Part shown: piece after piece, positions 1 through 64,000 of the stretch | How the letters are laid out: every line of letters starts with the position of its first letter | Position numbering within the stretch: the stretch's first letter is position 1 | NCBI GenBank assembly: GCA_041912555.1 | Contig: JAYRMU010000032.1 | Location: 45,614-109,613, forward strand | Reading direction: 5' to 3' | DNA from: Thermoanaerobaculia bacterium | GTDB lineage: Bacteria; Acidobacteriota; Thermoanaerobaculia; UBA5066; Gp7-AA6 | Length of the DNA: 64,000 bases | Made by a program: the position numbers and the translations under genes | Notes under the pieces: generated by a model | The model's database searches: none | What the model was told of the DNA's origin: nothing | Seen by the model: the letters and a program-made list of their open reading frames with translations, nothing else

Positions 1-68
1 CCCGGGAGCGAAACCTTCGAGCGAGGCTTTCGTTCCACCCTCGGAACCAGAACGAGGCGGGAGGACGA

Positions 69-1178
69 ATGAGGCCGACGAGGATTTCGAGACTCTTCTT
101 CGCGGCGGCCGCGGCGGCCGCGGCGTTCGCGCTCGGCGCGGCGCGGGCGGCGGCGGACTTTCCGGGCGAGCGGGCGTTTCAGACGGTGGAGGTGGGTCCG
201 GGGGTTTACGCGTTCGTCTCGCCCGAGACGGACGGGCCGATCCCGAGCGGCAACGTCGTCGCGGTCATCGGCGACGACGGCGTCCTCGTGGTGGACTCCG
301 GCCGGTTCCCTACCCTGGCGCGCCGGATGGTCGCCGAGATCCGGAGGAAGACCGACAAGCCGATCCGGTATCTCGTGCACACCCACTGGCACCTCGACCA
401 CATGGCCGCGGCCTCGGTCTTCCGCGAGGCCTTTCCCGATCTGACGGTCGTCTCGACCCCGTTCACCCGGCGCAAGATCGTGGAGAAGCAGATCCCGTAT
501 CTCGCGGACCTGGTCAAGACCGACGAGGGCTACGTCGCGTACCTCGAGGGGGTCGTGGCGAAGGGGACCCGGCGCGACGGCTCGCCGATGTCCGACGACC
601 TCAAGCGCTACCTCTCGGGCCAGGTGGCCGACATCCGGCTCGAGATGGCGGAGCTCGCCGCGGCGCGCGTCGTGACGCCGAACCTGACCTTCTCGCGGGA
701 GCTCACGCTCTACCTCGGCAGGCGCGAGGTCCGCGTCGCCTTCCTCGGCGAGGGCAACACGGAGGGGGACACCGTCGTGATCGTCCCGGACGCGAAGGTC
801 GTCGCCACCGGCGACCTGCTCGTCAGCCCCAGCCCGTACGGCTACGGGTCCCACCCCGCCGCGTGGATCCGGACCCTCGACGCGCTCATGGCGATCGACG
901 CCGCCGCGATCGTGCCGGGACACGGGCCGGTCCAGCGGGACTGGAGCTACGCGAAGAAGGTCTCCGCGCTGCTCGTCGAGCTGCGCCGGCAGGTGGCCGC
1001 GCAGGTCGCGCAGGGCGCGACCCTCGAGCAGACCCAGGAGCGCGTGGACCTCTCGGCCTTCCGGAAGGCGTTCGCGGGCGACCACTTCGAGCGGGGAGCC
1101 GCCTTCGACGACTACTTCGTGCGCTCGGCCGTGGACCGGGCGTACCAGGAAGCGAAAGGGACGCTCGCGGAAGAGTGA
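69..1178 (+). CDS. Secreted MBL-fold metallo-hydrolase
   Basis: Signal peptide; HxHxDH motif (HTHWHLDH); GHT-like GNT, GDLL and PGHG motifs; GGAGGA RBS. Confidence 0.85.
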   Translation: MRPTRISRLFFAAAAAAAAFALGAARAAADFPGERAFQTVEVGPGVYAFVSPETDGPIPSGNVVAVIGDDGVLVVDSGRFPTLARRMVAEIRRKTDKPIRYLVHTHWHLDHMAAASVFREAFPDLTVVSTPFTRRKIVEKQIPYLADLVKTDEGYVAYLEGVVAKGTRRDGSPMSDDLKRYLSGQVADIRLEMAELAAARVVTPNLTFSRELTLYLGRREVRVAFLGEGNTEGDTVVIVPDAKVVATGDLLVSPSPYGYGSHPAAWIRTLDALMAIDAAAIVPGHGPVQRDWSYAKKVSALLVELRRQVAAQVAQGATLEQTQERVDLSAFRKAFAGDHFERGAAFDDYFVRSAVDRAYQEAKGTLAEE

Positions 1179-1193
1179 GGGCCGGCCCCGGCG

Positions 1194-3038
1194 TCACCGG
1201 AGCAGCGCCGCCAGCCTCGACTCGACGTCGGCGTGGAGCGAGGGCGGGGCGCCGTAGAAGGAGCCCGCCGCGCGGCCGTCCGGGGCGAAGAGGAGCAGGG
1301 TCGGGACCGAGGTCACGTCGCCGAGGGAGCGGATCAGCTCCGGCGTTCCCATCGTCCAGACGAGGGGCAGCCCGAGCTCGGCGGCGATCGTGCGCACGGC
1401 CGTCTCCTCGGAGTGGACGGCGACCGCGACGACGGCGAGGCGGTCCCCGTACTGCTTCCGGAGCCCGCCGAGCCACCCGAGGGAGCCGCGGCAGGGCGGG
1501 CACCAGGTCGCCCACATCTCGACGATGACGGCGCGGCCCGCGAGGTCGGCGCGCGAGAGGGGCTTGCCGGCGAGGTCCGTGATCGCGAGCTCCGGCAGCT
1601 GCGGGACCGGCTCGGCCTTCGCGGGAGCGGCCACGGCGCGCGCCGCGTCCTTGCGGCCCGCCAGGATGAGCTCGATCATCCGCGTGAGGTCGGCGCGAAG
1701 GCGGTCGTGGCTCTGCGCGGTCCTGAAGGGGATGTAGCGCCCGGTGGCCTTCTCGTCGGAATTGTAGAAGTCGCGCGGCGTCGCGACGAGGATGTCGTCC
1801 ACGAAGAGCGCGGGGTAGAAGGTCACGCCGAACTGACGCGCGAGCTGCGAGTCGCCGTAGTTCTCGGACACGAACCGGGCCCGCCCCCCGAAGTCCCGCA
1901 CGACGCTCTGTGCCAGCAAACTTGCCGGGTCGGAGATGTTTCAGGTGTAGGGCCAGCGCACGAGGGTGACGGTCACCTCGGGCGCGGGCCGGGGCGGGGC
2001 CGGCCTGGCCGGCTCGAGCGCCGCAAAGTAGCGGGGCAGGACGTCGGTCGCGACGGCTTCCGCGGAGACCGGGGCCTCGGGCGGCTTCGTCCCGGCGACG
2101 TCGGCCTGGGCGACCTGGAGGTAGAGCGCGCCGATCGAGTTGTCCACGCTTCCCGACGCGAGGCGCGCCTCGAGGCCGGCGAGCCGGGAGGCCAGCGCCG
2201 CCGCGTCGGGGGCCTTCGCCGGCGCGCGGAGGACGTCGAGGCGCAGGGCCGCCTGGAGGTACTTGTAGAGGGCGCCGTACCGGAGGCCCGCGGCGTCGAG
2301 CTCCCGCGCCTCCTTGAGCGCGGAGCTCGCTCCGATGAAGGCCGCGTGCTTGTCGATCGAGGCCGGAGGCCGGTAGGCCGCGAGCATCTCGTCCTCGAGG
2401 CCGTCGAGCTCGGCGGAGAGCGGGCGCAGGACCGGCGGCGTCTTGCCCGTCGGCTCGGAGAGCGCGCGCGTCTGGGCCGCGAAGTCGCGCTGCGCCTGGG
2501 CGGCGCCGACGTAGTAGAGCCCGTACCACGCCATCGTGTTCTGCCCGTACTCGAGCCCCGTCTCGTAGAAGCCGCGGATCTGGAGGAGCGCCGTTTCGCC
2601 GAAGGCGCGCAGGGCCGCCGGCGTGACGCCCGAGAGGACCGACGGAGCGGGCGGAGCGAGGTCCGCGGCGAGGACCTTTCCCATCCGCTCCCACTCGGCC
2701 TGGAACGCGGCCGGGTCCTTCAGCGTCGCGGGCGGGCGCGCCTCGAGGTAGACCTCGGCCCCGAGGTTGGCGATCGCGAGCGAAAAGCGCTGCATCGCCA
2801 GCAGGCGGCGCCCGTCGCGCAGCGCCTGCGAGGCGCCCTCGAGCACGGGCTGGACCGCCTCCTTCACCTGGGCCCACATCGGATCGGTGGACCGGTTGTC
2901 GCGCACGTACGCCGACCACCGTGCGATCTCCGTGGCGAGCAGGTCTTCGCCCTTCGGCGATCCGGCGGCGGCGCCGAACGCGGCGAGGCCGAGCAGGAGG
3001 GCGGCGGCGGGAGCCAGGAGTCGGCGCGGGTGTTTCAC
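1194..3038 (-). CDS. Putative exported selenoprotein: helical N-domain + thioredoxin-fold UxxS domain + TlpA-like CPPC domain (614 aa if TGA at 1943-1941 is Sec)
   Basis: ORFs 1941-3038 and 1194-1919 are in frame, 7 sense codons apart; readthrough gives VTVTLVRWPYT-U-NISDPASLLAQSVVRDFGGRARFVSENYGDSQLARQFGVTFYPALFVDD (Trx fold with cis-Pro YP); C-terminal WATWCPPC; hairpin 3' of TGA. Confidence 0.75.
1906..1940 (-). promoter_or_regulatory. Candidate bacterial SECIS element
   Basis: CCGGCA-[AGUU]-UGCUGG 6-bp stem (1928-1913), loop starts 18 nt after UGA with GU at loop positions 2-3; lower CUC/GAG pairing; encoded by rare codons GCA AGT TTG. Confidence 0.65.
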
Positions 3039-3117
3039 CGCACGGAGCTACGGGCGAGGCGGCGGAGTGTTTCACGCGTTCGTCACACGGAACCGGCCGT
3101 TCGTCCCGCGCGGCCCG

Positions 3118-3156
3118 AAAAAAACGGCCCGGGCCCCGTCGGGAAGGCCCGGGCCG
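3118..3156 (-). terminator. Intrinsic terminator of the Spy/CpxP-like gene
   Basis: CGGCCCGGGCC/GGCCCGGGCCG 11-bp stem followed by T7 on the minus strand. Confidence 0.8.
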
Positions 3157-3180
3157 CGCGTGAAGGGACGGCCGTCGGAG

Positions 3181-3636
3181 CTACTGGGCGGGGGGCAGAG
3201 CCGGGTGGGCGTGCGCCGCCTTGATCGCGGCGGTGCAGGCGGCGAACGCCTGCTGCTGCTCGGCCGACAGCTGCGCCATGACCTGGTCGTGGGTCGCCTG
3301 CATGTCGCTCTTGAGCTTCGCGTGCGCCGCGTTCTGATCGAGCGCGTCCTGCCCGAGGACGGCCTTGTCCGCGCCCGCGGCGATGTCGGCGTCCATCTTC
3401 CGGTGAAGCGCCTTCAGCGCCTCGCCGTCGGCCGCCAGGGTGGCGTGGCCCTCCTGGAGGGTCGACTGGATCGCCGCGTGCTGGTCCGCGGGAAGGTCGA
3501 GGGACGAGAGGCATCTCTGCATGTGGAAGCCGCCGGGCCCCGGATGGCCGTGCGGGCCGCCGTCGCCGGCGCGCGCCGTCGCGGCCGCGGCGAGGGCGAG
3601 GACGATGAGGGGAAGCGAGCCGTGAAACCGTTTCAT
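3181..3636 (-). CDS. Spy/CpxP-family periplasmic protein
   Basis: Signal peptide, G/H-rich linker, LDLPADQ and QLSAEQQ LTxxQ-like motifs; AAGGAG RBS. Confidence 0.7.
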   Translation of the reverse strand: MKRFHGSLPLIVLALAAAATARAGDGGPHGHPGPGGFHMQRCLSSLDLPADQHAAIQSTLQEGHATLAADGEALKALHRKMDADIAAGADKAVLGQDALDQNAAHAKLKSDMQATHDQVMAQLSAEQQQAFAACTAAIKAAHAHPALPPAQ

Positions 3637-3833
3637 GGGACTTGTCTCCTTTATAGAGGCCTCGAAACCCGCCGGTCGGGTGCCTTCTCCGACATCTGGA
3701 ACAACGGGAATGGGGGTGCCGCGGTTACATCCGCCACCCGGAGCGCGGGCGGAACTTTCGGGCGCCGGGGGCGTCCCTAGCTTCAGGCGGCCGGGTTCAC
3801 GACGGAGTCCCGGCCCCGGAGACCGGGGGGGCC

Positions 3834-6284
3834 ATGGAAATCTTCCTCCAGGACGTGCGGTATGCCCTGCGCGGGATGCGCCGGGCGCCCGGCTTCACGG
3901 CCGCGGCCGTCCTGACGCTCGCGCTCGGGATGGGAGCCACGACGGCGATCTTCTCCGTCGTCCGCGCGGTCCTGCTCTCGCCGCTCCCGTACGCGGAGCC
4001 GGAGCGGCGCGTCATGATCTGGAGCCGCTGGAACGCGTTCGACAAGACCTGGGTCGCCGACGGCGAGGTGATGGACTACCGGCGGCTTCCCGCCTTCGAG
4101 AGCGTGGCGGCGTGGGGAACCGAGGAGGCGAACCTGACCGGCGGCGGCGCCGAGGCGGTCCGCGTCGGGATCGCCACCGTCACCGCGAATACCTTCGCGA
4201 CACTCGGCGCGAGGCCCGCGGCGGGCCGCGCGTTCACCGAGGACGAGGACCGTCCCGGCGGCCCGCCCGTCGCCGTGCTGAGCTACGGGCTCTGGCAGAA
4301 CCGGTTCGGCGGCGATCCCGCGGCGATCGGTCAGTCGATCGAGCTCGACGGCGTCGCGCGCCGGATCGTCGGCGTCATGCCGCGGGGGTTCGCGTTGCCG
4401 ACCGACTACACCGTCAGCGCCGCGGAGCCCTCGCAGGTGTGGATTCCGGTCCAGTTCGATCCGAAGGAGGCCACGCACGGCAACCACGGCTACTACGCCG
4501 CCGCGACGCTCGCCCGCGGGGCGACGGCCGCGCGAGCCACCGCGGAGCTGCGGTCCCTGGCCGCCGCGCTCACGCGCCAGGGCGTGTATCCGGCCGAGAT
4601 GCGCTTCGAGCCGTTCGCGGTTCCCGTGGACGAGGAGATCCGCGGGGGCGCCCGCCGGGCGCTCGGGCTCGTGTTCGGCGCGGTGTTCTTCCTCCTCCTC
4701 ATGGCGTGCGCCAACGTCGCGAACCTCCTGCTCGCGAGGGCCGAGGGCCGACAGCGCGAGATCTCCGTGCGCGCCGCGATCGGGGCCGGCAGGGCGCGCC
4801 TGACGCGCCAGCTGCTGACCGAGAGCTTCGTCCTCGCCGTGGCGGGCGGGGCCCTCGGGCTGGTGTTCGCCTGGGCGGGCGTCCGGGTCCTCGCGGCGCG
4901 CGGGGCGGCGGGGCTTCCGGCGCTCGCGCCGCTCGGGCTGGAGCCGCGGATGCTGCTCTTCGCCGGCGCCCTGTCGATCCTGACCACGGTGCTCTTCGGG
5001 TTCGCGCCGGCCCTGCAGACGCTGCGCCTGAACCTGGCCGGATCGCTCAAGGACAGCGCGGCCAGCACTTCCTCGGGCCTGCGCCGGCAGGGGCTGCGGG
5101 GCGCGCTCGCCGCGGCGCAGATGGCCCTGGCCGTCGTGCTGCTTCTCGGCGCGGGCCTGATGCTGCGCAGCCTCGACGCCCTCACGCACGTGGACCTCGG
5201 CTTCGAGCCCGAGCACGTCCTCACGGTCCAGGTCCGGCCGCCCGAGACGGCCTACCCGACCCCCGAGTCCGTCGTCGCCTTCTACCGCAGCGTCCTCGAG
5301 CGCGTCCGGGCCCTTCCGGGCGTTCGCGCGGCCGGGATCATCCGCTCGCTGCCCCTCGCCGCCGAGATCGGCGACTGGGGCCTGGAGGTCGAGGGGTACG
5401 TGCCGCCGCCGGGGACGCACGCCAAGGGGGATTGGCAGGTCGCCTCGGACGGAGCGTTCGAGGCCCTGGGCGAGCGGCTCGTCGCCGGGCGCCCCCTCGC
5501 CCCCTCGGACACCGCAGAGGCGATGCCCGTCGCGCTCGTCAACCAGACGCTCGCGCGGACCTACTGGCCGGGACAGGATCCCATCGGAAGACGCCTGCGG
5601 ATGGGATCGAAGTCCGGGCGCGCCTGGATGACCGTCGTCGGGCTCGTGAAGGACGAGCGCCACAACGGCGTCACCGCCGCGATCAAGGAGAAGTTCTACG
5701 TTCCCTACGCGCAGTTCCCCAAGGCGCACGAAGGGGACGCGGCCCGTTCCATGACGATCGTGGTCCGCGCGGCCGGCGACCCGATGGCGCTCGTCGCGCC
5801 GATCCGCGCCGAGGTCCGGCGCATCGATCCGAGCCTGCCGATCGCCAACGCGAGGCCGATGACGCAGGTCGTGGACGCCTCGCTCGCCACGCCGCGGCTG
5901 ACCGGGTCTCTCTTCTCGATCTTCGCGGGGCTCGCGCTGCTGCTCGCCGGCGTCGGCGTCGCGGGCGTGCTGTCGTACCTCGTGAGCCGCCGGCGCCGCG
6001 AGATCGGGATCCGGCTGGCCCTCGGGGCGTCGCGGGCGAACGTGCTCGGCCTCGTCGTGCGGCGGGGCGTGGCGTACGCGGGCGCGGGGATCCTGGCCGG
6101 GGGCGTCGCCGCGCTCTTCCTCACGCGGGCGCTCGAGGGCCTGCTCTACGGCGTGGCGCCCCGCGATCCGGCGACGTTCGCCGCGGTCGCGGCGATCCTC
6201 TTCGCGATCGCGGCGGCGGCGAGCGCGGTGCCCGCCCTCCGCGCCTCGCGCGTCGACCCGCTGGAGGCGCTGCGCTCGGAGTAG
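3834..6284 (+). CDS. ADOP-type duplicated ABC permease (MacB/FtsX domains)
   Basis: QDVRYALRGMRRAPGF N-terminus; ACANVANLLLARA..R.REI and RRREIGIRLALGA repeats; RVDPLEALRSE end. Confidence 0.92.
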   Translation: MEIFLQDVRYALRGMRRAPGFTAAAVLTLALGMGATTAIFSVVRAVLLSPLPYAEPERRVMIWSRWNAFDKTWVADGEVMDYRRLPAFESVAAWGTEEANLTGGGAEAVRVGIATVTANTFATLGARPAAGRAFTEDEDRPGGPPVAVLSYGLWQNRFGGDPAAIGQSIELDGVARRIVGVMPRGFALPTDYTVSAAEPSQVWIPVQFDPKEATHGNHGYYAAATLARGATAARATAELRSLAAALTRQGVYPAEMRFEPFAVPVDEEIRGGARRALGLVFGAVFFLLLMACANVANLLLARAEGRQREISVRAAIGAGRARLTRQLLTESFVLAVAGGALGLVFAWAGVRVLAARGAAGLPALAPLGLEPRMLLFAGALSILTTVLFGFAPALQTLRLNLAGSLKDSAASTSSGLRRQGLRGALAAAQMALAVVLLLGAGLMLRSLDALTHVDLGFEPEHVLTVQVRPPETAYPTPESVVAFYRSVLERVRALPGVRAAGIIRSLPLAAEIGDWGLEVEGYVPPPGTHAKGDWQVASDGAFEALGERLVAGRPLAPSDTAEAMPVALVNQTLARTYWPGQDPIGRRLRMGSKSGRAWMTVVGLVKDERHNGVTAAIKEKFYVPYAQFPKAHEGDAARSMTIVVRAAGDPMALVAPIRAEVRRIDPSLPIANARPMTQVVDASLATPRLTGSLFSIFAGLALLLAGVGVAGVLSYLVSRRRREIGIRLALGASRANVLGLVVRRGVAYAGAGILAGGVAALFLTRALEGLLYGVAPRDPATFAAVAAILFAIAAAASAVPALRASRVDPLEALRSE

Positions 6285-6297
6285 AACGCGGCGGGGG

Positions 6298-6726
6298 TCA
6301 GGGCCGCCGGAAACGCCGGGGCTTTGCCATCGACGCCCACGAGGCCCAGACGAACCCCGCGGCGGTGAGCGCGGCGAGCGCGATCTTCGAGTAGTCGACG
6401 ACGGGGCGGACGCGGACGCCCTCGGGCGACGCGACGACGACGGCGACGCTGCGCGCGAGCGCGCTCCCTCCGCCGCCGCCTCCTCCTCCGGCCCCGCGCC
6501 GCGGAGCGCCCGACGCGTCCGGGCGGACGCCGGCGCCCGAGCCCATCCCGAACCCCGCGACGGCCAGGATCTCGGCCGCGGGGAGCAGGAGCGTTTCGCC
6601 GTGGCGGATCGGCGCGCCGAAGACCTTCGAGACGTCGGCGGCGGCGATCAGCGCCTCCATCACTCCGGCCGCCCGGTCTCCGGCGGCGTTTTCCGTGGCG
6701 GGTCCCTTCCCTTCGTCGTCGGCCAT
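6298..6726 (-). CDS. YtfJ/GerW-family protein
   Basis: ATG 6726 with GGAGGT RBS; VFGAPI..G, GFGMGSG, GGGGGG, VAVVV..EGVRVRPVVD motifs, C-terminal TM helix. Confidence 0.75.
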   Translation of the reverse strand: MADDEGKGPATENAAGDRAAGVMEALIAAADVSKVFGAPIRHGETLLLPAAEILAVAGFGMGSGAGVRPDASGAPRRGAGGGGGGGGSALARSVAVVVASPEGVRVRPVVDYSKIALAALTAAGFVWASWASMAKPRRFRRP

Positions 6727-6728
6727 GC

Positions 6729-7007
6729 TCACCTCCGGGGGGCGCGGCGCCGCCGGCTTCCGCGCCCCCTCAGGAGGAGGGCGGCGACGAGGCCGGCGGC
6801 GAGGATTCCGAGCTGGAGCCTTCGGGTGACGTCGCGGACGCGCACCAGTCGCGTCGTGGCGCCCTCCGCGACGAGGACGCCCCAGGGCCGGCTCCACGCG
6901 AGCGCCACGCCGGCGCGGGACGAGCCCAGCCGCGTGCTCCGCGCGAGGGGGACGAGGACCCGGCAGCCCGCCGCGAGGGCGTCGCCGGAGCGCGTCGAGA
7001 ACGTCAT
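6729..7007 (-). CDS. Small membrane protein, YtfJ-partner-like
   Basis: GGAGGG RBS; RP.GVLV.E..R...D + TM helix; stop 2 nt before the ytfJ-like start. Confidence 0.55.
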   Translation of the reverse strand: MTFSTRSGDALAAGCRVLVPLARSTRLGSSRAGVALAWSRPWGVLVAEGATTRLVRVRDVTRRLQLGILAAGLVAALLLRGRGSRRRRAPRR

Positions 7008-7042
7008 CGCCCTCCACGCTATCCCAGCGCGAGGCCGCCGCG

Positions 7043-7079
7043 AAAAAAGAGCCGCGGCTTCCGTTCGGAGAGCCGCGGC
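7043..7079 (-). terminator. Intrinsic terminator
   Basis: GCCGCGGCT/AGCCGCGGC stem with minus-strand T-tract, downstream of the lipoprotein gene. Confidence 0.75.
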
Positions 7080-7121
7080 GAGGAGGAAGAGGGGCGGGGT
7101 CTGCGGGCCCGCCCGCTCCGG

Positions 7122-7445
7122 TCAGCGCGATCCGGTGTTGCTCGCCTTGCCCGTGGCCGCGACCGACGGCATGGAGCAGCGGTACGCGGTGCCCTTGTCG
7201 GCCTTGTCGCTGGCGACGAGCAGGGTGTTGCCGCCCTTGGCCTGCGCGGCGCGCGCGAGCTGCGTGGAGACGTCCGACTCGTCGAAGGTGCCCGCCTTCG
7301 CGGTGACGTCCGCGACCTTTTCGCAGGACGCGACGACCGAGGGATTCTTCGTGACGGCGACCGAGTCGAAGCTGTTCTGGCTGCAGCCGGCGGCGCCGAG
7401 CGCGAGCGATGCCGCGGCGAGGAGTCCGATCGAGAGCTTCTTCAC
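7122..7445 (-). CDS. Small lipoprotein (DUF4156-like)
   Basis: GGAGG RBS, lipobox AAGC, C..V..V and A...GGNTL..YRC pattern. Confidence 0.7.
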   Translation of the reverse strand: MKKLSIGLLAAASLALGAAGCSQNSFDSVAVTKNPSVVASCEKVADVTAKAGTFDESDVSTQLARAAQAKGGNTLLVASDKADKGTAYRCSMPSVAATGKASNTGSR

Positions 7446-7606
7446 GTGTGACCTCCAGTTTGAAAAGTTCGGCGGCCTTTCGCCGACACGAGATAAGACG
7501 TCGAAAACGGCCGAGGGTTTCTGGAATCAACCCGAATTTAAGGATGCGACGCGTTGGCACAGAACGGACGCGCGGAGCATTCTGCGGCGCGATGTCACAC
7601 GGCCCG

Positions 7607-7612
7607 TATAAT
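7607..7612 (+). promoter_or_regulatory. sigma70 -10 box
   Basis: Perfect TATAAT 28 nt upstream of TTG 7640; no clear -35. Confidence 0.5.
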
Positions 7613-7639
7613 TCCCGCTTTCTCGCGAGGAGGTGACGC

Positions 7640-10600
7640 TTGAGGAGCGCGCGTCGGTGTGCGGTGATCGCCGGGCTGGCGCTGGGTGCGGCGAGGATCC
7701 TCGCCGCGCAACCCTTCGACGCGGGGCTCTTCTCCGGAATGCGCTGGCGCATGGCCGGTCCGTTTCGCGGAGGACGCGTGCTCGCGGTCACGGGCGTGCC
7801 CGGACAGCCGAACCGGTTCTACTTCGGCGCCGTCGGCGGGGGCGTCTGGGAGACGGGCAACGCGGGCCGCACGTGGGAGCCGGTCTTCGACGCGCAGCCG
7901 GTCGCGTCGATCGGCGCGATCGCCGTCGCCCCCTCGGATCCGCGCGTCCTCTACGTCGGCTCGGGCGAAGCCGACATGCGCTCGGACATCTCGTACGGCA
8001 ACGGCGTGTACCGCTCGGGCGACGGCGGGAGGACGTGGACGCACGCGGGCCTCGAGGGCACCCGGCAGATCGGGCGCATCGTCGTCGATCCGCGCGACGC
8101 GAACCGCGTGTACGTGGCGGCGCTCGGCCACGCCTACGGGCCCAACCCGGAGCGCGGCGTGTATCGCTCGACCGACGGCGGCCGGACGTGGTCGCTCGTC
8201 CTCCACAAGAACGACGACACCGGGGCGATCGACCTCGCCCTCTCGCCCGGCAACGCGAGGACGATTCTCGCCGCCCTCTGGCAGACGCGCCGGCCGCCGT
8301 GGAACACCTACCCGCCCTCCAACGGTCCGGGCAGCGGGCTCTACCGCTCCGACGACGGCGGCGACACGTGGGCGCCGGTGGCCGGCGGGTTCCCGTCCGA
8401 GAAGCTCGGCCGGGTCGGGATCGCGTTCGCGCCGAGCGACCCCCGCCGCGTGTACGCGCTGGTGGACGCGAAGGACGGCGGGCTGTGGGCCTCGGCCGAC
8501 GGGGGAGCGACGTGGACGCGCGCGAGCGCGGATCCGCGGATCTGGGAGCGCGGCTGGTACTTCGGCGGCGTCACGGTGGACCCGAGGGACCCGAACACGG
8601 TCTACGCCTGCGACACCGCGATGTACCGCTCGACCGACGGAGGCCGGACGTTCCTTCCGGTCAAGGGCGCGCCCGGCGGCGACGACTACCACGAGCTGCG
8701 CATCGACCCGGCGGACCCGCGGCGGATGATCGTCGGCAGTGACCAGGGCGCCGTCGTCACCGTGGACGGCGGCAGGACGTGGAGCTCCTGGTACAACCAG
8801 CCGACCGCCCAGTTCTACCACGTGGCCACCGACGACCGGTTCCCGTACTGGATCTACGGGGCGCAGCAGGACAGCGGCGCGGCGGCGACGCCCTCGCGCA
8901 CCGACTACCCGTCGATCACGGCGCGCGACTGGCGGCCGATCTCCGTCGGCGGCGAGAACGGCTACATCGCGCCCGACGCGGGGAGCGGCGCCGCGATCGT
9001 CTACGGAGGATCGGTCGGCCGCTTCGACGCGCGGACGCTGCAGGAACTCGACGTGGACCCGACGCTGGCCTACCCCGGCGATTACCGGGGCGAATGGACG
9101 CTGCCGCTCGCGCAGTCGCCGCGGCCCCCGCACGCCCTCTACTTCGGCAACCAGTTCGTGTTCCGGACGACGGACGGCGGGGCGCACTGGGACAGGATCA
9201 GCCCCGACCTGACGCGCGAGGCGCCCGCCGTCCCGGCGACGCTCGATCCCGCGACGGCGGCCGACAGCGCCACGGCGGGACCGCGGCGCGGCGTCGTGTA
9301 CGCCATCGCCCCTTCCCCGCTGGTGGACGGGCTGCTCTGGTGCGGCACCGACGACGGGCTCGTGTGGCGGACCCGGGACGACGGCGCACACTGGGAGAAC
9401 GTCACTCCGCCGGCGCTGTCGGCGTGGTCGAAGGTCGGCGTCCTCGAGGCGTCGCGCTTCGACGCGGACACGGTGTACGCGGCGGTGGACCGTCACCGGC
9501 TCGACGACCTCGCGCCCTACGTCTACCGGACGCGCGACGCGGGGAAGACCTGGACGGCGATCGCGAGCGGGATCCCGGCCGGCAGCTTCGTCAACGTGGT
9601 GCGCGAGGACCCCGAGCGCCGCGGCCTGCTCTACGCCGGCACCGAGACGGGCGTCTTCGTGAGCTTCGACGACGGCGGCCACTGGCAGCCGCTCCAGGCC
9701 GGTCTCCCGAACTGCTCCGTGCGCGACCTCTCCGTGCGGCGGGGCGACCTCGTGGCCGGCACGCACGGGCGCTCGTTCTGGGTCCTCGACGACCTGTCGC
9801 CCCTGCGGCAGCTCGACGCGAAGATCGCGTCCACGCCGGCGTGGCTCTTCGCCCCGCGCGAAGCCGTGCGCCTGAACCCCGCGGGCTTCCAGGGGACGCC
9901 CGACCCGAAGGACGAGCCGTCGGCCGAGAACCCGCCGCGCGGAGCGGTCCTCGACTACGCGCTCGCGGCCGCGCCCGCGGCGCCGCTCGTCCTCGAGATC
10001 CTCGACGCGCGCGGCGAGGTCGTTCGCCGCTACGCGAGCGACGAGGCGGCGGAGCCGCCGGACACGCAGAAGATCCAGGTCACGGAGGACTGGGTCGCGG
10101 CGCCCGCGCCGCCCCCGGCGTCCGCCGGGATGCACCGGTTCGTCTGGGACCTGCACTACGCGGCCCCGCCGAACCTCTCGCGCTCGCGGCGCTCGCGCGG
10201 CGCGGGCGTCTGGGCGCCTCCCGGGCGCTACACCGTGCGCCTGTCCGCCGGAGGCCGCACGCTCACGCAGCCGCTCTCCGTCGTGAAGGACCCGAGGATC
10301 TCCGCGACCGACGAGGACCTCGTCCGCCAGTTCGAGCTCGCGCGCCGCGTCGAGGCGCTGCGCGTGAGGGTCGCGGCCGCGCTGGCGGAAGCGGCGGCCC
10401 TGCGCGCGCAGGCGGCGGCCCTCGCGCCGAAGGCGACGGGCGCAGCCGCGGCGGCCCTCGTCGAGCTCGCGCGGGCCCTCGAGCCGGTCGCCGGCCCGCC
10501 CGTCCGGCCCGAGGAGTTCTACAACCTCTCCGACGCGGCGCCCACGAGCCTGCTGCGCCTGACGGTGTCCCTGTCGCGGTTCCAGGGCGCGGTCGAGAGC

Positions 10601-10765
10601 GCCGACGCGGCGCCGACGCCCGACGCGGTCACCGGGTTCGGCCAGCGCGGCGAGGCCGTCGAGCAGGGCCTGGCCGCATGGCGCGCGTTCGGCGCGGCCG
10701 AGGTGCCGAAGGCCAACCGCGCGCTCGCCGCGGCGGGCCTCCCGGCTCTGCGGCCGGGTGCCTGA
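7640..10765 (+). CDS. Secreted VPS10/BNR-repeat glycosyl hydrolase-like protein
   Basis: AGGAGG RBS, signal peptide, GPFRGGR motif, many SxDGGxTW Asp-box repeats, C-terminal coiled coil. Confidence 0.9.
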   Translation: MRSARRCAVIAGLALGAARILAAQPFDAGLFSGMRWRMAGPFRGGRVLAVTGVPGQPNRFYFGAVGGGVWETGNAGRTWEPVFDAQPVASIGAIAVAPSDPRVLYVGSGEADMRSDISYGNGVYRSGDGGRTWTHAGLEGTRQIGRIVVDPRDANRVYVAALGHAYGPNPERGVYRSTDGGRTWSLVLHKNDDTGAIDLALSPGNARTILAALWQTRRPPWNTYPPSNGPGSGLYRSDDGGDTWAPVAGGFPSEKLGRVGIAFAPSDPRRVYALVDAKDGGLWASADGGATWTRASADPRIWERGWYFGGVTVDPRDPNTVYACDTAMYRSTDGGRTFLPVKGAPGGDDYHELRIDPADPRRMIVGSDQGAVVTVDGGRTWSSWYNQPTAQFYHVATDDRFPYWIYGAQQDSGAAATPSRTDYPSITARDWRPISVGGENGYIAPDAGSGAAIVYGGSVGRFDARTLQELDVDPTLAYPGDYRGEWTLPLAQSPRPPHALYFGNQFVFRTTDGGAHWDRISPDLTREAPAVPATLDPATAADSATAGPRRGVVYAIAPSPLVDGLLWCGTDDGLVWRTRDDGAHWENVTPPALSAWSKVGVLEASRFDADTVYAAVDRHRLDDLAPYVYRTRDAGKTWTAIASGIPAGSFVNVVREDPERRGLLYAGTETGVFVSFDDGGHWQPLQAGLPNCSVRDLSVRRGDLVAGTHGRSFWVLDDLSPLRQLDAKIASTPAWLFAPREAVRLNPAGFQGTPDPKDEPSAENPPRGAVLDYALAAAPAAPLVLEILDARGEVVRRYASDEAAEPPDTQKIQVTEDWVAAPAPPPASAGMHRFVWDLHYAAPPNLSRSRRSRGAGVWAPPGRYTVRLSAGGRTLTQPLSVVKDPRISATDEDLVRQFELARRVEALRVRVAAALAEAAALRAQAAALAPKATGAAAAALVELARALEPVAGPPVRPEEFYNLSDAAPTSLLRLTVSLSRFQGAVESADAAPTPDAVTGFGQRGEAVEQGLAAWRAFGAAEVPKANRALAAAGLPALRPGA

Positions 10766-10777
10766 GGCGGCGGCCGG

Positions 10778-11428
10778 GTGAGCGCCGCGATCGCCCCGGC
10801 CGTCGTGGCGATTCCCGGCGCGGGCGCCCGGGTGCGCGCGTTCCTGCTCGGGCGAACGCCCGTCACGAACCGCGAGTATTCGCGCGCGGTGGAGGCCGGC
10901 GCGGCCGCGGCCCCGCCGTGGTGGGGCGAGGACGCGTTCTCCGCGCCGGATCAGCCGGTCGTCGGCGTCAGCTGGGACGACGCGGTCGCCTTCTGCCGGT
11001 GGCTCGGCGCCGCGACCGGAGGGACGTGGCGGCTGCCGACCGCCGCGGAGTGGGAGCACGCCGCGTGCGGAGGGCTCGCCGCGCCGCGCACCGCCTGGGG
11101 CGACGCGGTTCCGGAGGGCGAGATTCCCCAGGGCCCGCTCTCGGGCCCGTGGAGGACCGGCCGCGGGACGCCCAACGGGTACGGTCTCTTCGACGTCGGA
11201 ACGATCGTGCACGAGTGGTGTCTCGACTGGGACCGGCCGGGACGGCGCGCGAGCCGCGGCGGCTCGTGGCGTCACGCGATCCGCTGGTCCGCGCCCTCGG
11301 CGCGCAGCAGCCTGCCCCCTTCGTACCGCTACGCGGATTACGGCTTCCGCGTTCTGCGCGGCGCGGAGGGCGGCGGCGCGCGGACGGCGGCGCCGACGGA
11401 CGCTCCGCGGAGTTCCGGGGGAGCGTGA
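10778..11428 (+). CDS. FGE-sulfatase (SUMF1/EgtB/PvdO) domain protein
   Basis: PVTNREY, RLPT.AEWE.A, NGYGL.D, EWC.D, RGGSW, GFR motifs. Confidence 0.85.
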   Translation: MSAAIAPAVVAIPGAGARVRAFLLGRTPVTNREYSRAVEAGAAAAPPWWGEDAFSAPDQPVVGVSWDDAVAFCRWLGAATGGTWRLPTAAEWEHAACGGLAAPRTAWGDAVPEGEIPQGPLSGPWRTGRGTPNGYGLFDVGTIVHEWCLDWDRPGRRASRGGSWRHAIRWSAPSARSSLPPSYRYADYGFRVLRGAEGGGARTAAPTDAPRSSGGA

Positions 11429-11471
11429 CGCGGAGCCGAAGGGATTTTCGTTTCGGAAGATCGGGATCGCG

Positions 11472-11480
11472 TGCTATAAA
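11472..11480 (+). promoter_or_regulatory. Extended -10 promoter (TGcTATAAA)
   Basis: TGn-TATAAA in an AT-richer intergenic region. Confidence 0.55.
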
Positions 11481-11574
11481 GATCGAGAATCCTGGCTCCG
11501 CCGGATGGCATCCAACGACGATGTGAGGGGAGCGCAGACGAGCTTGGAAGGCAGAGTTCGGAACGTTTGAATCG

Positions 11575-11608
11575 AGCGGGCGCCGCAAGGCGCCCGCTTC
11601 TTTTTTTT
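11575..11608 (+). terminator. Strong intrinsic terminator
   Basis: Perfect 10-bp stem AGCGGGCGCC-GCAA-GGCGCCCGCT followed by TCT8. Confidence 0.9.
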
Positions 11609-11643
11609 CCGGCCGTCCGGCCGGGCGGATGGGAGGTGGGTCG

Positions 11644-12081
11644 ATGACGATCACGCGTGCGGGACGCCCCCGGAGCGCGCGCTTTGCGCGGCAACTTGTT
11701 CAGGTCTCCGGTTTCGTGTTCTACCTCCTGGCGGTCCAGGCCCTCGTGACCGCGGGCGTCGGGGCGCACGTGTTCCGCACGAGCCACCACGCCCCGGACC
11801 TCCTCCTGCCGGGCGCCTCGCTGCTCCTGGCCGGCGCCTACGCCGTGGTCGGCTTCCACCTGCGGCGCTACCGCCTCTGGGCGAGGAACTTCGCGTTCGC
11901 GTTCGCGGGGATCAGCCTGTTCGCGTTTCCGATCGGGACGGGCCTCGCCCTGGTCATCGTCGTCGGTCTCGTCGGCGGTAACCGGGCCGGGGTCTTCCCG
12001 TCGCTGCGCCGGCGGCCGAGGGACGAGGAATCGCCGCTCCTGCGCTTCGAGCCCGAGCTCGTCCCCGAACGGGTCGGGTAG
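11644..12081 (+). CDS. Hypothetical membrane protein
   Basis: GGGAGG RBS; about 3-4 hydrophobic segments; FP.GT motif. Confidence 0.7.
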
Positions 12082-12092
12082 GCGAGGCGGGC

Positions 12093-12428
12093 GTGCTGAG
12101 CCGGGCCTTCACGACCACCGCCCCGGATCTTCCGGGCTACCGGGTGGCGCGCAGCCTGGGGATCGTGCGCGGCATCGTCGTCCGCTCCCGGAGCATCGTG
12201 GGCACGATCGGCGCGGGGATCCAGAGCCTCTTCGGCGGGAACATCACGCTCTGGACCGAGATGTGCGAGCACGCCCGCCAGGAGGCGTTCGACCTGATGG
12301 CGCGGCACGCCGAGCAGATGGGCGCCAACGCCGTCATCGCGTTCCGGTACGACGCCACCGAGGTGTCCGCCGGCGTCACCGAAGTCCTCGCCTACGGCAC
12401 GGCGGTCGTCGTCGAGCCGGAGCGCTGA
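12093..12428 (+). CDS. YbjQ/UPF0145-family protein
   Basis: [30 protein letters not shown] motifs. Confidence 0.9.
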
Positions 12429-12461
12429 CGGGCTCGGGGGCGCGGAAGGCGTGAGGCGGCG

Positions 12462-12764
12462 GTGAAGGGCATTCTCATCTGGGTCCTCGTCGGGGCGCTC
12501 CTCGGCGTGGTGGCGGCGTCGTTCATCGTGCCGCCGATGCTGTCCTGGTACAACGAGGCCGGCTACCTCGCCAAGGGCGGCCAGCCCGCGGCGATGGTCA
12601 ACCTCCCCGAGGTCGTGCGCTACGCGACGACGCGCCTGATCCGCGGGCAGGCCATCGGCGGGGCCATCGGCGCCGTCGTGTTCCTGGTGCTCGGGCTCGC
12701 GTTCGGCGGACGCGGGCGCCGGCGCGCCTCGGGCGCCGCGACGCCTCCTCAGCGCGTTCCGTAA
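12462..12764 (+). CDS. Hypothetical 2-TM membrane protein
   Basis: Two hydrophobic helices; GC3-biased codons; follows ybjQ-like gene. Confidence 0.65.
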   Translation: MKGILIWVLVGALLGVVAASFIVPPMLSWYNEAGYLAKGGQPAAMVNLPEVVRYATTRLIRGQAIGGAIGAVVFLVLGLAFGGRGRRRASGAATPPQRVP

Positions 12765-12804
12765 TCGAACGCCGCCCGCGCGACCGCGGCCCCGGCCCTG
12801 TGGA

Positions 12805-12838
12805 GAAGAAAAAGGCCGGCGACCCGAAGGCCGCCGGC
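12805..12838 (-). terminator. Intrinsic terminator
   Basis: GCCGGCG/CGCCGGC stem followed by TTTTTCTTC on the minus strand. Confidence 0.7.
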
Positions 12839-12864
12839 ATGCAGGGAGGAAGGGCTCGATCCGT

Positions 12865-14025
12865 TCAGTCGTCGTCGCCGGTGTCGCCGCTGCCGTGGCC
12901 GCCGTGGTGGCTGCCGCTGCCCGTGGTGGGGGTCGCGCCGCCCGTCTGGCCGCCTCCCGACTGGCCGCCGTGATCGTCGCCGGAGTCGTGGTTGGAGGCG
13001 TCGTCGCCGCCGCCTCCCGTCTGACCCCCGTGGTCGTCGCCGGAACCCTGGTCGTCTCCGCCCGCGCCGTGGTCGCCGCCGCCGTCCTCGAGCTTGATCT
13101 CACGCGCGGTGAGCGAACCGTCGGCCGCCTTGCTCGCGTGGACTTCGACGCTGTCGCCGACCTGCGGAGCTCCGAGGATCTGCGTGGAGGCGTCGATGCC
13201 CACGACCTGGCCGGAGATGGTCCAGGACGCGTCGCCGACGGCCTCGACGATCCCGACGAACTCGACCTCGAGGCCCTGGCCGTCGTCTTCCTTCTCGATG
13301 CGGTCGGCCACCAGGGCCCCGGTGCCGTCGTCGTGGAACTTGACCTCGACGAGGTCGCCGAGGGCCGGTTCGCCCTCGAAGACGGTCTGGTCGTTCACGA
13401 CGAAGACTTTCGTGTCCACCGTCCAGGAGGCGTCGCCGACCGCGGTGACCGTGCCCTTGAGCTCCTGGTCCTCTTCGGCCTGCGCCGCGCCGGGGATGGC
13501 GCGGACCTGGGAGGCGCGAAGCGTTCCGGACGTCGTCGGGACGAGGGAAGCCGAGATGATCATGCCGGGGCGCAGGTCGCGCGCCGTCCGCAGGCTGCCC
13601 GAGGCCCCGCGGCCCGAGAAGCCGGTGCCCCGGTCGAGCTCGATTTCGAGCCCCTGAATCTCGACGTGGCGCCGGTCTTCGGCGACCGCTCCGACCGCTC
13701 CGGTCACCGACAGCGGGCTCTTGGCCTGCACCGCCACGCTGTCGGCGCGAAGGCGTCCGTCCGCTTCACGATCTCCGACGCGAAGCGTCACCGCCGTGCC
13801 GGGCGCCAGCGTCTGCGACGCGAGCGAGCGCCCGGAAGCCACCTCGGTCACGGTTCCCGCCAGCCGGAAGTGCGCGGGGACGCCGACGAGAGCGACGTCG
13901 TCACCCTGCACCGCCGCGATCGTCCCCGACCAGGAGCCCACGTTCGCCGCGGCGCTTGCGGCCGCCGCCGAGAGGAAGACCGTCGCTGCCACCACCAGGG
14001 TTGTCCGCGTTCTCCAGGATTCCAT
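12865..14025 (-). CDS. Secreted DUF5666-repeat protein with G/D/H-rich tail
   Basis: AGGAGG RBS, signal peptide, about 4 repeats of G.V......v.G..i.....T.f....G..VeV; low-complexity DDHGGQ tail. Confidence 0.8.
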   Translation of the reverse strand: MESWRTRTTLVVAATVFLSAAAASAAANVGSWSGTIAAVQGDDVALVGVPAHFRLAGTVTEVASGRSLASQTLAPGTAVTLRVGDREADGRLRADSVAVQAKSPLSVTGAVGAVAEDRRHVEIQGLEIELDRGTGFSGRGASGSLRTARDLRPGMIISASLVPTTSGTLRASQVRAIPGAAQAEEDQELKGTVTAVGDASWTVDTKVFVVNDQTVFEGEPALGDLVEVKFHDDGTGALVADRIEKEDDGQGLEVEFVGIVEAVGDASWTISGQVVGIDASTQILGAPQVGDSVEVHASKAADGSLTAREIKLEDGGGDHGAGGDDQGSGDDHGGQTGGGGDDASNHDSGDDHGGQSGGGQTGGATPTTGSGSHHGGHGSGDTGDDD

Positions 14026-14153
14026 CTCTGACCTCCTTCCGGCCCGAAGGATTCGTGACCGGCCAGCGCAGGGTAGGATGCGCGGTAGCGTCCGATGGGA
14101 GTTTTCATGTCCCTCTCAGGAAGCGCCGGGGCGCGACGAGTCAGGAGCCGCCC

Positions 14154-14777
14154 GTGACGCCGGAGCTCCTGCTCGAAGGGCCGGGTGACGCCGCGCACAC
14201 GATCGCGCTCGCGCACGGGGCCGGCGCCCCGATGGACTCGCCGTTCATGAACCGGGTGAGCGCCGGGCTCGCGGCGCGGGGGATCCGGGTCGCGCGCTTC
14301 GAGTTTCCGTACATGGCGCGCCGCCGCACCGAGGGCCGGAAGGGAGCGCCCGACCGCATGCCGGTCCTTCAGGCCTGCTGGAGGGACGTCGTCGCCTCGC
14401 TCGGAGGCGGGCCGCGCGTCGTGGTGGGCGGGAAATCCATGGGCGGACGGATCGCGAGCATGGTCGCCGACGAGGTCGAGGCGCGGGGACTCGTCTGCCT
14501 CGGGTACCCCTTTCATCCGCCCGGGGACCCGATGCGCCTGCGCACGGCGCACCTGGCCGCCCTGCGCACGCCGGCGCTCGTCGTGCAGGGCACGCGCGAC
14601 GCGTTCGGCTCGCGCGAGGACGTCGCCGCCTACGACCTTTCGCCGGCGATCCGCATCCACTGGATCGAGTCCGGCGACCACTCCTTCAAGCCGCCCGCCA
14701 GGTCCGGCCGGACGGAGCGGGGCAACGTCGAGGAGGCCATCGCGGCCGCCGCGGCGTTCGTCGAGGCGCTGCCTTAA
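14154..14777 (+). CDS. Alpha/beta hydrolase (KANL3/Tex30-like)
   Basis: LAHGAGAPMDS, GGKSMGGR elbow, LGYPFHPPG, GDHS; AGGAG RBS before GTG 14154. Confidence 0.88.
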   Translation: MTPELLLEGPGDAAHTIALAHGAGAPMDSPFMNRVSAGLAARGIRVARFEFPYMARRRTEGRKGAPDRMPVLQACWRDVVASLGGGPRVVVGGKSMGGRIASMVADEVEARGLVCLGYPFHPPGDPMRLRTAHLAALRTPALVVQGTRDAFGSREDVAAYDLSPAIRIHWIESGDHSFKPPARSGRTERGNVEEAIAAAAAFVEALP

Positions 14778-15694
14778 CCGGCGCTTCCCGGCGGCGCGAG
14801 CAGCGGTTTCGCGAAAGGGCGCACGAGGCGGCCGAGGACGCTGCCGGCGGGGCAGCCGGCGCGCAGCCGCCGCAGGCGCCCCACCTGCTCGGCGGCGAGG
14901 AAGACCGCCGGCAACGACCAGAGCACCTCGGCGAATGCGCCGCCGGGCCGCGCCAGGGAGGAGAGCGACACCGCGGTGTTGAGCGCCGCGGCCGCGAGCA
15001 GGACGATCGCCGTGCGGCGTCCGCGTCCCAGGGCGTCGAACCCGAAGCGCGCGGCGAGACGGTCCTGGTCGGCCGGAGGGAGCAGGGCGAGCAGGGGCTC
15101 GAGGACGCGGAAGAGCTCGAGGTCGCGCGCCGCTTCCTCCTCGCTCCCGCCGGCCGCCGCCGGCAGCGGCGGCGTCCCGGAGCCGGGGACCGCCGCCCCG
15201 GTCGCGGGGCCCGGCGCGCGAGCGGGCCGCCGCAGCGCCAGCGCGACTTCCGCCGCGAGGGTGCCCATGGGCTCTCCGCCGGCCAGCGCGCTCGCCAGGC
15301 GCAGCGCCGATTCGACGAACAGGTACATCGCGACCGCGGCGGGAGGGGCGATCCAGACAGGCAGGTCCAGCCGCGCCCCCGCGACGCCGACGAGCGCGCC
15401 GACGAGCCCGAGGAACCCGGCCAGGAAGAGGGGCGCGGCCGAGGCGACCGTCATGCCGACGGCGGGCGCGCCGAAGTCGCGGTGCATCCTCTTCTGGGTC
15501 CGCGCGGGCAGCAGGCCCGCGAGCGGCGCGAGGAGGATCGAGAGGCGCCGCTTCGCGACGTCGGCGCGGCGGTCGCGCTGTTCGCCCGCGCGAATCTCCT
15601 CCGAGGCGGCGTCGTAGCGCTCCATGCGGCGGATCGCGTGCGCGTCCTCCCACGGCGCCAGGGCGTACCGCATCCCGCCGTCGGGTTCCGGCAC
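14774..15694 (-). CDS. Hypothetical membrane protein (5' end probably extends to about 15880)
   Basis: Several TM segments; frame stays open and coding-like to the TAA at 15892-15890, but the first canonical start is GTG 15694. Confidence 0.6.
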   Translation of the reverse strand: MPEPDGGMRYALAPWEDAHAIRRMERYDAASEEIRAGEQRDRRADVAKRRLSILLAPLAGLLPARTQKRMHRDFGAPAVGMTVASAAPLFLAGFLGLVGALVGVAGARLDLPVWIAPPAAVAMYLFVESALRLASALAGGEPMGTLAAEVALALRRPARAPGPATGAAVPGSGTPPLPAAAGGSEEEAARDLELFRVLEPLLALLPPADQDRLAARFGFDALGRGRRTAIVLLAAAALNTAVSLSSLARPGGAFAEVLWSLPAVFLAAEQVGRLRRLRAGCPAGSVLGRLVRPFAKPLLAPPGSAG

Positions 15695-15942
15695 CGCGCC
15701 GCGGACCTCGTAGAGGCGGCCCTCCCACTCGACCGCGGTCCCGGGGTGCTCGGCGCGCGTGTGGGTCCGCGGCGCGCGCGCCGTCCAGGATTTCGACGAG
15801 GGGCAGACGAGGACGAGCTGGCCGCCGGGACCGTGTTCGACCCGGTCTGCGCCGAAGGGGGAGGGGAGCGCGGGTTCGATCCGGGCAGCTTACTCCGCGC
15901 GGCGGCTTCTCGGCCGGACGAGGTTGGGTGTAGCGTTGGACC

Positions 15943-16209
15943 ATGGCGCGGGGCTGGGGCAAGAGCGAGGAAGACCTCGGAGCCGACAAGGAGCACGCGC
16001 GCGAGGCGGCCGAGAAGGCCGCGGCGCGGCCGTCGCGCGCCCACGCCGAGGAGGTCGTCCGCCGCCGCTCCCTCGAGCTCTCGCTCGCGCGGATCGAGGA
16101 CCTCCTCGCGAAGACCGAAAACCCCGCGCGCCGCAGCGCCCTCGAAACCGCGCGCGCGGAGCTCCAGGAACGGCTCGCCGCGAGCCCCCCGCCGGCCCCT
16201 CCGCGATGA
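15943..16209 (+). CDS. Small conserved hypothetical protein
   Basis: MARGWGKS start, coiled-coil; ATGA overlap with xth. Confidence 0.7.
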   Translation: MARGWGKSEEDLGADKEHAREAAEKAAARPSRAHAEEVVRRRSLELSLARIEDLLAKTENPARRSALETARAELQERLAASPPPAPPR

Positions 16210-16964
16210 GGGTCGCGACCTGGAACGTGAACGGGATCCGCGCCCGCGAATCCCAGGTCCGGGAGTGGATTGCCCGCGACCGGCCCGACGCCGTCTGTCT
16301 CCAGGAGATCAAGGCGAAGCCGGAGCAGATCCCGGCGATGCTCTTCGAGTCCGAGGGCTACTGGTGCTACTGGCACGGGGCCGGCGGCTACTCGGGCGTC
16401 GCGCTGCACGTGCGCAAGGACCTCTGCCCGGAGCGGCCCCCCTTCACGCACCCGGAGTTCGACCACGAGACGCGGATCGTGGCGGCCGACATCGGAGCGA
16501 TCACGGTGGCGTCGGTCTACGTTCCCAACGGCGGCAAGGACTACCCCGCGAAGCTGCGATTCCTCGAGGCGCTCGAGGGCTACGCGCGGGAACGCCGGGA
16601 GGCGGGGCGGGAGCTGCTGATCTGCGGCGACCTGAACGTGGCCCGCACCGACCGCGACGTCCATCCCCGGGAGAGGAAAGCCGGCGCGATCGGCCAGCGC
16701 GAGGACGAGAGGGCGCTCTTCGAGAAGATGATGGCCCAGGGCCTCGTGGACGTGGGCCGCGCGCTCGACCCGGACAACGAGGGGCTCTTCACCTGGTGGC
16801 CGCCGTGGCGCAACATGCGGCAGCGCAACATGGGCTGGCGGATCGACTTCATCCTGGCCAGCGACTCGCTCGCGAAGCGGGCGACGGCCTGCGTCGTCCG
16901 GGCCGACGTGGGGACGAGCGACCATGCTCCGGTCGTCGCGGACTTCGGGCCGGCCGTGGCCTGA
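16206..16964 (+). CDS. xth: Exodeoxyribonuclease III
   Basis: ATWNVNGIRAR, CLQEIK, GYSGVA, VYVPNG, GDLNVA, GWRID, SDHAPV. Confidence 0.95.
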   Translation: MRVATWNVNGIRARESQVREWIARDRPDAVCLQEIKAKPEQIPAMLFESEGYWCYWHGAGGYSGVALHVRKDLCPERPPFTHPEFDHETRIVAADIGAITVASVYVPNGGKDYPAKLRFLEALEGYARERREAGRELLICGDLNVARTDRDVHPRERKAGAIGQREDERALFEKMMAQGLVDVGRALDPDNEGLFTWWPPWRNMRQRNMGWRIDFILASDSLAKRATACVVRADVGTSDHAPVVADFGPAVA

Positions 16965-17033
16965 TCGGCGGCGGCCGGGGCCTCTTCCGGTAGTATCGGC
17001 GCCAAGCGTTCGTATCGAAGGGAGGAGACTCGC

Positions 17034-18875
17034 GTGCTGAAACACCGCCTCGTTCTTCTTCTCGCGGGGGGCGCGCTCGCGGGCGCCGTGGCCGCGCTTC
17101 CCTCACCGGACGCCCGCGAGGCGGGGGTCGAGAACGGCCTGCGGCCTCCGGTCCTGATCGAGGGCGACAAGACGTGGTCGATCGAAGAGCGGATGCGCCA
17201 CTACGGCGTTCCGGGCGTCAGCATCGCGGTCATCCGCGACTCGAAGATCGAGTGGGCGAAAGGCTACGGCCTGGCCGACGTCGAGTCGAAGCAGCCCGTG
17301 ACGCCCGCGACGCTCTTCCAGGCGGGCTCGGTCTCGAAGCCGGTCGCCGCGATGGGCGCGCTCGCCCTCGTTCAGGACGGGAAGCTCTCGCTGACCGCCG
17401 ACATCAACACGGTCCTGAAGTCCTGGAAGGTCCCCGGCAACGCGCACACGGCGAAGACGCCGGTCACGCTCGAGGAGCTCCTGTCGCACACCGCCGGCCT
17501 CACCGTCCACGGCTTTCCCGGCTACGCCGCGGGGGCGCCGCTCCCGACGGTGCCGCAGGTGCTCGACGGCGCGCCGCCGGCCAACACGGCGCCGGTGCGT
17601 GTGGACATCGACCCGGGCACGCAGTACGTGTACTCGGGAGGGGGCTACACGATCGCGCAGCTCGCGATGACCGACGTGACGGGGCAGCCCTTCCCCGCCC
17701 TCATGCAGAAGCTGGTCCTCGGCCCCCTCGGCATGAAGGAGAGCACGTACGAACAACCCCTCCCGGCGGCGCTCGCCGCCATGGCCGCCGCCGGATACGG
17801 CGCCGACGGCCAGCCCGACATGAAGCCCGTCGCGGGCAAGCGCCACGTCTATCCCGAGATGGCCGCGGCCGGGCTCTGGACGACGCCCTCGGACCTGGCG
17901 CGGTTCGCGATCGGGCTGCAGAAGATGCTCGCCGGGGGCAAGGGGCCGCTCTCGAAGGCGACGGCCGAGAACATGGTCACGCCCCGCCGGGACGACTACG
18001 CCCTGGGGCTCGGCATCCGGGAGGAAGGCCAGACGAAGTACTTCATGCACGGGGGCTCGGACGAAGGCTTCCTGACGCAGCTGACCGCGAGCACGAACAG
18101 GGGATACGGCGCGGTCGTGATGGCCAACTCGAACGCCGCGGGCCCGCTGATGGAGGAGATCCTGCGTGCGATCGGGGCGGCCTACTACTGGGAGGGATAC
18201 CAGATCGATCCGATCTCGATGGTCCGGCTGTCGCCGGAGGACCTCGCGATCTTCGCCGGGCGCTACCGCCTGGACGCCGACACGATGCTGATCGTGACGC
18301 CGTCGGGGACGGGCCTCGAGGTCGCGGTCCCCCTCGGCCACGCGATCTCCCTGGTGCCGGTGTCGAGGCAGGGCTTCGTACGCCGCGACGAGGAGACGCG
18401 ATATTCGTTCGAGCGGCGCGCCGACGGCGGCGCCGAGCTCGTCGTTTCCGGCAGGTCGAAGTCCGGCACGGCGCCGCGCGTCGACAAGACCGTCCGGGTT
18501 CCCTCGGAGGACCTCGCGGACGGGCGGTACGCGGAGGCGCTGGCCGGCTACCGGAAGATCAAGGCGGCCGACCCCTCCGACCCGGCCGTGTCCGAGCAGC
18601 GCTTCAACCAGCTCGGGTACGGGTTCCTCCAGGCCAGGAACGCCCCCGAGGCCATCCTGGTGTTCCGCGTCAACACCGAGCTCTATCCCGAATCGGCGAA
18701 CGCGTACGACAGCCTCGGCGAAGCCCTCGAGGCGGGCGGCGACAAGGCCGGGGCGATCGCGACGTACAGGAAGTGCGTCGAGGCCGCTTCGAAGCCCGGC
18801 GCCGAGAACGTCGGACAGAACGGGCCGGCTCTGGTTCATTCCCGGGAGAGGCTGAAGGCCCTCGGGGCGAGTTGA
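17034..18875 (+). CDS. Serine hydrolase (beta-lactamase family) with C-terminal TPR
   Basis: SxxK (GSVSKP), YSGGGY, HGG motifs; N.LGY..L and NAYDSLGEA TPR; signal peptide. Confidence 0.9.
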   Translation: MLKHRLVLLLAGGALAGAVAALPSPDAREAGVENGLRPPVLIEGDKTWSIEERMRHYGVPGVSIAVIRDSKIEWAKGYGLADVESKQPVTPATLFQAGSVSKPVAAMGALALVQDGKLSLTADINTVLKSWKVPGNAHTAKTPVTLEELLSHTAGLTVHGFPGYAAGAPLPTVPQVLDGAPPANTAPVRVDIDPGTQYVYSGGGYTIAQLAMTDVTGQPFPALMQKLVLGPLGMKESTYEQPLPAALAAMAAAGYGADGQPDMKPVAGKRHVYPEMAAAGLWTTPSDLARFAIGLQKMLAGGKGPLSKATAENMVTPRRDDYALGLGIREEGQTKYFMHGGSDEGFLTQLTASTNRGYGAVVMANSNAAGPLMEEILRAIGAAYYWEGYQIDPISMVRLSPEDLAIFAGRYRLDADTMLIVTPSGTGLEVAVPLGHAISLVPVSRQGFVRRDEETRYSFERRADGGAELVVSGRSKSGTAPRVDKTVRVPSEDLADGRYAEALAGYRKIKAADPSDPAVSEQRFNQLGYGFLQARNAPEAILVFRVNTELYPESANAYDSLGEALEAGGDKAGAIATYRKCVEAASKPGAENVGQNGPALVHSRERLKALGAS

Positions 18876-18949
18876 GGGAGGAGTTCGACGTCTCGTTGTG
18901 CGCGGAGAGAGCGTGGGATAGATTGCCGGGCGCTTTGCAGGAGGATTGA

Positions 18950-20425
18950 ATGAAGAGCTTGCGTGCCCGGTTCGCCGCCCTGGTCGCCCTCGGGGTCCTC
19001 GTCCTCGCCCCGCTCGGATGCGGAAAGAAGAACGACGCCGTCTCCCAGGCCGAGAAGGCGGACAACGCCTCGGGCGTCCCGGCGCCCGGCATCGAGGAGG
19101 TCAAGAAGATCGCCGCGGACGGCTTCGTCTACGGCCTGCCGATCGTGATGAATTACGCGGTCATGTACGAATACGCGATCGACCGCAACTCCGGGCAGTT
19201 CAAGGCGCCGTTCAATCAGATCAAGAACGAGGCGCGCGTGTTCACCTACGAGGACACGTCCATTCCCACGCCGAACAGCGATACGCCGTATTCGTTCGTG
19301 TGGATGGACCTGCGAGCGGAACCCATCGTCCTTTCGGTGCCCGCGGTCGACCCGAAGCGCTATTACTCGATCATGCTCTGCGACGGCAACACCTACAACT
19401 ACGGCTACGTCGGCACCCGCGCCACGGGGAGTGACGCGGGGGATTACATGGTCGTCGGCCCCGACTGGAAGGGCGAAACTCCGGCGGGGATCAAGAAGGT
19501 CTTCCGGTCCAGCACGCAGTTCTCGGTGGCGGGTTACCGCACCCAGCTGTTCAACCCGGCCGACATGCCGAACGTGGAGAAGGTCCAGGCGGGTTACAAG
19601 GTCCAGGCGCTCTCGAGCTACCTGAAGCAGCCGGCGCCCCCGGCCTCGCCGGCGATCGAATGGCCGAAGATCGACAAGGACCTCGTCAAGACGGAGTTCT
19701 TCGAGTACCTCGACTTCGCGCTGCAGTTCGCGCCGCCGGCGGACAACGAGAAGGAGATTCGGGCGCGGCTCGCGACGATCGGCGTCGGCCCGGGCAAGAA
19801 GTTCGACTTCAAGCAGCTCTCCGTCGAGCACAAGGCGGCGATCCTGCTCGGGATGAAGGACGGCTCGAAGAGGGTCGACGAGGCGGTGGCGAGCGCGGGG
19901 AAGGCGGTCAACGGCTGGCAGGTCAGCGGCCTCCCCGGCGACAGCGCCCACTACAACGGCGACTGGCTGAAGCGAGCCGCGGCGGCGAAGGCCGGGATCT
20001 ACGGCAACAGCCCCGAGGAAGCGATGTACCCCTTCACGCGCAACGACGGCTCCGGCCAGGAGCTCGACGGCTCGAAGCACGCGTACACGCTGACCTTCGC
20101 GAAGGGACAGTTCCCGCCGGTCAACGCGTTCTGGTCGGTGACCATGTACGACGGCAAGTCGCAGCTGCTCATCAAGAACCCGATCAACCGGTACCTCATC
20201 AATTCGCCGATGCTGTCCCAGATGAAGACGAGCGCCGACGGATCGGTCACGCTCTTCATCCAGAAGGACTCGCCCGGCAAGGACAAGGAATCGAACTGGC
20301 TGCCGGCGCCGGACGGGCCGATCTACCTGGTCATGCGGCTGTACTGGCCGAAGGCCGAGCCGCCCTCGATCCTGCCGCCCGGGGAAGGGACCTGGCAGCC
20401 TCCGGCGCTCGCCGTCGCGAAGTAG
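18950..20425 (+). CDS. DUF1254/DUF1214 lipoprotein
   Basis: Lipobox LGC; TPNSDTPYS, FWSVTMYD, NWLPAP.GP..LVMRLYWP. Confidence 0.9.
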   Translation: MKSLRARFAALVALGVLVLAPLGCGKKNDAVSQAEKADNASGVPAPGIEEVKKIAADGFVYGLPIVMNYAVMYEYAIDRNSGQFKAPFNQIKNEARVFTYEDTSIPTPNSDTPYSFVWMDLRAEPIVLSVPAVDPKRYYSIMLCDGNTYNYGYVGTRATGSDAGDYMVVGPDWKGETPAGIKKVFRSSTQFSVAGYRTQLFNPADMPNVEKVQAGYKVQALSSYLKQPAPPASPAIEWPKIDKDLVKTEFFEYLDFALQFAPPADNEKEIRARLATIGVGPGKKFDFKQLSVEHKAAILLGMKDGSKRVDEAVASAGKAVNGWQVSGLPGDSAHYNGDWLKRAAAAKAGIYGNSPEEAMYPFTRNDGSGQELDGSKHAYTLTFAKGQFPPVNAFWSVTMYDGKSQLLIKNPINRYLINSPMLSQMKTSADGSVTLFIQKDSPGKDKESNWLPAPDGPIYLVMRLYWPKAEPPSILPPGEGTWQPPALAVAK

Positions 20426-20435
20426 ACGCCCCGCG

Positions 20436-21389
20436 ATGATCCCGCTCGAGGCGATCCGGGAGGCCGCGGCCCGGATCGCCGGGCGGGTTCATCGCACGCC
20501 GCTCTTCTCGTCTTCGGATCTCGGCGCCCGGGCGGGCGTCCGGCTGTGGCTGAAGTGCGAGAGCTTCCAGAAGACGGGCTCGTTCAAGGCGCGTGGGGCG
20601 CTCAACAAGGTCCTCTCCCTTTCGGACGCCGAGCGGGCCCGGGGGCTGGTGACCGTTTCGGCGGGCAACCACGCCGCGGCGGTGGCCTGGGCGGCGCGGG
20701 AGGCCGGCTGCACGGCCGTGGTCGTGATGCCGACCGATGCGCCGCGCTCCAAGATCGACGCCGTCCGGGGCTACGGCGCCGAGATCGTCTTCCACCCGGA
20801 CCGGCCGACGCTCTTCGACAAGCTGCACGAGGTCCGCGACGCCCGCGGCCTGACCTTCGTGCACCCCTTCGACGACCCGATCCTGCTGGCCGGCGCCGGA
20901 ACGGCCGGGCTCGAGATCGCCGAGGACCTCTCCGGCGTCGGCCTCGTGGTCGTGCCGGTGGGGGGCGGGGGCCTGCTCTCGGGGGTGGCGTCGGCGATCC
21001 GGCAGGCGCGCCCGCAGGCGCGCATCGTCGCGGTCGAGCTCGAGGCCGGCCCCGGCCTCGGCCCCGCGCTCGCGGCGGGAAAGCCGGTGCCGGCGCCGCG
21101 GCCCGCGACGATCGCCGACGGCATGACTCCCCCCTTCGTCGGGGCGCTGGCGGTCGAAATCGCGCGCGAGGCGGTCGACGAGATCGTCACCGTGACCGAG
21201 GCGGAGATCCTCGAGGGGATGCGCCTGCTCATGACGCGCGCCAAGCTCTACGTCGAGGGATCGGGGGCCGCCGCGGCGGCGGCGCTCGTCGCGGGCAAGG
21301 TCCGCGTGCCCGCCGGAACGACCGCCGTCGCGATCGTGTCCGGCGGCAACGTGGACCTCGAAAAGGTCGCGGCCGCCCTGGGCGGCTGA
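20436..21389 (+). CDS. PLP-dependent threonine/serine dehydratase family protein
   Basis: KCESFQKTGSFKARG, SAGNHA, VPVGGGGLLSG, SGGN. Confidence 0.9.
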   Translation: MIPLEAIREAAARIAGRVHRTPLFSSSDLGARAGVRLWLKCESFQKTGSFKARGALNKVLSLSDAERARGLVTVSAGNHAAAVAWAAREAGCTAVVVMPTDAPRSKIDAVRGYGAEIVFHPDRPTLFDKLHEVRDARGLTFVHPFDDPILLAGAGTAGLEIAEDLSGVGLVVVPVGGGGLLSGVASAIRQARPQARIVAVELEAGPGLGPALAAGKPVPAPRPATIADGMTPPFVGALAVEIAREAVDEIVTVTEAEILEGMRLLMTRAKLYVEGSGAAAAAALVAGKVRVPAGTTAVAIVSGGNVDLEKVAAALGG

Positions 21390-21390
21390 C

Positions 21391-21759
21391 CTAGCCCGCC
21401 TTCTCGTCGGCCTGCAGGATGCCGAAGGTGTTGCCTTCGGGATCCGTGCAGTAGGCGAGCCAGCCGACTCTGGGCACGGCCATCCGGGGCGCGACGGTCT
21501 TTCCGCCCCTGGCCTCGATCGCCGCGAGGCTGGCGTCGAGCGACGGGACCGCGATGGTGTTCACGGTCGTCGCGCCGGGATGGCTGCGCGCCATCAGGCC
21601 GCCGTCGATGCCGCACTCGGTCTCCGCGCCGGTCTTGACGAGCCAGTACGGCATCGGGCCGTCCCATTTCTGGAACGTCCAGCCGAAGACCTCGCCGTAG
21701 AAAGCGGCGGCGCGCTCGGGGTCGTCCGCGGGGATCTCGAAGTGGATGACTCGGGGCAT
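21391..21759 (-). CDS. VOC/glyoxalase family protein
   Basis: HFEI..DD..RA..FY, DPEGN.FG motifs; AAGGAG RBS. Confidence 0.9.
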   Translation of the reverse strand: MPRVIHFEIPADDPERAAAFYGEVFGWTFQKWDGPMPYWLVKTGAETECGIDGGLMARSHPGATTVNTIAVPSLDASLAAIEARGGKTVAPRMAVPRVGWLAYCTDPEGNTFGILQADEKAG

Positions 21760-21813
21760 GGTTGCTCCTTCGAAATTTGGATTTCGGTCTTCAGATTTCG
21801 GCTCGGGACGTGA

Positions 21814-22173
21814 TCAGGGCGTCGCGGTGCGCCGGGCTCGGTACTTCTGGGTGGCATAGCCGACGATCGCGCCGACCAGGGCGCCGGGGAGCATGATCTC
21901 GGCGTAGTAGTGCTTGCCGTTCGGATCGGGCATCGCCGCCACGATCCACGCGAGCAGCAGGCCCACGGCGAGCCCGAAGGCGACGCCGAGGGCGGTCGAG
22001 TCGACCTTGCGGGCGAAGAAGCCGATCGAGACGCCGGCGACCAGCCCCTTGAAGGTCGAGCCGATGACGATTCCCATCAGCTGGTTGCGGACCTCGGGCG
22101 TGAAGTAGGCCGTCAGCCCGTCGAAGATTCCCAGGACCCCGCCCAGGAGAAGGCCGAACACCGGTTTGCTCAT
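21814..22173 (-). CDS. Hypothetical 4-TM membrane protein
   Basis: Four Gly-rich hydrophobic segments; GGAGG RBS. Confidence 0.75.
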   Translation of the reverse strand: MSKPVFGLLLGGVLGIFDGLTAYFTPEVRNQLMGIVIGSTFKGLVAGVSIGFFARKVDSTALGVAFGLAVGLLLAWIVAAMPDPNGKHYYAEIMLPGALVGAIVGYATQKYRARRTATP

Positions 22174-22213
22174 CGTTCCTCCACCCTTCTATTCAACGTT
22201 GCGCGGAATTCCT

Positions 22214-23251
22214 TTAACGGCGGCCGTAGAGCAGCAGCACCACCCTCATCACCAGGTAGGCGAGGACGATCAGGATGGGCGTCTGGTACCGGGTGAACAG
22301 GCGGCGGGCCCGTTCGACCACCCCTTCCCGGTGCGCGAGGACCCGGTCGCCGTCGAGGTAGCGCGCGACGTCGGCCGACAGGCCCTCGACCGACGCGTAG
22401 CGGGCGGCCGCGTCGACCGCCATGGCGCGCTGGACGATCGCCTCGAGCGCGGGCGGGACGTCCGGGTCGACGGCGCGGGGCGCAACGGGCTCCTCCCGGG
22501 ACCCGCCGCGGACGCGCCGCTCGGCCGCGCGCCCGTCGAACGGGGCACGGCCCGCCACGAGGAAGTAGAGAATCGCCCCGAGGGCGTAGACGTCGGCCGC
22601 CACGCCGACGCCGCTGCCGGCGCCCTCCGCCTGCTCCGGCGCCATGTACGCGAGGGTGCCGACGACGGCGCCTTCCGCCGTCCGGCCCGCCTCCTCGGCG
22701 GCGGTCCCGTCCGCGGGCGGCGCGTCCGGGCCGCCGCCGAGGGCCTTCGCCACGCCCCAGTCCATGACGAGCACCTCGCCGAACGGTCCCACCATCACGT
22801 TGTCGGGTTTCAGGTCGCGGTGCAGGACGCCGCGCGCGTGGGCGAACGCCACCGCCTCGCAGATGCGCTGGAAGGCCCGCAGCCGTTCCGGGCGCGGCAG
22901 CGTGGCGGCGAGCTCGTCGAGGCGCTTTCCGTCCACGCGCTTCATCGCGTAGAAGATCCGCCCGTCGGGCAGCACGCCCGCGTCGTGCACGGGAACGATG
23001 CCGGGGTGCTCGAGGAGGGCGAGGACGCGGGCCTCGTTCCACATCCGCTCGGCGGCCCCGGGCCGGGCGGCCGACGTCGCGACGACCTTGAGCGCGACGC
23101 GGCGCGCGAGGACCGTGTCTTCGGCGAGGTAGACCGTGCCCATCCCTCCGCGGCCGAGCTCCTCGAGGAGCCGGTACTTCGTCTCGCCGAGGTCCGGCCA
23201 CTCGGCGACGCGGCGCAGGTGGCGGACCGTGCGGTCCGAGAGATACCTCAC
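22214..23251 (-). CDS. Hanks-type Ser/Thr protein kinase with C-terminal TM helix
   Basis: LGRGGMGTVY, VALKV, HRDLKPDN, DWG, GTLAYMAPEQ; GTG start overlaps the sigma-factor stop. Confidence 0.92.
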   Translation of the reverse strand: MRYLSDRTVRHLRRVAEWPDLGETKYRLLEELGRGGMGTVYLAEDTVLARRVALKVVATSAARPGAAERMWNEARVLALLEHPGIVPVHDAGVLPDGRIFYAMKRVDGKRLDELAATLPRPERLRAFQRICEAVAFAHARGVLHRDLKPDNVMVGPFGEVLVMDWGVAKALGGGPDAPPADGTAAEEAGRTAEGAVVGTLAYMAPEQAEGAGSGVGVAADVYALGAILYFLVAGRAPFDGRAAERRVRGGSREEPVAPRAVDPDVPPALEAIVQRAMAVDAAARYASVEGLSADVARYLDGDRVLAHREGVVERARRLFTRYQTPILIVLAYLVMRVVLLLYGRR

Positions 23252-24000
23252 GGCTCGGGAGTTCCGAGGAGGCTGCGCGCCTCCTCCCGGAATTCGTGGT
23301 CGGTCGCGGTGATCTCCCGCAGCATCTCGAGGACGATGCGCCGGAACTCGCGGCGCGCGAAGGCCAGGAAGTTCGTCACTTGGGTGACCGGGACCTGCAC
23401 TTCCTCGGCCAGCTTCTCGTACGTGAGCTTCTCGTCGGGGTCCCGGTCGAGCTCGTACCGCTCGAAGAGCCGGAAGGGGAGGTCCTTCCCGCGCATCGCG
23501 CACTCGGCGCGGAGCTTCTCGACGGCGAGCGAGAAGAGGTTGCGCACGAACTCGTCGTGGAACGACTGCTCGGGCGTCCGTCCCCCCGCCGGCTCCGCGA
23601 GAGCGAGCTCCGCTTCGGCGTCCGCGAAGTCGAGGGCGAGGACGGGCGCGCCGGGGGAACGCTTCCGGCGCCCCGCGGCTTTCTTCTCGTTGGCGACGAA
23701 GCGGTCGAGGCACGTACGCAGGTACGTGCGGAAACTCCCCTTTTCGGAATCGTACGCGGCGAAGAATTCCTTTTCGAGCGCGCGGGCGAAGAACTCCTGG
23801 GTCAGGTCCTTGGCGTCCTCGTTGGATTCCCGGTAGCGCAGGCGCAGGTACTTGTAGACCGGCCTCCAGTACGCGCCGAGCAGGACGGCGAGGCCGCGCT
23901 CGCGCTCCACGGGATGCGGGCTCTGCGCGGCGAGGACGGCCGAGGGACGGGTGGCCGGAAACTTCCCCGTGCCCTCGCCGATGCCGGTGTCGTCGTCCAT
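23248..24000 (-). CDS. ECF sigma factor (kinase-associated type)
   Basis: FPATR..., YWRPVY.Y.R, DAKDLTQEFF, KGSFRTYL region 2; region-4 HTH (YEKLAEE..VP). Confidence 0.85.
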   Translation of the reverse strand: MDDDTGIGEGTGKFPATRPSAVLAAQSPHPVERERGLAVLLGAYWRPVYKYLRLRYRESNEDAKDLTQEFFARALEKEFFAAYDSEKGSFRTYLRTCLDRFVANEKKAAGRRKRSPGAPVLALDFADAEAELALAEPAGGRTPEQSFHDEFVRNLFSLAVEKLRAECAMRGKDLPFRLFERYELDRDPDEKLTYEKLAEEVQVPVTQVTNFLAFARREFRRIVLEMLREITATDHEFREEARSLLGTPEP

Positions 24001-24022
24001 GGTGCCGGTATATCGTATGGGC

Positions 24023-24445
24023 GTGACGCCGGAAGCGACAGCGGTAGCGGCGGCGAACCTCGCTTTTTACCGCGCCCTCGAGGCCCGCGACCTCGCGACG
24101 ATGGCGTCCGTCTGGCACCACGACGCGGCGGTCAGCTGCGTCCACCCCGGCTGGCACCGCCTCGACGGCTGGGACGAGGTCGAACGCTCGTGGGCCAACA
24201 TCTTCGCCAATTCCCGGCCCTGGGCCGTCGCCTGCGAGGACATCCGCATCGCGCTCGCCGGGGACCTCGCGTGGGTGACCTGCACGGAAGTGATCGTTCC
24301 CTTCGGCGCCGACGAGGAATCCGAGGCCGCCCGGATGCAGGCCACGAACCTCTTCGGGCGCGTGGAAGGGGAGTGGCGCCTCGTGCACCATCACGCGTCG
24401 CCTTCTCCGACGGGCGAGGCGGAAGCCGACGAGCCGGTGAATTGA
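24023..24445 (+). CDS. NTF2/SnoaL-like protein
   Basis: AN.AFY.A.E..D, CVHPGW, ATN.F, W.LVHHHAS; start GTG 24023 or ATG 24017. Confidence 0.85.
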   Translation: MTPEATAVAAANLAFYRALEARDLATMASVWHHDAAVSCVHPGWHRLDGWDEVERSWANIFANSRPWAVACEDIRIALAGDLAWVTCTEVIVPFGADEESEAARMQATNLFGRVEGEWRLVHHHASPSPTGEAEADEPVN

Positions 24446-24485
24446 GGCGCTGCCCGGCCCGGGGCCGGTTGGTACAGGAGGTGTC

Positions 24486-25481
24486 GTGAAGATCGTCGTC
24501 CGGATCCTGCTCGTTCTCGTCCTCGCCGCCGGCGGGTTCGTCGCGTGGCTCGCCCTGCGGTCGCCCGCGATGCGTCCGCCGTCCGCCGAGAAGGTCGAGG
24601 CGACGCCCGAACGCGTGGCGCGCGGGGAGTATCTCGTCGTGCACGTCGCCGACTGCTTCGGCTGCCATTCGGACCACCACTGGAATCGGTTCGCCATTCC
24701 GATCAAGGCCGGGACGACGGGCCAGGGCGGATTTCCGTTCGACAAGAAGCTCGGCGTCCCGGGGCTCGTCCAGGCGCAGAACATCACGCAGGACAGGGAG
24801 TACGGGCTGGGGGACTGGACCGACGGAGAGATCATGAGGGCCCTGCGCGAGGGAGTGAATCGCAAGGGCCAGGCGCTCTTCCCGATGATGCCCTACGAGG
24901 CCTTCCACGAGATGAGCGACGAGGACGCGCGCGCCGTGGTGGCGTTCCTGCGGACCGTGCCGGCCGTCCACAACCCCGTCGAGCCCCGCCGGCTCGACTT
25001 CCCGGTCAACCTCCTCATCAAGTTCGCCCCGGCGCCCCTCACCGGGCCCGTGGTCGCGCCGGATCCGAAGGACACGGTTGCCTACGGCAAGTACCTCGTC
25101 ACCCTGGCCGGCTGCCCCGGCTGCCATACGCCGCACGACGACAAGGGCCAGCCGGTTCCCACCGCCTGGTTCACGGGGGGCTGGGTCATGGTCGGGCCGT
25201 GGGGCCGCGTCGTGTCGGCCAACCTCACGCCGGATCCGGACAACTACATGGGTCAGGCCACGCGGGACGAGTTCATCGGGCGCTTCAAGGCCTTCGAGGC
25301 GTTCGGCGAGAATGCGCCCGTGGCCCCGCCCGGAAAGAACACGGTCATGCCCTGGCCGGCCCTCGCGGGCCTGACGCGGGAGGACCTCGGCGCGATCTAC
25401 GACTATTTGAAGACCCTGAAACCCGTCAAGAAGAAGATCAACCCGTTCCCCGACGCCCCCGTCGAGGCTCCGAGATCGTGA
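24486..25481 (+). CDS. Membrane-anchored dihaem cytochrome c
   Basis: Two CxxCH motifs (CFGCH, CPGCH); NIT.D...G.G.W and MPW/MPY ligand motifs. Confidence 0.9.
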   Translation: MKIVVRILLVLVLAAGGFVAWLALRSPAMRPPSAEKVEATPERVARGEYLVVHVADCFGCHSDHHWNRFAIPIKAGTTGQGGFPFDKKLGVPGLVQAQNITQDREYGLGDWTDGEIMRALREGVNRKGQALFPMMPYEAFHEMSDEDARAVVAFLRTVPAVHNPVEPRRLDFPVNLLIKFAPAPLTGPVVAPDPKDTVAYGKYLVTLAGCPGCHTPHDDKGQPVPTAWFTGGWVMVGPWGRVVSANLTPDPDNYMGQATRDEFIGRFKAFEAFGENAPVAPPGKNTVMPWPALAGLTREDLGAIYDYLKTLKPVKKKINPFPDAPVEAPRS

Positions 25482-26446
25482 AGGCCGTCCGCGTCCACGC
25501 GCCGGGAGGCCCCGAGGTCCTGCGGTACGAGGACGTCCCCGAGCCGCGGCCGCAGCCGGGAGAGGCGGTCGTCCGCGTCGAGGCCGCGGGCGTCAACTTC
25601 ATCGACGTGTACCACCGCACGGGCCTCTACAAGGCGGCCCTGCCGGTGACGCTCGGCCAGGAGGGCGCGGGCACCGTCGCCGCGGTCGCGCCCGACGTGA
25701 CCGGACTGGCTCCGGGTGATCGGGTCGCGTGGGCCGCCAGCTTCGGCGCGTACGCCGAAGAGGTCGCCGTTCCGGCGCAGCGCCTCGTGAAGCTGCCGGA
25801 AGGCCTGACGGCGCGGCAGGGCGCGGCCGCCATGCTGCAGGGAATGACCGCGCACTACCTCGCCTGCTCGACCCGCCCGCTGGGGCCGGGCGACACGTGC
25901 CTCGTGCACGCGGGGGCGGGCGGCGTGGGACTGCTGCTGACGCAGATCGCCAAGCTGCGGGGCGCCCGCGTGTTCACGACGGTTTCGACCGCCGAGAAGG
26001 CCGGGCTCTCGCGCGCGGCCGGAGCCGACGCGACGATCGACTACACGAGCCAGGACTTCGAGGCCGAGGCGCGGCGCCTCACGGGCGGCCGCGGCGTCGA
26101 CGTCGTCTACGACTCGGTCGGGAAGACGACCTTCGAAAAGGGCCTGGCCAGCGTCGCGCCTCGCGGCACGATGGTCCTGTTCGGGCAGTCGAGCGGGCCG
26201 GTCGCGCCCCTGGATCCGCAGGTGCTCTCCCAGCGCGGCTCGCTCTTTCTGACCCGGCCGACCCTCGTCCACTACACCGCCTCGCGGGAGGAGCTGCTCG
26301 CGCGCGCGGGAGACGTCCTCGGGTGGATCCGGGACGGAAGGCTCAAACTGCGGATCGAGCACGAGTTCCCCCTCTCCGGGGCCGCCGACGCGCACCGCGC
26401 GCTCGAGGGCCGGAAGACGACCGGAAAGGTGCTGCTCATCCCCTGA
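25478..26446 (+). CDS. qor: NADPH:quinone oxidoreductase (zeta-crystallin family)
   Basis: GVNFID.Y.RTG.Y, LQGMTAHYL, AGAGGVG, GSLFLTRP, GRKTTGK. Confidence 0.9.
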   Translation: MKAVRVHAPGGPEVLRYEDVPEPRPQPGEAVVRVEAAGVNFIDVYHRTGLYKAALPVTLGQEGAGTVAAVAPDVTGLAPGDRVAWAASFGAYAEEVAVPAQRLVKLPEGLTARQGAAAMLQGMTAHYLACSTRPLGPGDTCLVHAGAGGVGLLLTQIAKLRGARVFTTVSTAEKAGLSRAAGADATIDYTSQDFEAEARRLTGGRGVDVVYDSVGKTTFEKGLASVAPRGTMVLFGQSSGPVAPLDPQVLSQRGSLFLTRPTLVHYTASREELLARAGDVLGWIRDGRLKLRIEHEFPLSGAADAHRALEGRKTTGKVLLIP

Positions 26447-26508
26447 TCACGAGGGCGGCCCGGGTGTGCCATGATTCTCTCCAGAATCCACGCGCGTCGT
26501 AACCGGCG

Positions 26509-27381
26509 ATGAGGCAAAACGTGATCCTCGTGACAGGCGCCACGGGAAAGGTTGGACAGGAGGTCGTCCGCCAGCTCGCGGCCGCGGACGTCCCGGCGCG
26601 GGCCCTCGTTCGCGACGGGACGCGCGCCTCGCCCATCCGCATTCCGGGCATCGAGGTCGTGGTCGGGGACCTCGCCAGGCCGGAGACGCTCCCGGCCGCG
26701 TTCGCCGGCGTGGAACGCGTCTTCCTCGTCTCGCCCGCGGCGCCGGACCAGGTGGAGCTCCAATCCAACGCGCTCGAGGCGGCGAGGCGGGCGGGCGCGC
26801 GGCGCATCGTCAAGGTCTCCGTGGCGGGAGGCCCGGACGCCGGGACCCAGATCGGCCGCTGGCACTGGGCGACCGAGAAGCAGATCGAGGCCTCGGGACT
26901 CGGTTTTACGTTCCTGCGCCCCACGCTCTACATGCAGCAGATGCTGGCCTACGCGCCCTCGATCGCCGCGACCGGCACGTTCTCGGCTCCCGTGGGCGCG
27001 GGCGAGGTCGCGACGGTGGACACGCGGGACGTGGCCGCGGTGGCCGTCGCCGCGCTGACGCAGGAAGGCCACGACCGCCGCATCTACGACCTCACGGGCC
27101 CCGAGGCCCTCTCGTACGACGCGATGGCCGACGCGATCTCGGCGGCCATCGGAAAGCGCGTCGCCTTCGCGCACGTTCCTCCGGACTACGCGCGCCGGCA
27201 GATGCTCGCCGACGGCCTTCCGCGCTGGCTGGTCGACGACATGATCATCCTGGCCGCCTCGTTCCGCGAGGGGTACGGCGCGGGGGTGACCCACACGGTC
27301 GCCGAGGTGACGAAGCGCAAGCCGCGCGCCTTCGCGCAGTTCGCGCGCGACTACGCGCACGTCTTTCGCGAAGGCCATTGA
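26509..27381 (+). CDS. NmrA/SDR-family NAD(P)-binding oxidoreductase
   Basis: ILVTGATGKVG Rossmann motif, LRPT.YMQ, YDLTGPEALS. Confidence 0.88.
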   Translation: MRQNVILVTGATGKVGQEVVRQLAAADVPARALVRDGTRASPIRIPGIEVVVGDLARPETLPAAFAGVERVFLVSPAAPDQVELQSNALEAARRAGARRIVKVSVAGGPDAGTQIGRWHWATEKQIEASGLGFTFLRPTLYMQQMLAYAPSIAATGTFSAPVGAGEVATVDTRDVAAVAVAALTQEGHDRRIYDLTGPEALSYDAMADAISAAIGKRVAFAHVPPDYARRQMLADGLPRWLVDDMIILAASFREGYGAGVTHTVAEVTKRKPRAFAQFARDYAHVFREGH

Positions 27382-27486
27382 AGCCGCGCAGGACGCCTCG
27401 CCTCCCGTCCACCGCGCCGTGGATCGCCTCGCCCGCCGCGCGGAAATTGCGCTAGATTTCGTCCCCCGAGACGAGAAGGAGGACCG

Positions 27487-27951
27487 ATGCCCGCACTCAT
27501 TCCCCCGACCTACGAGGACGCCAAGCTGGTCCTGAAGCTGTACGAGCTGCGCCGCGAGGAGAAGCTGCGCGCGGCGCGCGACTGGATCGGCTCGAAGTTC
27601 TTCCCGCAGACGTTCGAAGACGCGAAGGCCGTCGCCCTCGGCACCGGAGTGGAGAACCTCTCCTACCGGATGGTCGTCGGCTACTGGGACATGGCGGCCT
27701 CCTTCGTCGCCCACGGGGTCCTGCACCCGGAGCTCTTCTTCGAGTCCGGCGGCGAATCGCTCTTCCTCTGGGCCAAGATCGGCGAGTTCGTTCCGCAGCT
27801 GCGCCAGGAAACCGGGGCGCCGCGGCTGCTCGCCAACCTCGAGAAGGCGATGGGAATGGTCCCCTGGACAGGCGAGCGCATCCAGGCGCTGCGTGGCCGC
27901 ATGGGCGCCTACCGCGAGCGGCTGCTCAAGGCGGGGAAGAGCCCGGCGTAG
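27487..27951 (+). CDS. Hypothetical protein (DUF4760-like)
   Basis: AGGAGG RBS; DA.L.LKLYELRRE..LR.AR.W and YW.MA patterns. Confidence 0.7.
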   Translation: MPALIPPTYEDAKLVLKLYELRREEKLRAARDWIGSKFFPQTFEDAKAVALGTGVENLSYRMVVGYWDMAASFVAHGVLHPELFFESGGESLFLWAKIGEFVPQLRQETGAPRLLANLEKAMGMVPWTGERIQALRGRMGAYRERLLKAGKSPA

Positions 27952-29339
27952 CGGCGCCCGCGCGCTCCCGGGAGAGCCACTCGCGGAACTCCGGGTCGGC
28001 GCGCAGGGCCGCGAAGTCGGGATCCTCGTCGAGGAGGTCGAACCGGCGGAAGCCCTTCTCGACGGCGCGCGTCAGGTGCTTGCGCGCGCGCCGCGGCTGG
28101 CCGGCGCGGGCCTCGGCGCTGGCGAGGTCGTAGTCCACCAGCGGGTCGTCCGGATCGATCTGCGCCGCGACCTCGAGGGCGAGCCGGGCGCGGGCCCAGT
28201 CCTTCTTCGCGAGGAAGTCCTCGGGCAGGTAGAAGCGCGTCTGCGCGCGCAGGTTGGCGAGGAGACGCTCGGCCGAGAGGCGCTCGGCGGGCGACCCGGC
28301 GGCCGCGCGCCGCTTGAGCGCCGGCACGCCGAGCTCCGCGGAGACCTCGGCGGCCGGGCGGAGCTCGGGCTCCCGCAGCGCGGCATGGAGCTTCTGCGCG
28401 AGGACGCGCAGCGTCCCCCGGTCGCGGTCGTCGCGGAGGGACGCCTCCCGCAGGGTAGCGCGGACGGACGCCGACGCGGCGAGGGCCGCGGCCTTCTCCG
28501 CCGCCGGGCCGACGTCGGCGAGACCGCGAAAATCCTCCGCGGCGTTCGCGTAGGCGACGGAGGCGTCGGCCGGCGCGCCCGCGGCCTCGAGCGCGGCCGC
28601 TCGGGCGATCTCGGAGGCGAGGAGGTCCGCGGCGAGCGCCTCGTCCCGGGCGCGGGCGCCGGACTTCATCGCCTCGAGCTCCATCCACGCGACCGCGCGG
28701 GACGCGACCGCCGGCGGGGGCCAGTCGTGGCCCCCCTCGAAGTACGCGATCCGGTGCGCGACGTTCGCGGCGGACAGGTCCGCGTCGAGGGCGCGCATCT
28801 CGTAGTAGTTGAAGTCCCGGTCGCCGACCGTGCCGAAGTAGCGGAAGGGCAGGCCCGCCAGCGGCATCTTCTCGTCGGGCAGCCCCGCGCCGCAGCCGAT
28901 GACGCCGGCGATCGCCTTCGGGGCGCGGGCGGCCAGGGCGACGGCGGCGCGGGCGCCGCCCGAGAACCCGGCGAGGGTGACGCGCCGCGGGTCGATCGCG
29001 AGGAGGGCGTGGGTGTCGTTCCACATCGCCTGGAGCGCGGGCGTGTTCGGGTCGTCCCGCGTGTCGCTGCGCGAGTTCCAGGACGACGCGAGGATCCAGC
29101 CGTACGTCTCGGCGGCGGCGCGGAAGCGTTCGAGGGCGGCCAGCGCCCGGCCCCGCGCGTCGAGGATGTAGAGGATCGGCCGCGGCCGGTCCGGTGCGTA
29201 GGCCGGGGGCAGGTATTCGGCGTACGCCTGTTCGGGCTTCTCGCGGCAGACGATCCGTTCGACGACGCGGCCGCCGGCCGGCTCCGCGGCGCAGGCCGCG
29301 GCCGCCGCGAAGAAGACGAGGAGGCCCGCGCGAAGCCGT

Positions 29340-29353
<14 letters not shown>
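27926..29353 (-). CDS. Secreted esterase-like alpha/beta hydrolase with C-terminal TPR
   Basis: Signal peptide; GFSGG elbow; GGHDW; YDLA...A TPR and DPDF..LR tail; TTG start overlaps gap stop. Confidence 0.75.
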
Positions 29354-30340
<987 letters not shown>

Positions 30341-30344
<4 letters not shown>

Positions 30345-31354
30345 TTCGCCTCCAGCGCCGCGAAGCGCCCGACGAGGTCCACGGCGCGGTGGGCGTAGCC
30401 GTAGCCCGAGTCGAACCAGGACAGGGTCTTCGAGACGCGGTCGCCGAGCGTCATCGTGGCGAGAGAGTCGAACGTGGCCGAAAAGGCGGAGCGGGCGACG
30501 TCGGAGGAGACGATCGGCGCGTCCTCGTAGTCGAGGACCCGGCGCCAGCGCTCCGTGGCCGCGGCCGCGCGGAGCGCTTCGTTGATCGCCGCGGGGCTGA
30601 CGGGCTTCTCGTGCCAGGCGACCAGGTCCACGACCGAACCGTTCGAGACGGGCACGTTCATCGCGTAGCCGGTCAGCTTGCCGGCGAGCGCGGGCAGGAG
30701 GTCCGTCACCATCGCGGGCGAGCGCGACGCCTGCGGGATGATGTTCTCGGCCGCGGCGCGCCCGCGGCGCTTGTCCTCGGCGGGAACGTCCGCCAGGCGG
30801 TGGGCGCTCGTGTACGAGTGGATCGTCGTGAAGATCGCCCGCCGGATGCCGAACGCGGGCTCGAGGATCGCAAGCACCGGGGCGAGGCAGTGCACCGTCG
30901 AGGACGCGTTGGAGACCATGCGGTGGGCCGGGGAGATTGCCCCGTCGTTGACGCCCAGGACGACGGTGACGTCGGGCGGCTCGAGCGGGGGCGCGAGGAG
31001 GATGACCCGCTTGGCCCCGGCCGCCAGGTGCGCCTCGACTTCCGCCCGGGTGCGGCCCCGCGACGTCGCCTCGAGGACGGTGTGGACGCCGAGGTCGCCC
31101 CACCGGGGGACGGCCGGCTGGTCCTTGCCCGTGAGGAGAGGGACGCTGCGGCCCGCGACCCGCAGCCGTCCGTCCTCGATCGCCACCTCCTCGGAGAAGC
31201 GGCCGAGCAGGGTGTCGAACCGCAGGAGGTAAGCGAGGCCGGCCGGCTCGGCGAGGTCGCTGATCGCGCCGAGGCGGATGTCGTCCCGGTCGTAGAGGAG
31301 CCGGAAGAGGTTGCGGCCGATCCGCCCGAACCCGTAGATGCCGACCGTCGTCAC
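30341..31354 (-). CDS. GAPDH paralogue lacking catalytic residues (probable pseudoenzyme)
   Basis: Full length with GFGRIG, but SNASSTVHC (catalytic Cys to Ser), PQASRS, AMNVP, WFDSGYG. Confidence 0.85.
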
Positions 31355-31481
31355 CGCGTCTGTCTACCACAACGCCGAGGGGGCCGGTAGAAGCGCCGCG
31401 ACCAGGCGGGGGAATCCGCCGACGAATGGAGCCGCCGGCGGGATGGGCGCGCCGGGGGGGAGCCGCCATAGACTCCGCAGC

Positions 31482-32648
31482 ATGAGACGAAACCGGCCGC
31501 TGTTCGCCGCGGTGCTCTTCCTCGCCTCCGCCGGAGGGTTCGCCGCGGACAAGCCGCGCGCGCGCGACCTCGGGGTCCCGTTCGACGGAACGCCCGGGCC
31601 GCTCAATGCGATCACCGACGTCGCCGGCGTCGCGGTCGGGCACAGCACGATCATCCGCGGCGACGGCAAGCTCAAGGTGGGCGAGGGGCCCGTGCGCACG
31701 GGCGTCACGGCGATCCGGCCGCGCGGCCGCGCGAGCCTCGACGACCCGGTCTTCGCGGGCTGGTTCGCGTTGAACGGCGCGGGGGAGATGACGGGCACGA
31801 CCTGGGTCGAGGAGTCGGGCTTCCTCGAGGGGCCCGTGATGATCACGAACACGCACAGCGTCGGCGCGGTGCACGAGGGAACGATCGCGTGGCGGGTGCA
31901 GCAGGGAGGCCCCGACGCCACGGGGTACTGGTGGTCGAACCCGGTCGTCGCGGAGACGTGGGACGGCGAGCTGAACGACATCAACGGATTCCACGTCCGG
32001 CAGACGCACGTCTTCGAGGCGCTCTCCGGGGCGCGGTCCGGGCCGGTGGCCGAGGGCAACGTCGGCGGCGGGACCGGGATGATCTGCAACGGTTTCAAGG
32101 GCGGCATCGGCACGGCGTCGCGCCGGCTGGGCGAGGCGGCGGGCGGCTACACGGTCGGCGCGCTCGTCCAGTGCAACTACGGCCGCAAGCTCGACCTCAC
32201 GATCGCCGGCGTCCCCGTCGGGCGCGAGATCGCGGGAGAGGGCGCGCGCGACGACGACGCGGGATCGATCATCATCGTCGTCGCCACCGACGCGCCGCTC
32301 ATCCCGAACCAGCTGAAGCGCCTCGCCCGGCGGGCGGCCCTGGGCCTCGCGCGCGTGGGCTCGATCGCGGGGAACGGGTCGGGAGACATCTTCATCGCCT
32401 TCTCGACGGCCAACCCGGGCGCCGCGAGGCCCACCGGAATCGTGTCGCTCGCCGACCTTCCGAACGACCGCATGAACCCGCTCTTCGCGGCCACGGCGCA
32501 GTCGGTCGAGGAGGCGATCGTGAACGCGATGGTGGCGGCCGAGACGATGAAGGGCGCCGACGGCCTCGTCGTCCGCGCCCTGCCGCACGACGACCTCCGG
32601 AGGATCCTCCGGAAGTACAACCGGCTCGCGGAGGCGGCGGCTCCCTGA
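31482..32648 (+). CDS. P1/S58 family peptidase (DmpA-like)
   Basis: NAITDVAGV.VGH, RTGVT, GGGTGM, GNGSGD autocleavage site; signal peptide. Confidence 0.9.
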   Translation: MRRNRPLFAAVLFLASAGGFAADKPRARDLGVPFDGTPGPLNAITDVAGVAVGHSTIIRGDGKLKVGEGPVRTGVTAIRPRGRASLDDPVFAGWFALNGAGEMTGTTWVEESGFLEGPVMITNTHSVGAVHEGTIAWRVQQGGPDATGYWWSNPVVAETWDGELNDINGFHVRQTHVFEALSGARSGPVAEGNVGGGTGMICNGFKGGIGTASRRLGEAAGGYTVGALVQCNYGRKLDLTIAGVPVGREIAGEGARDDDAGSIIIVVATDAPLIPNQLKRLARRAALGLARVGSIAGNGSGDIFIAFSTANPGAARPTGIVSLADLPNDRMNPLFAATAQSVEEAIVNAMVAAETMKGADGLVVRALPHDDLRRILRKYNRLAEAAAP

Positions 32649-32655
32649 GAGAGGT

Positions 32656-32841
32656 CACGAGCAGGGGGTCAGGTCTCTCAAAGAGCGTTTCCCCGAAGTG
32701 GCCGGGGGCGCGGCAACGCTCCTTTAGAGACCTGACCCCGGAAGTGAGTAGGGAATCACGAGTAGGGGGACAGGCTTCTCTTGAAGCCCTCCCCGAAGCG
32801 GCGGGGGGCGCGGCAACGCTCCTTTAGAGACCTGACCCCGG
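32656..32841. repeat. Two-copy palindromic tandem repeat (100-bp period), REP-like
   Basis: 32704-32741 is identical to 32804-32841 (38 bp); copy 1 has a 14-bp IR GGGGTCAGGTCTCT/AGAGACCTGACCCC plus an inner GAGCGTT/AACGCTC. Confidence 0.85.
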
Positions 32842-33660
32842 CAGCGAGGCGAGAAATCGCTCCCAGACCCGCCAGTACGGCTCGCCTCCGACGATCCACG
32901 TGTCGTTGTGGTGCGCTCCCGGGATGACGAAGAGCTCCCGCGCGCCCCGCGCTTCCTCGGCGAGGCGGCGGCCCTGGGCCGGCGGCGCGATCTCGTCGTT
33001 CTCGGCGACGAGGAAGAGCTTGGGCGCGGCCACCTCCGCGATCTTCCTCTCGTTGTCGAAGCGGCTCCGGACGAGGAAGGCGGGGACGAAGGGATAGTGC
33101 ACGCGGGCGAGCGCCGGCACCGAGAGGAACGGCGTCTCGAGCACCACCGCGGCGCACGCCCAGCGTCGGGCGACCTCGATCGCCACGGCGCTGCCGAGGG
33201 ACTCGCCGAAGAGGATGATCCGGTCGGGGCGGACGCCGGCGTCCACGACCGCCCGGTAGACCGCGCGGCCGTCGCGATAAAGGCCTTCCTCGGAAGGGGA
33301 GCCCCCGGAGGCGCCGTATCCGCGATAGTCGACCAGCACGACGTCGAGGCCGAGTCGGTTGCGGAAGATCCGGGCGCGCTCGAGCCGGTCCGCGGCGTTG
33401 CCCGCGTTGCCGTGAAAGAAGATCAGGACGCGGCGGCCCGAGCCCCGGATCCACCAGCCGCGCAGGAGGATCCCGTCCTCCGTCCGCAGCGAAAGGTCGT
33501 CGGCCTCGAGGCCGAAGTCCCGGGGCGCGGCGGCCACGCGCCGTGTCGGAAAATAGAGCAGCCGGCGCTGGAGCAGGACGAACGCGGCGGCGGCGAGGAC
33601 GATCGCCAGGAGGACGACGCCCGCCGCGAGAGAACCGGCGGTCACGAGGGAGCGCGGCAT
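32824..33660 (-). CDS. Alpha/beta hydrolase (BEM46/ABHD13-like)
   Basis: FFHGNAGN, DYRGYG.S.G.PSE.GL, GESLG, GA.HND; N-terminal TM. Confidence 0.9.
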   Translation of the reverse strand: MPRSLVTAGSLAAGVVLLAIVLAAAAFVLLQRRLLYFPTRRVAAAPRDFGLEADDLSLRTEDGILLRGWWIRGSGRRVLIFFHGNAGNAADRLERARIFRNRLGLDVVLVDYRGYGASGGSPSEEGLYRDGRAVYRAVVDAGVRPDRIILFGESLGSAVAIEVARRWACAAVVLETPFLSVPALARVHYPFVPAFLVRSRFDNERKIAEVAAPKLFLVAENDEIAPPAQGRRLAEEARGARELFVIPGAHHNDTWIVGGEPYWRVWERFLASLPGSGL

Positions 33661-33715
33661 CGCTGCCGTATACTTTCTCACCCGATCGCCCCTTTTGTTC
33701 CGTGAAAGGAGATCC

Positions 33716-36700
33716 ATGACATCCGTGCGCCGCCCCGGGGCCCTCCTTGCGCTGCTCGCCGTCCTTTCCGCGCCCCTGTTCGCCGCCGACCCGCCGGCGG
33801 CGGCCCCCCGAGACGCGAAAGAGGCGAAGGACAAGGGCCTTTCCGAACGGTTCGAAGGCCTCGAGTTCCGGCTGATCGGCCCCTTCCGCGGGGGCCGGGT
33901 CACGGCCGTCACGGGCGTCCGGCACGATCCGTTCACGTTCTACTTCGGCGCGACGGGCGGCGGCGTCTGGAAGACGACCGACGGCGGCTCCAACTGGCAG
34001 GTCGTCTCGGACAAGGACTTCAAGACGGGCTCGATCGGCGCGATCGCCGTCGCGGAGTCGGACCCGAACGTCGTCTACGTGGGAACCGGCGAGGAGCCGA
34101 TCCGCGGCAACGTGTCGCACGGCGACGGCGTCTACAAGTCGACCGACGCCGGCCGGACCTGGAAGAACGTGGGCCTGCGCGACACGCGGCAGATCGCGCG
34201 CATCCGGGTCCACCCGAAGAACCCCGACCTCGTCTACGTCGCGGCGCAGGGACACGTCTGGGGGCCGAACGCCGAGCGCGGCATCTTCCGGTCCGAGGAC
34301 GGCGGAAAGACCTGGAAGAAGATCCTCTACGTCGACGAGAAGACGGGCGCGTCGGACCTCGCGATGGACCCGGCGAACCCGCGGATCCTCTACGCCGGCT
34401 TCTGGCAGGTCGTGCGCCACCCCTGGGAGCTCGTCTCGGGCGGTCCCGGCTCGAGCCTCTGGAAGTCCACGGACGGCGGGGACAGCTGGAAGAAGCTGAC
34501 GGCGGGGCTGCCCGAGGGAATCTGGGGCAAGGTCGGCGTCGCCGTCTCGCCCGCGCGCCCGGGCCGCGTCTTCGCCTTCGTCGAGGCCGCGCACGGCGGG
34601 CTCTACCGCAGCGACGACTCCGGGGAGAAGTTCACGCACGTCAACGACGAGCACAAGATCCGCGAGCGCGCCTGGTACTACTCGTGGGTCTACCCGGATC
34701 CCAAGAACGCCGAGGTCCTGTACCTGCCGAACGTCCAGATGCACAAGTCGATCGACGGCGGAAAGACCTTCGCCTCGATGCACGTGCCCCACGGGGACAA
34801 CCACGACCTCTGGATCGACCCCGACGACCCGAACCGCTTCATCGTCGGCAACGACGGCGGCGCGACGATCACGGACAACGGGGGGGCGAGCTGGTCCACC
34901 CAGGACAACCAGCCCACGGCGCAGTTCTACCGGGTGACGACCGACAACCAGTTTCCCTACTGGGTCTACGGCTCCCAGCAGGACAACTCGAACGTCTGCA
35001 TTCCGAGCGGCGTGCCGGGCGACGGCATCGGCAGCTCCGACTGGCACGCGGCCGGCGGGGGAGAGAGCGGCTGGATGGCGGTCGACCCGAAGGACCCGAA
35101 CGTCGTGTACGCCGGCGAATACGGCGGGATCATCACGCGCTACGACCACCGCACGAAGCAGGCCCGCATCGTCATGGCCTGGCCCCAGCTGGCCGACGGG
35201 CACGCGACGAAGGACCTGAAGTACCGGTTCCAGTGGAACGCGCCGATCATGATCTCGCCCAACGACCCGAAGGCGCTCTACCACGCGTCGCAGATCCTCC
35301 TGCGCAGCCGCGACGAGGGCGAGACGTGGGAGGAGATCTCTCCCGACCTGACGCGCAACGACAAGTCGAAGCAGGGCAAGTCGGGCGGACCCATCACGAT
35401 CGACGTCACGGGCGTCGAGCTGTACAGCGTGATCTTCGCGCTCGGCGAGTCGGCGGCCGACCCCGGCGTCCTCTGGGCGGGCTCCGACGACGGCCTGGTC
35501 CACGTGACGCGCGACAACGGCAAGACCTGGCAGAACGTGACGCCCAAGGGGATGCCGGAGTGGATCCAGATCAACGCGATCGACGCCTCGCCGCGCGACA
35601 AGGGCACGGCGTACGTCGCGGCGACCATGTACAAGTGGGACGACTTCCGCCCGTACCTCTACAAGACGAGCGACTACGGAAAGACCTGGACGAAGATCAC
35701 CAACGGGATCCCCGACGGGGCCTTCACGCGCGTCGTCCGCGAGGACCCGGTGCGGCAGGGGCTCCTCTATGCGGGGACCGAGACGGGGCTCTACGTCTCC
35801 TTCGACGACGGCGCGAACTGGCAGCCGTTCCAGCGCAACCTCCCGGTCACGCCCATCACCGACCTGGCCGTCAAGAACGACGACCTCGTCGTGGCGACGC
35901 AGGGGCGGGCCTTCTGGATCCTCGACGACCTGACGGCGCTCCGGAAGTGGAGCGAGGCGATCGGAACGTCGCCGGCCTATCTCTTCCCGCCCCGCGCGAC
36001 CGTCCGGATGGACGTCGACGCCCGGGACGAGGAGGAGGGCCCGCGCGGCGCGGGGCGCAACGTCCCGCCGGGCGTCGTGGTGGACTACTGGCTCAAGGAC
36101 GCGCCGGGAGAAAGCGACCGGGTGACCCTCGAGTTCCTCGAAGGGGACACGGTCCTGCGCTCCTTCTCGAACCAGAAGCCGCCGAAGTCCGACGACCTGA
36201 AGGCGGACGCGGAGAGGGCCGAGATGGAGAAGGACCGCGACAAACCGCTCGCGCCCAGGGCCGGCGTCAACCGGTTCGTCTGGGACATGCGCATCATGAG
36301 GCCGACGCTCGTGCCGAAGGCGGTCTTCAACGAGGGAACCCGGAACCCGCCCAAGGTCGGGCCCGGCGCCTACGCCGTCCGACTGACGGTGGCGGGAAAG
36401 ACCTTCACCCAGCCGATCGAAATCCGGCCGCATCCAGCCGTTTCGGCCTCGGCCGCGGACCTGAAGGCGCAGTTCGAGCTGCTGAAGGCAATTCGCGACC
36501 GGCTCTCCGAGACCCACGACACCGTGCTGCAGATCCGCGACGTGCGCACCCAGGTCGAAGAGATCGGGGCGCGCGCCGAACGGCTCGGCAAGGGAGACGC
36601 GCTCGCGAAGCAGGCCGCCGCGATCGCGGCCCGGCTGACCGCGGTCGAGGACCAGCTGACCAACCCGAAGATCGTCGCCGACGAGGACGACCTCAACTAC

Positions 36701-36928
36701 GAGCCCAAGCTCGATCACGACTGGGTCTACCTCGCGGCCATCGTCGCCAGCGCCGACGCGAAGCCGCTGGCGTCGTCGGTCGAGTACTACAACCTGCTCA
36801 AGGGGCGGCTCGACACGGTGCGCGCCGAGTACAAGGCGATCCTCGACGGGGACGTGAAGGCCTTCAACGCCGCGGTCCTGAAGGCGGGCGTGCCTCCGGT
36901 CGCGCCCGCGCCGAAGGCCGCGTCCTGA
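33716..36928 (+). CDS. Secreted VPS10/BNR-repeat glycosyl hydrolase-like protein
   Basis: AAGGAG RBS; GPFRGGR; multiple S/TxDGGxxW repeats; paralogue of 7640-10765. Confidence 0.9.
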   Translation: MTSVRRPGALLALLAVLSAPLFAADPPAAAPRDAKEAKDKGLSERFEGLEFRLIGPFRGGRVTAVTGVRHDPFTFYFGATGGGVWKTTDGGSNWQVVSDKDFKTGSIGAIAVAESDPNVVYVGTGEEPIRGNVSHGDGVYKSTDAGRTWKNVGLRDTRQIARIRVHPKNPDLVYVAAQGHVWGPNAERGIFRSEDGGKTWKKILYVDEKTGASDLAMDPANPRILYAGFWQVVRHPWELVSGGPGSSLWKSTDGGDSWKKLTAGLPEGIWGKVGVAVSPARPGRVFAFVEAAHGGLYRSDDSGEKFTHVNDEHKIRERAWYYSWVYPDPKNAEVLYLPNVQMHKSIDGGKTFASMHVPHGDNHDLWIDPDDPNRFIVGNDGGATITDNGGASWSTQDNQPTAQFYRVTTDNQFPYWVYGSQQDNSNVCIPSGVPGDGIGSSDWHAAGGGESGWMAVDPKDPNVVYAGEYGGIITRYDHRTKQARIVMAWPQLADGHATKDLKYRFQWNAPIMISPNDPKALYHASQILLRSRDEGETWEEISPDLTRNDKSKQGKSGGPITIDVTGVELYSVIFALGESAADPGVLWAGSDDGLVHVTRDNGKTWQNVTPKGMPEWIQINAIDASPRDKGTAYVAATMYKWDDFRPYLYKTSDYGKTWTKITNGIPDGAFTRVVREDPVRQGLLYAGTETGLYVSFDDGANWQPFQRNLPVTPITDLAVKNDDLVVATQGRAFWILDDLTALRKWSEAIGTSPAYLFPPRATVRMDVDARDEEEGPRGAGRNVPPGVVVDYWLKDAPGESDRVTLEFLEGDTVLRSFSNQKPPKSDDLKADAERAEMEKDRDKPLAPRAGVNRFVWDMRIMRPTLVPKAVFNEGTRNPPKVGPGAYAVRLTVAGKTFTQPIEIRPHPAVSASAADLKAQFELLKAIRDRLSETHDTVLQIRDVRTQVEEIGARAERLGKGDALAKQAAAIAARLTAVEDQLTNPKIVADEDDLNYEPKLDHDWVYLAAIVASADAKPLASSVEYYNLLKGRLDTVRAEYKAILDGDVKAFNAAVLKAGVPPVAPAPKAAS

Positions 36929-36963
36929 CGGCGGGCTCGGCCCGCGAAAGGAGACGAGGAGCG

Positions 36964-37509
36964 ATGAGACGGAAACGGGTTCTGGCCTCCGTGGTTTTCG
37001 CCGCGGCCTCCTTCGCGCGCGCCCAGGCGCCGGCGCCGGCCGCCGCGGCGGGGTTCCGCGCTGAGTACGCCGCCGAGGTCGACAGCGTCGGCGGCAAGCT
37101 CGTCGCCCTCGCCGAGGCGATGCCGGCGGACAAGTACGGGTGGCGGCCCGCGCCGGGGGTCCGGTCGGTCGGCGAGGTCTTCCTGCACGTGGTCGCCGGC
37201 GACTCGACGCTTCCGAGCTTTCTCGGCATGAAACGCATGGAGGGCGTGACCCGCGAGACCGAGAAGACGGTCACGGACAAGGCCCAGATCGTGGAGCTGC
37301 TCAAGAAGGCGATCGCCAACGCGAAGGCCGCCGGAGCCGCGGTGTCGGACGCGGACCTCGACCGCAAGGTCAAGACCTTCGGCGACCAGGAGATGACCGA
37401 GCGCCAGGTGCTCGTGCGCATCCTCGTGCACATGCACGAGCACCTCGGCCAGGAGATTGCCTACGCGCGGATGAACGGCGTCACGCCGCCCTGGTCGAAG
37501 GCGGACTAG
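36964..37509 (+). CDS. Secreted DinB-family protein
   Basis: Signal peptide; RSVGEV..H and H..EH.GQ..Y.RMNG..PPW metal-binding motifs. Confidence 0.85.
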   Translation: MRRKRVLASVVFAAASFARAQAPAPAAAAGFRAEYAAEVDSVGGKLVALAEAMPADKYGWRPAPGVRSVGEVFLHVVAGDSTLPSFLGMKRMEGVTRETEKTVTDKAQIVELLKKAIANAKAAGAAVSDADLDRKVKTFGDQEMTERQVLVRILVHMHEHLGQEIAYARMNGVTPPWSKAD

Positions 37510-37674
37510 CGGTCCGCGCGCGGGAGCGGGCGTTCCCCAGCCGGCCGGGGGATTGCCGCGTGAAAAATTGATTCATTTGCATGATGTGCGGCGCCCGCGC
37601 GGGGGAAATCCTCCACGCTGAGGGCTTTCTCGAGAGACGCCGTCCGCCTCCCGGGGGCCCGACAGGAGGGCGCC

Positions 37675-38814
37675 ATGACCTCGATGGTCCGGCTTTCCGG
37701 GGAAGAGGCGGCAACGCGGGGGCCCTCGGTGGATCGCCGCGACTTTCTGCGCGTCTGTACCCTCGCGCTCGCGGCGGTCGGAATGCCGTTTGCGGCGGCG
37801 GCCGAGGTGGCGCAGGCGATCGCGGCGAAGAAGCTGAAGCCCTCCGTCATCTGGCTTCACTTCCAGGAGTGCACGGGCTGCACCGAATCGCTCCTGCGCA
37901 CCTCGCATCCCGCCGTCTCGGAGCTGATCCTCGACCTCGTCTCGCTCGACTACTGCGAGACGCTCTTCGCCGCCGCGGGCCACCAGGCGGAAGCCGCGCT
38001 GAAGAAGGCGATGACGGAGAACGCCGGGAAGTACGTCCTCGTGATCGAGGGGGCGATTCCGACGAAGGACGACGGAATCTACTGCCAGATCGGCGGACGC
38101 ACCGCGCTCGAGATCGCCCACGAGGTGGCCGACAAGGCCGGCGCCATCATCGCCATCGGATCCTGCGCGTCGTGGGGAGGCGTGCCCTCGGCCGACCCGA
38201 ACCCCACCGGGGCGACGGGGGCGCCGACGATCCTCAAGGGCAAGACGGTCGTCACGATCCCCGGGTGCCCGGCCAATCCGTACAACCTCCTCGGCACGGT
38301 CCTCCAGTACGCGACTTTCGGGACCCTGCCCGCCCTCGACGACAAGAACCGGCCCCTGTTCGCCTACGGCCGGACGATCCACGAGCAGTGCCCTCGCCGG
38401 GCCCACTTCGACGCCGGGCGCTTCGTCCAGAAGTTCGGCGACGAGAACGCCCGCCTCGGCTACTGCCTCTACAAGATGGGCTGCAAGGGCCCGGCGACCC
38501 ACGCCAACTGCTCCGTCCAGCACTTCGGAGAGGTGACCGACGCATGGCCGATCGGGATCGGCCATCCCTGCTTCGGCTGCACCGAGCAGACCCTCGGGTT
38601 CCGCGTGTCCCAGTTCACGACGGTGGACATCGACCGCGCCCTGCCTCCCGCCACCTATCCGCCGGTTCACGCGCCGCAGGGAAGGATCAGCCCGGTAGCG
38701 ACCGGTCTCGCGGGGCTCGTCGGAGGCGCCCTGCTCGGCGCGGGCTTCGCGGCCGCGCGCAAGCTCGGCGCGGCGCCCCCCGAGGAGCCCGGAAAGCCGG
38801 AAAAGGAGGCGTGA
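37675..38814 (+). CDS. hybO: [NiFe]-hydrogenase small subunit, Tat-exported
   Basis: DRRDFL Tat motif; ECTGCTES, GSCA, PGCP, H..C.R, CLYKMGCKGP, HPCFGC; C-terminal TM anchor. Confidence 0.95.
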   Translation: MTSMVRLSGEEAATRGPSVDRRDFLRVCTLALAAVGMPFAAAAEVAQAIAAKKLKPSVIWLHFQECTGCTESLLRTSHPAVSELILDLVSLDYCETLFAAAGHQAEAALKKAMTENAGKYVLVIEGAIPTKDDGIYCQIGGRTALEIAHEVADKAGAIIAIGSCASWGGVPSADPNPTGATGAPTILKGKTVVTIPGCPANPYNLLGTVLQYATFGTLPALDDKNRPLFAYGRTIHEQCPRRAHFDAGRFVQKFGDENARLGYCLYKMGCKGPATHANCSVQHFGEVTDAWPIGIGHPCFGCTEQTLGFRVSQFTTVDIDRALPPATYPPVHAPQGRISPVATGLAGLVGGALLGAGFAAARKLGAAPPEEPGKPEKEA

Positions 38815-38815
38815 G

Positions 38816-39760
38816 ATGCCGGTCGACAGGCGCTTCCTGCTCAAGGGCCTCTGCGCCGCCGGCGCCGCGGCCGCGGCGGGGGGGACCGTGGAGGCGCGCG
38901 CCGCGCGCGTGGCGCCGCCCGACGCCCTCGGCCTGCTCTACGACGCGACGCGCTGCATCGGGTGCAAGTCCTGCGTGGTCGCGTGCCGCGCCGCCAACGA
39001 CCTGAAGCCCGAGCCCCAGAACTCCCCGGGAGGGATCTGGGACACGCCCATGGACCTCGACGGCGACACCAAGACGGTCATCAAGCTCTACAAGAGTGCG
39101 GACGGCTTCCAGTACTCCTTCTTCAAGGCGCAGTGCATGCAGTGCGTCGATCCGGCGTGCATCAACGCGTGCATGCTCGGGGCGCTGAAGAAGGGGGAGC
39201 ACGGAATCGTCTCCTACGACTCGAACCTCTGCATCGGCTGCCGGTATTGCCAGATGGCGTGCCCCTTCAACGTCCCCAAGTTCCAGTGGACCCACGTCGC
39301 CCCGAAGATCGTCAAGTGCGAGCTGTGCCGGCATCGCGTCAACGGCGCGACGCTCGCGAGCTTCGGCGGCTTCAGCCGCTATCCCGCCGGACACGGCCCC
39401 GCCTGCGCGGAGGTCTGCCCCCGCGGGGCGGTCATCACGGGCACGCGCGACGAGCTTCTGGCCGAGGCGAGGCGCCGGCTGGCCGAGAACCCCGACCGGT
39501 ACGTTCCGAAGATCTACGGCGAGAAGGAGGGCGGCGGGACGCAGTGCCTCTACCTGTCCCACGTCCCGTTCGAGAACCTCGGCCTGCCCCGGTTGTCGGA
39601 CCGGCCGGTCCCCGATGTCCAGCAGACGATCCAGCACGGCATCTACCAGGGCTTCGTGGCGCCGCTGGCCCTCTACGGGCTTCTGAGCGCGGTCGTCTTC
39701 CGCAATCGCAAGCAGCCCCCGCCCGGGGGCGGCGCGTCCGAGGGCGGAGGTGTGTCATGA
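38816..39760 (+). CDS. hybA: Hydrogenase-2 4Fe-4S ferredoxin-type subunit
   Basis: DRRFLL Tat motif; four Cys clusters (CIGCKSC, CMQC..PAC, CIGCRYC, CELC). Confidence 0.93.
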   Translation: MPVDRRFLLKGLCAAGAAAAAGGTVEARAARVAPPDALGLLYDATRCIGCKSCVVACRAANDLKPEPQNSPGGIWDTPMDLDGDTKTVIKLYKSADGFQYSFFKAQCMQCVDPACINACMLGALKKGEHGIVSYDSNLCIGCRYCQMACPFNVPKFQWTHVAPKIVKCELCRHRVNGATLASFGGFSRYPAGHGPACAEVCPRGAVITGTRDELLAEARRRLAENPDRYVPKIYGEKEGGGTQCLYLSHVPFENLGLPRLSDRPVPDVQQTIQHGIYQGFVAPLALYGLLSAVVFRNRKQPPPGGGASEGGGVS

Positions 39761-40941
39761 CGCAAGCGCGGGCCCTGGGCGGGCCGATCCTCACGCGTCC
39801 GGTGCGGTGGCTGCTCGTCCTGGGGGCCGTCGGCGCGGCGCTGATCGTGTGGCGCCTGGCGGCCGGAATCGGCGCGGTCACCGCGCTCACGGACGGCCAG
39901 CCCTGGGGACTCTGGATCGCCGTCGACATGGTCACCGGCACCGCCCTCGCGTGCGGCGGGTACGCCATCGCCCTGCTGGTCTACATCCTCAACAAGGGGC
40001 GCTACCATCCGATGGTCCGTCCCGCCATCCTGACGAGCGCGCTCGGATACACGCTCGGAGCGGTGTCGATCCTCCTCGACGTCGGGCGGCCGTGGCTCGG
40101 CTGGAAGGTCCCGCTGTACGCCTGGTCCTGGAACTTCCACTCGGCCCTGCTGGAGGTCGCCCTCTGCGTCATGACCTACGTGCTTGTGCTGTGGCTCGAG
40201 CTGTCTCCCGCCTTCCTCGAGAAGTTCCGGGAGGGTCCGGCCGGACCGCTCCAGAGGTTCTCGCAGAAGGCCTTGCCGATCGTGGACAAGGCGCTCGTCT
40301 GGATCATCGCGCTCGGGATCCTGCTTCCGACGATGCACCAGTCCTCTCTCGGGACCCTGATGGTGCTGACCGGCCACAAGCTCCAGCCCCTCTGGCAGAC
40401 GCCGTTCCTGCCCCTGCTCTTCCTGACCTCCTGCGTGGCGATGGGATACGCCACGGTCGTCTTCGAGACCTCGCTCGCGACGCTCTTCTTCCGCCGGCCC
40501 GCCGAGACACCGATGCTGGCGTCGCTCTCGGGGGCCATGCTTCCCGTGCTCGGGCTCTTCCTGCTCGTGCGTTTCGGCGACCTCGTGGCGCGCGGCCGGC
40601 TCGGCCTCGCCTTCGTCCCGGATCGGTTCGCGGCGGCCTTCTGGATCGAGACCGGCCTCTTCGCGCTGCCGCTCGTGATGCTGGCGGCGCCGGGCCGCCG
40701 CCGCGACCCGGGCAACCTGTTCCGTGCCGCGATGCTGATGATGCTGGCCGGAGGGGTCTACCGCTTCAACACGTACATCCTGGCTTACCGGCCCGGGGAC
40801 GACGTCCACTACTTCCCGAGCGTTCCCGAGCTGTTCATCACGCTGGGCCTGGTGGCCCTCGAAATCGTCGGTTACGTCGCGATCGTCAAGCTGTTCCCGA
40901 TCTTCAGCAGCGCCAACGGCCGGGCCGCGGCGCACACCTAG
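39757..40941 (+). CDS. hybB: Hydrogenase-2 NrfD-family membrane subunit
   Basis: PWGLWI..D, ALACGGY, LLPTMHQSSLG motifs; about 10 TM. Confidence 0.92.
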   Translation: MTQARALGGPILTRPVRWLLVLGAVGAALIVWRLAAGIGAVTALTDGQPWGLWIAVDMVTGTALACGGYAIALLVYILNKGRYHPMVRPAILTSALGYTLGAVSILLDVGRPWLGWKVPLYAWSWNFHSALLEVALCVMTYVLVLWLELSPAFLEKFREGPAGPLQRFSQKALPIVDKALVWIIALGILLPTMHQSSLGTLMVLTGHKLQPLWQTPFLPLLFLTSCVAMGYATVVFETSLATLFFRRPAETPMLASLSGAMLPVLGLFLLVRFGDLVARGRLGLAFVPDRFAAAFWIETGLFALPLVMLAAPGRRRDPGNLFRAAMLMMLAGGVYRFNTYILAYRPGDDVHYFPSVPELFITLGLVALEIVGYVAIVKLFPIFSSANGRAAAHT

Positions 40942-40950
40942 AGGTCCGTC

Positions 40951-42651
40951 ATGTCGCAGCGCATCGTCGTCGACCCGGTCACGCGCATCGAGGGTCATCT
41001 CCGCATCGACTGCGAGGTCGATCAGGGCAAGGTCCAGAAGGCGTGGTCCTCGGGACAGATGTTCCGCGGGATCGAGACCATCCTGCTCGGCCGCGACCCG
41101 CGCGACGCCTGGATGTTCACGCAGAGGTTCTGCGGCGTCTGCACGACGGTCCACGCGATCGCGTCGGTGCGCACCGTCGAGAACGCCCTCGGGCTCGAGA
41201 TCCCGATGAACGCGCAGTACATCCGCAACCTCATCGTGATGGCGCACGCCATGCACGACCACATCGTCCACTTCTACCAGCTGTCGGCGCTCGACTGGGT
41301 CGACGTGGTGTCGGCGCTCAAGGCCGATCCCGCGAAGGCCGCGGCGCTCGCCCAGAGCCTGTCGCCCTGGCCCGGCAACAGCAGGGAGCAGCTGAAGGCG
41401 GTCCAGGACAAGGTCAAGACGTTCGTCGAGGCCGGCCAGCTCGGGATCTTCACCAACGGCTACTGGGGCCACCCGGCGATGAAGCTGCCGCCCGAGGTGA
41501 ACCTCCTCGCCGTCGCCCACTACCTCCAGGCGCTCGAGTACCAGAGGAAGGTCAACCAGGTCGTGACCATCCTCGGAAGCAAGACGCCGAACATCCAGAA
41601 CCTCGCCGTCGGCGGGGTGGCCAACGCGATCAACCTCGACAACGAGGCGACGCTCAACATGAACAAGCTCTTCATGGTCAAGGACGTCCTCGACCAGATG
41701 AGCGCGTTCATCGAGCAGGTGTACTTCGTGGACGTCTGCGCCATCGCCGGGATGTACCCCGAGTGGCTCGGCTACGGCGCCGGCGTCACCAACTACATGG
41801 CGGTGCCGGACCTGCCCCTCGACACGAAGGGCACGAAGTTCGACCTGCCCGGCGGGACGATCTTCGGCGGCGACCTCTCGACGGTCCGGGAGATCAAGTC
41901 CTTCGACGATCCCTACTTCAAGGACAACGTCACCGAGTCCATCGCCCACGCGTGGTACGACGGCGAGTGGACGAAGCACCCGCACGAAGAAGACACCGTG
42001 CCGAAGTACACGAAGTACGACGACGCGAAGAAGTACTCGTGGGTCAAGGCCCCGCGCTTCCAGGGCAAGGTCATGCAGGTCGGCCCGCTCGCCCAGGTGC
42101 TCGTCGGCTTCGCCCTCGGCCACGAGCCGACCAAGCGCTGGGCGGTCAAGACGCTCGACACCGCCGGCGCCGTGGCGAAGACGAAGCTTTCGCCGGCCGT
42201 CCTCCATTCGACGCTCGGCCGCCACGCCGCCCGCATGATTCGCACCTGCGTGATCTCGGAGCTCGCCCTCAAGCACTGGAACCTGCTCGCCCAGAACATC
42301 GGCAAGGGCGACACGGCGATCTTCAACGAGCCGGTGTTCCCGAAGGGCGAGCAGCGCGGCTTCGGATTCCACGAGGCGCCGCGGGGCACACTGTCACACT
42401 GGATCGTCATCCAGGACGGGAAGATCAAGAACTACCAGGCGGTCGTGCCGTCGACCTGGAACGCCGGGCCGCGCGACGACAAGAACCAGCCCGGGCCGTA
42501 CGAGGCCTCGCTCGTGGGCAACCCCGTGGCCAACGCGGAGCTGCCGCTCGAGGTCCTGCGCACGGTCCACTCGTTCGATCCCTGCCTTGCCTGCGCGGTG
42601 CATACCCTGGACCCGGAGGGCCGGGAGATCGCGCGCGTCCGGGCGCTCTAG
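40951..42651 (+). CDS. hybC: [NiFe]-hydrogenase large subunit (group 1c-like)
   Basis: DPVTRIEGH; L1 QRFCGVCTTVH; L2 SFDPCLACAVH plus a cleavable C-terminal tail. Confidence 0.96.
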   Translation: MSQRIVVDPVTRIEGHLRIDCEVDQGKVQKAWSSGQMFRGIETILLGRDPRDAWMFTQRFCGVCTTVHAIASVRTVENALGLEIPMNAQYIRNLIVMAHAMHDHIVHFYQLSALDWVDVVSALKADPAKAAALAQSLSPWPGNSREQLKAVQDKVKTFVEAGQLGIFTNGYWGHPAMKLPPEVNLLAVAHYLQALEYQRKVNQVVTILGSKTPNIQNLAVGGVANAINLDNEATLNMNKLFMVKDVLDQMSAFIEQVYFVDVCAIAGMYPEWLGYGAGVTNYMAVPDLPLDTKGTKFDLPGGTIFGGDLSTVREIKSFDDPYFKDNVTESIAHAWYDGEWTKHPHEEDTVPKYTKYDDAKKYSWVKAPRFQGKVMQVGPLAQVLVGFALGHEPTKRWAVKTLDTAGAVAKTKLSPAVLHSTLGRHAARMIRTCVISELALKHWNLLAQNIGKGDTAIFNEPVFPKGEQRGFGFHEAPRGTLSHWIVIQDGKIKNYQAVVPSTWNAGPRDDKNQPGPYEASLVGNPVANAELPLEVLRTVHSFDPCLACAVHTLDPEGREIARVRAL

Positions 42652-43215
42652 ATGGAAGACCTCGGCAGGGTCCGGGTCCTCGGGCTCGGCAACGTCCTCA
42701 TGACCGACGACGCCCTCGGACCCTGGGTCGTCGAGGAGCTGCGGGCGAACTGGGAATTCGCCGACGCCGTCTCGGTGGTCGACGTCGGGACGCCGGGCCT
42801 CGACCTCACGCCGTACCTCGCCGGCGCCGATGCCGTCATCCTGGTGGACACCGTGCAGGCCGACGCCCCTCCCGGCTCCGTGCGCGTCTATTCGGGCAGA
42901 GAGCTGCTGTCGCGCGCGCCGACGGCGCGCGTGTCGCCGCACGACCCGGGCGTGACCGAGGCCCTCTTTCTCCTCGAGTTCGGCGGCGCGGCGCCCCGCG
43001 ACGTCGTCCTCGTCGGCGTCGTCCCGCAGACCGTGGCCAAGGGCGTGCGCCTGACGCCTCCGGTCCGCGCGGCGGTGGCGCCGGCCGCGCTCGAGGTGAT
43101 CCGGCTGCTCGCGGAGAGGAACCTCCCCGCGCGCCGGCGCCCGGCCGCGGCGGCGGCCGCGCCCTGGTGGGAGACCGCCGCGGACGGCCGCGTCGCCCCG
43201 GACCTCCATGCATGA
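42652..43215 (+). CDS. hybD: Hydrogenase maturation protease
   Basis: LGLGNVLMTDDALG, DVGT.G, S.HD motifs. Confidence 0.88.
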   Translation: MEDLGRVRVLGLGNVLMTDDALGPWVVEELRANWEFADAVSVVDVGTPGLDLTPYLAGADAVILVDTVQADAPPGSVRVYSGRELLSRAPTARVSPHDPGVTEALFLLEFGGAAPRDVVLVGVVPQTVAKGVRLTPPVRAAVAPAALEVIRLLAERNLPARRRPAAAAAAPWWETAADGRVAPDLHA

Positions 43216-43585
43216 GCTCGGCCTCGCCGAGGAGATTCACCGCATCGCGCGGCGGGCGGCCGACGAGCGGTCCGGCGGCGCCCTGGAGTCGGTGACGGTC
43301 GCGGTGGGGGACCTCGCGGCGGTCGAGCCGCGGCTGCTCGAGTTCGCCTGGCAGGCGGTCGTGGAGGGCACGGCCGACGCGGCCGCGGTGCTCGAGGTGC
43401 AGTGGCACCCGGCGCGGCAGACCTGCGCCTCGTGCGGGGACGTCCCCGGGCGGGCGCCGGGGTCCTGGATGCGGCTGTGCCCGCGCTGCGGAGAGCCCCT
43501 CGCCGTCCAGGGCGGCGACGAGCTCGACGTCGTGCGCGTCGCGTTCGCCGGGGGCGATCCGGCGTCCGCGGAGGCGGCGGGATGA
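43208..43585 (+). CDS. hypA: Hydrogenase Ni-insertion protein HypA
   Basis: MHEL start; CASC and CPRC; G.EL. Confidence 0.92.
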   Translation: MHELGLAEEIHRIARRAADERSGGALESVTVAVGDLAAVEPRLLEFAWQAVVEGTADAAAVLEVQWHPARQTCASCGDVPGRAPGSWMRLCPRCGEPLAVQGGDELDVVRVAFAGGDPASAEAAG

Positions 43586-44271
43586 CGGAAGTCGACCTCA
43601 AGCAGAAGGTCCTCGCCGCCAACGCCGCCGCGGCGCGGGGCCTGCGCTCCGGCTTCCGCGAGGCCGGGACGCTCGTGGTCAACCTCATCTCTTCGCCGGG
43701 CTCGGGGAAGACGACGCTCCTCGAGGCGACGGCGCGTGCTCTCAAGGAGCGCCTGAAGCTGGGAGGCCTCGACGGGGACATCGCCACCGACCGCGACGCG
43801 GAGCGCCTGCGCCGGGCGGGGATCCCGGCGAGGCAGATCCTGACCGGAGGCGCCTGCCATCTCGACGCGCGCCAGGTGGAGGCGGCGCTGGCCGAGGAGG
43901 GGCCGCGCCTTTCGGGCCTCGACGTCCTGTTCGTCGAAAACGTCGGGAACCTGATCTGCCCGACGTCCTACGACCTCGGCGAGGACTTCAAGGTCGTCCT
44001 CCTCTCCGTCACCGAAGGGGACGACAAGCCCTTCAAGTACCCGGCGATCTTCGCGCGGGCGGCCGTCACGCTCGTGACCAAGGCGGACCTGCTCGCCCAC
44101 GTGGACTTCGACCTCGACGCGGTCCTCGGGCAGGTCGCGGCCCTGAACCCGTCGGCCCGGGTTCTTGTCCTGTCCGCGCGCACCGGAGAGGGAATGGACG
44201 CCTGGTTCTCGCTGCTCCTGGACGAGCTCTCGCGAAAGCGCGCGGCGCGGGGCGCGGCGTGCGCGGTCTGA
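43582..44271 (+). CDS. hypB: Hydrogenase Ni-incorporation GTPase HypB (short form)
   Basis: SSPGSGKT, GDI...DA, GGACHLDA, ENVGNL.CP, EG.DKP.KYP, TK.DL; no His-rich N-terminus. Confidence 0.95.
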   Translation: MTEVDLKQKVLAANAAAARGLRSGFREAGTLVVNLISSPGSGKTTLLEATARALKERLKLGGLDGDIATDRDAERLRRAGIPARQILTGGACHLDARQVEAALAEEGPRLSGLDVLFVENVGNLICPTSYDLGEDFKVVLLSVTEGDDKPFKYPAIFARAAVTLVTKADLLAHVDFDLDAVLGQVAALNPSARVLVLSARTGEGMDAWFSLLLDELSRKRAARGAACAV

Positions 44272-44693
44272 ATCCGGGCCCGGGGGCGGGCCCGGCCGGC
44301 CTCGATCGGCGCGAGGCTCTGGGCGCGCTCGGAGCGCTCCTCGCGCTCGGTGTCGCCTCCCCGCGATGCAGCCCGGGCCCGTCCGAGGAGCCGCTCCGCC
44401 CGGGCCAGGTCGCGCTCCCGCTCAAGAGCCTTCGGCCGGGCGCCCGAACCGTCGTGGACGTGGCCGGCAACCCGGTCGAGGTGGTGAGGTCGGCGGACGG
44501 CGTCTCGGCGCGGATGCTGCGGTGCACCCACATGGGATGCATCGTCCGCTGGAAGGAACAGACGGACGAGTACGTGTGTCCCTGCCACGACGGACGCTAC
44601 GACGAGGCGGGCAACGTCGTCGCCGGCCCGCCGCCGCTTCCCCTGCGCCCGGTCCCGGCCGTCATTTCCGGGGGCCGCGTCATCCTGGGCTAG
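44259..44693 (+). CDS. Rieske [2Fe-2S] protein with Tat-like signal
   Basis: CTHMGC and CPCHDG boxes, GPPP.PL; DRREALG N-terminus. Confidence 0.88.
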   Translation: MRGLNPGPGAGPAGLDRREALGALGALLALGVASPRCSPGPSEEPLRPGQVALPLKSLRPGARTVVDVAGNPVEVVRSADGVSARMLRCTHMGCIVRWKEQTDEYVCPCHDGRYDEAGNVVAGPPPLPLRPVPAVISGGRVILG

Positions 44694-44760
44694 CGCCCGC
44701 CGGGCGTGGTGCAAACGCATCAGGCCCTGCCTCGCGGGCGGCACGTAGCATGAGAGCACC

Positions 44761-47043
44761 GTGAGCCAGGCTGGCCGCCGGATCGAGATTCGCGGGACCG
44801 TCCAGGGCGTCGGGTTCCGCCCTTGGATCTACCGGCTCGCGCGCGAGAACGGAATCGGCGGCCGCGTCTCGAACGATTCGCGGGGCGTCACGATCGAGGC
44901 GTTCGGCACCGACGAAGCCCTGGCCGGGTTCCTGGAGGGCATCCGCGCGTCGCCCCCTCCCGCGGCGCGCATCCGCGAGCTCGAGTGCCGCGACATTCCC
45001 TCCGAGGCGTCGCGGGAGTTCGTCATCGTGGCGAGCCGCCCGTCGCCCGGCCTCGAGGTCTCCATTCCTCCGGACCTGGCGACCTGCGGCGAGTGCCTTC
45101 GCGAGGTCCTCGATCCCGCGGACCGCCGGCACCGCTACCCGTTCACCAACTGCACCAACTGCGGACCGCGCTTCACGATCGCCGCGCGCGTGCCCTACGA
45201 CCGCGCGGCGACGACCATGGCGGGCTTCCGGATGTGCGCGGACTGCCGCCGCGAGTACGACGATCCGCTCGACCGCCGGTTTCACGCGCAGCCCAACGCG
45301 TGCCCGGCGTGCGGCCCGGTCCTGTCCGCGGTCGCGCCGTCCGGGGAGCGCCTCGACGGATCGGATCCGATCCGCGCCGCCGCCCGGGCGCTCGCGGCCG
45401 GGCTCATCGTGGCGGTCAAGGGCCTCGGCGGCTTCCACCTCGCGTGCGACGCGACCTCTGCGGAGAGCGTCGAGCGCCTGCGCCGGCGCAAGAACCGCGA
45501 AGAGAAGCCCCTCGCCGTCATGGCGGCGAGCCTGGCCGCGGCCGAGGCGCTGGCCGAGCTCGGGCCGGTCGAGCGCGGGCTTCTCGCGTCGCCGGAGCGG
45601 CCGATCGTGCTCGCCCGCCGGCGTCCCGGAACGGCCCTCGCCGCGGGGCTCTCTCCCGGCAACCCGCTGATCGGCCTGCTGCTTCCGTACACGCCGCTGC
45701 ACCACCTGCTGCTCTCGGACGCCGGGAGGCCGCTGGTCATGACTTCGGGCAACCTGTCGGACGAGCCCATCGCGACCACGAACGCCGAGGCGCTCGAGAA
45801 GCTCGGCGGCGTCGCGGATCTCTTCCTCGTCCACGACCGGGACATCGCGTCGCGTTGCGACGACTCGGTCGTGCGGGAGATCGCGGGAGCCCCCTGCGTC
45901 CTGCGGCGCTCGCGGGGCTTCGTGCCGAGGCCCCTCGAGGTCAGGCCCGCGTTCGACGCGCCCGTCCTCGCGTGCGGGGGCCACCTCAAGAACACCTTCT
46001 GCGTCGGCATCGGCCACGCCGCGTACCTGGGGCCGCACATCGGCGACCTCGAGACGCTCGACAGCGTTGCGGCGTTCGAGGCCGCCGTCGAGCGGCTCGA
46101 GCGGTTCCTCGAGGTGCGCCCCGCGCTCGTCGCCCACGATCTTCACCCGATGTATGCCTCGACGGCTTACGCGCTCGGACGCCCGGGCCGCCGGGTCGCC
46201 GTGCAGCACCACCACGCGCACGTGGCGAGCGCGATGGCCGAGCACGGCCTGGAGGGCCCGGTCATCGGGGTCGCGTACGACGGGACGGGATACGGAACGG
46301 ACGGGACGGCCTGGGGAGGGGAGATCCTCCTCGCCCGGTTCTCCGGCTTCGAGCGGCTCGCGACGTTCCGGCCGATCGCGCTTCCGGGCGGCGACCTCGC
46401 GATCCGGCAGGTCTGGCGGATCGCGCTCGCGGCCCTCGAGGACGCCTTCGAAGGCGCGCCTCCGCTCGCCGGCCTGGACCTCTTCGCGCGGGTGGACCCC
46501 GGCGAGGTCGCGTTCGTGCGGACCATGCTCCGCGAGCGCGTCCCCGCTCCGCGCGCGCGCGGCGTCGGCCGCTGGTTCGACGCCTTCGGCGCGCTCGGAA
46601 TGGGGCGGCCCGCGTCGAGCTTCGAGGGGCAGGTGGCCTTCGAGTGGAACCTCGCGGCGGACACCGCCGAGCGGGGAAGCTACGACTGGGCGGTGGACCG
46701 CTCGGGCGCGCAGCCCGAGATCGACCTGCGCCCGGCGCTGCGCGCCGCGGTCGCCGACCTGCTCGACGGGCGAGGGGCCCCGGCGGTGTCGGGCCGGTTC
46801 CACAACACGCTCGCCTCTGCGACCGCCTTCGCCGTCGAGGAGGCCCGCGAACGCGCCGGCGACATGCCGATCGTCCTGACCGGCGGCTGCTTCCAGAACG
46901 CGCTGCTGGCCGAGCGCGTGCTCGAGAGGATCGGCCCGCGCGCGTCCGTCTTCGTCCATCGACGCGTGCCGCCGGGAGACGGGGGGCTCGCGCTCGGCCA
47001 GGCGATGGTCGCGGCGGCCGTCGCAAGGGAAGGAGGCCTCTGA
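44761..47043 (+). CDS. hypF: Carbamoyltransferase HypF
   Basis: GTVQGVGFRP acylphosphatase domain; two Zn fingers; VKGLGGFHL; QHHHAH; PPGDGG. Confidence 0.96.
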   Translation: MSQAGRRIEIRGTVQGVGFRPWIYRLARENGIGGRVSNDSRGVTIEAFGTDEALAGFLEGIRASPPPAARIRELECRDIPSEASREFVIVASRPSPGLEVSIPPDLATCGECLREVLDPADRRHRYPFTNCTNCGPRFTIAARVPYDRAATTMAGFRMCADCRREYDDPLDRRFHAQPNACPACGPVLSAVAPSGERLDGSDPIRAAARALAAGLIVAVKGLGGFHLACDATSAESVERLRRRKNREEKPLAVMAASLAAAEALAELGPVERGLLASPERPIVLARRRPGTALAAGLSPGNPLIGLLLPYTPLHHLLLSDAGRPLVMTSGNLSDEPIATTNAEALEKLGGVADLFLVHDRDIASRCDDSVVREIAGAPCVLRRSRGFVPRPLEVRPAFDAPVLACGGHLKNTFCVGIGHAAYLGPHIGDLETLDSVAAFEAAVERLERFLEVRPALVAHDLHPMYASTAYALGRPGRRVAVQHHHAHVASAMAEHGLEGPVIGVAYDGTGYGTDGTAWGGEILLARFSGFERLATFRPIALPGGDLAIRQVWRIALAALEDAFEGAPPLAGLDLFARVDPGEVAFVRTMLRERVPAPRARGVGRWFDAFGALGMGRPASSFEGQVAFEWNLAADTAERGSYDWAVDRSGAQPEIDLRPALRAAVADLLDGRGAPAVSGRFHNTLASATAFAVEEARERAGDMPIVLTGGCFQNALLAERVLERIGPRASVFVHRRVPPGDGGLALGQAMVAAAVAREGGL

Positions 47044-47324
47044 TGTGCCTGGGAGTTCCGGGGAGAGTCGTGGCGGTTCGGGGCAGCGTCGCCGAGGTGG
47101 ACTTCTGGGGCGTCCGGCGCGAAGTCTGCCTCGACATCGTGGACGAGCCCGTCGTCCCCGGCGACTACATCCTGAACCACGTGGGCTTCGCGATCCGCCG
47201 CATCCCCTCCGAGGACATCGCCCAGACCCTGGCCCTCTACGAGACGCTCCTCGCCGAGGCGGCGAAGGACGACCTGATGGTCGCCGACGTGCGCGGCGAG
47301 ATCGAAGGGACGGGCCGCCCATGA
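47043..47324 (+). CDS. hypC: HypC/HybG chaperone
   Basis: MCLGVPG start; GDY.L.HVGFAI. Confidence 0.95.
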   Translation: MCLGVPGRVVAVRGSVAEVDFWGVRREVCLDIVDEPVVPGDYILNHVGFAIRRIPSEDIAQTLALYETLLAEAAKDDLMVADVRGEIEGTGRP

Positions 47325-48466
47325 TCGAGAACCCCCGGATCGAAGAAGCGGTCCGCCAGCTGAAGTTCCGCGACCCCGCGACGGCCCGGCGCCTCGTCGG
47401 TACGCTCGCGCGGGTCACGAAGGAGATCGGGCGGTCGCCCGTCTCCGTCATGCACGTCTGCGGCAGCCACGAGCAGGCGATCGCGAAGTTCGGCCTGCGG
47501 GCGACCTTCCCGGAGGACCTCAACGTGATCATGGGCCCGGGCTGCCCGGTGTGCATCACCGACATGCCGGAGGTGGACGAAGGCGTCGCCCTGGCGCGCC
47601 AGGGGCACGTGGTCGCCTCGTACGGCGACATGCTGCGGGTGCGCGGGACGTCCCTGTCCCTGAACGACGTCCAGGCCGAGGGCGCGTCCGTCGAGGTCGT
47701 CTACAGCGCGACCCAGGCGGTCGAGCTCGCCCGCTCGACCGATCGCGAGGTCGTCTTCTTCGCGACGGGCTTCGAGACGACCGCGGTCGCGACGGCGGCG
47801 GTCGTTCGCTCCAACCCGCCCCGGAATTTCTCCATCCTCTCCGCCCACAAGTACATCCCGCCGGCCATGGAGATCGTGGCCGAGATGCCGGAGACCCGCG
47901 TCGAGGGCTTCCTGGCCGCGGGCCACGCCGCGACCATCACCGGCTGGGGCCTCTTCGAGCTGTTCGTCGCCCGTCACCGGATCCCGGTGGTCGTGGCCGG
48001 ATTCGAGCCCCTCGACATCCTGGCCGGGCTGGTTCGCCTCGTGGAGCTCGTGCGGGACGGCCAGCCGTCCGTCGTGAACATGTTTCCGCGCTGCGTGACG
48101 CGGGAGGGCAACCGGCGCGCGCAGGAGGAGCTCTGGAGCGTCTTCCGGCCCGCGGGGGGGCGCTGGCGGGGCATCGCGCACGTGCCCAACGGGAACCTCC
48201 GGCTGCGCGAGGAATGGGCGCACCTCGACGCGCGGCGGCGCTTCCGGATCGACCTCGCCGCCCTCTGGGACGACGCCCCGGCGGCGGTCGTGGCCGACTG
48301 CATCTGCGGCGACATCATGTCGGGCCTCGCCTCGCCATCCGACTGCAAACTCTTCGGGAAGGACTGCGTTCCCGACTCGCCCGTCGGCGCGTGCATGGTC
48401 TCCTCCGAAGGGGCCTGCCGGATCTGGCACCAGTACGGCGGCCACCCGAACCTGAGGGCGTCATGA
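47321..48466 (+). CDS. hypD: Hydrogenase maturation protein HypD
   Basis: HVCGSHE, GPGCPVC, GFETT, P.GACMVS.EGAC. Confidence 0.96.
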   Translation: MIENPRIEEAVRQLKFRDPATARRLVGTLARVTKEIGRSPVSVMHVCGSHEQAIAKFGLRATFPEDLNVIMGPGCPVCITDMPEVDEGVALARQGHVVASYGDMLRVRGTSLSLNDVQAEGASVEVVYSATQAVELARSTDREVVFFATGFETTAVATAAVVRSNPPRNFSILSAHKYIPPAMEIVAEMPETRVEGFLAAGHAATITGWGLFELFVARHRIPVVVAGFEPLDILAGLVRLVELVRDGQPSVVNMFPRCVTREGNRRAQEELWSVFRPAGGRWRGIAHVPNGNLRLREEWAHLDARRRFRIDLAALWDDAPAAVVADCICGDIMSGLASPSDCKLFGKDCVPDSPVGACMVSSEGACRIWHQYGGHPNLRAS

Positions 48467-49503
48467 GGCGGGAGCTGCTGGTCGCCGAAGAGCGCATCAC
48501 CCTGAAGCAGGGCGCCGGTGGGCGAGCCATGCGCGCCCTGATCGAGAACGTGTTCCTCCGCGACGCCCCGGAGCTGTCCGCGCGCGAGGTCGGGCCCCGC
48601 GCGATGGACGACGGAGCCGCCCTCTGGGTCGGCGACCGCTGGATCGTCCTGACCACCGACTCGCACGTCGTCCATCCCATCTTCTTTCCCGGAGGGGACA
48701 TCGGCCGGCTCGCCGTCTGCGGCACCGTCAACGACCTCGCGATGATGGGCGCGACCGAGGTCCTCGGCCTGACCTGCGGCGCGATCCTCGAGGAGGGGTT
48801 TCCGCGCACGGACCTCGAGAGAATCCAGGCCTCGATGGCCCGGGCCTGCCTCGAGGCGGACGCCCGGATCCTGACCGGCGACACGAAGGTGATGGGCCGC
48901 GGCGAGATCGACGGGATCGTGCTCAACACGAGCGGCGTCGGGCTGACCCGCCGGCTCGTGCGCGACTGCGGCCTCTCGGTCGGAGACCGGCTCCTGGTCA
49001 CCGGCGCGGTCGGCGACCACGGGCTCTCCATCCTCGCCGAGCGCCATCGGCTCAAGCTCGCGGGCGATCTCGCGTCCGACGTCGCGCCGATCAACGGCCT
49101 GGTCCGCGCCGCCCTCGACGCCGGAGGCGAAGGGATCGTCGCCATGAAGGACCCGACGCGCGGCGGGCTCTCCTCGGCGCTGCACGAGATGGCGGAGAAG
49201 AGCGGGGTCGGCATCCTCCTCGAGGAGGCGAGCGTCCCGGTCCGCGACGCCGTCCGCGCGGCCGCCGAGCTGCTCGGCATCGACCCGCTCCACGTGGCCA
49301 ACGAGGGCAAGGCCGTGATCGGCGTCCGGCCGGATCGGGCCGGGGCCGTGCTCGAGGCGCTCCGCGCCCATCCGCTCGGAAGAGACGCGGCCATCGTGGC
49401 GACCTGCGTCGCGGAGCGGCCGGGCAACGTCATCCTCGACACCGGACTCGGGCGGCGGCTGCTCGCCGAGCCCGAGGGCGAGCTCCTCCCGAGGATCTGC
49501 TGA
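48463..49503 (+). CDS. hypE: Carbamoyl dehydratase HypE
   Basis: TTDSHVV.P.FFPGG.IG.LA..GTVND; DPTRGG; C-terminal PRIC. Confidence 0.96.
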   Translation: MRRELLVAEERITLKQGAGGRAMRALIENVFLRDAPELSAREVGPRAMDDGAALWVGDRWIVLTTDSHVVHPIFFPGGDIGRLAVCGTVNDLAMMGATEVLGLTCGAILEEGFPRTDLERIQASMARACLEADARILTGDTKVMGRGEIDGIVLNTSGVGLTRRLVRDCGLSVGDRLLVTGAVGDHGLSILAERHRLKLAGDLASDVAPINGLVRAALDAGGEGIVAMKDPTRGGLSSALHEMAEKSGVGILLEEASVPVRDAVRAAAELLGIDPLHVANEGKAVIGVRPDRAGAVLEALRAHPLGRDAAIVATCVAERPGNVILDTGLGRRLLAEPEGELLPRIC

Positions 49504-49514
49504 GGACGGCGCCG

Positions 49515-50348
49515 ATGGAGCACATCCGCATCGAGAGGGACGGCGCCGTCGGGATCCTCACGATCGACCGGCGGGACCGCTTCAACTCGCTCGACGTCGC
49601 CACCGCGCGGGACTTCCGCCTGGCGGGACTGCAGCTCGCGCGCGATCCGGCCGTGCGCGCGGTCGTCGTGCGGGGAGAGGGCGGCGTCTTCTGCAGCGGC
49701 GCGGACCTGAAGTACATCCGGGCCGGCGGCGACCCGGCCGACCTCGGATACCTGCAGGAAGGCCGGCAGACGCCCGCGGGTTTTGGGGAGGTCTTCCGCC
49801 AGATCCTCGAGTACATCCACTCCGCCATCTCCGAGATCAAGCGGGCGCCCAAGCCCTTCGTGGCCGCCGTCGACGGCATGGCCGCGGCCGGGGGGTTCGG
49901 CATCGCCATGGCGTGCGACCTCGTTTACGCGTCGCCGCAGGCGGCCTTCGAGTGGGCCTACGGGAAGACGGGCCTGACCGGGGCCGAGAGCTCGACGTTC
50001 TTTCTCCCGAGGCTGCTCGGGCTGCGCCGGGCCATGGAGCTCGTGCTCCTGAATCCCCGGCTCTCCGCCGAAGAGGCCGTCGCGATGAACCTCATCAACG
50101 GCGTCTTCCCCCGGGAGAGCTTCGAGGCGGACGTCTTCGAGATCGCCCGCCGGCTCGCCGCGGGGCCCTCCGAGGCGCTCGCGGTCGCGAAGGGGCTCGT
50201 CCAGCAGGCCGCGGGCGTCGACCGCCTCGACTTCCACCTCGACCGCGAGGTGGAGGCGCTGGCGCGCGTGGCGAACGGCGCCGACTTCGCCGAGGGCCTC
50301 GCGAGCTTCTTCGAGCGGCGCCCCGCGCGATTCGACGGAGGGTACTGA
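49515..50348 (+). CDS. Enoyl-CoA hydratase/isomerase (crotonase) family protein, HypX-C-like motif
   Basis: FCSGADL and AAVDG.A.AGG oxyanion motifs; Y..TGLTGAESST.FLPR; 11 nt after hypE. Confidence 0.85.
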   Translation: MEHIRIERDGAVGILTIDRRDRFNSLDVATARDFRLAGLQLARDPAVRAVVVRGEGGVFCSGADLKYIRAGGDPADLGYLQEGRQTPAGFGEVFRQILEYIHSAISEIKRAPKPFVAAVDGMAAAGGFGIAMACDLVYASPQAAFEWAYGKTGLTGAESSTFFLPRLLGLRRAMELVLLNPRLSAEEAVAMNLINGVFPRESFEADVFEIARRLAAGPSEALAVAKGLVQQAAGVDRLDFHLDREVEALARVANGADFAEGLASFFERRPARFDGGY

Positions 50349-50350
50349 CG

Positions 50351-50998
50351 ATGCCGCCGCTCTTCGCCGCGCTCGCCGCAGCCGCCGTGACGGTGGGCGC
50401 GACCCACACGCTGGCGCCCGACCACTGGGTGCCGTTCGCGGCCCTGGCCCGCGCCCAGCGCTGGTCGGCCGGCCGGACGGCGGCCGTCACGGTCCTCTGC
50501 GGGTTCGGGCACGTCACGGTGTCCGCGCTCCTCGGGGTCCTCGGCCTGCTCTTCGGGCTGGGGATGGTCGAGGCGTTCGGCCGACGCATGGAGACCGCCG
50601 CGGGCTTCCTCCTCGTGGCCTTCGGGCTCGTCTACTCGGTGTGGGGCCTGCGCCGCGCCCTCGGCAAGCGCCTGCACGGGCACGTGCACGCCCACTACGA
50701 CCACGTGCACGAGCCGGCGCGCGCCACGGTGTGGGGCCTGTTCCTCCTCTTCTCGGCCGATCCGTGCGTGGCCGTCGTGCCGCTGCTCTTCGCCGCGGCG
50801 CCGCTCGGGGCCCGCAGCGCGACCGGGGTCGTGGGCCTCTACGAGATCGCGACGATCGGGACGATGGTCCTGCTCGTGCTGCCGGCCCGGGCGGGAGCGC
50901 GGGCGCTGCGCTCGGCCTGGCTCGAGCGGTGGGCGGACGCCGCCGCCGGCGCCGTCATCGCCGCGGTCGGCGTCTGCGTCATCTCCCTGGGCTGGTAG
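50351..50998 (+). CDS. Putative Ni/Co transporter (NicO/UreH-like)
   Basis: TM1 HTLAPDHW motif; His-rich loop HGHVHAHYDHVH; about 6 TM; ends the hyp cluster. Confidence 0.75.
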   Translation: MPPLFAALAAAAVTVGATHTLAPDHWVPFAALARAQRWSAGRTAAVTVLCGFGHVTVSALLGVLGLLFGLGMVEAFGRRMETAAGFLLVAFGLVYSVWGLRRALGKRLHGHVHAHYDHVHEPARATVWGLFLLFSADPCVAVVPLLFAAAPLGARSATGVVGLYEIATIGTMVLLVLPARAGARALRSAWLERWADAAAGAVIAAVGVCVISLGW

Positions 50999-51061
50999 GA
51001 GTTCCGGCGACTTCCGGCCCTCGAGCCGAACTTTCCGCCCCGGCATTCGTTTGCATTACCG

Positions 51062-52012
51062 ATGGCGGCGATTCCCATCGAGGCGCAAGGCCTGCGCAAG
51101 GTGTACCGGGGCCGGTTCGGCGGCCGGAGCGTGTCGGCCCTCGACGGGCTCGATCTGCGGGTCGAGCCGGGCGAGGTCTTCGGCCTGCTCGGCCCCAACG
51201 GGGCCGGAAAGACCACGACGGTCAAGATCCTCCTCGGACTGACCCGGCCCTCGTCCGGCTCGGCGAGGCTCTTCGGGCTCCCGGCCAGCGATCCGGCCAG
51301 CCGCAGGCGGGTCGGCTATCTCCCGGAAGGGCACCGGTTCCCCGGGTATCTGACCGCCCGCCAGACGCTCTCGATCTTCGGCCGCATGTCCGGGATGGAC
51401 GCCGCCGCGCTCGGCCGCCGGATTCCCTCCCTGCTCGAGCGGGTCCGGCTGTCCGACTGGGGCGACGTCCGGGTCAAGAAGTTCTCCAAGGGCATGACCC
51501 AGCGGCTGGGCCTGGCGGCCGCCCTCGTCCACGACCCCGACGTCCTGCTGCTCGACGAACCGACGGACGGCGTGGACCCGGTCGGCCGCCGCGAGATCCG
51601 CGACCTCCTGCAGGAGGAGGCCGCCCGCGGCAAGGCCATCCTGCTCAACTCGCACCTGCTGTCCGAGATCGAGCGGATGTGCGGCCGCGTGGCGGTCCTG
51701 CGCGCGGGCCGGGTGGCCGCCGAGGGCCGCATCGAGGACCTGACGGCGGGCGGCTCCCGGTACCGGCTCGTCGCGAGCGACGTGGACGAGCGGCTTCTCG
51801 CCGCCTTCCGCGAGACCGGAGCGACGATCGAGCGCGTCAACGGCCACTTCGATCTGGGCGCGCGCGACCTCGATCACCTGAACGCCCTGGTGGACCGGCT
51901 GCGCGCCGGCGGCGCGAAGCTCCAGGAGCTGTCGCCCGTGCGCTCGAGCCTCGAGGACGTGTTCGTCGGCCTCGTCCGCGACGGCGACGCCGGAAAGGAC
52001 GCGCGCCCATGA
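51062..52012 (+). CDS. ABC transporter ATP-binding protein
   Basis: GPNGAGKT, FSKGM signature, LLLDEP, SH switch. Confidence 0.93.
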   Translation: MAAIPIEAQGLRKVYRGRFGGRSVSALDGLDLRVEPGEVFGLLGPNGAGKTTTVKILLGLTRPSSGSARLFGLPASDPASRRRVGYLPEGHRFPGYLTARQTLSIFGRMSGMDAAALGRRIPSLLERVRLSDWGDVRVKKFSKGMTQRLGLAAALVHDPDVLLLDEPTDGVDPVGRREIRDLLQEEAARGKAILLNSHLLSEIERMCGRVAVLRAGRVAAEGRIEDLTAGGSRYRLVASDVDERLLAAFRETGATIERVNGHFDLGARDLDHLNALVDRLRAGGAKLQELSPVRSSLEDVFVGLVRDGDAGKDARP

Positions 52013-52863
52013 GAGCCTTCGCGGCCAGCGTGCAGGAGGTCTTCCGCGAGGCGGCGGCAAGGTGGACGCTCGTCGCCTACTTCGCGCTCTCCTCCCTCTT
52101 CATCCTCATCTTCGCGGCGGCCGTCAACCTCGACGTCGTCAACGGCGCCCTGGCCGGCGTGAAGCTGTTCGGCCAGTCCATCGAGATGGACGGCCGCTCG
52201 GTGGACATCGACAAGATCGTGCTCGGCTTCGAGTCGGGCTTCTCGGGCTTTCTCTACCTCGTGGGGACCTTTCTGGCGCTCTTCGCGACGGCCCACCTCG
52301 TCCCCCGGCTCCAGGAGAAGGGGACGATCGACCTCTACCTCTCCCGTCCGGTGGGGCGGGTGGCGCTGCTGATGTCGCGCTACGCGGGCGGGCTCCTGCT
52401 CGCCGCGGCGAACCTCGCGTACCTGATCGGGACCATGTGGCTGATCGTCGTGTGGAAGACCCGCGTCCTCCACCCGAGGTTCCTCCTGTCGGGGCTCGTC
52501 ATCCTCTTCGCGTTCGCCGCGCTTCTCGCGTTCGCGTTCCTCGTCGGCGTGGTGACGTCCTCGACGGGCGTCTCCCTCATGACGACGTACGCGGTGTTCT
52601 TCTTCGCGGCCGTGCTCTCCGCGCACGCCCGCATCGAGGCCGTCGTCTCGACGGAATTCACCGCCCGGCTCGTTCGGGGGCTCTACTGGCTGCTGCCGAA
52701 GACGGCCGAGCTCGGCCAGGCCACCGTGGCCCTGGTCGCCGGGCGGGAAGCCCCGGAGCGGCTGGCCGACTTCAGCGTTCTCGGCGTGTACGGTTCGACC
52801 GCGCTCTTCGCGATCGCGGCGCTCGGGCTCGCCTCGTGGCTCTTTTCCAGAAAGGACTTCTGA
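52009..52863 (+). CDS. ABC-2 type permease
   Basis: 6 TM; KGTIDLYLSRPV.R motif; ATGA overlap with the ATPase. Confidence 0.85.
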   Translation: MRAFAASVQEVFREAAARWTLVAYFALSSLFILIFAAAVNLDVVNGALAGVKLFGQSIEMDGRSVDIDKIVLGFESGFSGFLYLVGTFLALFATAHLVPRLQEKGTIDLYLSRPVGRVALLMSRYAGGLLLAAANLAYLIGTMWLIVVWKTRVLHPRFLLSGLVILFAFAALLAFAFLVGVVTSSTGVSLMTTYAVFFFAAVLSAHARIEAVVSTEFTARLVRGLYWLLPKTAELGQATVALVAGREAPERLADFSVLGVYGSTALFAIAALGLASWLFSRKDF

Positions 52864-52864
52864 C

Positions 52865-53884
52865 ATGACCGCTCGACGCACGCTTCCGCGCCTCGGCCTG
52901 GCCCTCGCGCTCGCGCTCCTCGGAGCCTCGAGCGCCCTCGCGGTGCGGCGCACCGAGGACCCGCTCGCCCTCGTTCCCGCCGACGCCGCCTCGGTGGGCG
53001 TGATCCACTGGAACGAGCTGCGCGCGAGCCCGCTCGGCGCGCAGGTGTTCTCGCGGATGGACGACGCCTCGACCGACGGCGACGCCCAGCGGTTCCTGCG
53101 CGAAACGGGCCTGACGCCCCGCGAAGACATCGACACGATCGTGCTGGCGATGTCGCGCGGCTCCGCGGACGCGACGGACGGGGACGTCCTCGTCGTCTTC
53201 GAGGGACGGTTCGATCTCGCGCGGATCGCGGGAGCCCTCGCGGCGCGCGGCGCCGTGAAGCAGGCCGGGGCGAGCGGCGAGTACTACCGGCTCGCGAGCG
53301 AGGACGGCGGCCGGCCGGGAGCGGTCGCCCTCGTCAACGCCTCCCTGCTCGTCGCCGGCAGCGAGCCGGCCGTCACCGCCGCCCTCGGCCGCCGGGAGTC
53401 CGGCGGGGCCGGCGGCCTCATGTCGGGGCTGGGGCTCGGCCGAAGCCTCTCGCGCGTGGACCGCGACGCCTCCGCGTGGGCGCTCGTGGACGTCACGCGG
53501 TTGCCCGCGGGGGCGCGGCGCGCGTCCCACGGGTCAGCCGAAGGCGAGGCGGACCCGTCGCGGGCGATCGTCGGAGCGATGAAGTCGGTCTCGCTGCTCG
53601 CCCTGCAGGCCAAGGTGCACGGCGACGCGGTGGATTTCTCGGCGGTCGGCCTCTCGAGCGACGCGGAGAGCCGCGGCCTGATCGAGGATTCCCTGCGCGG
53701 AGTTCTGGCGATGTGGCGCCTGGCGGTGCAGGAGAAGTCGCCCGAGCTCGTCTCGGTGCTGCGCCGGGTCCGGATCGAGGACGACGGCGAGGGCGTCTCG
53801 ATCAGCGGAACGCTGCCCGGCAGCTTTCTGCGCTCGCTGTCGGCGGCCACGCAGGCGAACCGGGGGCGGAGCGGGAGGCAGTGA
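52865..53884 (+). CDS. Exported hypothetical protein (DUF3352-like), probable ABC accessory
   Basis: Signal peptide; L..VP.DA..V...; 1 nt after the permease. Confidence 0.7.
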   Translation: MTARRTLPRLGLALALALLGASSALAVRRTEDPLALVPADAASVGVIHWNELRASPLGAQVFSRMDDASTDGDAQRFLRETGLTPREDIDTIVLAMSRGSADATDGDVLVVFEGRFDLARIAGALAARGAVKQAGASGEYYRLASEDGGRPGAVALVNASLLVAGSEPAVTAALGRRESGGAGGLMSGLGLGRSLSRVDRDASAWALVDVTRLPAGARRASHGSAEGEADPSRAIVGAMKSVSLLALQAKVHGDAVDFSAVGLSSDAESRGLIEDSLRGVLAMWRLAVQEKSPELVSVLRRVRIEDDGEGVSISGTLPGSFLRSLSAATQANRGRSGRQ

Positions 53885-53925
53885 GCGGGAGGCAGTGAGC
53901 GGGAGGTGGGAGGCGGGAGGCGGGG
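53869..53925 (+). repeat. Short tandem repeat GAGCGGGAGGCAGT x2.7 plus GGGAGGN repeats
   Basis: Directly visible; spans the 53884 stop codon. Confidence 0.7.
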
Positions 53926-53933
53926 TAAAGCAA

Positions 53934-53958
53934 GAGGGGCGGCCGTTGGCCGCCCCTC
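53934..53958. terminator. Hairpin between convergent genes (likely bidirectional terminator)
   Basis: GAGGGGCGGCC-GTT-GGCCGCCCCTC 11-bp stem; weak U tracts. Confidence 0.6.
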
Positions 53959-53970
53959 GGTCGTTTAGCC

Positions 53971-54630
53971 TTACTGCTGGGGAGGCTTGGGCGCGGCGCT
54001 CGGCGGGCGCGCGGGGGCCTTGCCGGGAGCTTTTCCCGCCGCGCCAGGTCCGCCTGGTCCGCCGGGACCGCCGGTTCCGCCCTGGGCCGCGGCCTGCTGC
54101 TTGAGCTCTTCGCTCTTGGCGGTCATCGCCGCGCGGAGCTCGTCGGAGTGGGGCTGGGAAAGCTTCGCGCCGGCCATGGCCGTGCGCTGCATCAGCTCGG
54201 GAAGCTTCTCGAGGGACTTCTGTCCCGCGGTCGATCCGTAGAACGCGGCCATCTGCTTGAGCTCGGCTTCGGTGAAGGTGTCGGTGTACATCTTCGTGAG
54301 CTCGGGCTGCATCGCCTCCCAGGTCATGTACTTCTTGAGCCAGGTCACCATGACCTCGCGGTAGGGCGTCAGCCCGGGGTTGCGGCTGATCTCGGAATCG
54401 ATCATGGCGTTGGCGGTGTCCGACAGGCCGGCCTGGAGCTTCATGGCCTTGAACAGGTCCTGCGCGGCGGCGGCGCTGGCGGCGGTCGAGGCCGCGTTGG
54501 GAGTGCCCGTCACCGCGGGCGTGGCCCCGGCGGCGGTGCCCGGAGCGCCGGAGTTCTTGCAGGCGAACGTGGAGACGGCCAGGACGGCGGCCGTCAGGGA
54601 CCAGGCGATCCTGGAAAGGCGAGAGCGCAT
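53971..54630 (-). CDS. DUF2059-domain lipoprotein
   Basis: Lipobox TFAC; Y...FTE.EL..M..FY.S..GQK motif; Pro/Gly tail; GGAGG RBS. Confidence 0.85.
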   Translation of the reverse strand: MRSRLSRIAWSLTAAVLAVSTFACKNSGAPGTAAGATPAVTGTPNAASTAASAAAAQDLFKAMKLQAGLSDTANAMIDSEISRNPGLTPYREVMVTWLKKYMTWEAMQPELTKMYTDTFTEAELKQMAAFYGSTAGQKSLEKLPELMQRTAMAGAKLSQPHSDELRAAMTAKSEELKQQAAAQGGTGGPGGPGGPGAAGKAPGKAPARPPSAAPKPPQQ

Positions 54631-54767
54631 CGAGTTCCTCCCGGAAGCGTGAGGGCTCGTCCCGCCAAGAAGGCTTCCGGGCAGTCGGACGGAGACATCC
54701 CTTCCTGGCGCGAAGAATATGACGGCCCGGGCCCAAACGCCGACGAAAATCGCGGCGGCGTGCCCCG

Positions 54768-55643
54768 TCAGATCTCCGCCGGGGGCTCGGCCCGCCGCGC
54801 CGAGCGCAGCATCGCCAGGGCCGTGTACAGCACGACCCCGAAGACGAGCCAGCGCAACGCCGTGAGGGGCAGGGACTTGACCACGAACGCCGCGAGGAGG
54901 ACGGCCGGGATGCCGCCGATCGTCAGGCCGACCGCCGCGCGCAGGCTGTAGCTGCCCCGGGCGATGAAGCGCAGGCCCCCGACCGGCATGAGGAACGCGC
55001 ACGAGCCCATCATGATCGGGAAGGCGGCGCGCGGGTTCATCCCGAGCAGGGCGACGAGGATCATGCAGGGCGCGTACAGCCCGATGCCGAGCGTCATGAG
55101 GGCGCCGAGCGCGAAGTTTCCGAGCAGGCCCGCCCACAGGAGGGGGGACCGCAGGCCGAGCGTGTCGCCCCCCGAGGGGAAGAGGCCGAGGTTCGTCATC
55201 GCGAAGAAGGACGCCGCGGCGAAGAGGGCGATTCCCATCCCCGCCTGGACGCGGCGGCGGGGCCACGCGGCGACCATCCCGGCGCCGAGCCAGGCGCCGG
55301 CGACCGAGGCGGCGATCATGCCGACGAGCGTCGTCATCTCGACCTCGACGATCGCGATGAAGATGAAGGCCTGCGTGATGGTCGGCAGGGCGTGGCCGAC
55401 GTTGAGGGTCCCGGGGATCTTCTCGTCGCGCACGACGCCCTTCAGCTTCCAGATCGACGTGGTCGGGGCGAACGAGCCGATGCCCAGGGTGTCGAAGAAG
55501 TTCGTCATGAAGCCGATCGCGAGCGCGAGGGGCCCGGGCTGCCGCGGCTCGCGCGTCTTCCGGGCGGATCGGACCCAGGCGACGACGAACACGAGGGCCA
55601 CGGCCCCGAGGGCGAGGAAGAGGAGCGTCTTGACCGGCGGCAC
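54768..55643 (-). CDS. Sulfite exporter TauE/SafE family protein
   Basis: NFFDTLGIGSFA, GIGLYAP, PIMMGSCAFL; multi-TM. Confidence 0.8.
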   Translation of the reverse strand: MPPVKTLLFLALGAVALVFVVAWVRSARKTREPRQPGPLALAIGFMTNFFDTLGIGSFAPTTSIWKLKGVVRDEKIPGTLNVGHALPTITQAFIFIAIVEVEMTTLVGMIAASVAGAWLGAGMVAAWPRRRVQAGMGIALFAAASFFAMTNLGLFPSGGDTLGLRSPLLWAGLLGNFALGALMTLGIGLYAPCMILVALLGMNPRAAFPIMMGSCAFLMPVGGLRFIARGSYSLRAAVGLTIGGIPAVLLAAFVVKSLPLTALRWLVFGVVLYTALAMLRSARRAEPPAEI

Positions 55644-55680
55644 GTTGCGGGGATTTTAGATCAATGACAATCTCCGCCCC

Positions 55681-56784
55681 ATGAAGATCCGACGCATCTC
55701 GGCCTACAGGGTGGAGCTGCCGCTCCACGAGGGGAGCTACCAGTGGTCCGGCGGGAAATCGGTCGCCGTCTTCGACAGCACCCTGGTGCGGGTCGAGACG
55801 GACACCGGACTGGCCGGCCACGGAGAGGTCTGCCCGCTCGGCCCCGCCTATCTGCCCGCCTACGCCGAGGGAGTTCGCGCCGGGATCGCCGTGCTCGCGC
55901 CCCACCTGATCGGCGAGGACCCGCGGGACCTCGAGCGCCTGAACCGGCGGATGGACGCCGCCCTCAAGGGGCATCCGTACGTGAAGTCGGGGATCGACAT
56001 CGCCTGCTGGGACCTCCTCGGGCAGGCCGCCGGCCTGCCGGTGGCGACGCTGCTCGGCGGGCGTTACGGCGAGGACTTCGTGCTCTACCGCGCGATCTCG
56101 CAGGAGGCCCCCGACGCCATGGCCCGCAAGGTGGCGGGATACCGGGCGGAGGGGTACCGGCGGTTCCAGCTCAAGGTCGGCGCAGACCCGGACGTGGACG
56201 TCGCGCGGATCCGGGCGGTGCGCGCGGTGCTCGAGCCGACCGACGTCCTCGTGGCCGACGCCAACACGGGCTGGCTGCCGCACCAGGCCGCCCGGGTCGT
56301 GCGCGCCGTGCGCGACGTGGACGTGTACATCGAGCAGCCGTGCGCGACCTACGAGGAGTGCCTCTCGGTCCGGCAGCGGACGGACCACCCGTTCGTGCTC
56401 GACGAGATCATCGACGGGATCGGGGTCCTCCTGCGCGCGGCGGGAGACCGGGCGATGGACGTCGTCAACATCAAGATCTCGAAGTTCGGGGGGCTGACCC
56501 GCGCGCGGCAGGCCCGGGACCTGTGCGCGTCGCTCGGGATCGCCATGACGATCGAGGACTCCTGGGGCGGCGACGTCACGACCGCGGCCATCGCCCACCT
56601 CGCGCACTCGACGCCGCCGGAGCTGCTCTTCACGTCCACCGACTTCAACAGCTACGTGACGGTCTCGACGGCCGAAGGCGCGCCGCAGCGGCGCAACGGC
56701 CGGATGGCGGCCTCGGGGGCCCCCGGGCTCGGGATCACCCCGCGGCCCGAATTCGTGCGGACCGCCGCGGTCGACGTGTCCTGA
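55681..56784 (+). CDS. Enolase-superfamily enzyme (cis-3-hydroxyproline dehydratase/HpbD-like subgroup)
   Basis: Y.WSGG loop, CPLGP.YLP.Y, Q.KVG, DAN, EQP, LDE, NIKISK, IEDSWG. Confidence 0.8.
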
Positions 56785-56809
56785 CGGGGCCTGCTAGTAT
56801 CACCGGTCC

Positions 56810-58876
56810 ATGTCCACCGCGACCGCCGCCGAGCACCTGCCCCCCGAAGTCCAGACCCTCGTCGACCAGAAAAAATTTGACGCGCTCGAAGCCCTCTGGA
56901 ACCGGAAGATGGAGGAGGACGCGGCGGACCTCCCGTTCTTCTTCAACGTGGCCGCGGCCGTCAAGAAGAAGGGGGGCGGCGCGCCCGCGCTCGCGTGGCT
57001 GCGCTTCCTGGCGGAGTTCCACGCGAGCGGCGACGGCGAGGCGCGGACCCGGGTGCTCCTCGAGATCGCGCGGATGTCCCCGACCGACACGAGCGTCCGC
57101 AAGGACCTGACGGCCACCCTCCGCGCTCGGTTTGCGGGGCACCCCGCCCTGGCGGCCGTGCTCGCGAAGTTCCCGCTCGAGGGCGCGGCGGATCCGTCCG
57201 AGGTGGCCGGCCGCATCGCGCGCTGGCTCTCCTTCCAGCCCAACGCGATCTACTACATGCCCGGCCGCGGGGCGGGCCGGCTGGCGGAGATGAACCCGGC
57301 GCTCGACGTAATGCGCCTCGAAGTGGGCGGCGCGCGCATTCCGCTTTCCCTCGTGTCGGCCGAGAAGAACCTCGTCCCGCTTCCGGAAGGCCATTTCCTG
57401 CGCCGCAAGGTCGAGGACCCGAGGGGCCTCTCCGCGTTCGCCGAGAAGGAACCGGCCGAGGCCCTGCACCTCCTGCTCTCGAGCTTCGGCCGCCCGCTGA
57501 CGGTCCAGGAGGTCAAGGACCACTTCGCGGGCATCGTCCCCGAGGAGCGCTGGACCTCGTTCTGGTCGGCCGCCCGCAAGAACCGCCAGGTGCTGGTCTC
57601 GGGCAGCTCGAAGTCGGCGTCCGTGTCGTGGAGCGAGAGCGCCGACGCGGCGGAGGAGACCGTGCGCCAGGCGTTCCTCAAGGCCGAGCCCGCGGCGCGG
57701 ATGGACCTGGCGCGCAAGCACGCGAAGCGCTCCAAGGAGCTGGCGCGCTTCTTCGCGACCGCGCTGTCCGAGGATTCCGAGCGCGTCGCGCCCCGCAATC
57801 CCGCGCTCGCCTGGGAGCTGTCGCAGGCGGCCGTGCGCCTGGATCCCTCGGGGCCGGAGGCGTTCCCGGCGGCGAGCCTGCTCGGTTCCGCGGACCTCGG
57901 CCGCGTGCTCGGAGAGATCCGGGACGGCGGCTCCCGCGAAAAGGCGCTGGCCGCGATCCGGGAGACCCGCGCCGACTGGGCCGAGCTGTACATCGAGCAG
58001 ATCGGGCGCGAGGACGACGCCCGCGTGCTGACGACGCTCTTCGAGGCGCTCGGCGACCGCGCCACGGACCTGTCGCGCAAGATCCTGCGCTCGCCCCGCT
58101 CCGCGCCCCGCGCCTTCGTCTGGCTGTGCGAGCGCATGCACGCCGAGGGCCGGACGGACGCGCCGGGCCTGTTCTTCGCGCTCACCGACGCCCTCCGGAT
58201 GGACGAGTTCTCGGGCTTGCGCGCGCGCCTCAAGGAGTTCTTCGAGCCGGGCGGCTTCGGCGTGGCCCTCGTGAGGACGGCCTCCTCGGAAGAGGAGGCG
58301 CGCGAAATGCTCCACGCGCTCGACCGCGTCGCGGGGCTCGAGGAGCACCGCCGCGCCACGGTGCGCGAAGCCCTGCTCATGAAGTTCCCGGAGCTGCGGG
58401 CGCCGGCGCGGGAGTACCTCTACGCCACGGCCGAGGCCATCGAGGCGAGGCGCCAGGAGGTCATCCACCTGAAGCAGGTCGAGCTGCCGGCCAACGCGAT
58501 CGCGATGAAGACGGCCAAGGAGCACGGCGACCTGCGCGAGAACTTCGAGTACCACGCCGCGCGGCAGAAGCACGAGTACCTCTCGGCGCGGATCGCCACC
58601 ATCGCCGACGAGCTGTCCCGCTCCCGCGCGCTCGACCCGACGAAGATCGACGTGTCCGAGGTTCGCGTCGGGGCCCGCGTGCGCCTGCGCGACGTCGCGA
58701 CCGGCGCCGAGCGCGACGCCACGATCCTCGGGCCCTGGGACTCGAAGCCGGAGGAAGGGATCTACTCCTACCAGTCCGAGTTCGCGGAGCGGCTGCTCGG
58801 CGCGCGCCTGGGCGACCGCGTGAACCTCGCGGAAGGCCCCGTCGAGATCGTGGCGATCGCTCCCTGGAAGTCGTGA
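56810..58876 (+). CDS. Large GreA/GreB-domain protein (688 aa)
   Basis: C-terminal HGDLRENFEYHAAR, V.VG..V.L, ILGPWDS, SY.S..A..LLG; about 530 aa N-terminal extension. Confidence 0.85.
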   Translation: MSTATAAEHLPPEVQTLVDQKKFDALEALWNRKMEEDAADLPFFFNVAAAVKKKGGGAPALAWLRFLAEFHASGDGEARTRVLLEIARMSPTDTSVRKDLTATLRARFAGHPALAAVLAKFPLEGAADPSEVAGRIARWLSFQPNAIYYMPGRGAGRLAEMNPALDVMRLEVGGARIPLSLVSAEKNLVPLPEGHFLRRKVEDPRGLSAFAEKEPAEALHLLLSSFGRPLTVQEVKDHFAGIVPEERWTSFWSAARKNRQVLVSGSSKSASVSWSESADAAEETVRQAFLKAEPAARMDLARKHAKRSKELARFFATALSEDSERVAPRNPALAWELSQAAVRLDPSGPEAFPAASLLGSADLGRVLGEIRDGGSREKALAAIRETRADWAELYIEQIGREDDARVLTTLFEALGDRATDLSRKILRSPRSAPRAFVWLCERMHAEGRTDAPGLFFALTDALRMDEFSGLRARLKEFFEPGGFGVALVRTASSEEEAREMLHALDRVAGLEEHRRATVREALLMKFPELRAPAREYLYATAEAIEARRQEVIHLKQVELPANAIAMKTAKEHGDLRENFEYHAARQKHEYLSARIATIADELSRSRALDPTKIDVSEVRVGARVRLRDVATGAERDATILGPWDSKPEEGIYSYQSEFAERLLGARLGDRVNLAEGPVEIVAIAPWKS

Positions 58877-60123
58877 GGCGCGCCGCCGTCCTGCTCTGCG
58901 CCGCCCTCGCGGCGGCGCCGGGGCTCTCCGAGGAGATCCTGCGGCTCCCGATCGGGGACCCCGCGCGCAAGGACCGCGAGGCGCCCGTCGTCCTCGACGC
59001 CCTGACGGACACCGCCTCGGGCGCCCTCCTGACGCCGGCGGACCTGCCGGCGCGGCTCGCCGACGCGCGGCTCGTGCTCGTGGGCGAGGAGCACATCGGC
59101 ATGGACTCGCACCGGCTCGAGAAGCGCGTGATCGAGGAGCTCCACCGTTCGGGCCGCCGCGTCCTGATCGGCCTCGAGATGTACCCCTATCCCGAGCAGC
59201 GCTGGCTCGACGACTGGAGCGACGGAAAGCTCTCCGAGGAGGCGTTCGTCGCGGGCTCGCGCTGGTACGGGAACTGGAACTACAACTGGCTCTACTACCG
59301 GGACATCTTCCTCTTCGCGCGCGACAACCACCTCCGGATGTACGCGATCAACGCCCCGCGCGAGGTCGTGTCGGCGGTGCGCAACAAGGGCTTCCAGGGC
59401 CTGACGCCGGACGAGGCCGCGCACATCCCGACGCAGATCGACACGAAGAGCGCCGACCACCTTCGCCTCTTCAAGGCCTCGTTCGACGAGGAGTCCACGT
59501 TTCACATGGGCGGCAGCGACGAGCAGTGGCAGGCGATGCTCAACGCGCAGTGCACGTGGGACGCGACGATGGGCTGGAACGCCGTCGCTCCGCTCCGGAA
59601 GGACCCGGATCCGAAGGCCGTGATGGTCGTGCTCGTCGGCGCGGGGCACGTGCAGTACGGCCTCGGCATCGAGCGCCAGGTCCGGCAGTGGTTTCCGGGC
59701 CGCGTCGCGTCGGTGATCCCGGTGAAGGTCGAGGACGACAAGAAGGGGCCGGTCCGGAGCGTCCAGGCCTCCTACGCCAATTTCGTGTGGGGCATCGCGC
59801 CGGAAGTCGACTCCCTCTATCCGGAGCTCGGCGTCGCGACTCACGTTCGCGGCGACGACAAGCTCCTCGAGGTCCTCGACGTCGAGAAGGACACGCCGGC
59901 GGCGGCCGCGGGCTTCCGGGTCGGCGACGTGCTCCTCACGATGGACGGCGTCGCGCTCGCCGACAGGGCGACGCTGGCGCGCCTGGTGGCGGGAAAACGG
60001 TGGGGCGACGCGGCGGCCTTCACGGTGCGGCGCGACAAGGACACGGTGCCGCTGAACGTCCTGCTGCGCCGGACCATGCCGGACAAGGAGAAGGACAAGG
60101 CGCCGGAGGCCCCGAAGCCCTGA
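58873..60123 (+). CDS. ChaN-family (haem-uptake-like) protein with C-terminal PDZ
   Basis: VLVGEEH, IGLEM, WD.TM, GAGHV.YG.GI; P.A.AG...GD PDZ motif; GTGA overlap. Confidence 0.8.
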   Translation: MRRAAVLLCAALAAAPGLSEEILRLPIGDPARKDREAPVVLDALTDTASGALLTPADLPARLADARLVLVGEEHIGMDSHRLEKRVIEELHRSGRRVLIGLEMYPYPEQRWLDDWSDGKLSEEAFVAGSRWYGNWNYNWLYYRDIFLFARDNHLRMYAINAPREVVSAVRNKGFQGLTPDEAAHIPTQIDTKSADHLRLFKASFDEESTFHMGGSDEQWQAMLNAQCTWDATMGWNAVAPLRKDPDPKAVMVVLVGAGHVQYGLGIERQVRQWFPGRVASVIPVKVEDDKKGPVRSVQASYANFVWGIAPEVDSLYPELGVATHVRGDDKLLEVLDVEKDTPAAAAGFRVGDVLLTMDGVALADRATLARLVAGKRWGDAAAFTVRRDKDTVPLNVLLRRTMPDKEKDKAPEAPKP

Positions 60124-60126
60124 CGC

Positions 60127-60486
60127 CTAGCGGGCCGGGTCGAGCGGCCGGCTCCCCGGCGAGTACTTGAGGACGCGCACCTTCTCCATCGTGACGAGCC
60201 CCTCGGCGACCATCTCGTCGAGGGCCGGGAGGAGCCGCTCGACGTGCTCGGGGGTGTCCACGATCTCGAGGACGAGCGGCAGGTCCTGCGACAGCCGCTC
60301 GAGCAGCGTCGTGTGCAGGACGCTGCGGGCGCCGAAGCCGCCGATCCCGCGGAAGACCGTCGCCCCGGCGTAGCCCTCCTTGCGCAGGCGCTGCAGCAGC
60401 GCCATCCAGAGCGGCTGGTGCTGCCACCGGTCGGACTCGCCGATGAAGATGCGCATGAGGACCTGTTCGCCGTCGAGAACGCGCAT
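60127..60486 (-). CDS. DUF190 domain protein
   Basis: MRIFIGESD, GATVFRGI.GFG, LS.DLP.V.EIVD; typical crcB neighbour. Confidence 0.9.
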   Translation of the reverse strand: MRVLDGEQVLMRIFIGESDRWQHQPLWMALLQRLRKEGYAGATVFRGIGGFGARSVLHTTLLERLSQDLPLVLEIVDTPEHVERLLPALDEMVAEGLVTMEKVRVLKYSPGSRPLDPAR

Positions 60487-60490
60487 GGGA

Positions 60491-60874
60491 CTAACCTCCG
60501 AAGAGCGAGCGGCCGAGGGCCAGCCCCGCGACGCCCGCGGCCAGGCAGGCGGCCAGGGTGAGGGCGACGTTGCCGAGAGCGAGGCGCCAGGCTCCGTCCT
60601 GGACATACCGGATCGTCTCGTAGTTGAACGTCGAATACGTGGTGAACCCGCCCATGACGCCGGTCGTGAGCGCCATGCGCAGGGTCGGGGACATCACGGG
60701 CGTCGCGACGCCGACCTGCATCAGGAAGCCGACGCAGAACGAGCCGATCAGGTTGACGAGGAACGTGCCGTAGGGAAATCCGGCGCCGAGCGCCGCGGCG
60801 GCCCAGCCGGAGAGCAGGTAACGCGCGCCCGTGCCCGCGGCGCCCCCGAGGCAGATCCAGAGGAACCGGCTCAT
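60491..60874 (-). CDS. crcB: Fluoride channel Fluc/CrcB
   Basis: GG..G...RY, FP.GT..VN..GSF, GVMGGFTTYSTF. Confidence 0.95.
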   Translation of the reverse strand: MSRFLWICLGGAAGTGARYLLSGWAAAALGAGFPYGTFLVNLIGSFCVGFLMQVGVATPVMSPTLRMALTTGVMGGFTTYSTFNYETIRYVQDGAWRLALGNVALTLAACLAAGVAGLALGRSLFGG

Positions 60875-61797
60875 GCGCCTCCCCCGCGTTCGAGCGTATC
60901 GTGGCAGGCCTCGGCGATGAAGAGGTCCTCGACGCCGAGGCCCGTGAAGTCGGCAACCGTGACGCCGGCGCGGTCGAAGGGGGCGGGCCGGGCGCAGAAC
61001 GCGCCGAGCTCGATCGCGCGGCTCTTTTCGGACGGGGCGTGCTGCAGCTCGCCGAGGCGCTCGCACTGGGAGAGGGAGTCCACCAGCAGCAGCGACGCGC
61101 GGCGCAGGATCCCGGCGTCGAGCTCCTGCTTGCCGGGGGAGTCGGCGCCCACGGCCGAGACGTGCGTGCCGGGCTGGAGGTCGGCGAAGCGGAGCAGCGG
61201 GGCGAGCGAGGCGGTCGCCGTCACAAGGAGCCGGGCCGCCGCGGCGACCTCCGCGGGGGAGCCGGCGGCGGCGACGCGGACGCCGGGCAGCCGCGCGCCG
61301 ATGTCGCGGGCGCAGGCCGCCGCGCGCCCGGCGTCGCGGCCCCAGACGCGGATGTCCGACAGCTTCAGGACTTCCGCGTGGAGCTCGGCCTGGAGCCGCG
61401 CCTGGACGCCCGTCCCGAGGATCCCGAGCGCGGTGTCGCCGCGGCCGAGCTCGCGGGCGGCCATCGCCGCCACCGCGGCGGTGCGCAGGTCGGTCAGGAA
61501 GCCGCCGTCGTCGAAGTACGCGACGGTCTCCCCGTTCTCGACGGAGACCAGGACAATGGAGCCGTACGGGCGCCGGGCGTAGGTGCCGGCGACCTTGAGC
61601 GCGAAATGGGCGCCGCCCCTCCGGTAGCTCGACTTGATGTGGACCTCGCCGCCGCCGCCCGCCGAGAGGTCGAGGTGCATGGGCATCGGCGTGTCGCATT
61701 CCCCCCGGGACTGCGCGAGGAGGGCCTCGCGCATCGCCGCCACGGCGCCCGCGCGGCTGACGGAACGGCGGATCGTTTCGGGGCCGACGACCTTCAT
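60871..61797 (-). CDS. Ornithine cyclodeaminase/mu-crystallin family protein
   Basis: LT..RTAA, GILGTG.QA, TAT.S..P, H..AVGAD..GK.EL, DFTGLG..D. Confidence 0.88.
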   Translation of the reverse strand: MKVVGPETIRRSVSRAGAVAAMREALLAQSRGECDTPMPMHLDLSAGGGGEVHIKSSYRRGGAHFALKVAGTYARRPYGSIVLVSVENGETVAYFDDGGFLTDLRTAAVAAMAARELGRGDTALGILGTGVQARLQAELHAEVLKLSDIRVWGRDAGRAAACARDIGARLPGVRVAAAGSPAEVAAAARLLVTATASLAPLLRFADLQPGTHVSAVGADSPGKQELDAGILRRASLLLVDSLSQCERLGELQHAPSEKSRAIELGAFCARPAPFDRAGVTVADFTGLGVEDLFIAEACHDTLERGGGA

Positions 61798-62759
61798 GCG
61801 GCGAGGATCCTGCGGACCGTCGGGAGCGCGACGTTGCGCCCCGACAGGACGGCGACGGCGGGGGCGCCGAGGCGCCCGGCCTTGCCCGTCAGGATCGCCG
61901 CGACGGTCACGGCCGCGGAGGGCTCGACCAGAATCTGGTGCCGGTCGAGCAGGAAGCGGACGGCCTCGAAGATCTCCTCTTCCGTGAGGAGCGCGACGCC
62001 GTCGATGCGGTCCTTCAGGACGTCGAAGCCGGTCTTCCCGATGCCGCCCTCGAGGCCGCCCGCCGCGGTCGCGACCGGGGGCAGCGTCAGGACCGCCTCG
62101 CCGCGCTCGAGGGAGAGCGCGAGGGCGGGCGAGAGAGCGTGCTGGCAGCCGAGGATGCGCGCGTCGGGCAGGGCGGTCTTCGCGTAGTAGGCGAAGCCTC
62201 CCGCTAGACCCGCGCCCCCGACCGGCAGCAGGAACGCGCGGGCTTCCGTGCAGTCTTCGATCGTCTCGGCCGCCAGCGTTCCCCCGTTGGCGGCGAGGAT
62301 CAGGGGATCGTCGAAGGCCGTCAGGAAGGGCCGCCCGGAGCGGGCCGCCGCGGCGCGCGCGAGCCGCTCGGTGTCGTCGAATCCGTCGCAGTCCGAGCGC
62401 ACCACGTTCGCCCCGAGTGCGAGCATGCCCTGGTACTTCGACTCGTCTACGCCGCGGGGCACGTGGACCTCGGCGGGAATGCCGAGCTCCCGCGCGACGT
62501 GCGCGACGGCCTTCCCGTGGTTTCCGGCGGAGCAGGTCACGACGCCCGCCCGGCGCTCCTCGGCGGACAGGCGCGAGAGGACGAAGAAGGCGCCGCGGAT
62601 CTTGAAGGACCCCGTGATCTGCTGCGACTCGAGCTTCAGGAATACGGGGACGCCGGCCTTCTCCGAGAGGGACGGCGACGCCTCGACCGGCGTGCGGCGA
62701 ATGCGCCCGAGCAGGGACCGGCGCGCCTCGAGCACGAGGCCCATGTCGAGGGCCGTCAC
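61794..62759 (-). CDS. PLP-dependent threonine/serine dehydratase family protein
   Basis: KLESQQITGSFKIRG, SAGNHG, PVGGAGL, SG.N; ATGA overlap with the OCD-like gene. Confidence 0.88.
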   Translation of the reverse strand: MTALDMGLVLEARRSLLGRIRRTPVEASPSLSEKAGVPVFLKLESQQITGSFKIRGAFFVLSRLSAEERRAGVVTCSAGNHGKAVAHVARELGIPAEVHVPRGVDESKYQGMLALGANVVRSDCDGFDDTERLARAAAARSGRPFLTAFDDPLILAANGGTLAAETIEDCTEARAFLLPVGGAGLAGGFAYYAKTALPDARILGCQHALSPALALSLERGEAVLTLPPVATAAGGLEGGIGKTGFDVLKDRIDGVALLTEEEIFEAVRFLLDRHQILVEPSAAVTVAAILTGKAGRLGAPAVAVLSGRNVALPTVRRILAA

Positions 62760-63529
62760 GGCGGGCCCGGCTCGACGTGCAGGGCCCGGGCGATCTCGCC
62801 CCGGACCTTCTCGGCGAGAGAGGCGGCGTCGGCCGCCGTCAGGCCCGCGACCGACACGGGGGGCAGGACCTCCACGGTCGCGGTCGTCCGCTGGAACACC
62901 AGCGAGTGCTTCGGCAGCGCGGTCTCGGTGCCCGAGATCGCGAGCGGAACGATGTCGACGCCGAGGTCGATGGCGAGCCGGAACGCGCCCTCGCGGAACT
63001 TTCCGAGGCTCCCGTCCGCGCTGCGCGTGCCCTCGGGGAACACGACGACCGAGCTCTTGTCGAGCAGGCGCTGGCGCATGTCGAGCATCGCGCGGCGCGC
63101 GCTCTCCTTGTCGCCGCGCGCGATCGGGATGTCGCCCGCGAGCTTCATTTCCCAGCCGAGCAGCCAGATGCGGAAGACCGAGTCCTTGGAGAGGAACTTC
63201 ATCTCCCAGGGCAGCAGCGAGAGCAGGTAGACGTCGGCCATCGAGCGGTGGTTCGAGACGAAGAGGTACGGGCGCCTCGCGTCCGGGTGGACCGTGTCGA
63301 CGACGCGAAAATCCCAGAACGGGTTGCACTTGATCCCGACGACGCCGGCGTTGCGCAGGATCCGCCCGATCCGGTGGCGGCCGGGGTCCGCGTGGCGCGT
63401 GAGCAGCCGGAAGACGCCCATGAACGGGGCCCAGAGGATCACGTTCACGACGTTCAGGAGCCACCAGAGGTACGACAGCGGAACCGCGAAGGGACGCAGC
63501 TCGTAGAAGCGCCGGCGCGGTTTCTCCAC
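62756..63529 (-). CDS. Lysophospholipid acyltransferase (PlsC family)
   Basis: NHRSMAD (HxxxxD), FPEGTRS, F..GAF motifs. Confidence 0.92.
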   Translation of the reverse strand: MEKPRRRFYELRPFAVPLSYLWWLLNVVNVILWAPFMGVFRLLTRHADPGRHRIGRILRNAGVVGIKCNPFWDFRVVDTVHPDARRPYLFVSNHRSMADVYLLSLLPWEMKFLSKDSVFRIWLLGWEMKLAGDIPIARGDKESARRAMLDMRQRLLDKSSVVVFPEGTRSADGSLGKFREGAFRLAIDLGVDIVPLAISGTETALPKHSLVFQRTTATVEVLPPVSVAGLTAADAASLAEKVRGEIARALHVEPGPP

Positions 63530-63561
63530 CGGGCGAGGATTCTAACCGGCGGGCGCGGCCC

Positions 63562-63966
63562 TCAATACATCTTTCGCACGCGGGCCGGCGCGCCGCGCCG
63601 CGCCTTGAGGGGCCCGAGGACGGCGCCCTTTCCGTCCGGCACGACCTCGAGGGTCAGCGTGTCGCCCTCGACGGTTCCGCGGTAACGGACCGGAACGGCC
63701 GGCGGCGGGGGGTCGCCCTTGCGGACCGGTCCGGGCTTCTCGCGCACGACCGTGCCCGCCACGTCGAAGCGGCCGGCGGCGTCCGGAACGAGCGGACCTT
63801 CGGTCTTCCCGTGCGCGCCGTCGAGGTCGATCTCGGCGCCGGCCGGGCCGGCGTCGACCCGGAGGCCGATCCCACCCCACGTCCCCTCGGCGGCCGAAGC
63901 CGCGGGGGTCGGGGAGGCGGCGGGCTCGGGCCGAACCGCGAGGAACAGGGCCAGCGCCAGCATCAT
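63562..63966 (-). CDS. Exported hypothetical protein
   Basis: Signal peptide; G.WGG..., PGPVR and RKM/C-type C-terminal pattern; GC3-biased codons. Confidence 0.65.
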   Translation of the reverse strand: MMLALALFLAVRPEPAASPTPAASAAEGTWGGIGLRVDAGPAGAEIDLDGAHGKTEGPLVPDAAGRFDVAGTVVREKPGPVRKGDPPPPAVPVRYRGTVEGDTLTLEVVPDGKGAVLGPLKARRGAPARVRKMY

Positions 63967-64000
63967 CGCGAATCGAGAATAGCAGGCGCGCGTCGCGCCC

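Follow-up and report, generated by a model that had tools for sequence, protein, structure and literature searches.

A crotonase family dedicated to hydrogenase maturation loci and its candidate role in CO ligand synthesis

The crotonase encoded directly after hypE in the 64-kb stretch of DNA analysed here (the window) is a member of a hyp-dedicated crotonase family that is undescribed in the literature, and it represents the minimal form of that family, in which no formyltransferase (FT) gene accompanies that of the crotonase. It is very probable that the protein is a hydrogenase maturation accessory of some kind. A more specific role, that of a formyl-CoA decarbonylase working like HypX's C-terminal domain to provide the CO ligand of the hydrogenase, may on balance be assigned to it from its sequence.

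HypX/HoxX, as present in Cupriavidus necator (plasmid pHG1), Rhizobium leguminosarum and Aquifex aeolicus (PDB 6J0P), is the N10-formyl-THF-dependent CO ligand synthase of aerobic H2 oxidisers. It is, to our knowledge, the sole known enzyme for the CO ligand step, and all its known forms are fusion proteins. In the full-text literature formyl-CoA decarbonylation was found only in the HypX structure paper, in a 2025 review and in one paper on HybG-HypD, with no stand-alone or two-gene form described, and the 2025 review names the source of CO in anaerobes as the most pressing question of the field. The family described here is widespread, and unannotated, in abundant soil and sludge phyla and appears to split the function of HypX into modules, with half of the species, that of the window included, keeping only the presumed CO-releasing half. 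If CO release is confirmed, enzymatic CO ligand synthesis would extend well beyond the classical Knallgas bacteria, and free formyl-CoA would be indicated as the precursor; the label of phenylacetate-pathway isomerase, which automatic annotation gives to the family genes, would then have to be corrected as well.

The crotonase in the window and its gene cluster

All genes of the cluster lie on the forward strand. From Pfam matches and open reading frames (ORFs), the cluster begins with the structural genes of a Hyb-type [NiFe]-hydrogenase (37675..43215), namely those of a small subunit with a Tat signal (37675-38814; Oxidored_q6 and NiFe_hyd_SSU_C), a HybA-like 4Fe-4S protein (38816-39760; Fer4_11), an NrfD-type, HybB-like membrane subunit (39757-40941; NrfD), the large subunit (40951-42651; NiFeSe_Hases, 741 bits) and a HybD/HycI protease (42652-43215; HycI). 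We take the order of these first five genes to be that of Escherichia coli hybOABCD, and the label Hyb-type to be a fair one. The maturation genes follow in the order hypA (43208-43585; HypA), hypB (43582-44271; cobW/HypB), a gene for a Rieske [2Fe-2S] protein (44259..44693; Rieske, E 1e-11), hypF (44761-47043, a 760-aa ORF with tblastn matches in all relatives), hypC (47043-47324; HupF_HypC), hypD (47321-48466; HypD, 412 bits) and hypE (48463-49503; AIRS/AIRS_C). The Rieske gene, the product of which matches the PetC/Rieske-like NCBIfam models below their cutoffs, is found at the same position of the cluster in three relatives (L002, L010 and L011).

From hypF through hypC and hypD to hypE the stops and starts overlap or abut, and the crotonase gene (49515..50348) continues this compact arrangement. 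As read from the sequence, its ATG at 49515 follows the hypE stop TGA (49501-49503) by 11 nt, and a Shine-Dalgarno-like GAGGA (49502-49506) overlaps that stop, 8 nt 5' of the ATG. At the other end, the crotonase stop (50346-50348) is separated by 2 nt from the next ATG (50351), which is preceded by a GGAGGG within the crotonase 3' end. Both intervals are exactly those given in the earlier note. In the preferred reading the crotonase gene would share a transcript with hypFCDE, and probably be coupled to these genes in translation too. A search for its transcription met the crotonase sequence only in DNA runs of activated-sludge metagenomes, with no informative RNA run found.

The gene that follows (50351..50998) encodes a polytopic membrane protein of 215 aa, in which H-T-L-A-P-D-H and G-H motifs are accompanied by a His-rich loop, HGHVHAHYDHVH. 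The protein, which is conserved in the hyp clusters of Thermoanaerobaculia, has no Pfam or NCBIfam match, and its similarity to C. necator HoxN is weak (E 0.08), yet the aligned segment coincides exactly with the two NiCoT signatures, H-x4-D-H and G-H. A small metal permease of NiCoT-like kind is a possible identity for it; the Ni transporter that the earlier note placed here is plausible. Next come the genes of an ABC-transporter ATPase (51062..52012, forward strand; ABC_tran) and of a putative ABC-2-type permease (up to approx. 52863). By tblastn, the ATPase is conserved at this place, behind the membrane protein, in none but the closest relatives, L010 and L011.

The crotonase itself (P0001, 277 aa) consists of a single ECH_1 domain (PF00378, 150.9 bits against a gathering score of 27), and ECH_1/ECH_2 are its only Pfam matches. 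Its AF2 model (pLDDT 81.8) superposes on the Mycobacterium avium crotonase 3p5m with a TM score of 0.85 and an rmsd of 1.7 Å. The nearest neighbours in both sequence and fold are PaaG-like crotonases (approx. 40% identity, as compared with 28% to HypX), and HypX is absent from the best 50 Foldseek matches of the model. The top-scoring entries in NCBIfam and PDB belong to enoyl-CoA hydratase/isomerase and to proteins of the PaaG type; all lie far below the family cutoffs, as for the alternative oxepin-CoA hydrolase (NF046063; 169.5 bits versus 300) and for PaaG (TIGR02280; 142.4 bits versus 345). Relatives are labelled epoxyphenylacetyl-CoA isomerase by JGI. When 1.8 billion cluster representatives were searched, the family stood out as a tight island, the members of which are at least approx. 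55% identical, with a few proteins at 42-43% and ordinary crotonases at approx. 40% or less.

Linkage to hyp genes and the formyltransferase partner

Relatives were collected by taking one genome per species, which gave 80 loci with crotonases of 66-84% identity, and the Hyp proteins of the window were used to locate their counterparts by tblastn. Seventy-six of these loci have at least 1.3 kb of upstream sequence, and in all 76 hypE lies within 2.1 kb upstream of the crotonase orthologue. They are spread over at least five phyla: Acidobacteriota (Thermoanaerobaculia and Vicinamibacteria), Gemmatimonadota, Methylomirabilota/Rokubacteria, Binatota and 'delta'/Myxococcota-type bacteria, with one alphaproteobacterial MAG in addition. 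The crotonase is thus a genuine member of the maturation operon, in which the earlier note had placed it from the spacing in the window, and the co-occurrence of its orthologues with hyp genes, proposed there as a check, is complete. The degree of identity kept across phyla, along with an invariant active-site loop, indicates strong purifying selection. Among the genes of the window, as scanned with Pfam, and in the loci of the relatives, no paa or β-oxidation genes are found near the crotonase. The adjoining hydrogenase varies, being Hyb-like, cytochrome-b-linked or divergently transcribed, so that the crotonase is tied to the hyp genes and not to one type of hydrogenase; service to a Hyb-type enzyme, as first suggested, fits the cluster of the window and does not extend to the family. 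The same slot is occupied by hypX in C. necator, Bradyrhizobium, Rhizobium and Sulfurimonas.

In 38 of the 76 loci a gene encoding a PurN-type FT of 230-270 aa is inserted between hypE and the crotonase gene, and its stop often overlaps the crotonase start (ATGA). This FT family keeps the N-x-H...D triad, with H125, D128 and D169 invariant. NCBIfam and PDB profile searches assign it to the PurN type, whereas HypX's N-terminal domain is of the Fmt/FDH type, and therefore the FT is no detached HypX N-domain. The other 38 loci are FT-less; in 35 of them the crotonase follows hypE directly, and in three an ORF of approx. 165 aa, of unidentified family, lies in between. The linkage was also found from the side of the FT, by a profile scan of metagenome contigs reaching down to approx. 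42% identity: the crotonase lies directly downstream of the FT in all 70 loci with room downstream, and hypE directly upstream in all 56 with room upstream. Since the FT was always accompanied by the crotonase, and half of the species have a crotonase but no FT, the crotonase is the core of the arrangement and the FT an optional add-on.

Mapped on the tree of the crotonases, the presence of the FT switches six times or more, and the change can be followed among close relatives, in that L010 and L011 share the FT-less gene order of the window and L009, the crotonase of which is 83% identical, has the FT. FT-linked and FT-less crotonases are not separated by any alignment column (the largest frequency difference being 0.44). 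A conserved downstream substitute for the FT was looked for in the FT-less loci and not found, the next gene being hypA, that of the 215-aa membrane protein or one of assorted others. A distant crotonase that also bears the Glu residue discussed below (P0133, 42% identity) again follows hypE and is paired with an FT of the Fmt type; this FT is similar to the N-domain of HypX (28% identity, E 8e-13) and shares its H-P...D-x-R-G...A-L-x-W-A-I motif. The constant element would therefore seem to be the crotonase, to which formyl-THF transferases of two kinds are joined as interchangeable partners. The two-piece hypX of Mesorhizobium huakuii (a 106-aa FT piece, a gap and a 353-aa ECH piece) was considered as a natural split and set aside, since from its annotation it is probably a disrupted gene.

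For the window, the 64 kb were searched by tblastn with the HypX N-domain and with FTs of the PurN type (P0122) and the Fmt type (L181), without any match below E 0.1, and Pfam scans of the approx. 27 other called genes returned no formyltransferase, CoA-transferase or TPP enzyme able to make formyl-CoA. The absence of a formyltransferase domain from the window, stated in the earlier note, is thereby borne out. The accompanying proposal that formyl-CoA is supplied in trans gains no backing, as no supplier was found in the window and members of the cognate FT family were in no case unlinked from the crotonase; for the latter reason an FT of this kind is also unlikely to be hidden elsewhere in the same genome. 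From these two observations it follows that a housekeeping route to formyl-CoA would be needed for the crotonase of the window. Candidate routes in E. coli are formyl-CoA transferase/oxalyl-CoA decarboxylase and phosphotransacetylase with formyl phosphate as its substrate (2025 review).

The active-site loop and its likeness to HypX

The active-site loop, FEWAYGKTGLTGAESSTFFLPRLLG, is encoded at 49947..50021 (forward strand), with the Tyr149 codon at 49959-49961 and that of Glu158 at 49986-49988, where the earlier note had them. Both residues sit within AYGKTGLTGAESSTFFLPRLLG, which follows the pattern Y-x3-G-L-x-G-A-E-x2-T-x2-L-P, and among 34 family members E146, W147, Y149, G156, A157, E158, S159, S160 and T161 are invariant. 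The corresponding motif of C. necator HypX reads HYKNMGNLYGSEYWTYLLPQRVG, so that the motif given for the HypX C-domain in the earlier note proves right. Its Tyr439 and Glu449, equivalent to Tyr416 and Glu426 of A. aeolicus, have been proposed as the catalytic pair; they adjoin the CoA thiol, and their mutation leads to a HypX-minus phenotype (PMC6802093). Tyr149 and Glu158 would be the counterparts of this pair, with which they align in both BLASTP (one gap, 28% identity over 212 residues, E 6e-11) and MAFFT. The family motif, Y-x3-G-L-x-G-[AS]-E-x2-T-x2-L-P, requires one gap against HypX of C. necator and A. aeolicus and none against that of the actinobacteria Kitasatospora and Embleya, the cyanobacterium Acaryochloris, and Sulfurimonas (HY-x3-G-L-x-G-S-E-x2-T-x2-L-P). 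Because these four share the Tyr-Glu spacing of the window protein, the gap towards C. necator HypX is no real difference.

Which part of the motif sets the family apart was determined against the 104 nearest representatives of ordinary crotonases. In the Tyr149 column these have Tyr in 72 cases and Phe in 31, so that Tyr149 was rejected as a diagnostic residue. In the Glu158 column neither Glu nor Asp occurs in any of the 104, and the column before it holds Asp, the PaaG-type catalytic residue, in 101. The diagnostic change is that from P-D-G to G-A-E, the state in HypX being G-S-E. The HypX-like motif as a whole is lacking in ordinary crotonases.

The phylogenetic relation to HypX is less sharply defined. 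A maximum-likelihood (ML) tree (LG+C20) was built from 76 rows, comprising 12 HypX C-domains, 28 family members, six divergent members, 26 neighbours and E. coli PaaF, PaaG, MenB and CaiD. In this tree the HypX C-domains are monophyletic (100/100) on a very long branch. A clan to which neither HypX nor the hyp-linked family belongs (99/94) is made up of the ordinary crotonases, the four E. coli proteins among them. The joining of HypX with the family has a support of 47/0, and a tree with HypX forced among the ordinary crotonases is 5.9 lnL worse (p-AU 0.40), so that the shared motif could be convergent. Scores with a HypX C-domain HMM have medians of 67.9 bits for the family and 48.5 bits for ordinary neighbours, with 28-36 bits for E. 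coli PaaF, PaaG, MenB and CaiD, but the ranges overlap and some ordinary crotonases reach 78 bits. From the sequences, the family and the HypX C-domain may be of common descent, or may equally well have converged on one catalytic pair. The hyp linkage, the Tyr/Glu motif and, in half of the relatives, the FT in front all indicate a role like that of the HypX C-domain; the likeness may or may not extend to orthology, the nearest neighbours being PaaG-like and the join poorly supported.

Proposed function, alternatives and comparison with known systems

We infer a reaction sequence in which formyl-CoA would be bound in the crotonase oxyanion hole, with Tyr149 and Glu158 acting as the base, directly or through a water molecule. 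The thioester would then be decarbonylated to CoA-SH and CO, and the released CO would be incorporated as ligand into the Fe(CN)2CO unit that is assembled on HypCD. Where the family has its FT, in about half of the species, the formyl-CoA would be made by the upstream PurN-type, formyl-THF-dependent FT, the gene pair being a two-gene counterpart of HypX; in the window, which has no such partner, it would come from another source.

The alternative that most deserves consideration, although we regard it as rather unlikely, is an accessory with other CoA-thioester chemistry. It might be a hydrolase, isomerase or decarboxylase that acts on a different acyl-CoA and feeds or regulates ligand synthesis, or it might release CO from another precursor, or serve as a CoA-bearing adaptor of HypCD or HypE. 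The hyp linkage is universal, but the substrate is read from a motif, and half of the loci, that of the window included, have no gene for a formyl donor. Moreover, the clade arises from or beside PaaG-like isomerases and hydrolases, with the acid shifted by one position (Asp at L-7 to Glu at L-6) and the second hydratase Glu kept as Glu175. On the other hand, where a partner gene is present it always encodes a formyl-THF-type transferase, and of two subtypes, which specifically indicates a formyl group, and the Tyr/Glu geometry matches that of HypX over 21 residues. That the protein is an ordinary catabolic crotonase of the PaaG/EchA type, beside hypE by chance, would agree with its best database matches and with the JGI label; these matches, however, fall far short of the cutoffs, the catalytic Asp of PaaG is replaced by Ala, and the linkage to hyp genes in every one of the 76 loci across phyla, with no paa or β-oxidation genes nearby, effectively refutes this explanation on synteny and makes it most improbable.

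An explanation of another kind takes the FT-less crotonase as a decaying or non-catalytic remnant of a two-gene module, kept for structural or regulatory reasons. The repeated switching of FT presence on the crotonase tree, and differences between relatives as close as L009 and the organism of the window, speak in its favour. It is nonetheless improbable, as the two sets of crotonases are indistinguishable column by column, the catalytic loop is invariant in both, and the gene of the window is intact, tightly spaced and preceded by its Shine-Dalgarno-like sequence.

Formyl-CoA decarbonylation thus being the preferred reading, a broader and tentative proposal may be added to it. The Glu-bearing crotonase could be the self-sufficient, ancestral core of a modular CO ligand synthase, able on its own to turn free cellular formyl-CoA, made without a dedicated FT, into the CO ligand. 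Formyl-THF transferases would have been added to it at least twice, once of the PurN and once of the Fmt type, with HypX as the fused end-point of one of these pairings. Were this proposal true, the FT-less form would show free formyl-CoA to be a physiological precursor of CO, and would offer a concrete candidate CO route for organisms without HypX.

Comparison with known crotonases helps to delimit the family. With the classical enoyl-CoA hydratases (rat ECH, E. coli PaaF) the protein has the ECH_1 fold in common. Of the two-Glu signature of the hydratases proper (Glu144 and Glu164 in rat ECH) it has the second Glu only, as Glu175. The position of the first is presumably that of Tyr149, from a manual alignment with the rat ECH loop, and for this reason hydratase chemistry is unlikely. 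The PaaG-type crotonases (1,2-epoxyphenylacetyl-CoA isomerase and alternative oxepin-CoA hydrolase; PDB 3HRX, 6SL9, 4FZW_C and 2EJ5) are the closest known proteins in sequence (approx. 30-40% identity) and fold, and share with the window protein an aromatic residue at the hydratase Glu144 position and the ...T-x-[FY]-L-P-R-L-V-G helix. They differ from it in that the position of their catalytic Asp136, which lies in a P-D-G-G loop, is taken by Ala157, that of the preceding Pro by Gly156, and a Glu is found one position later; the genomic context of the family, furthermore, is hyp and never paa.

The differences from HypX are mainly of architecture and partner. C. necator HypX is a fusion of Formyl_trans_N, Formyl_trans_C and ECH_1, whereas the window crotonase is a single-domain protein, 28% identical to it, and the FT that accompanies its relatives is of the PurN type instead of the Fmt/FDH type of the HypX N-domain. 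The C-terminal extension of HypX (approx. 90 residues, approx. 507-597 in C. necator) is missing, the BLASTP alignment stopping at HypX residue 506, and the C-terminus is formed by ordinary crotonase helices. In HypX a CoA that stays permanently bound is passed from one domain to the other; as the window encodes no FT, such an intramolecular swing of CoA cannot apply to the lone crotonase. The likeness lies in the position of the gene directly after hypE, in the crotonase fold and in the Tyr...G-[AS]-E...T..LP motif, and in many relatives it extends to an FT encoded directly before the crotonase, which reproduces the N-to-C order of the HypX domains.

Membrane, Rieske and repeat proteins of the window

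Downstream of the crotonase, the window encodes a 215-aa membrane protein (positions 50351-50998, + strand) with H-T-L-A-P-D-H and G-F-G-H motifs and a His-rich loop (HGHVHAHYDHVH). This protein is conserved at the end of the hyp operons of Thermoanaerobaculia and finds no match in Pfam or NCBIfam; in alignment with HoxN, its two motifs fall on the NiCoT signatures. It may represent a miniature nickel permease family. In some loci the same slot after the crotonase is occupied by a 226-aa membrane protein (directly downstream of it in L026, L033, L073 and L079), which matches Pfam NicO with 39 bits and contains a Q-H-A-T-D-P-D-H motif along with a His-rich loop.

The maturation cluster also includes, between hypB and hypF, the gene of a 144-aa Rieske [2Fe-2S] protein with a Tat-like N-terminus (44259-44693, + strand). 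This position is maintained in the close relatives L002, L010 and L011; other relatives carry a Rieske/cytochrome b/multihaem set immediately downstream of the hyp genes. Two BNR/Sortilin-Vps10 repeat proteins of more than 1000 aa each are encoded on the + strand of the window, at 7637-10765 and at 33557-36928, the latter ending just upstream of the hydrogenase operon.

The slot between hypE and the crotonase in other loci

In three loci of Gemmatimonadales MAGs that lack the formyltransferase (L036, approximately 3290-3990; L053; L066), an ORF of approximately 165 aa (MAVVYTQGEP...HEEEYxTT...TLIRY) separates hypE from the crotonase, in the place that the formyltransferase takes in other loci. 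A contig labelled as a MAG of the ammonia-oxidizing archaeon Nitrosotalea sp. (L024) carries a bacterial-type hydrogenase/hypFCDE-crotonase cluster with 72% identity to that of the window; the contig has most likely been binned wrongly.

A short metagenome contig (L181, 1255-2968) exhibits a second form of the two-gene HypX-like module: hypE is followed by an Fmt-type formyltransferase, with Formyl_trans_N and Formyl_trans_C domains and a motif like that of the HypX N-domain, and then by P0133, a divergent, Glu-bearing crotonase.

Unusual HypX-type genes

On plasmid p_1 of Mesorhizobium huakuii (L089, 4055-5632), a canonical hypX that follows hypE is annotated in two pieces, namely a formyltransferase fragment of 106 aa and a crotonase-related protein of 353 aa. 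The two pieces probably reflect disruption of the gene, not a natural split. A Nocardia sp. plasmid (L091, 2995-4668) encodes a 557-aa HypX-like formyltransferase-crotonase fusion that has no hyp context; next to it are genes for an FAD monooxygenase, an MpaB-family oxygenase and a porin. It may be an enzyme that handles CO or formyl in a different role. The fusion is 36% identical to HypX and retains Tyr...G-S-E with a shorter loop.
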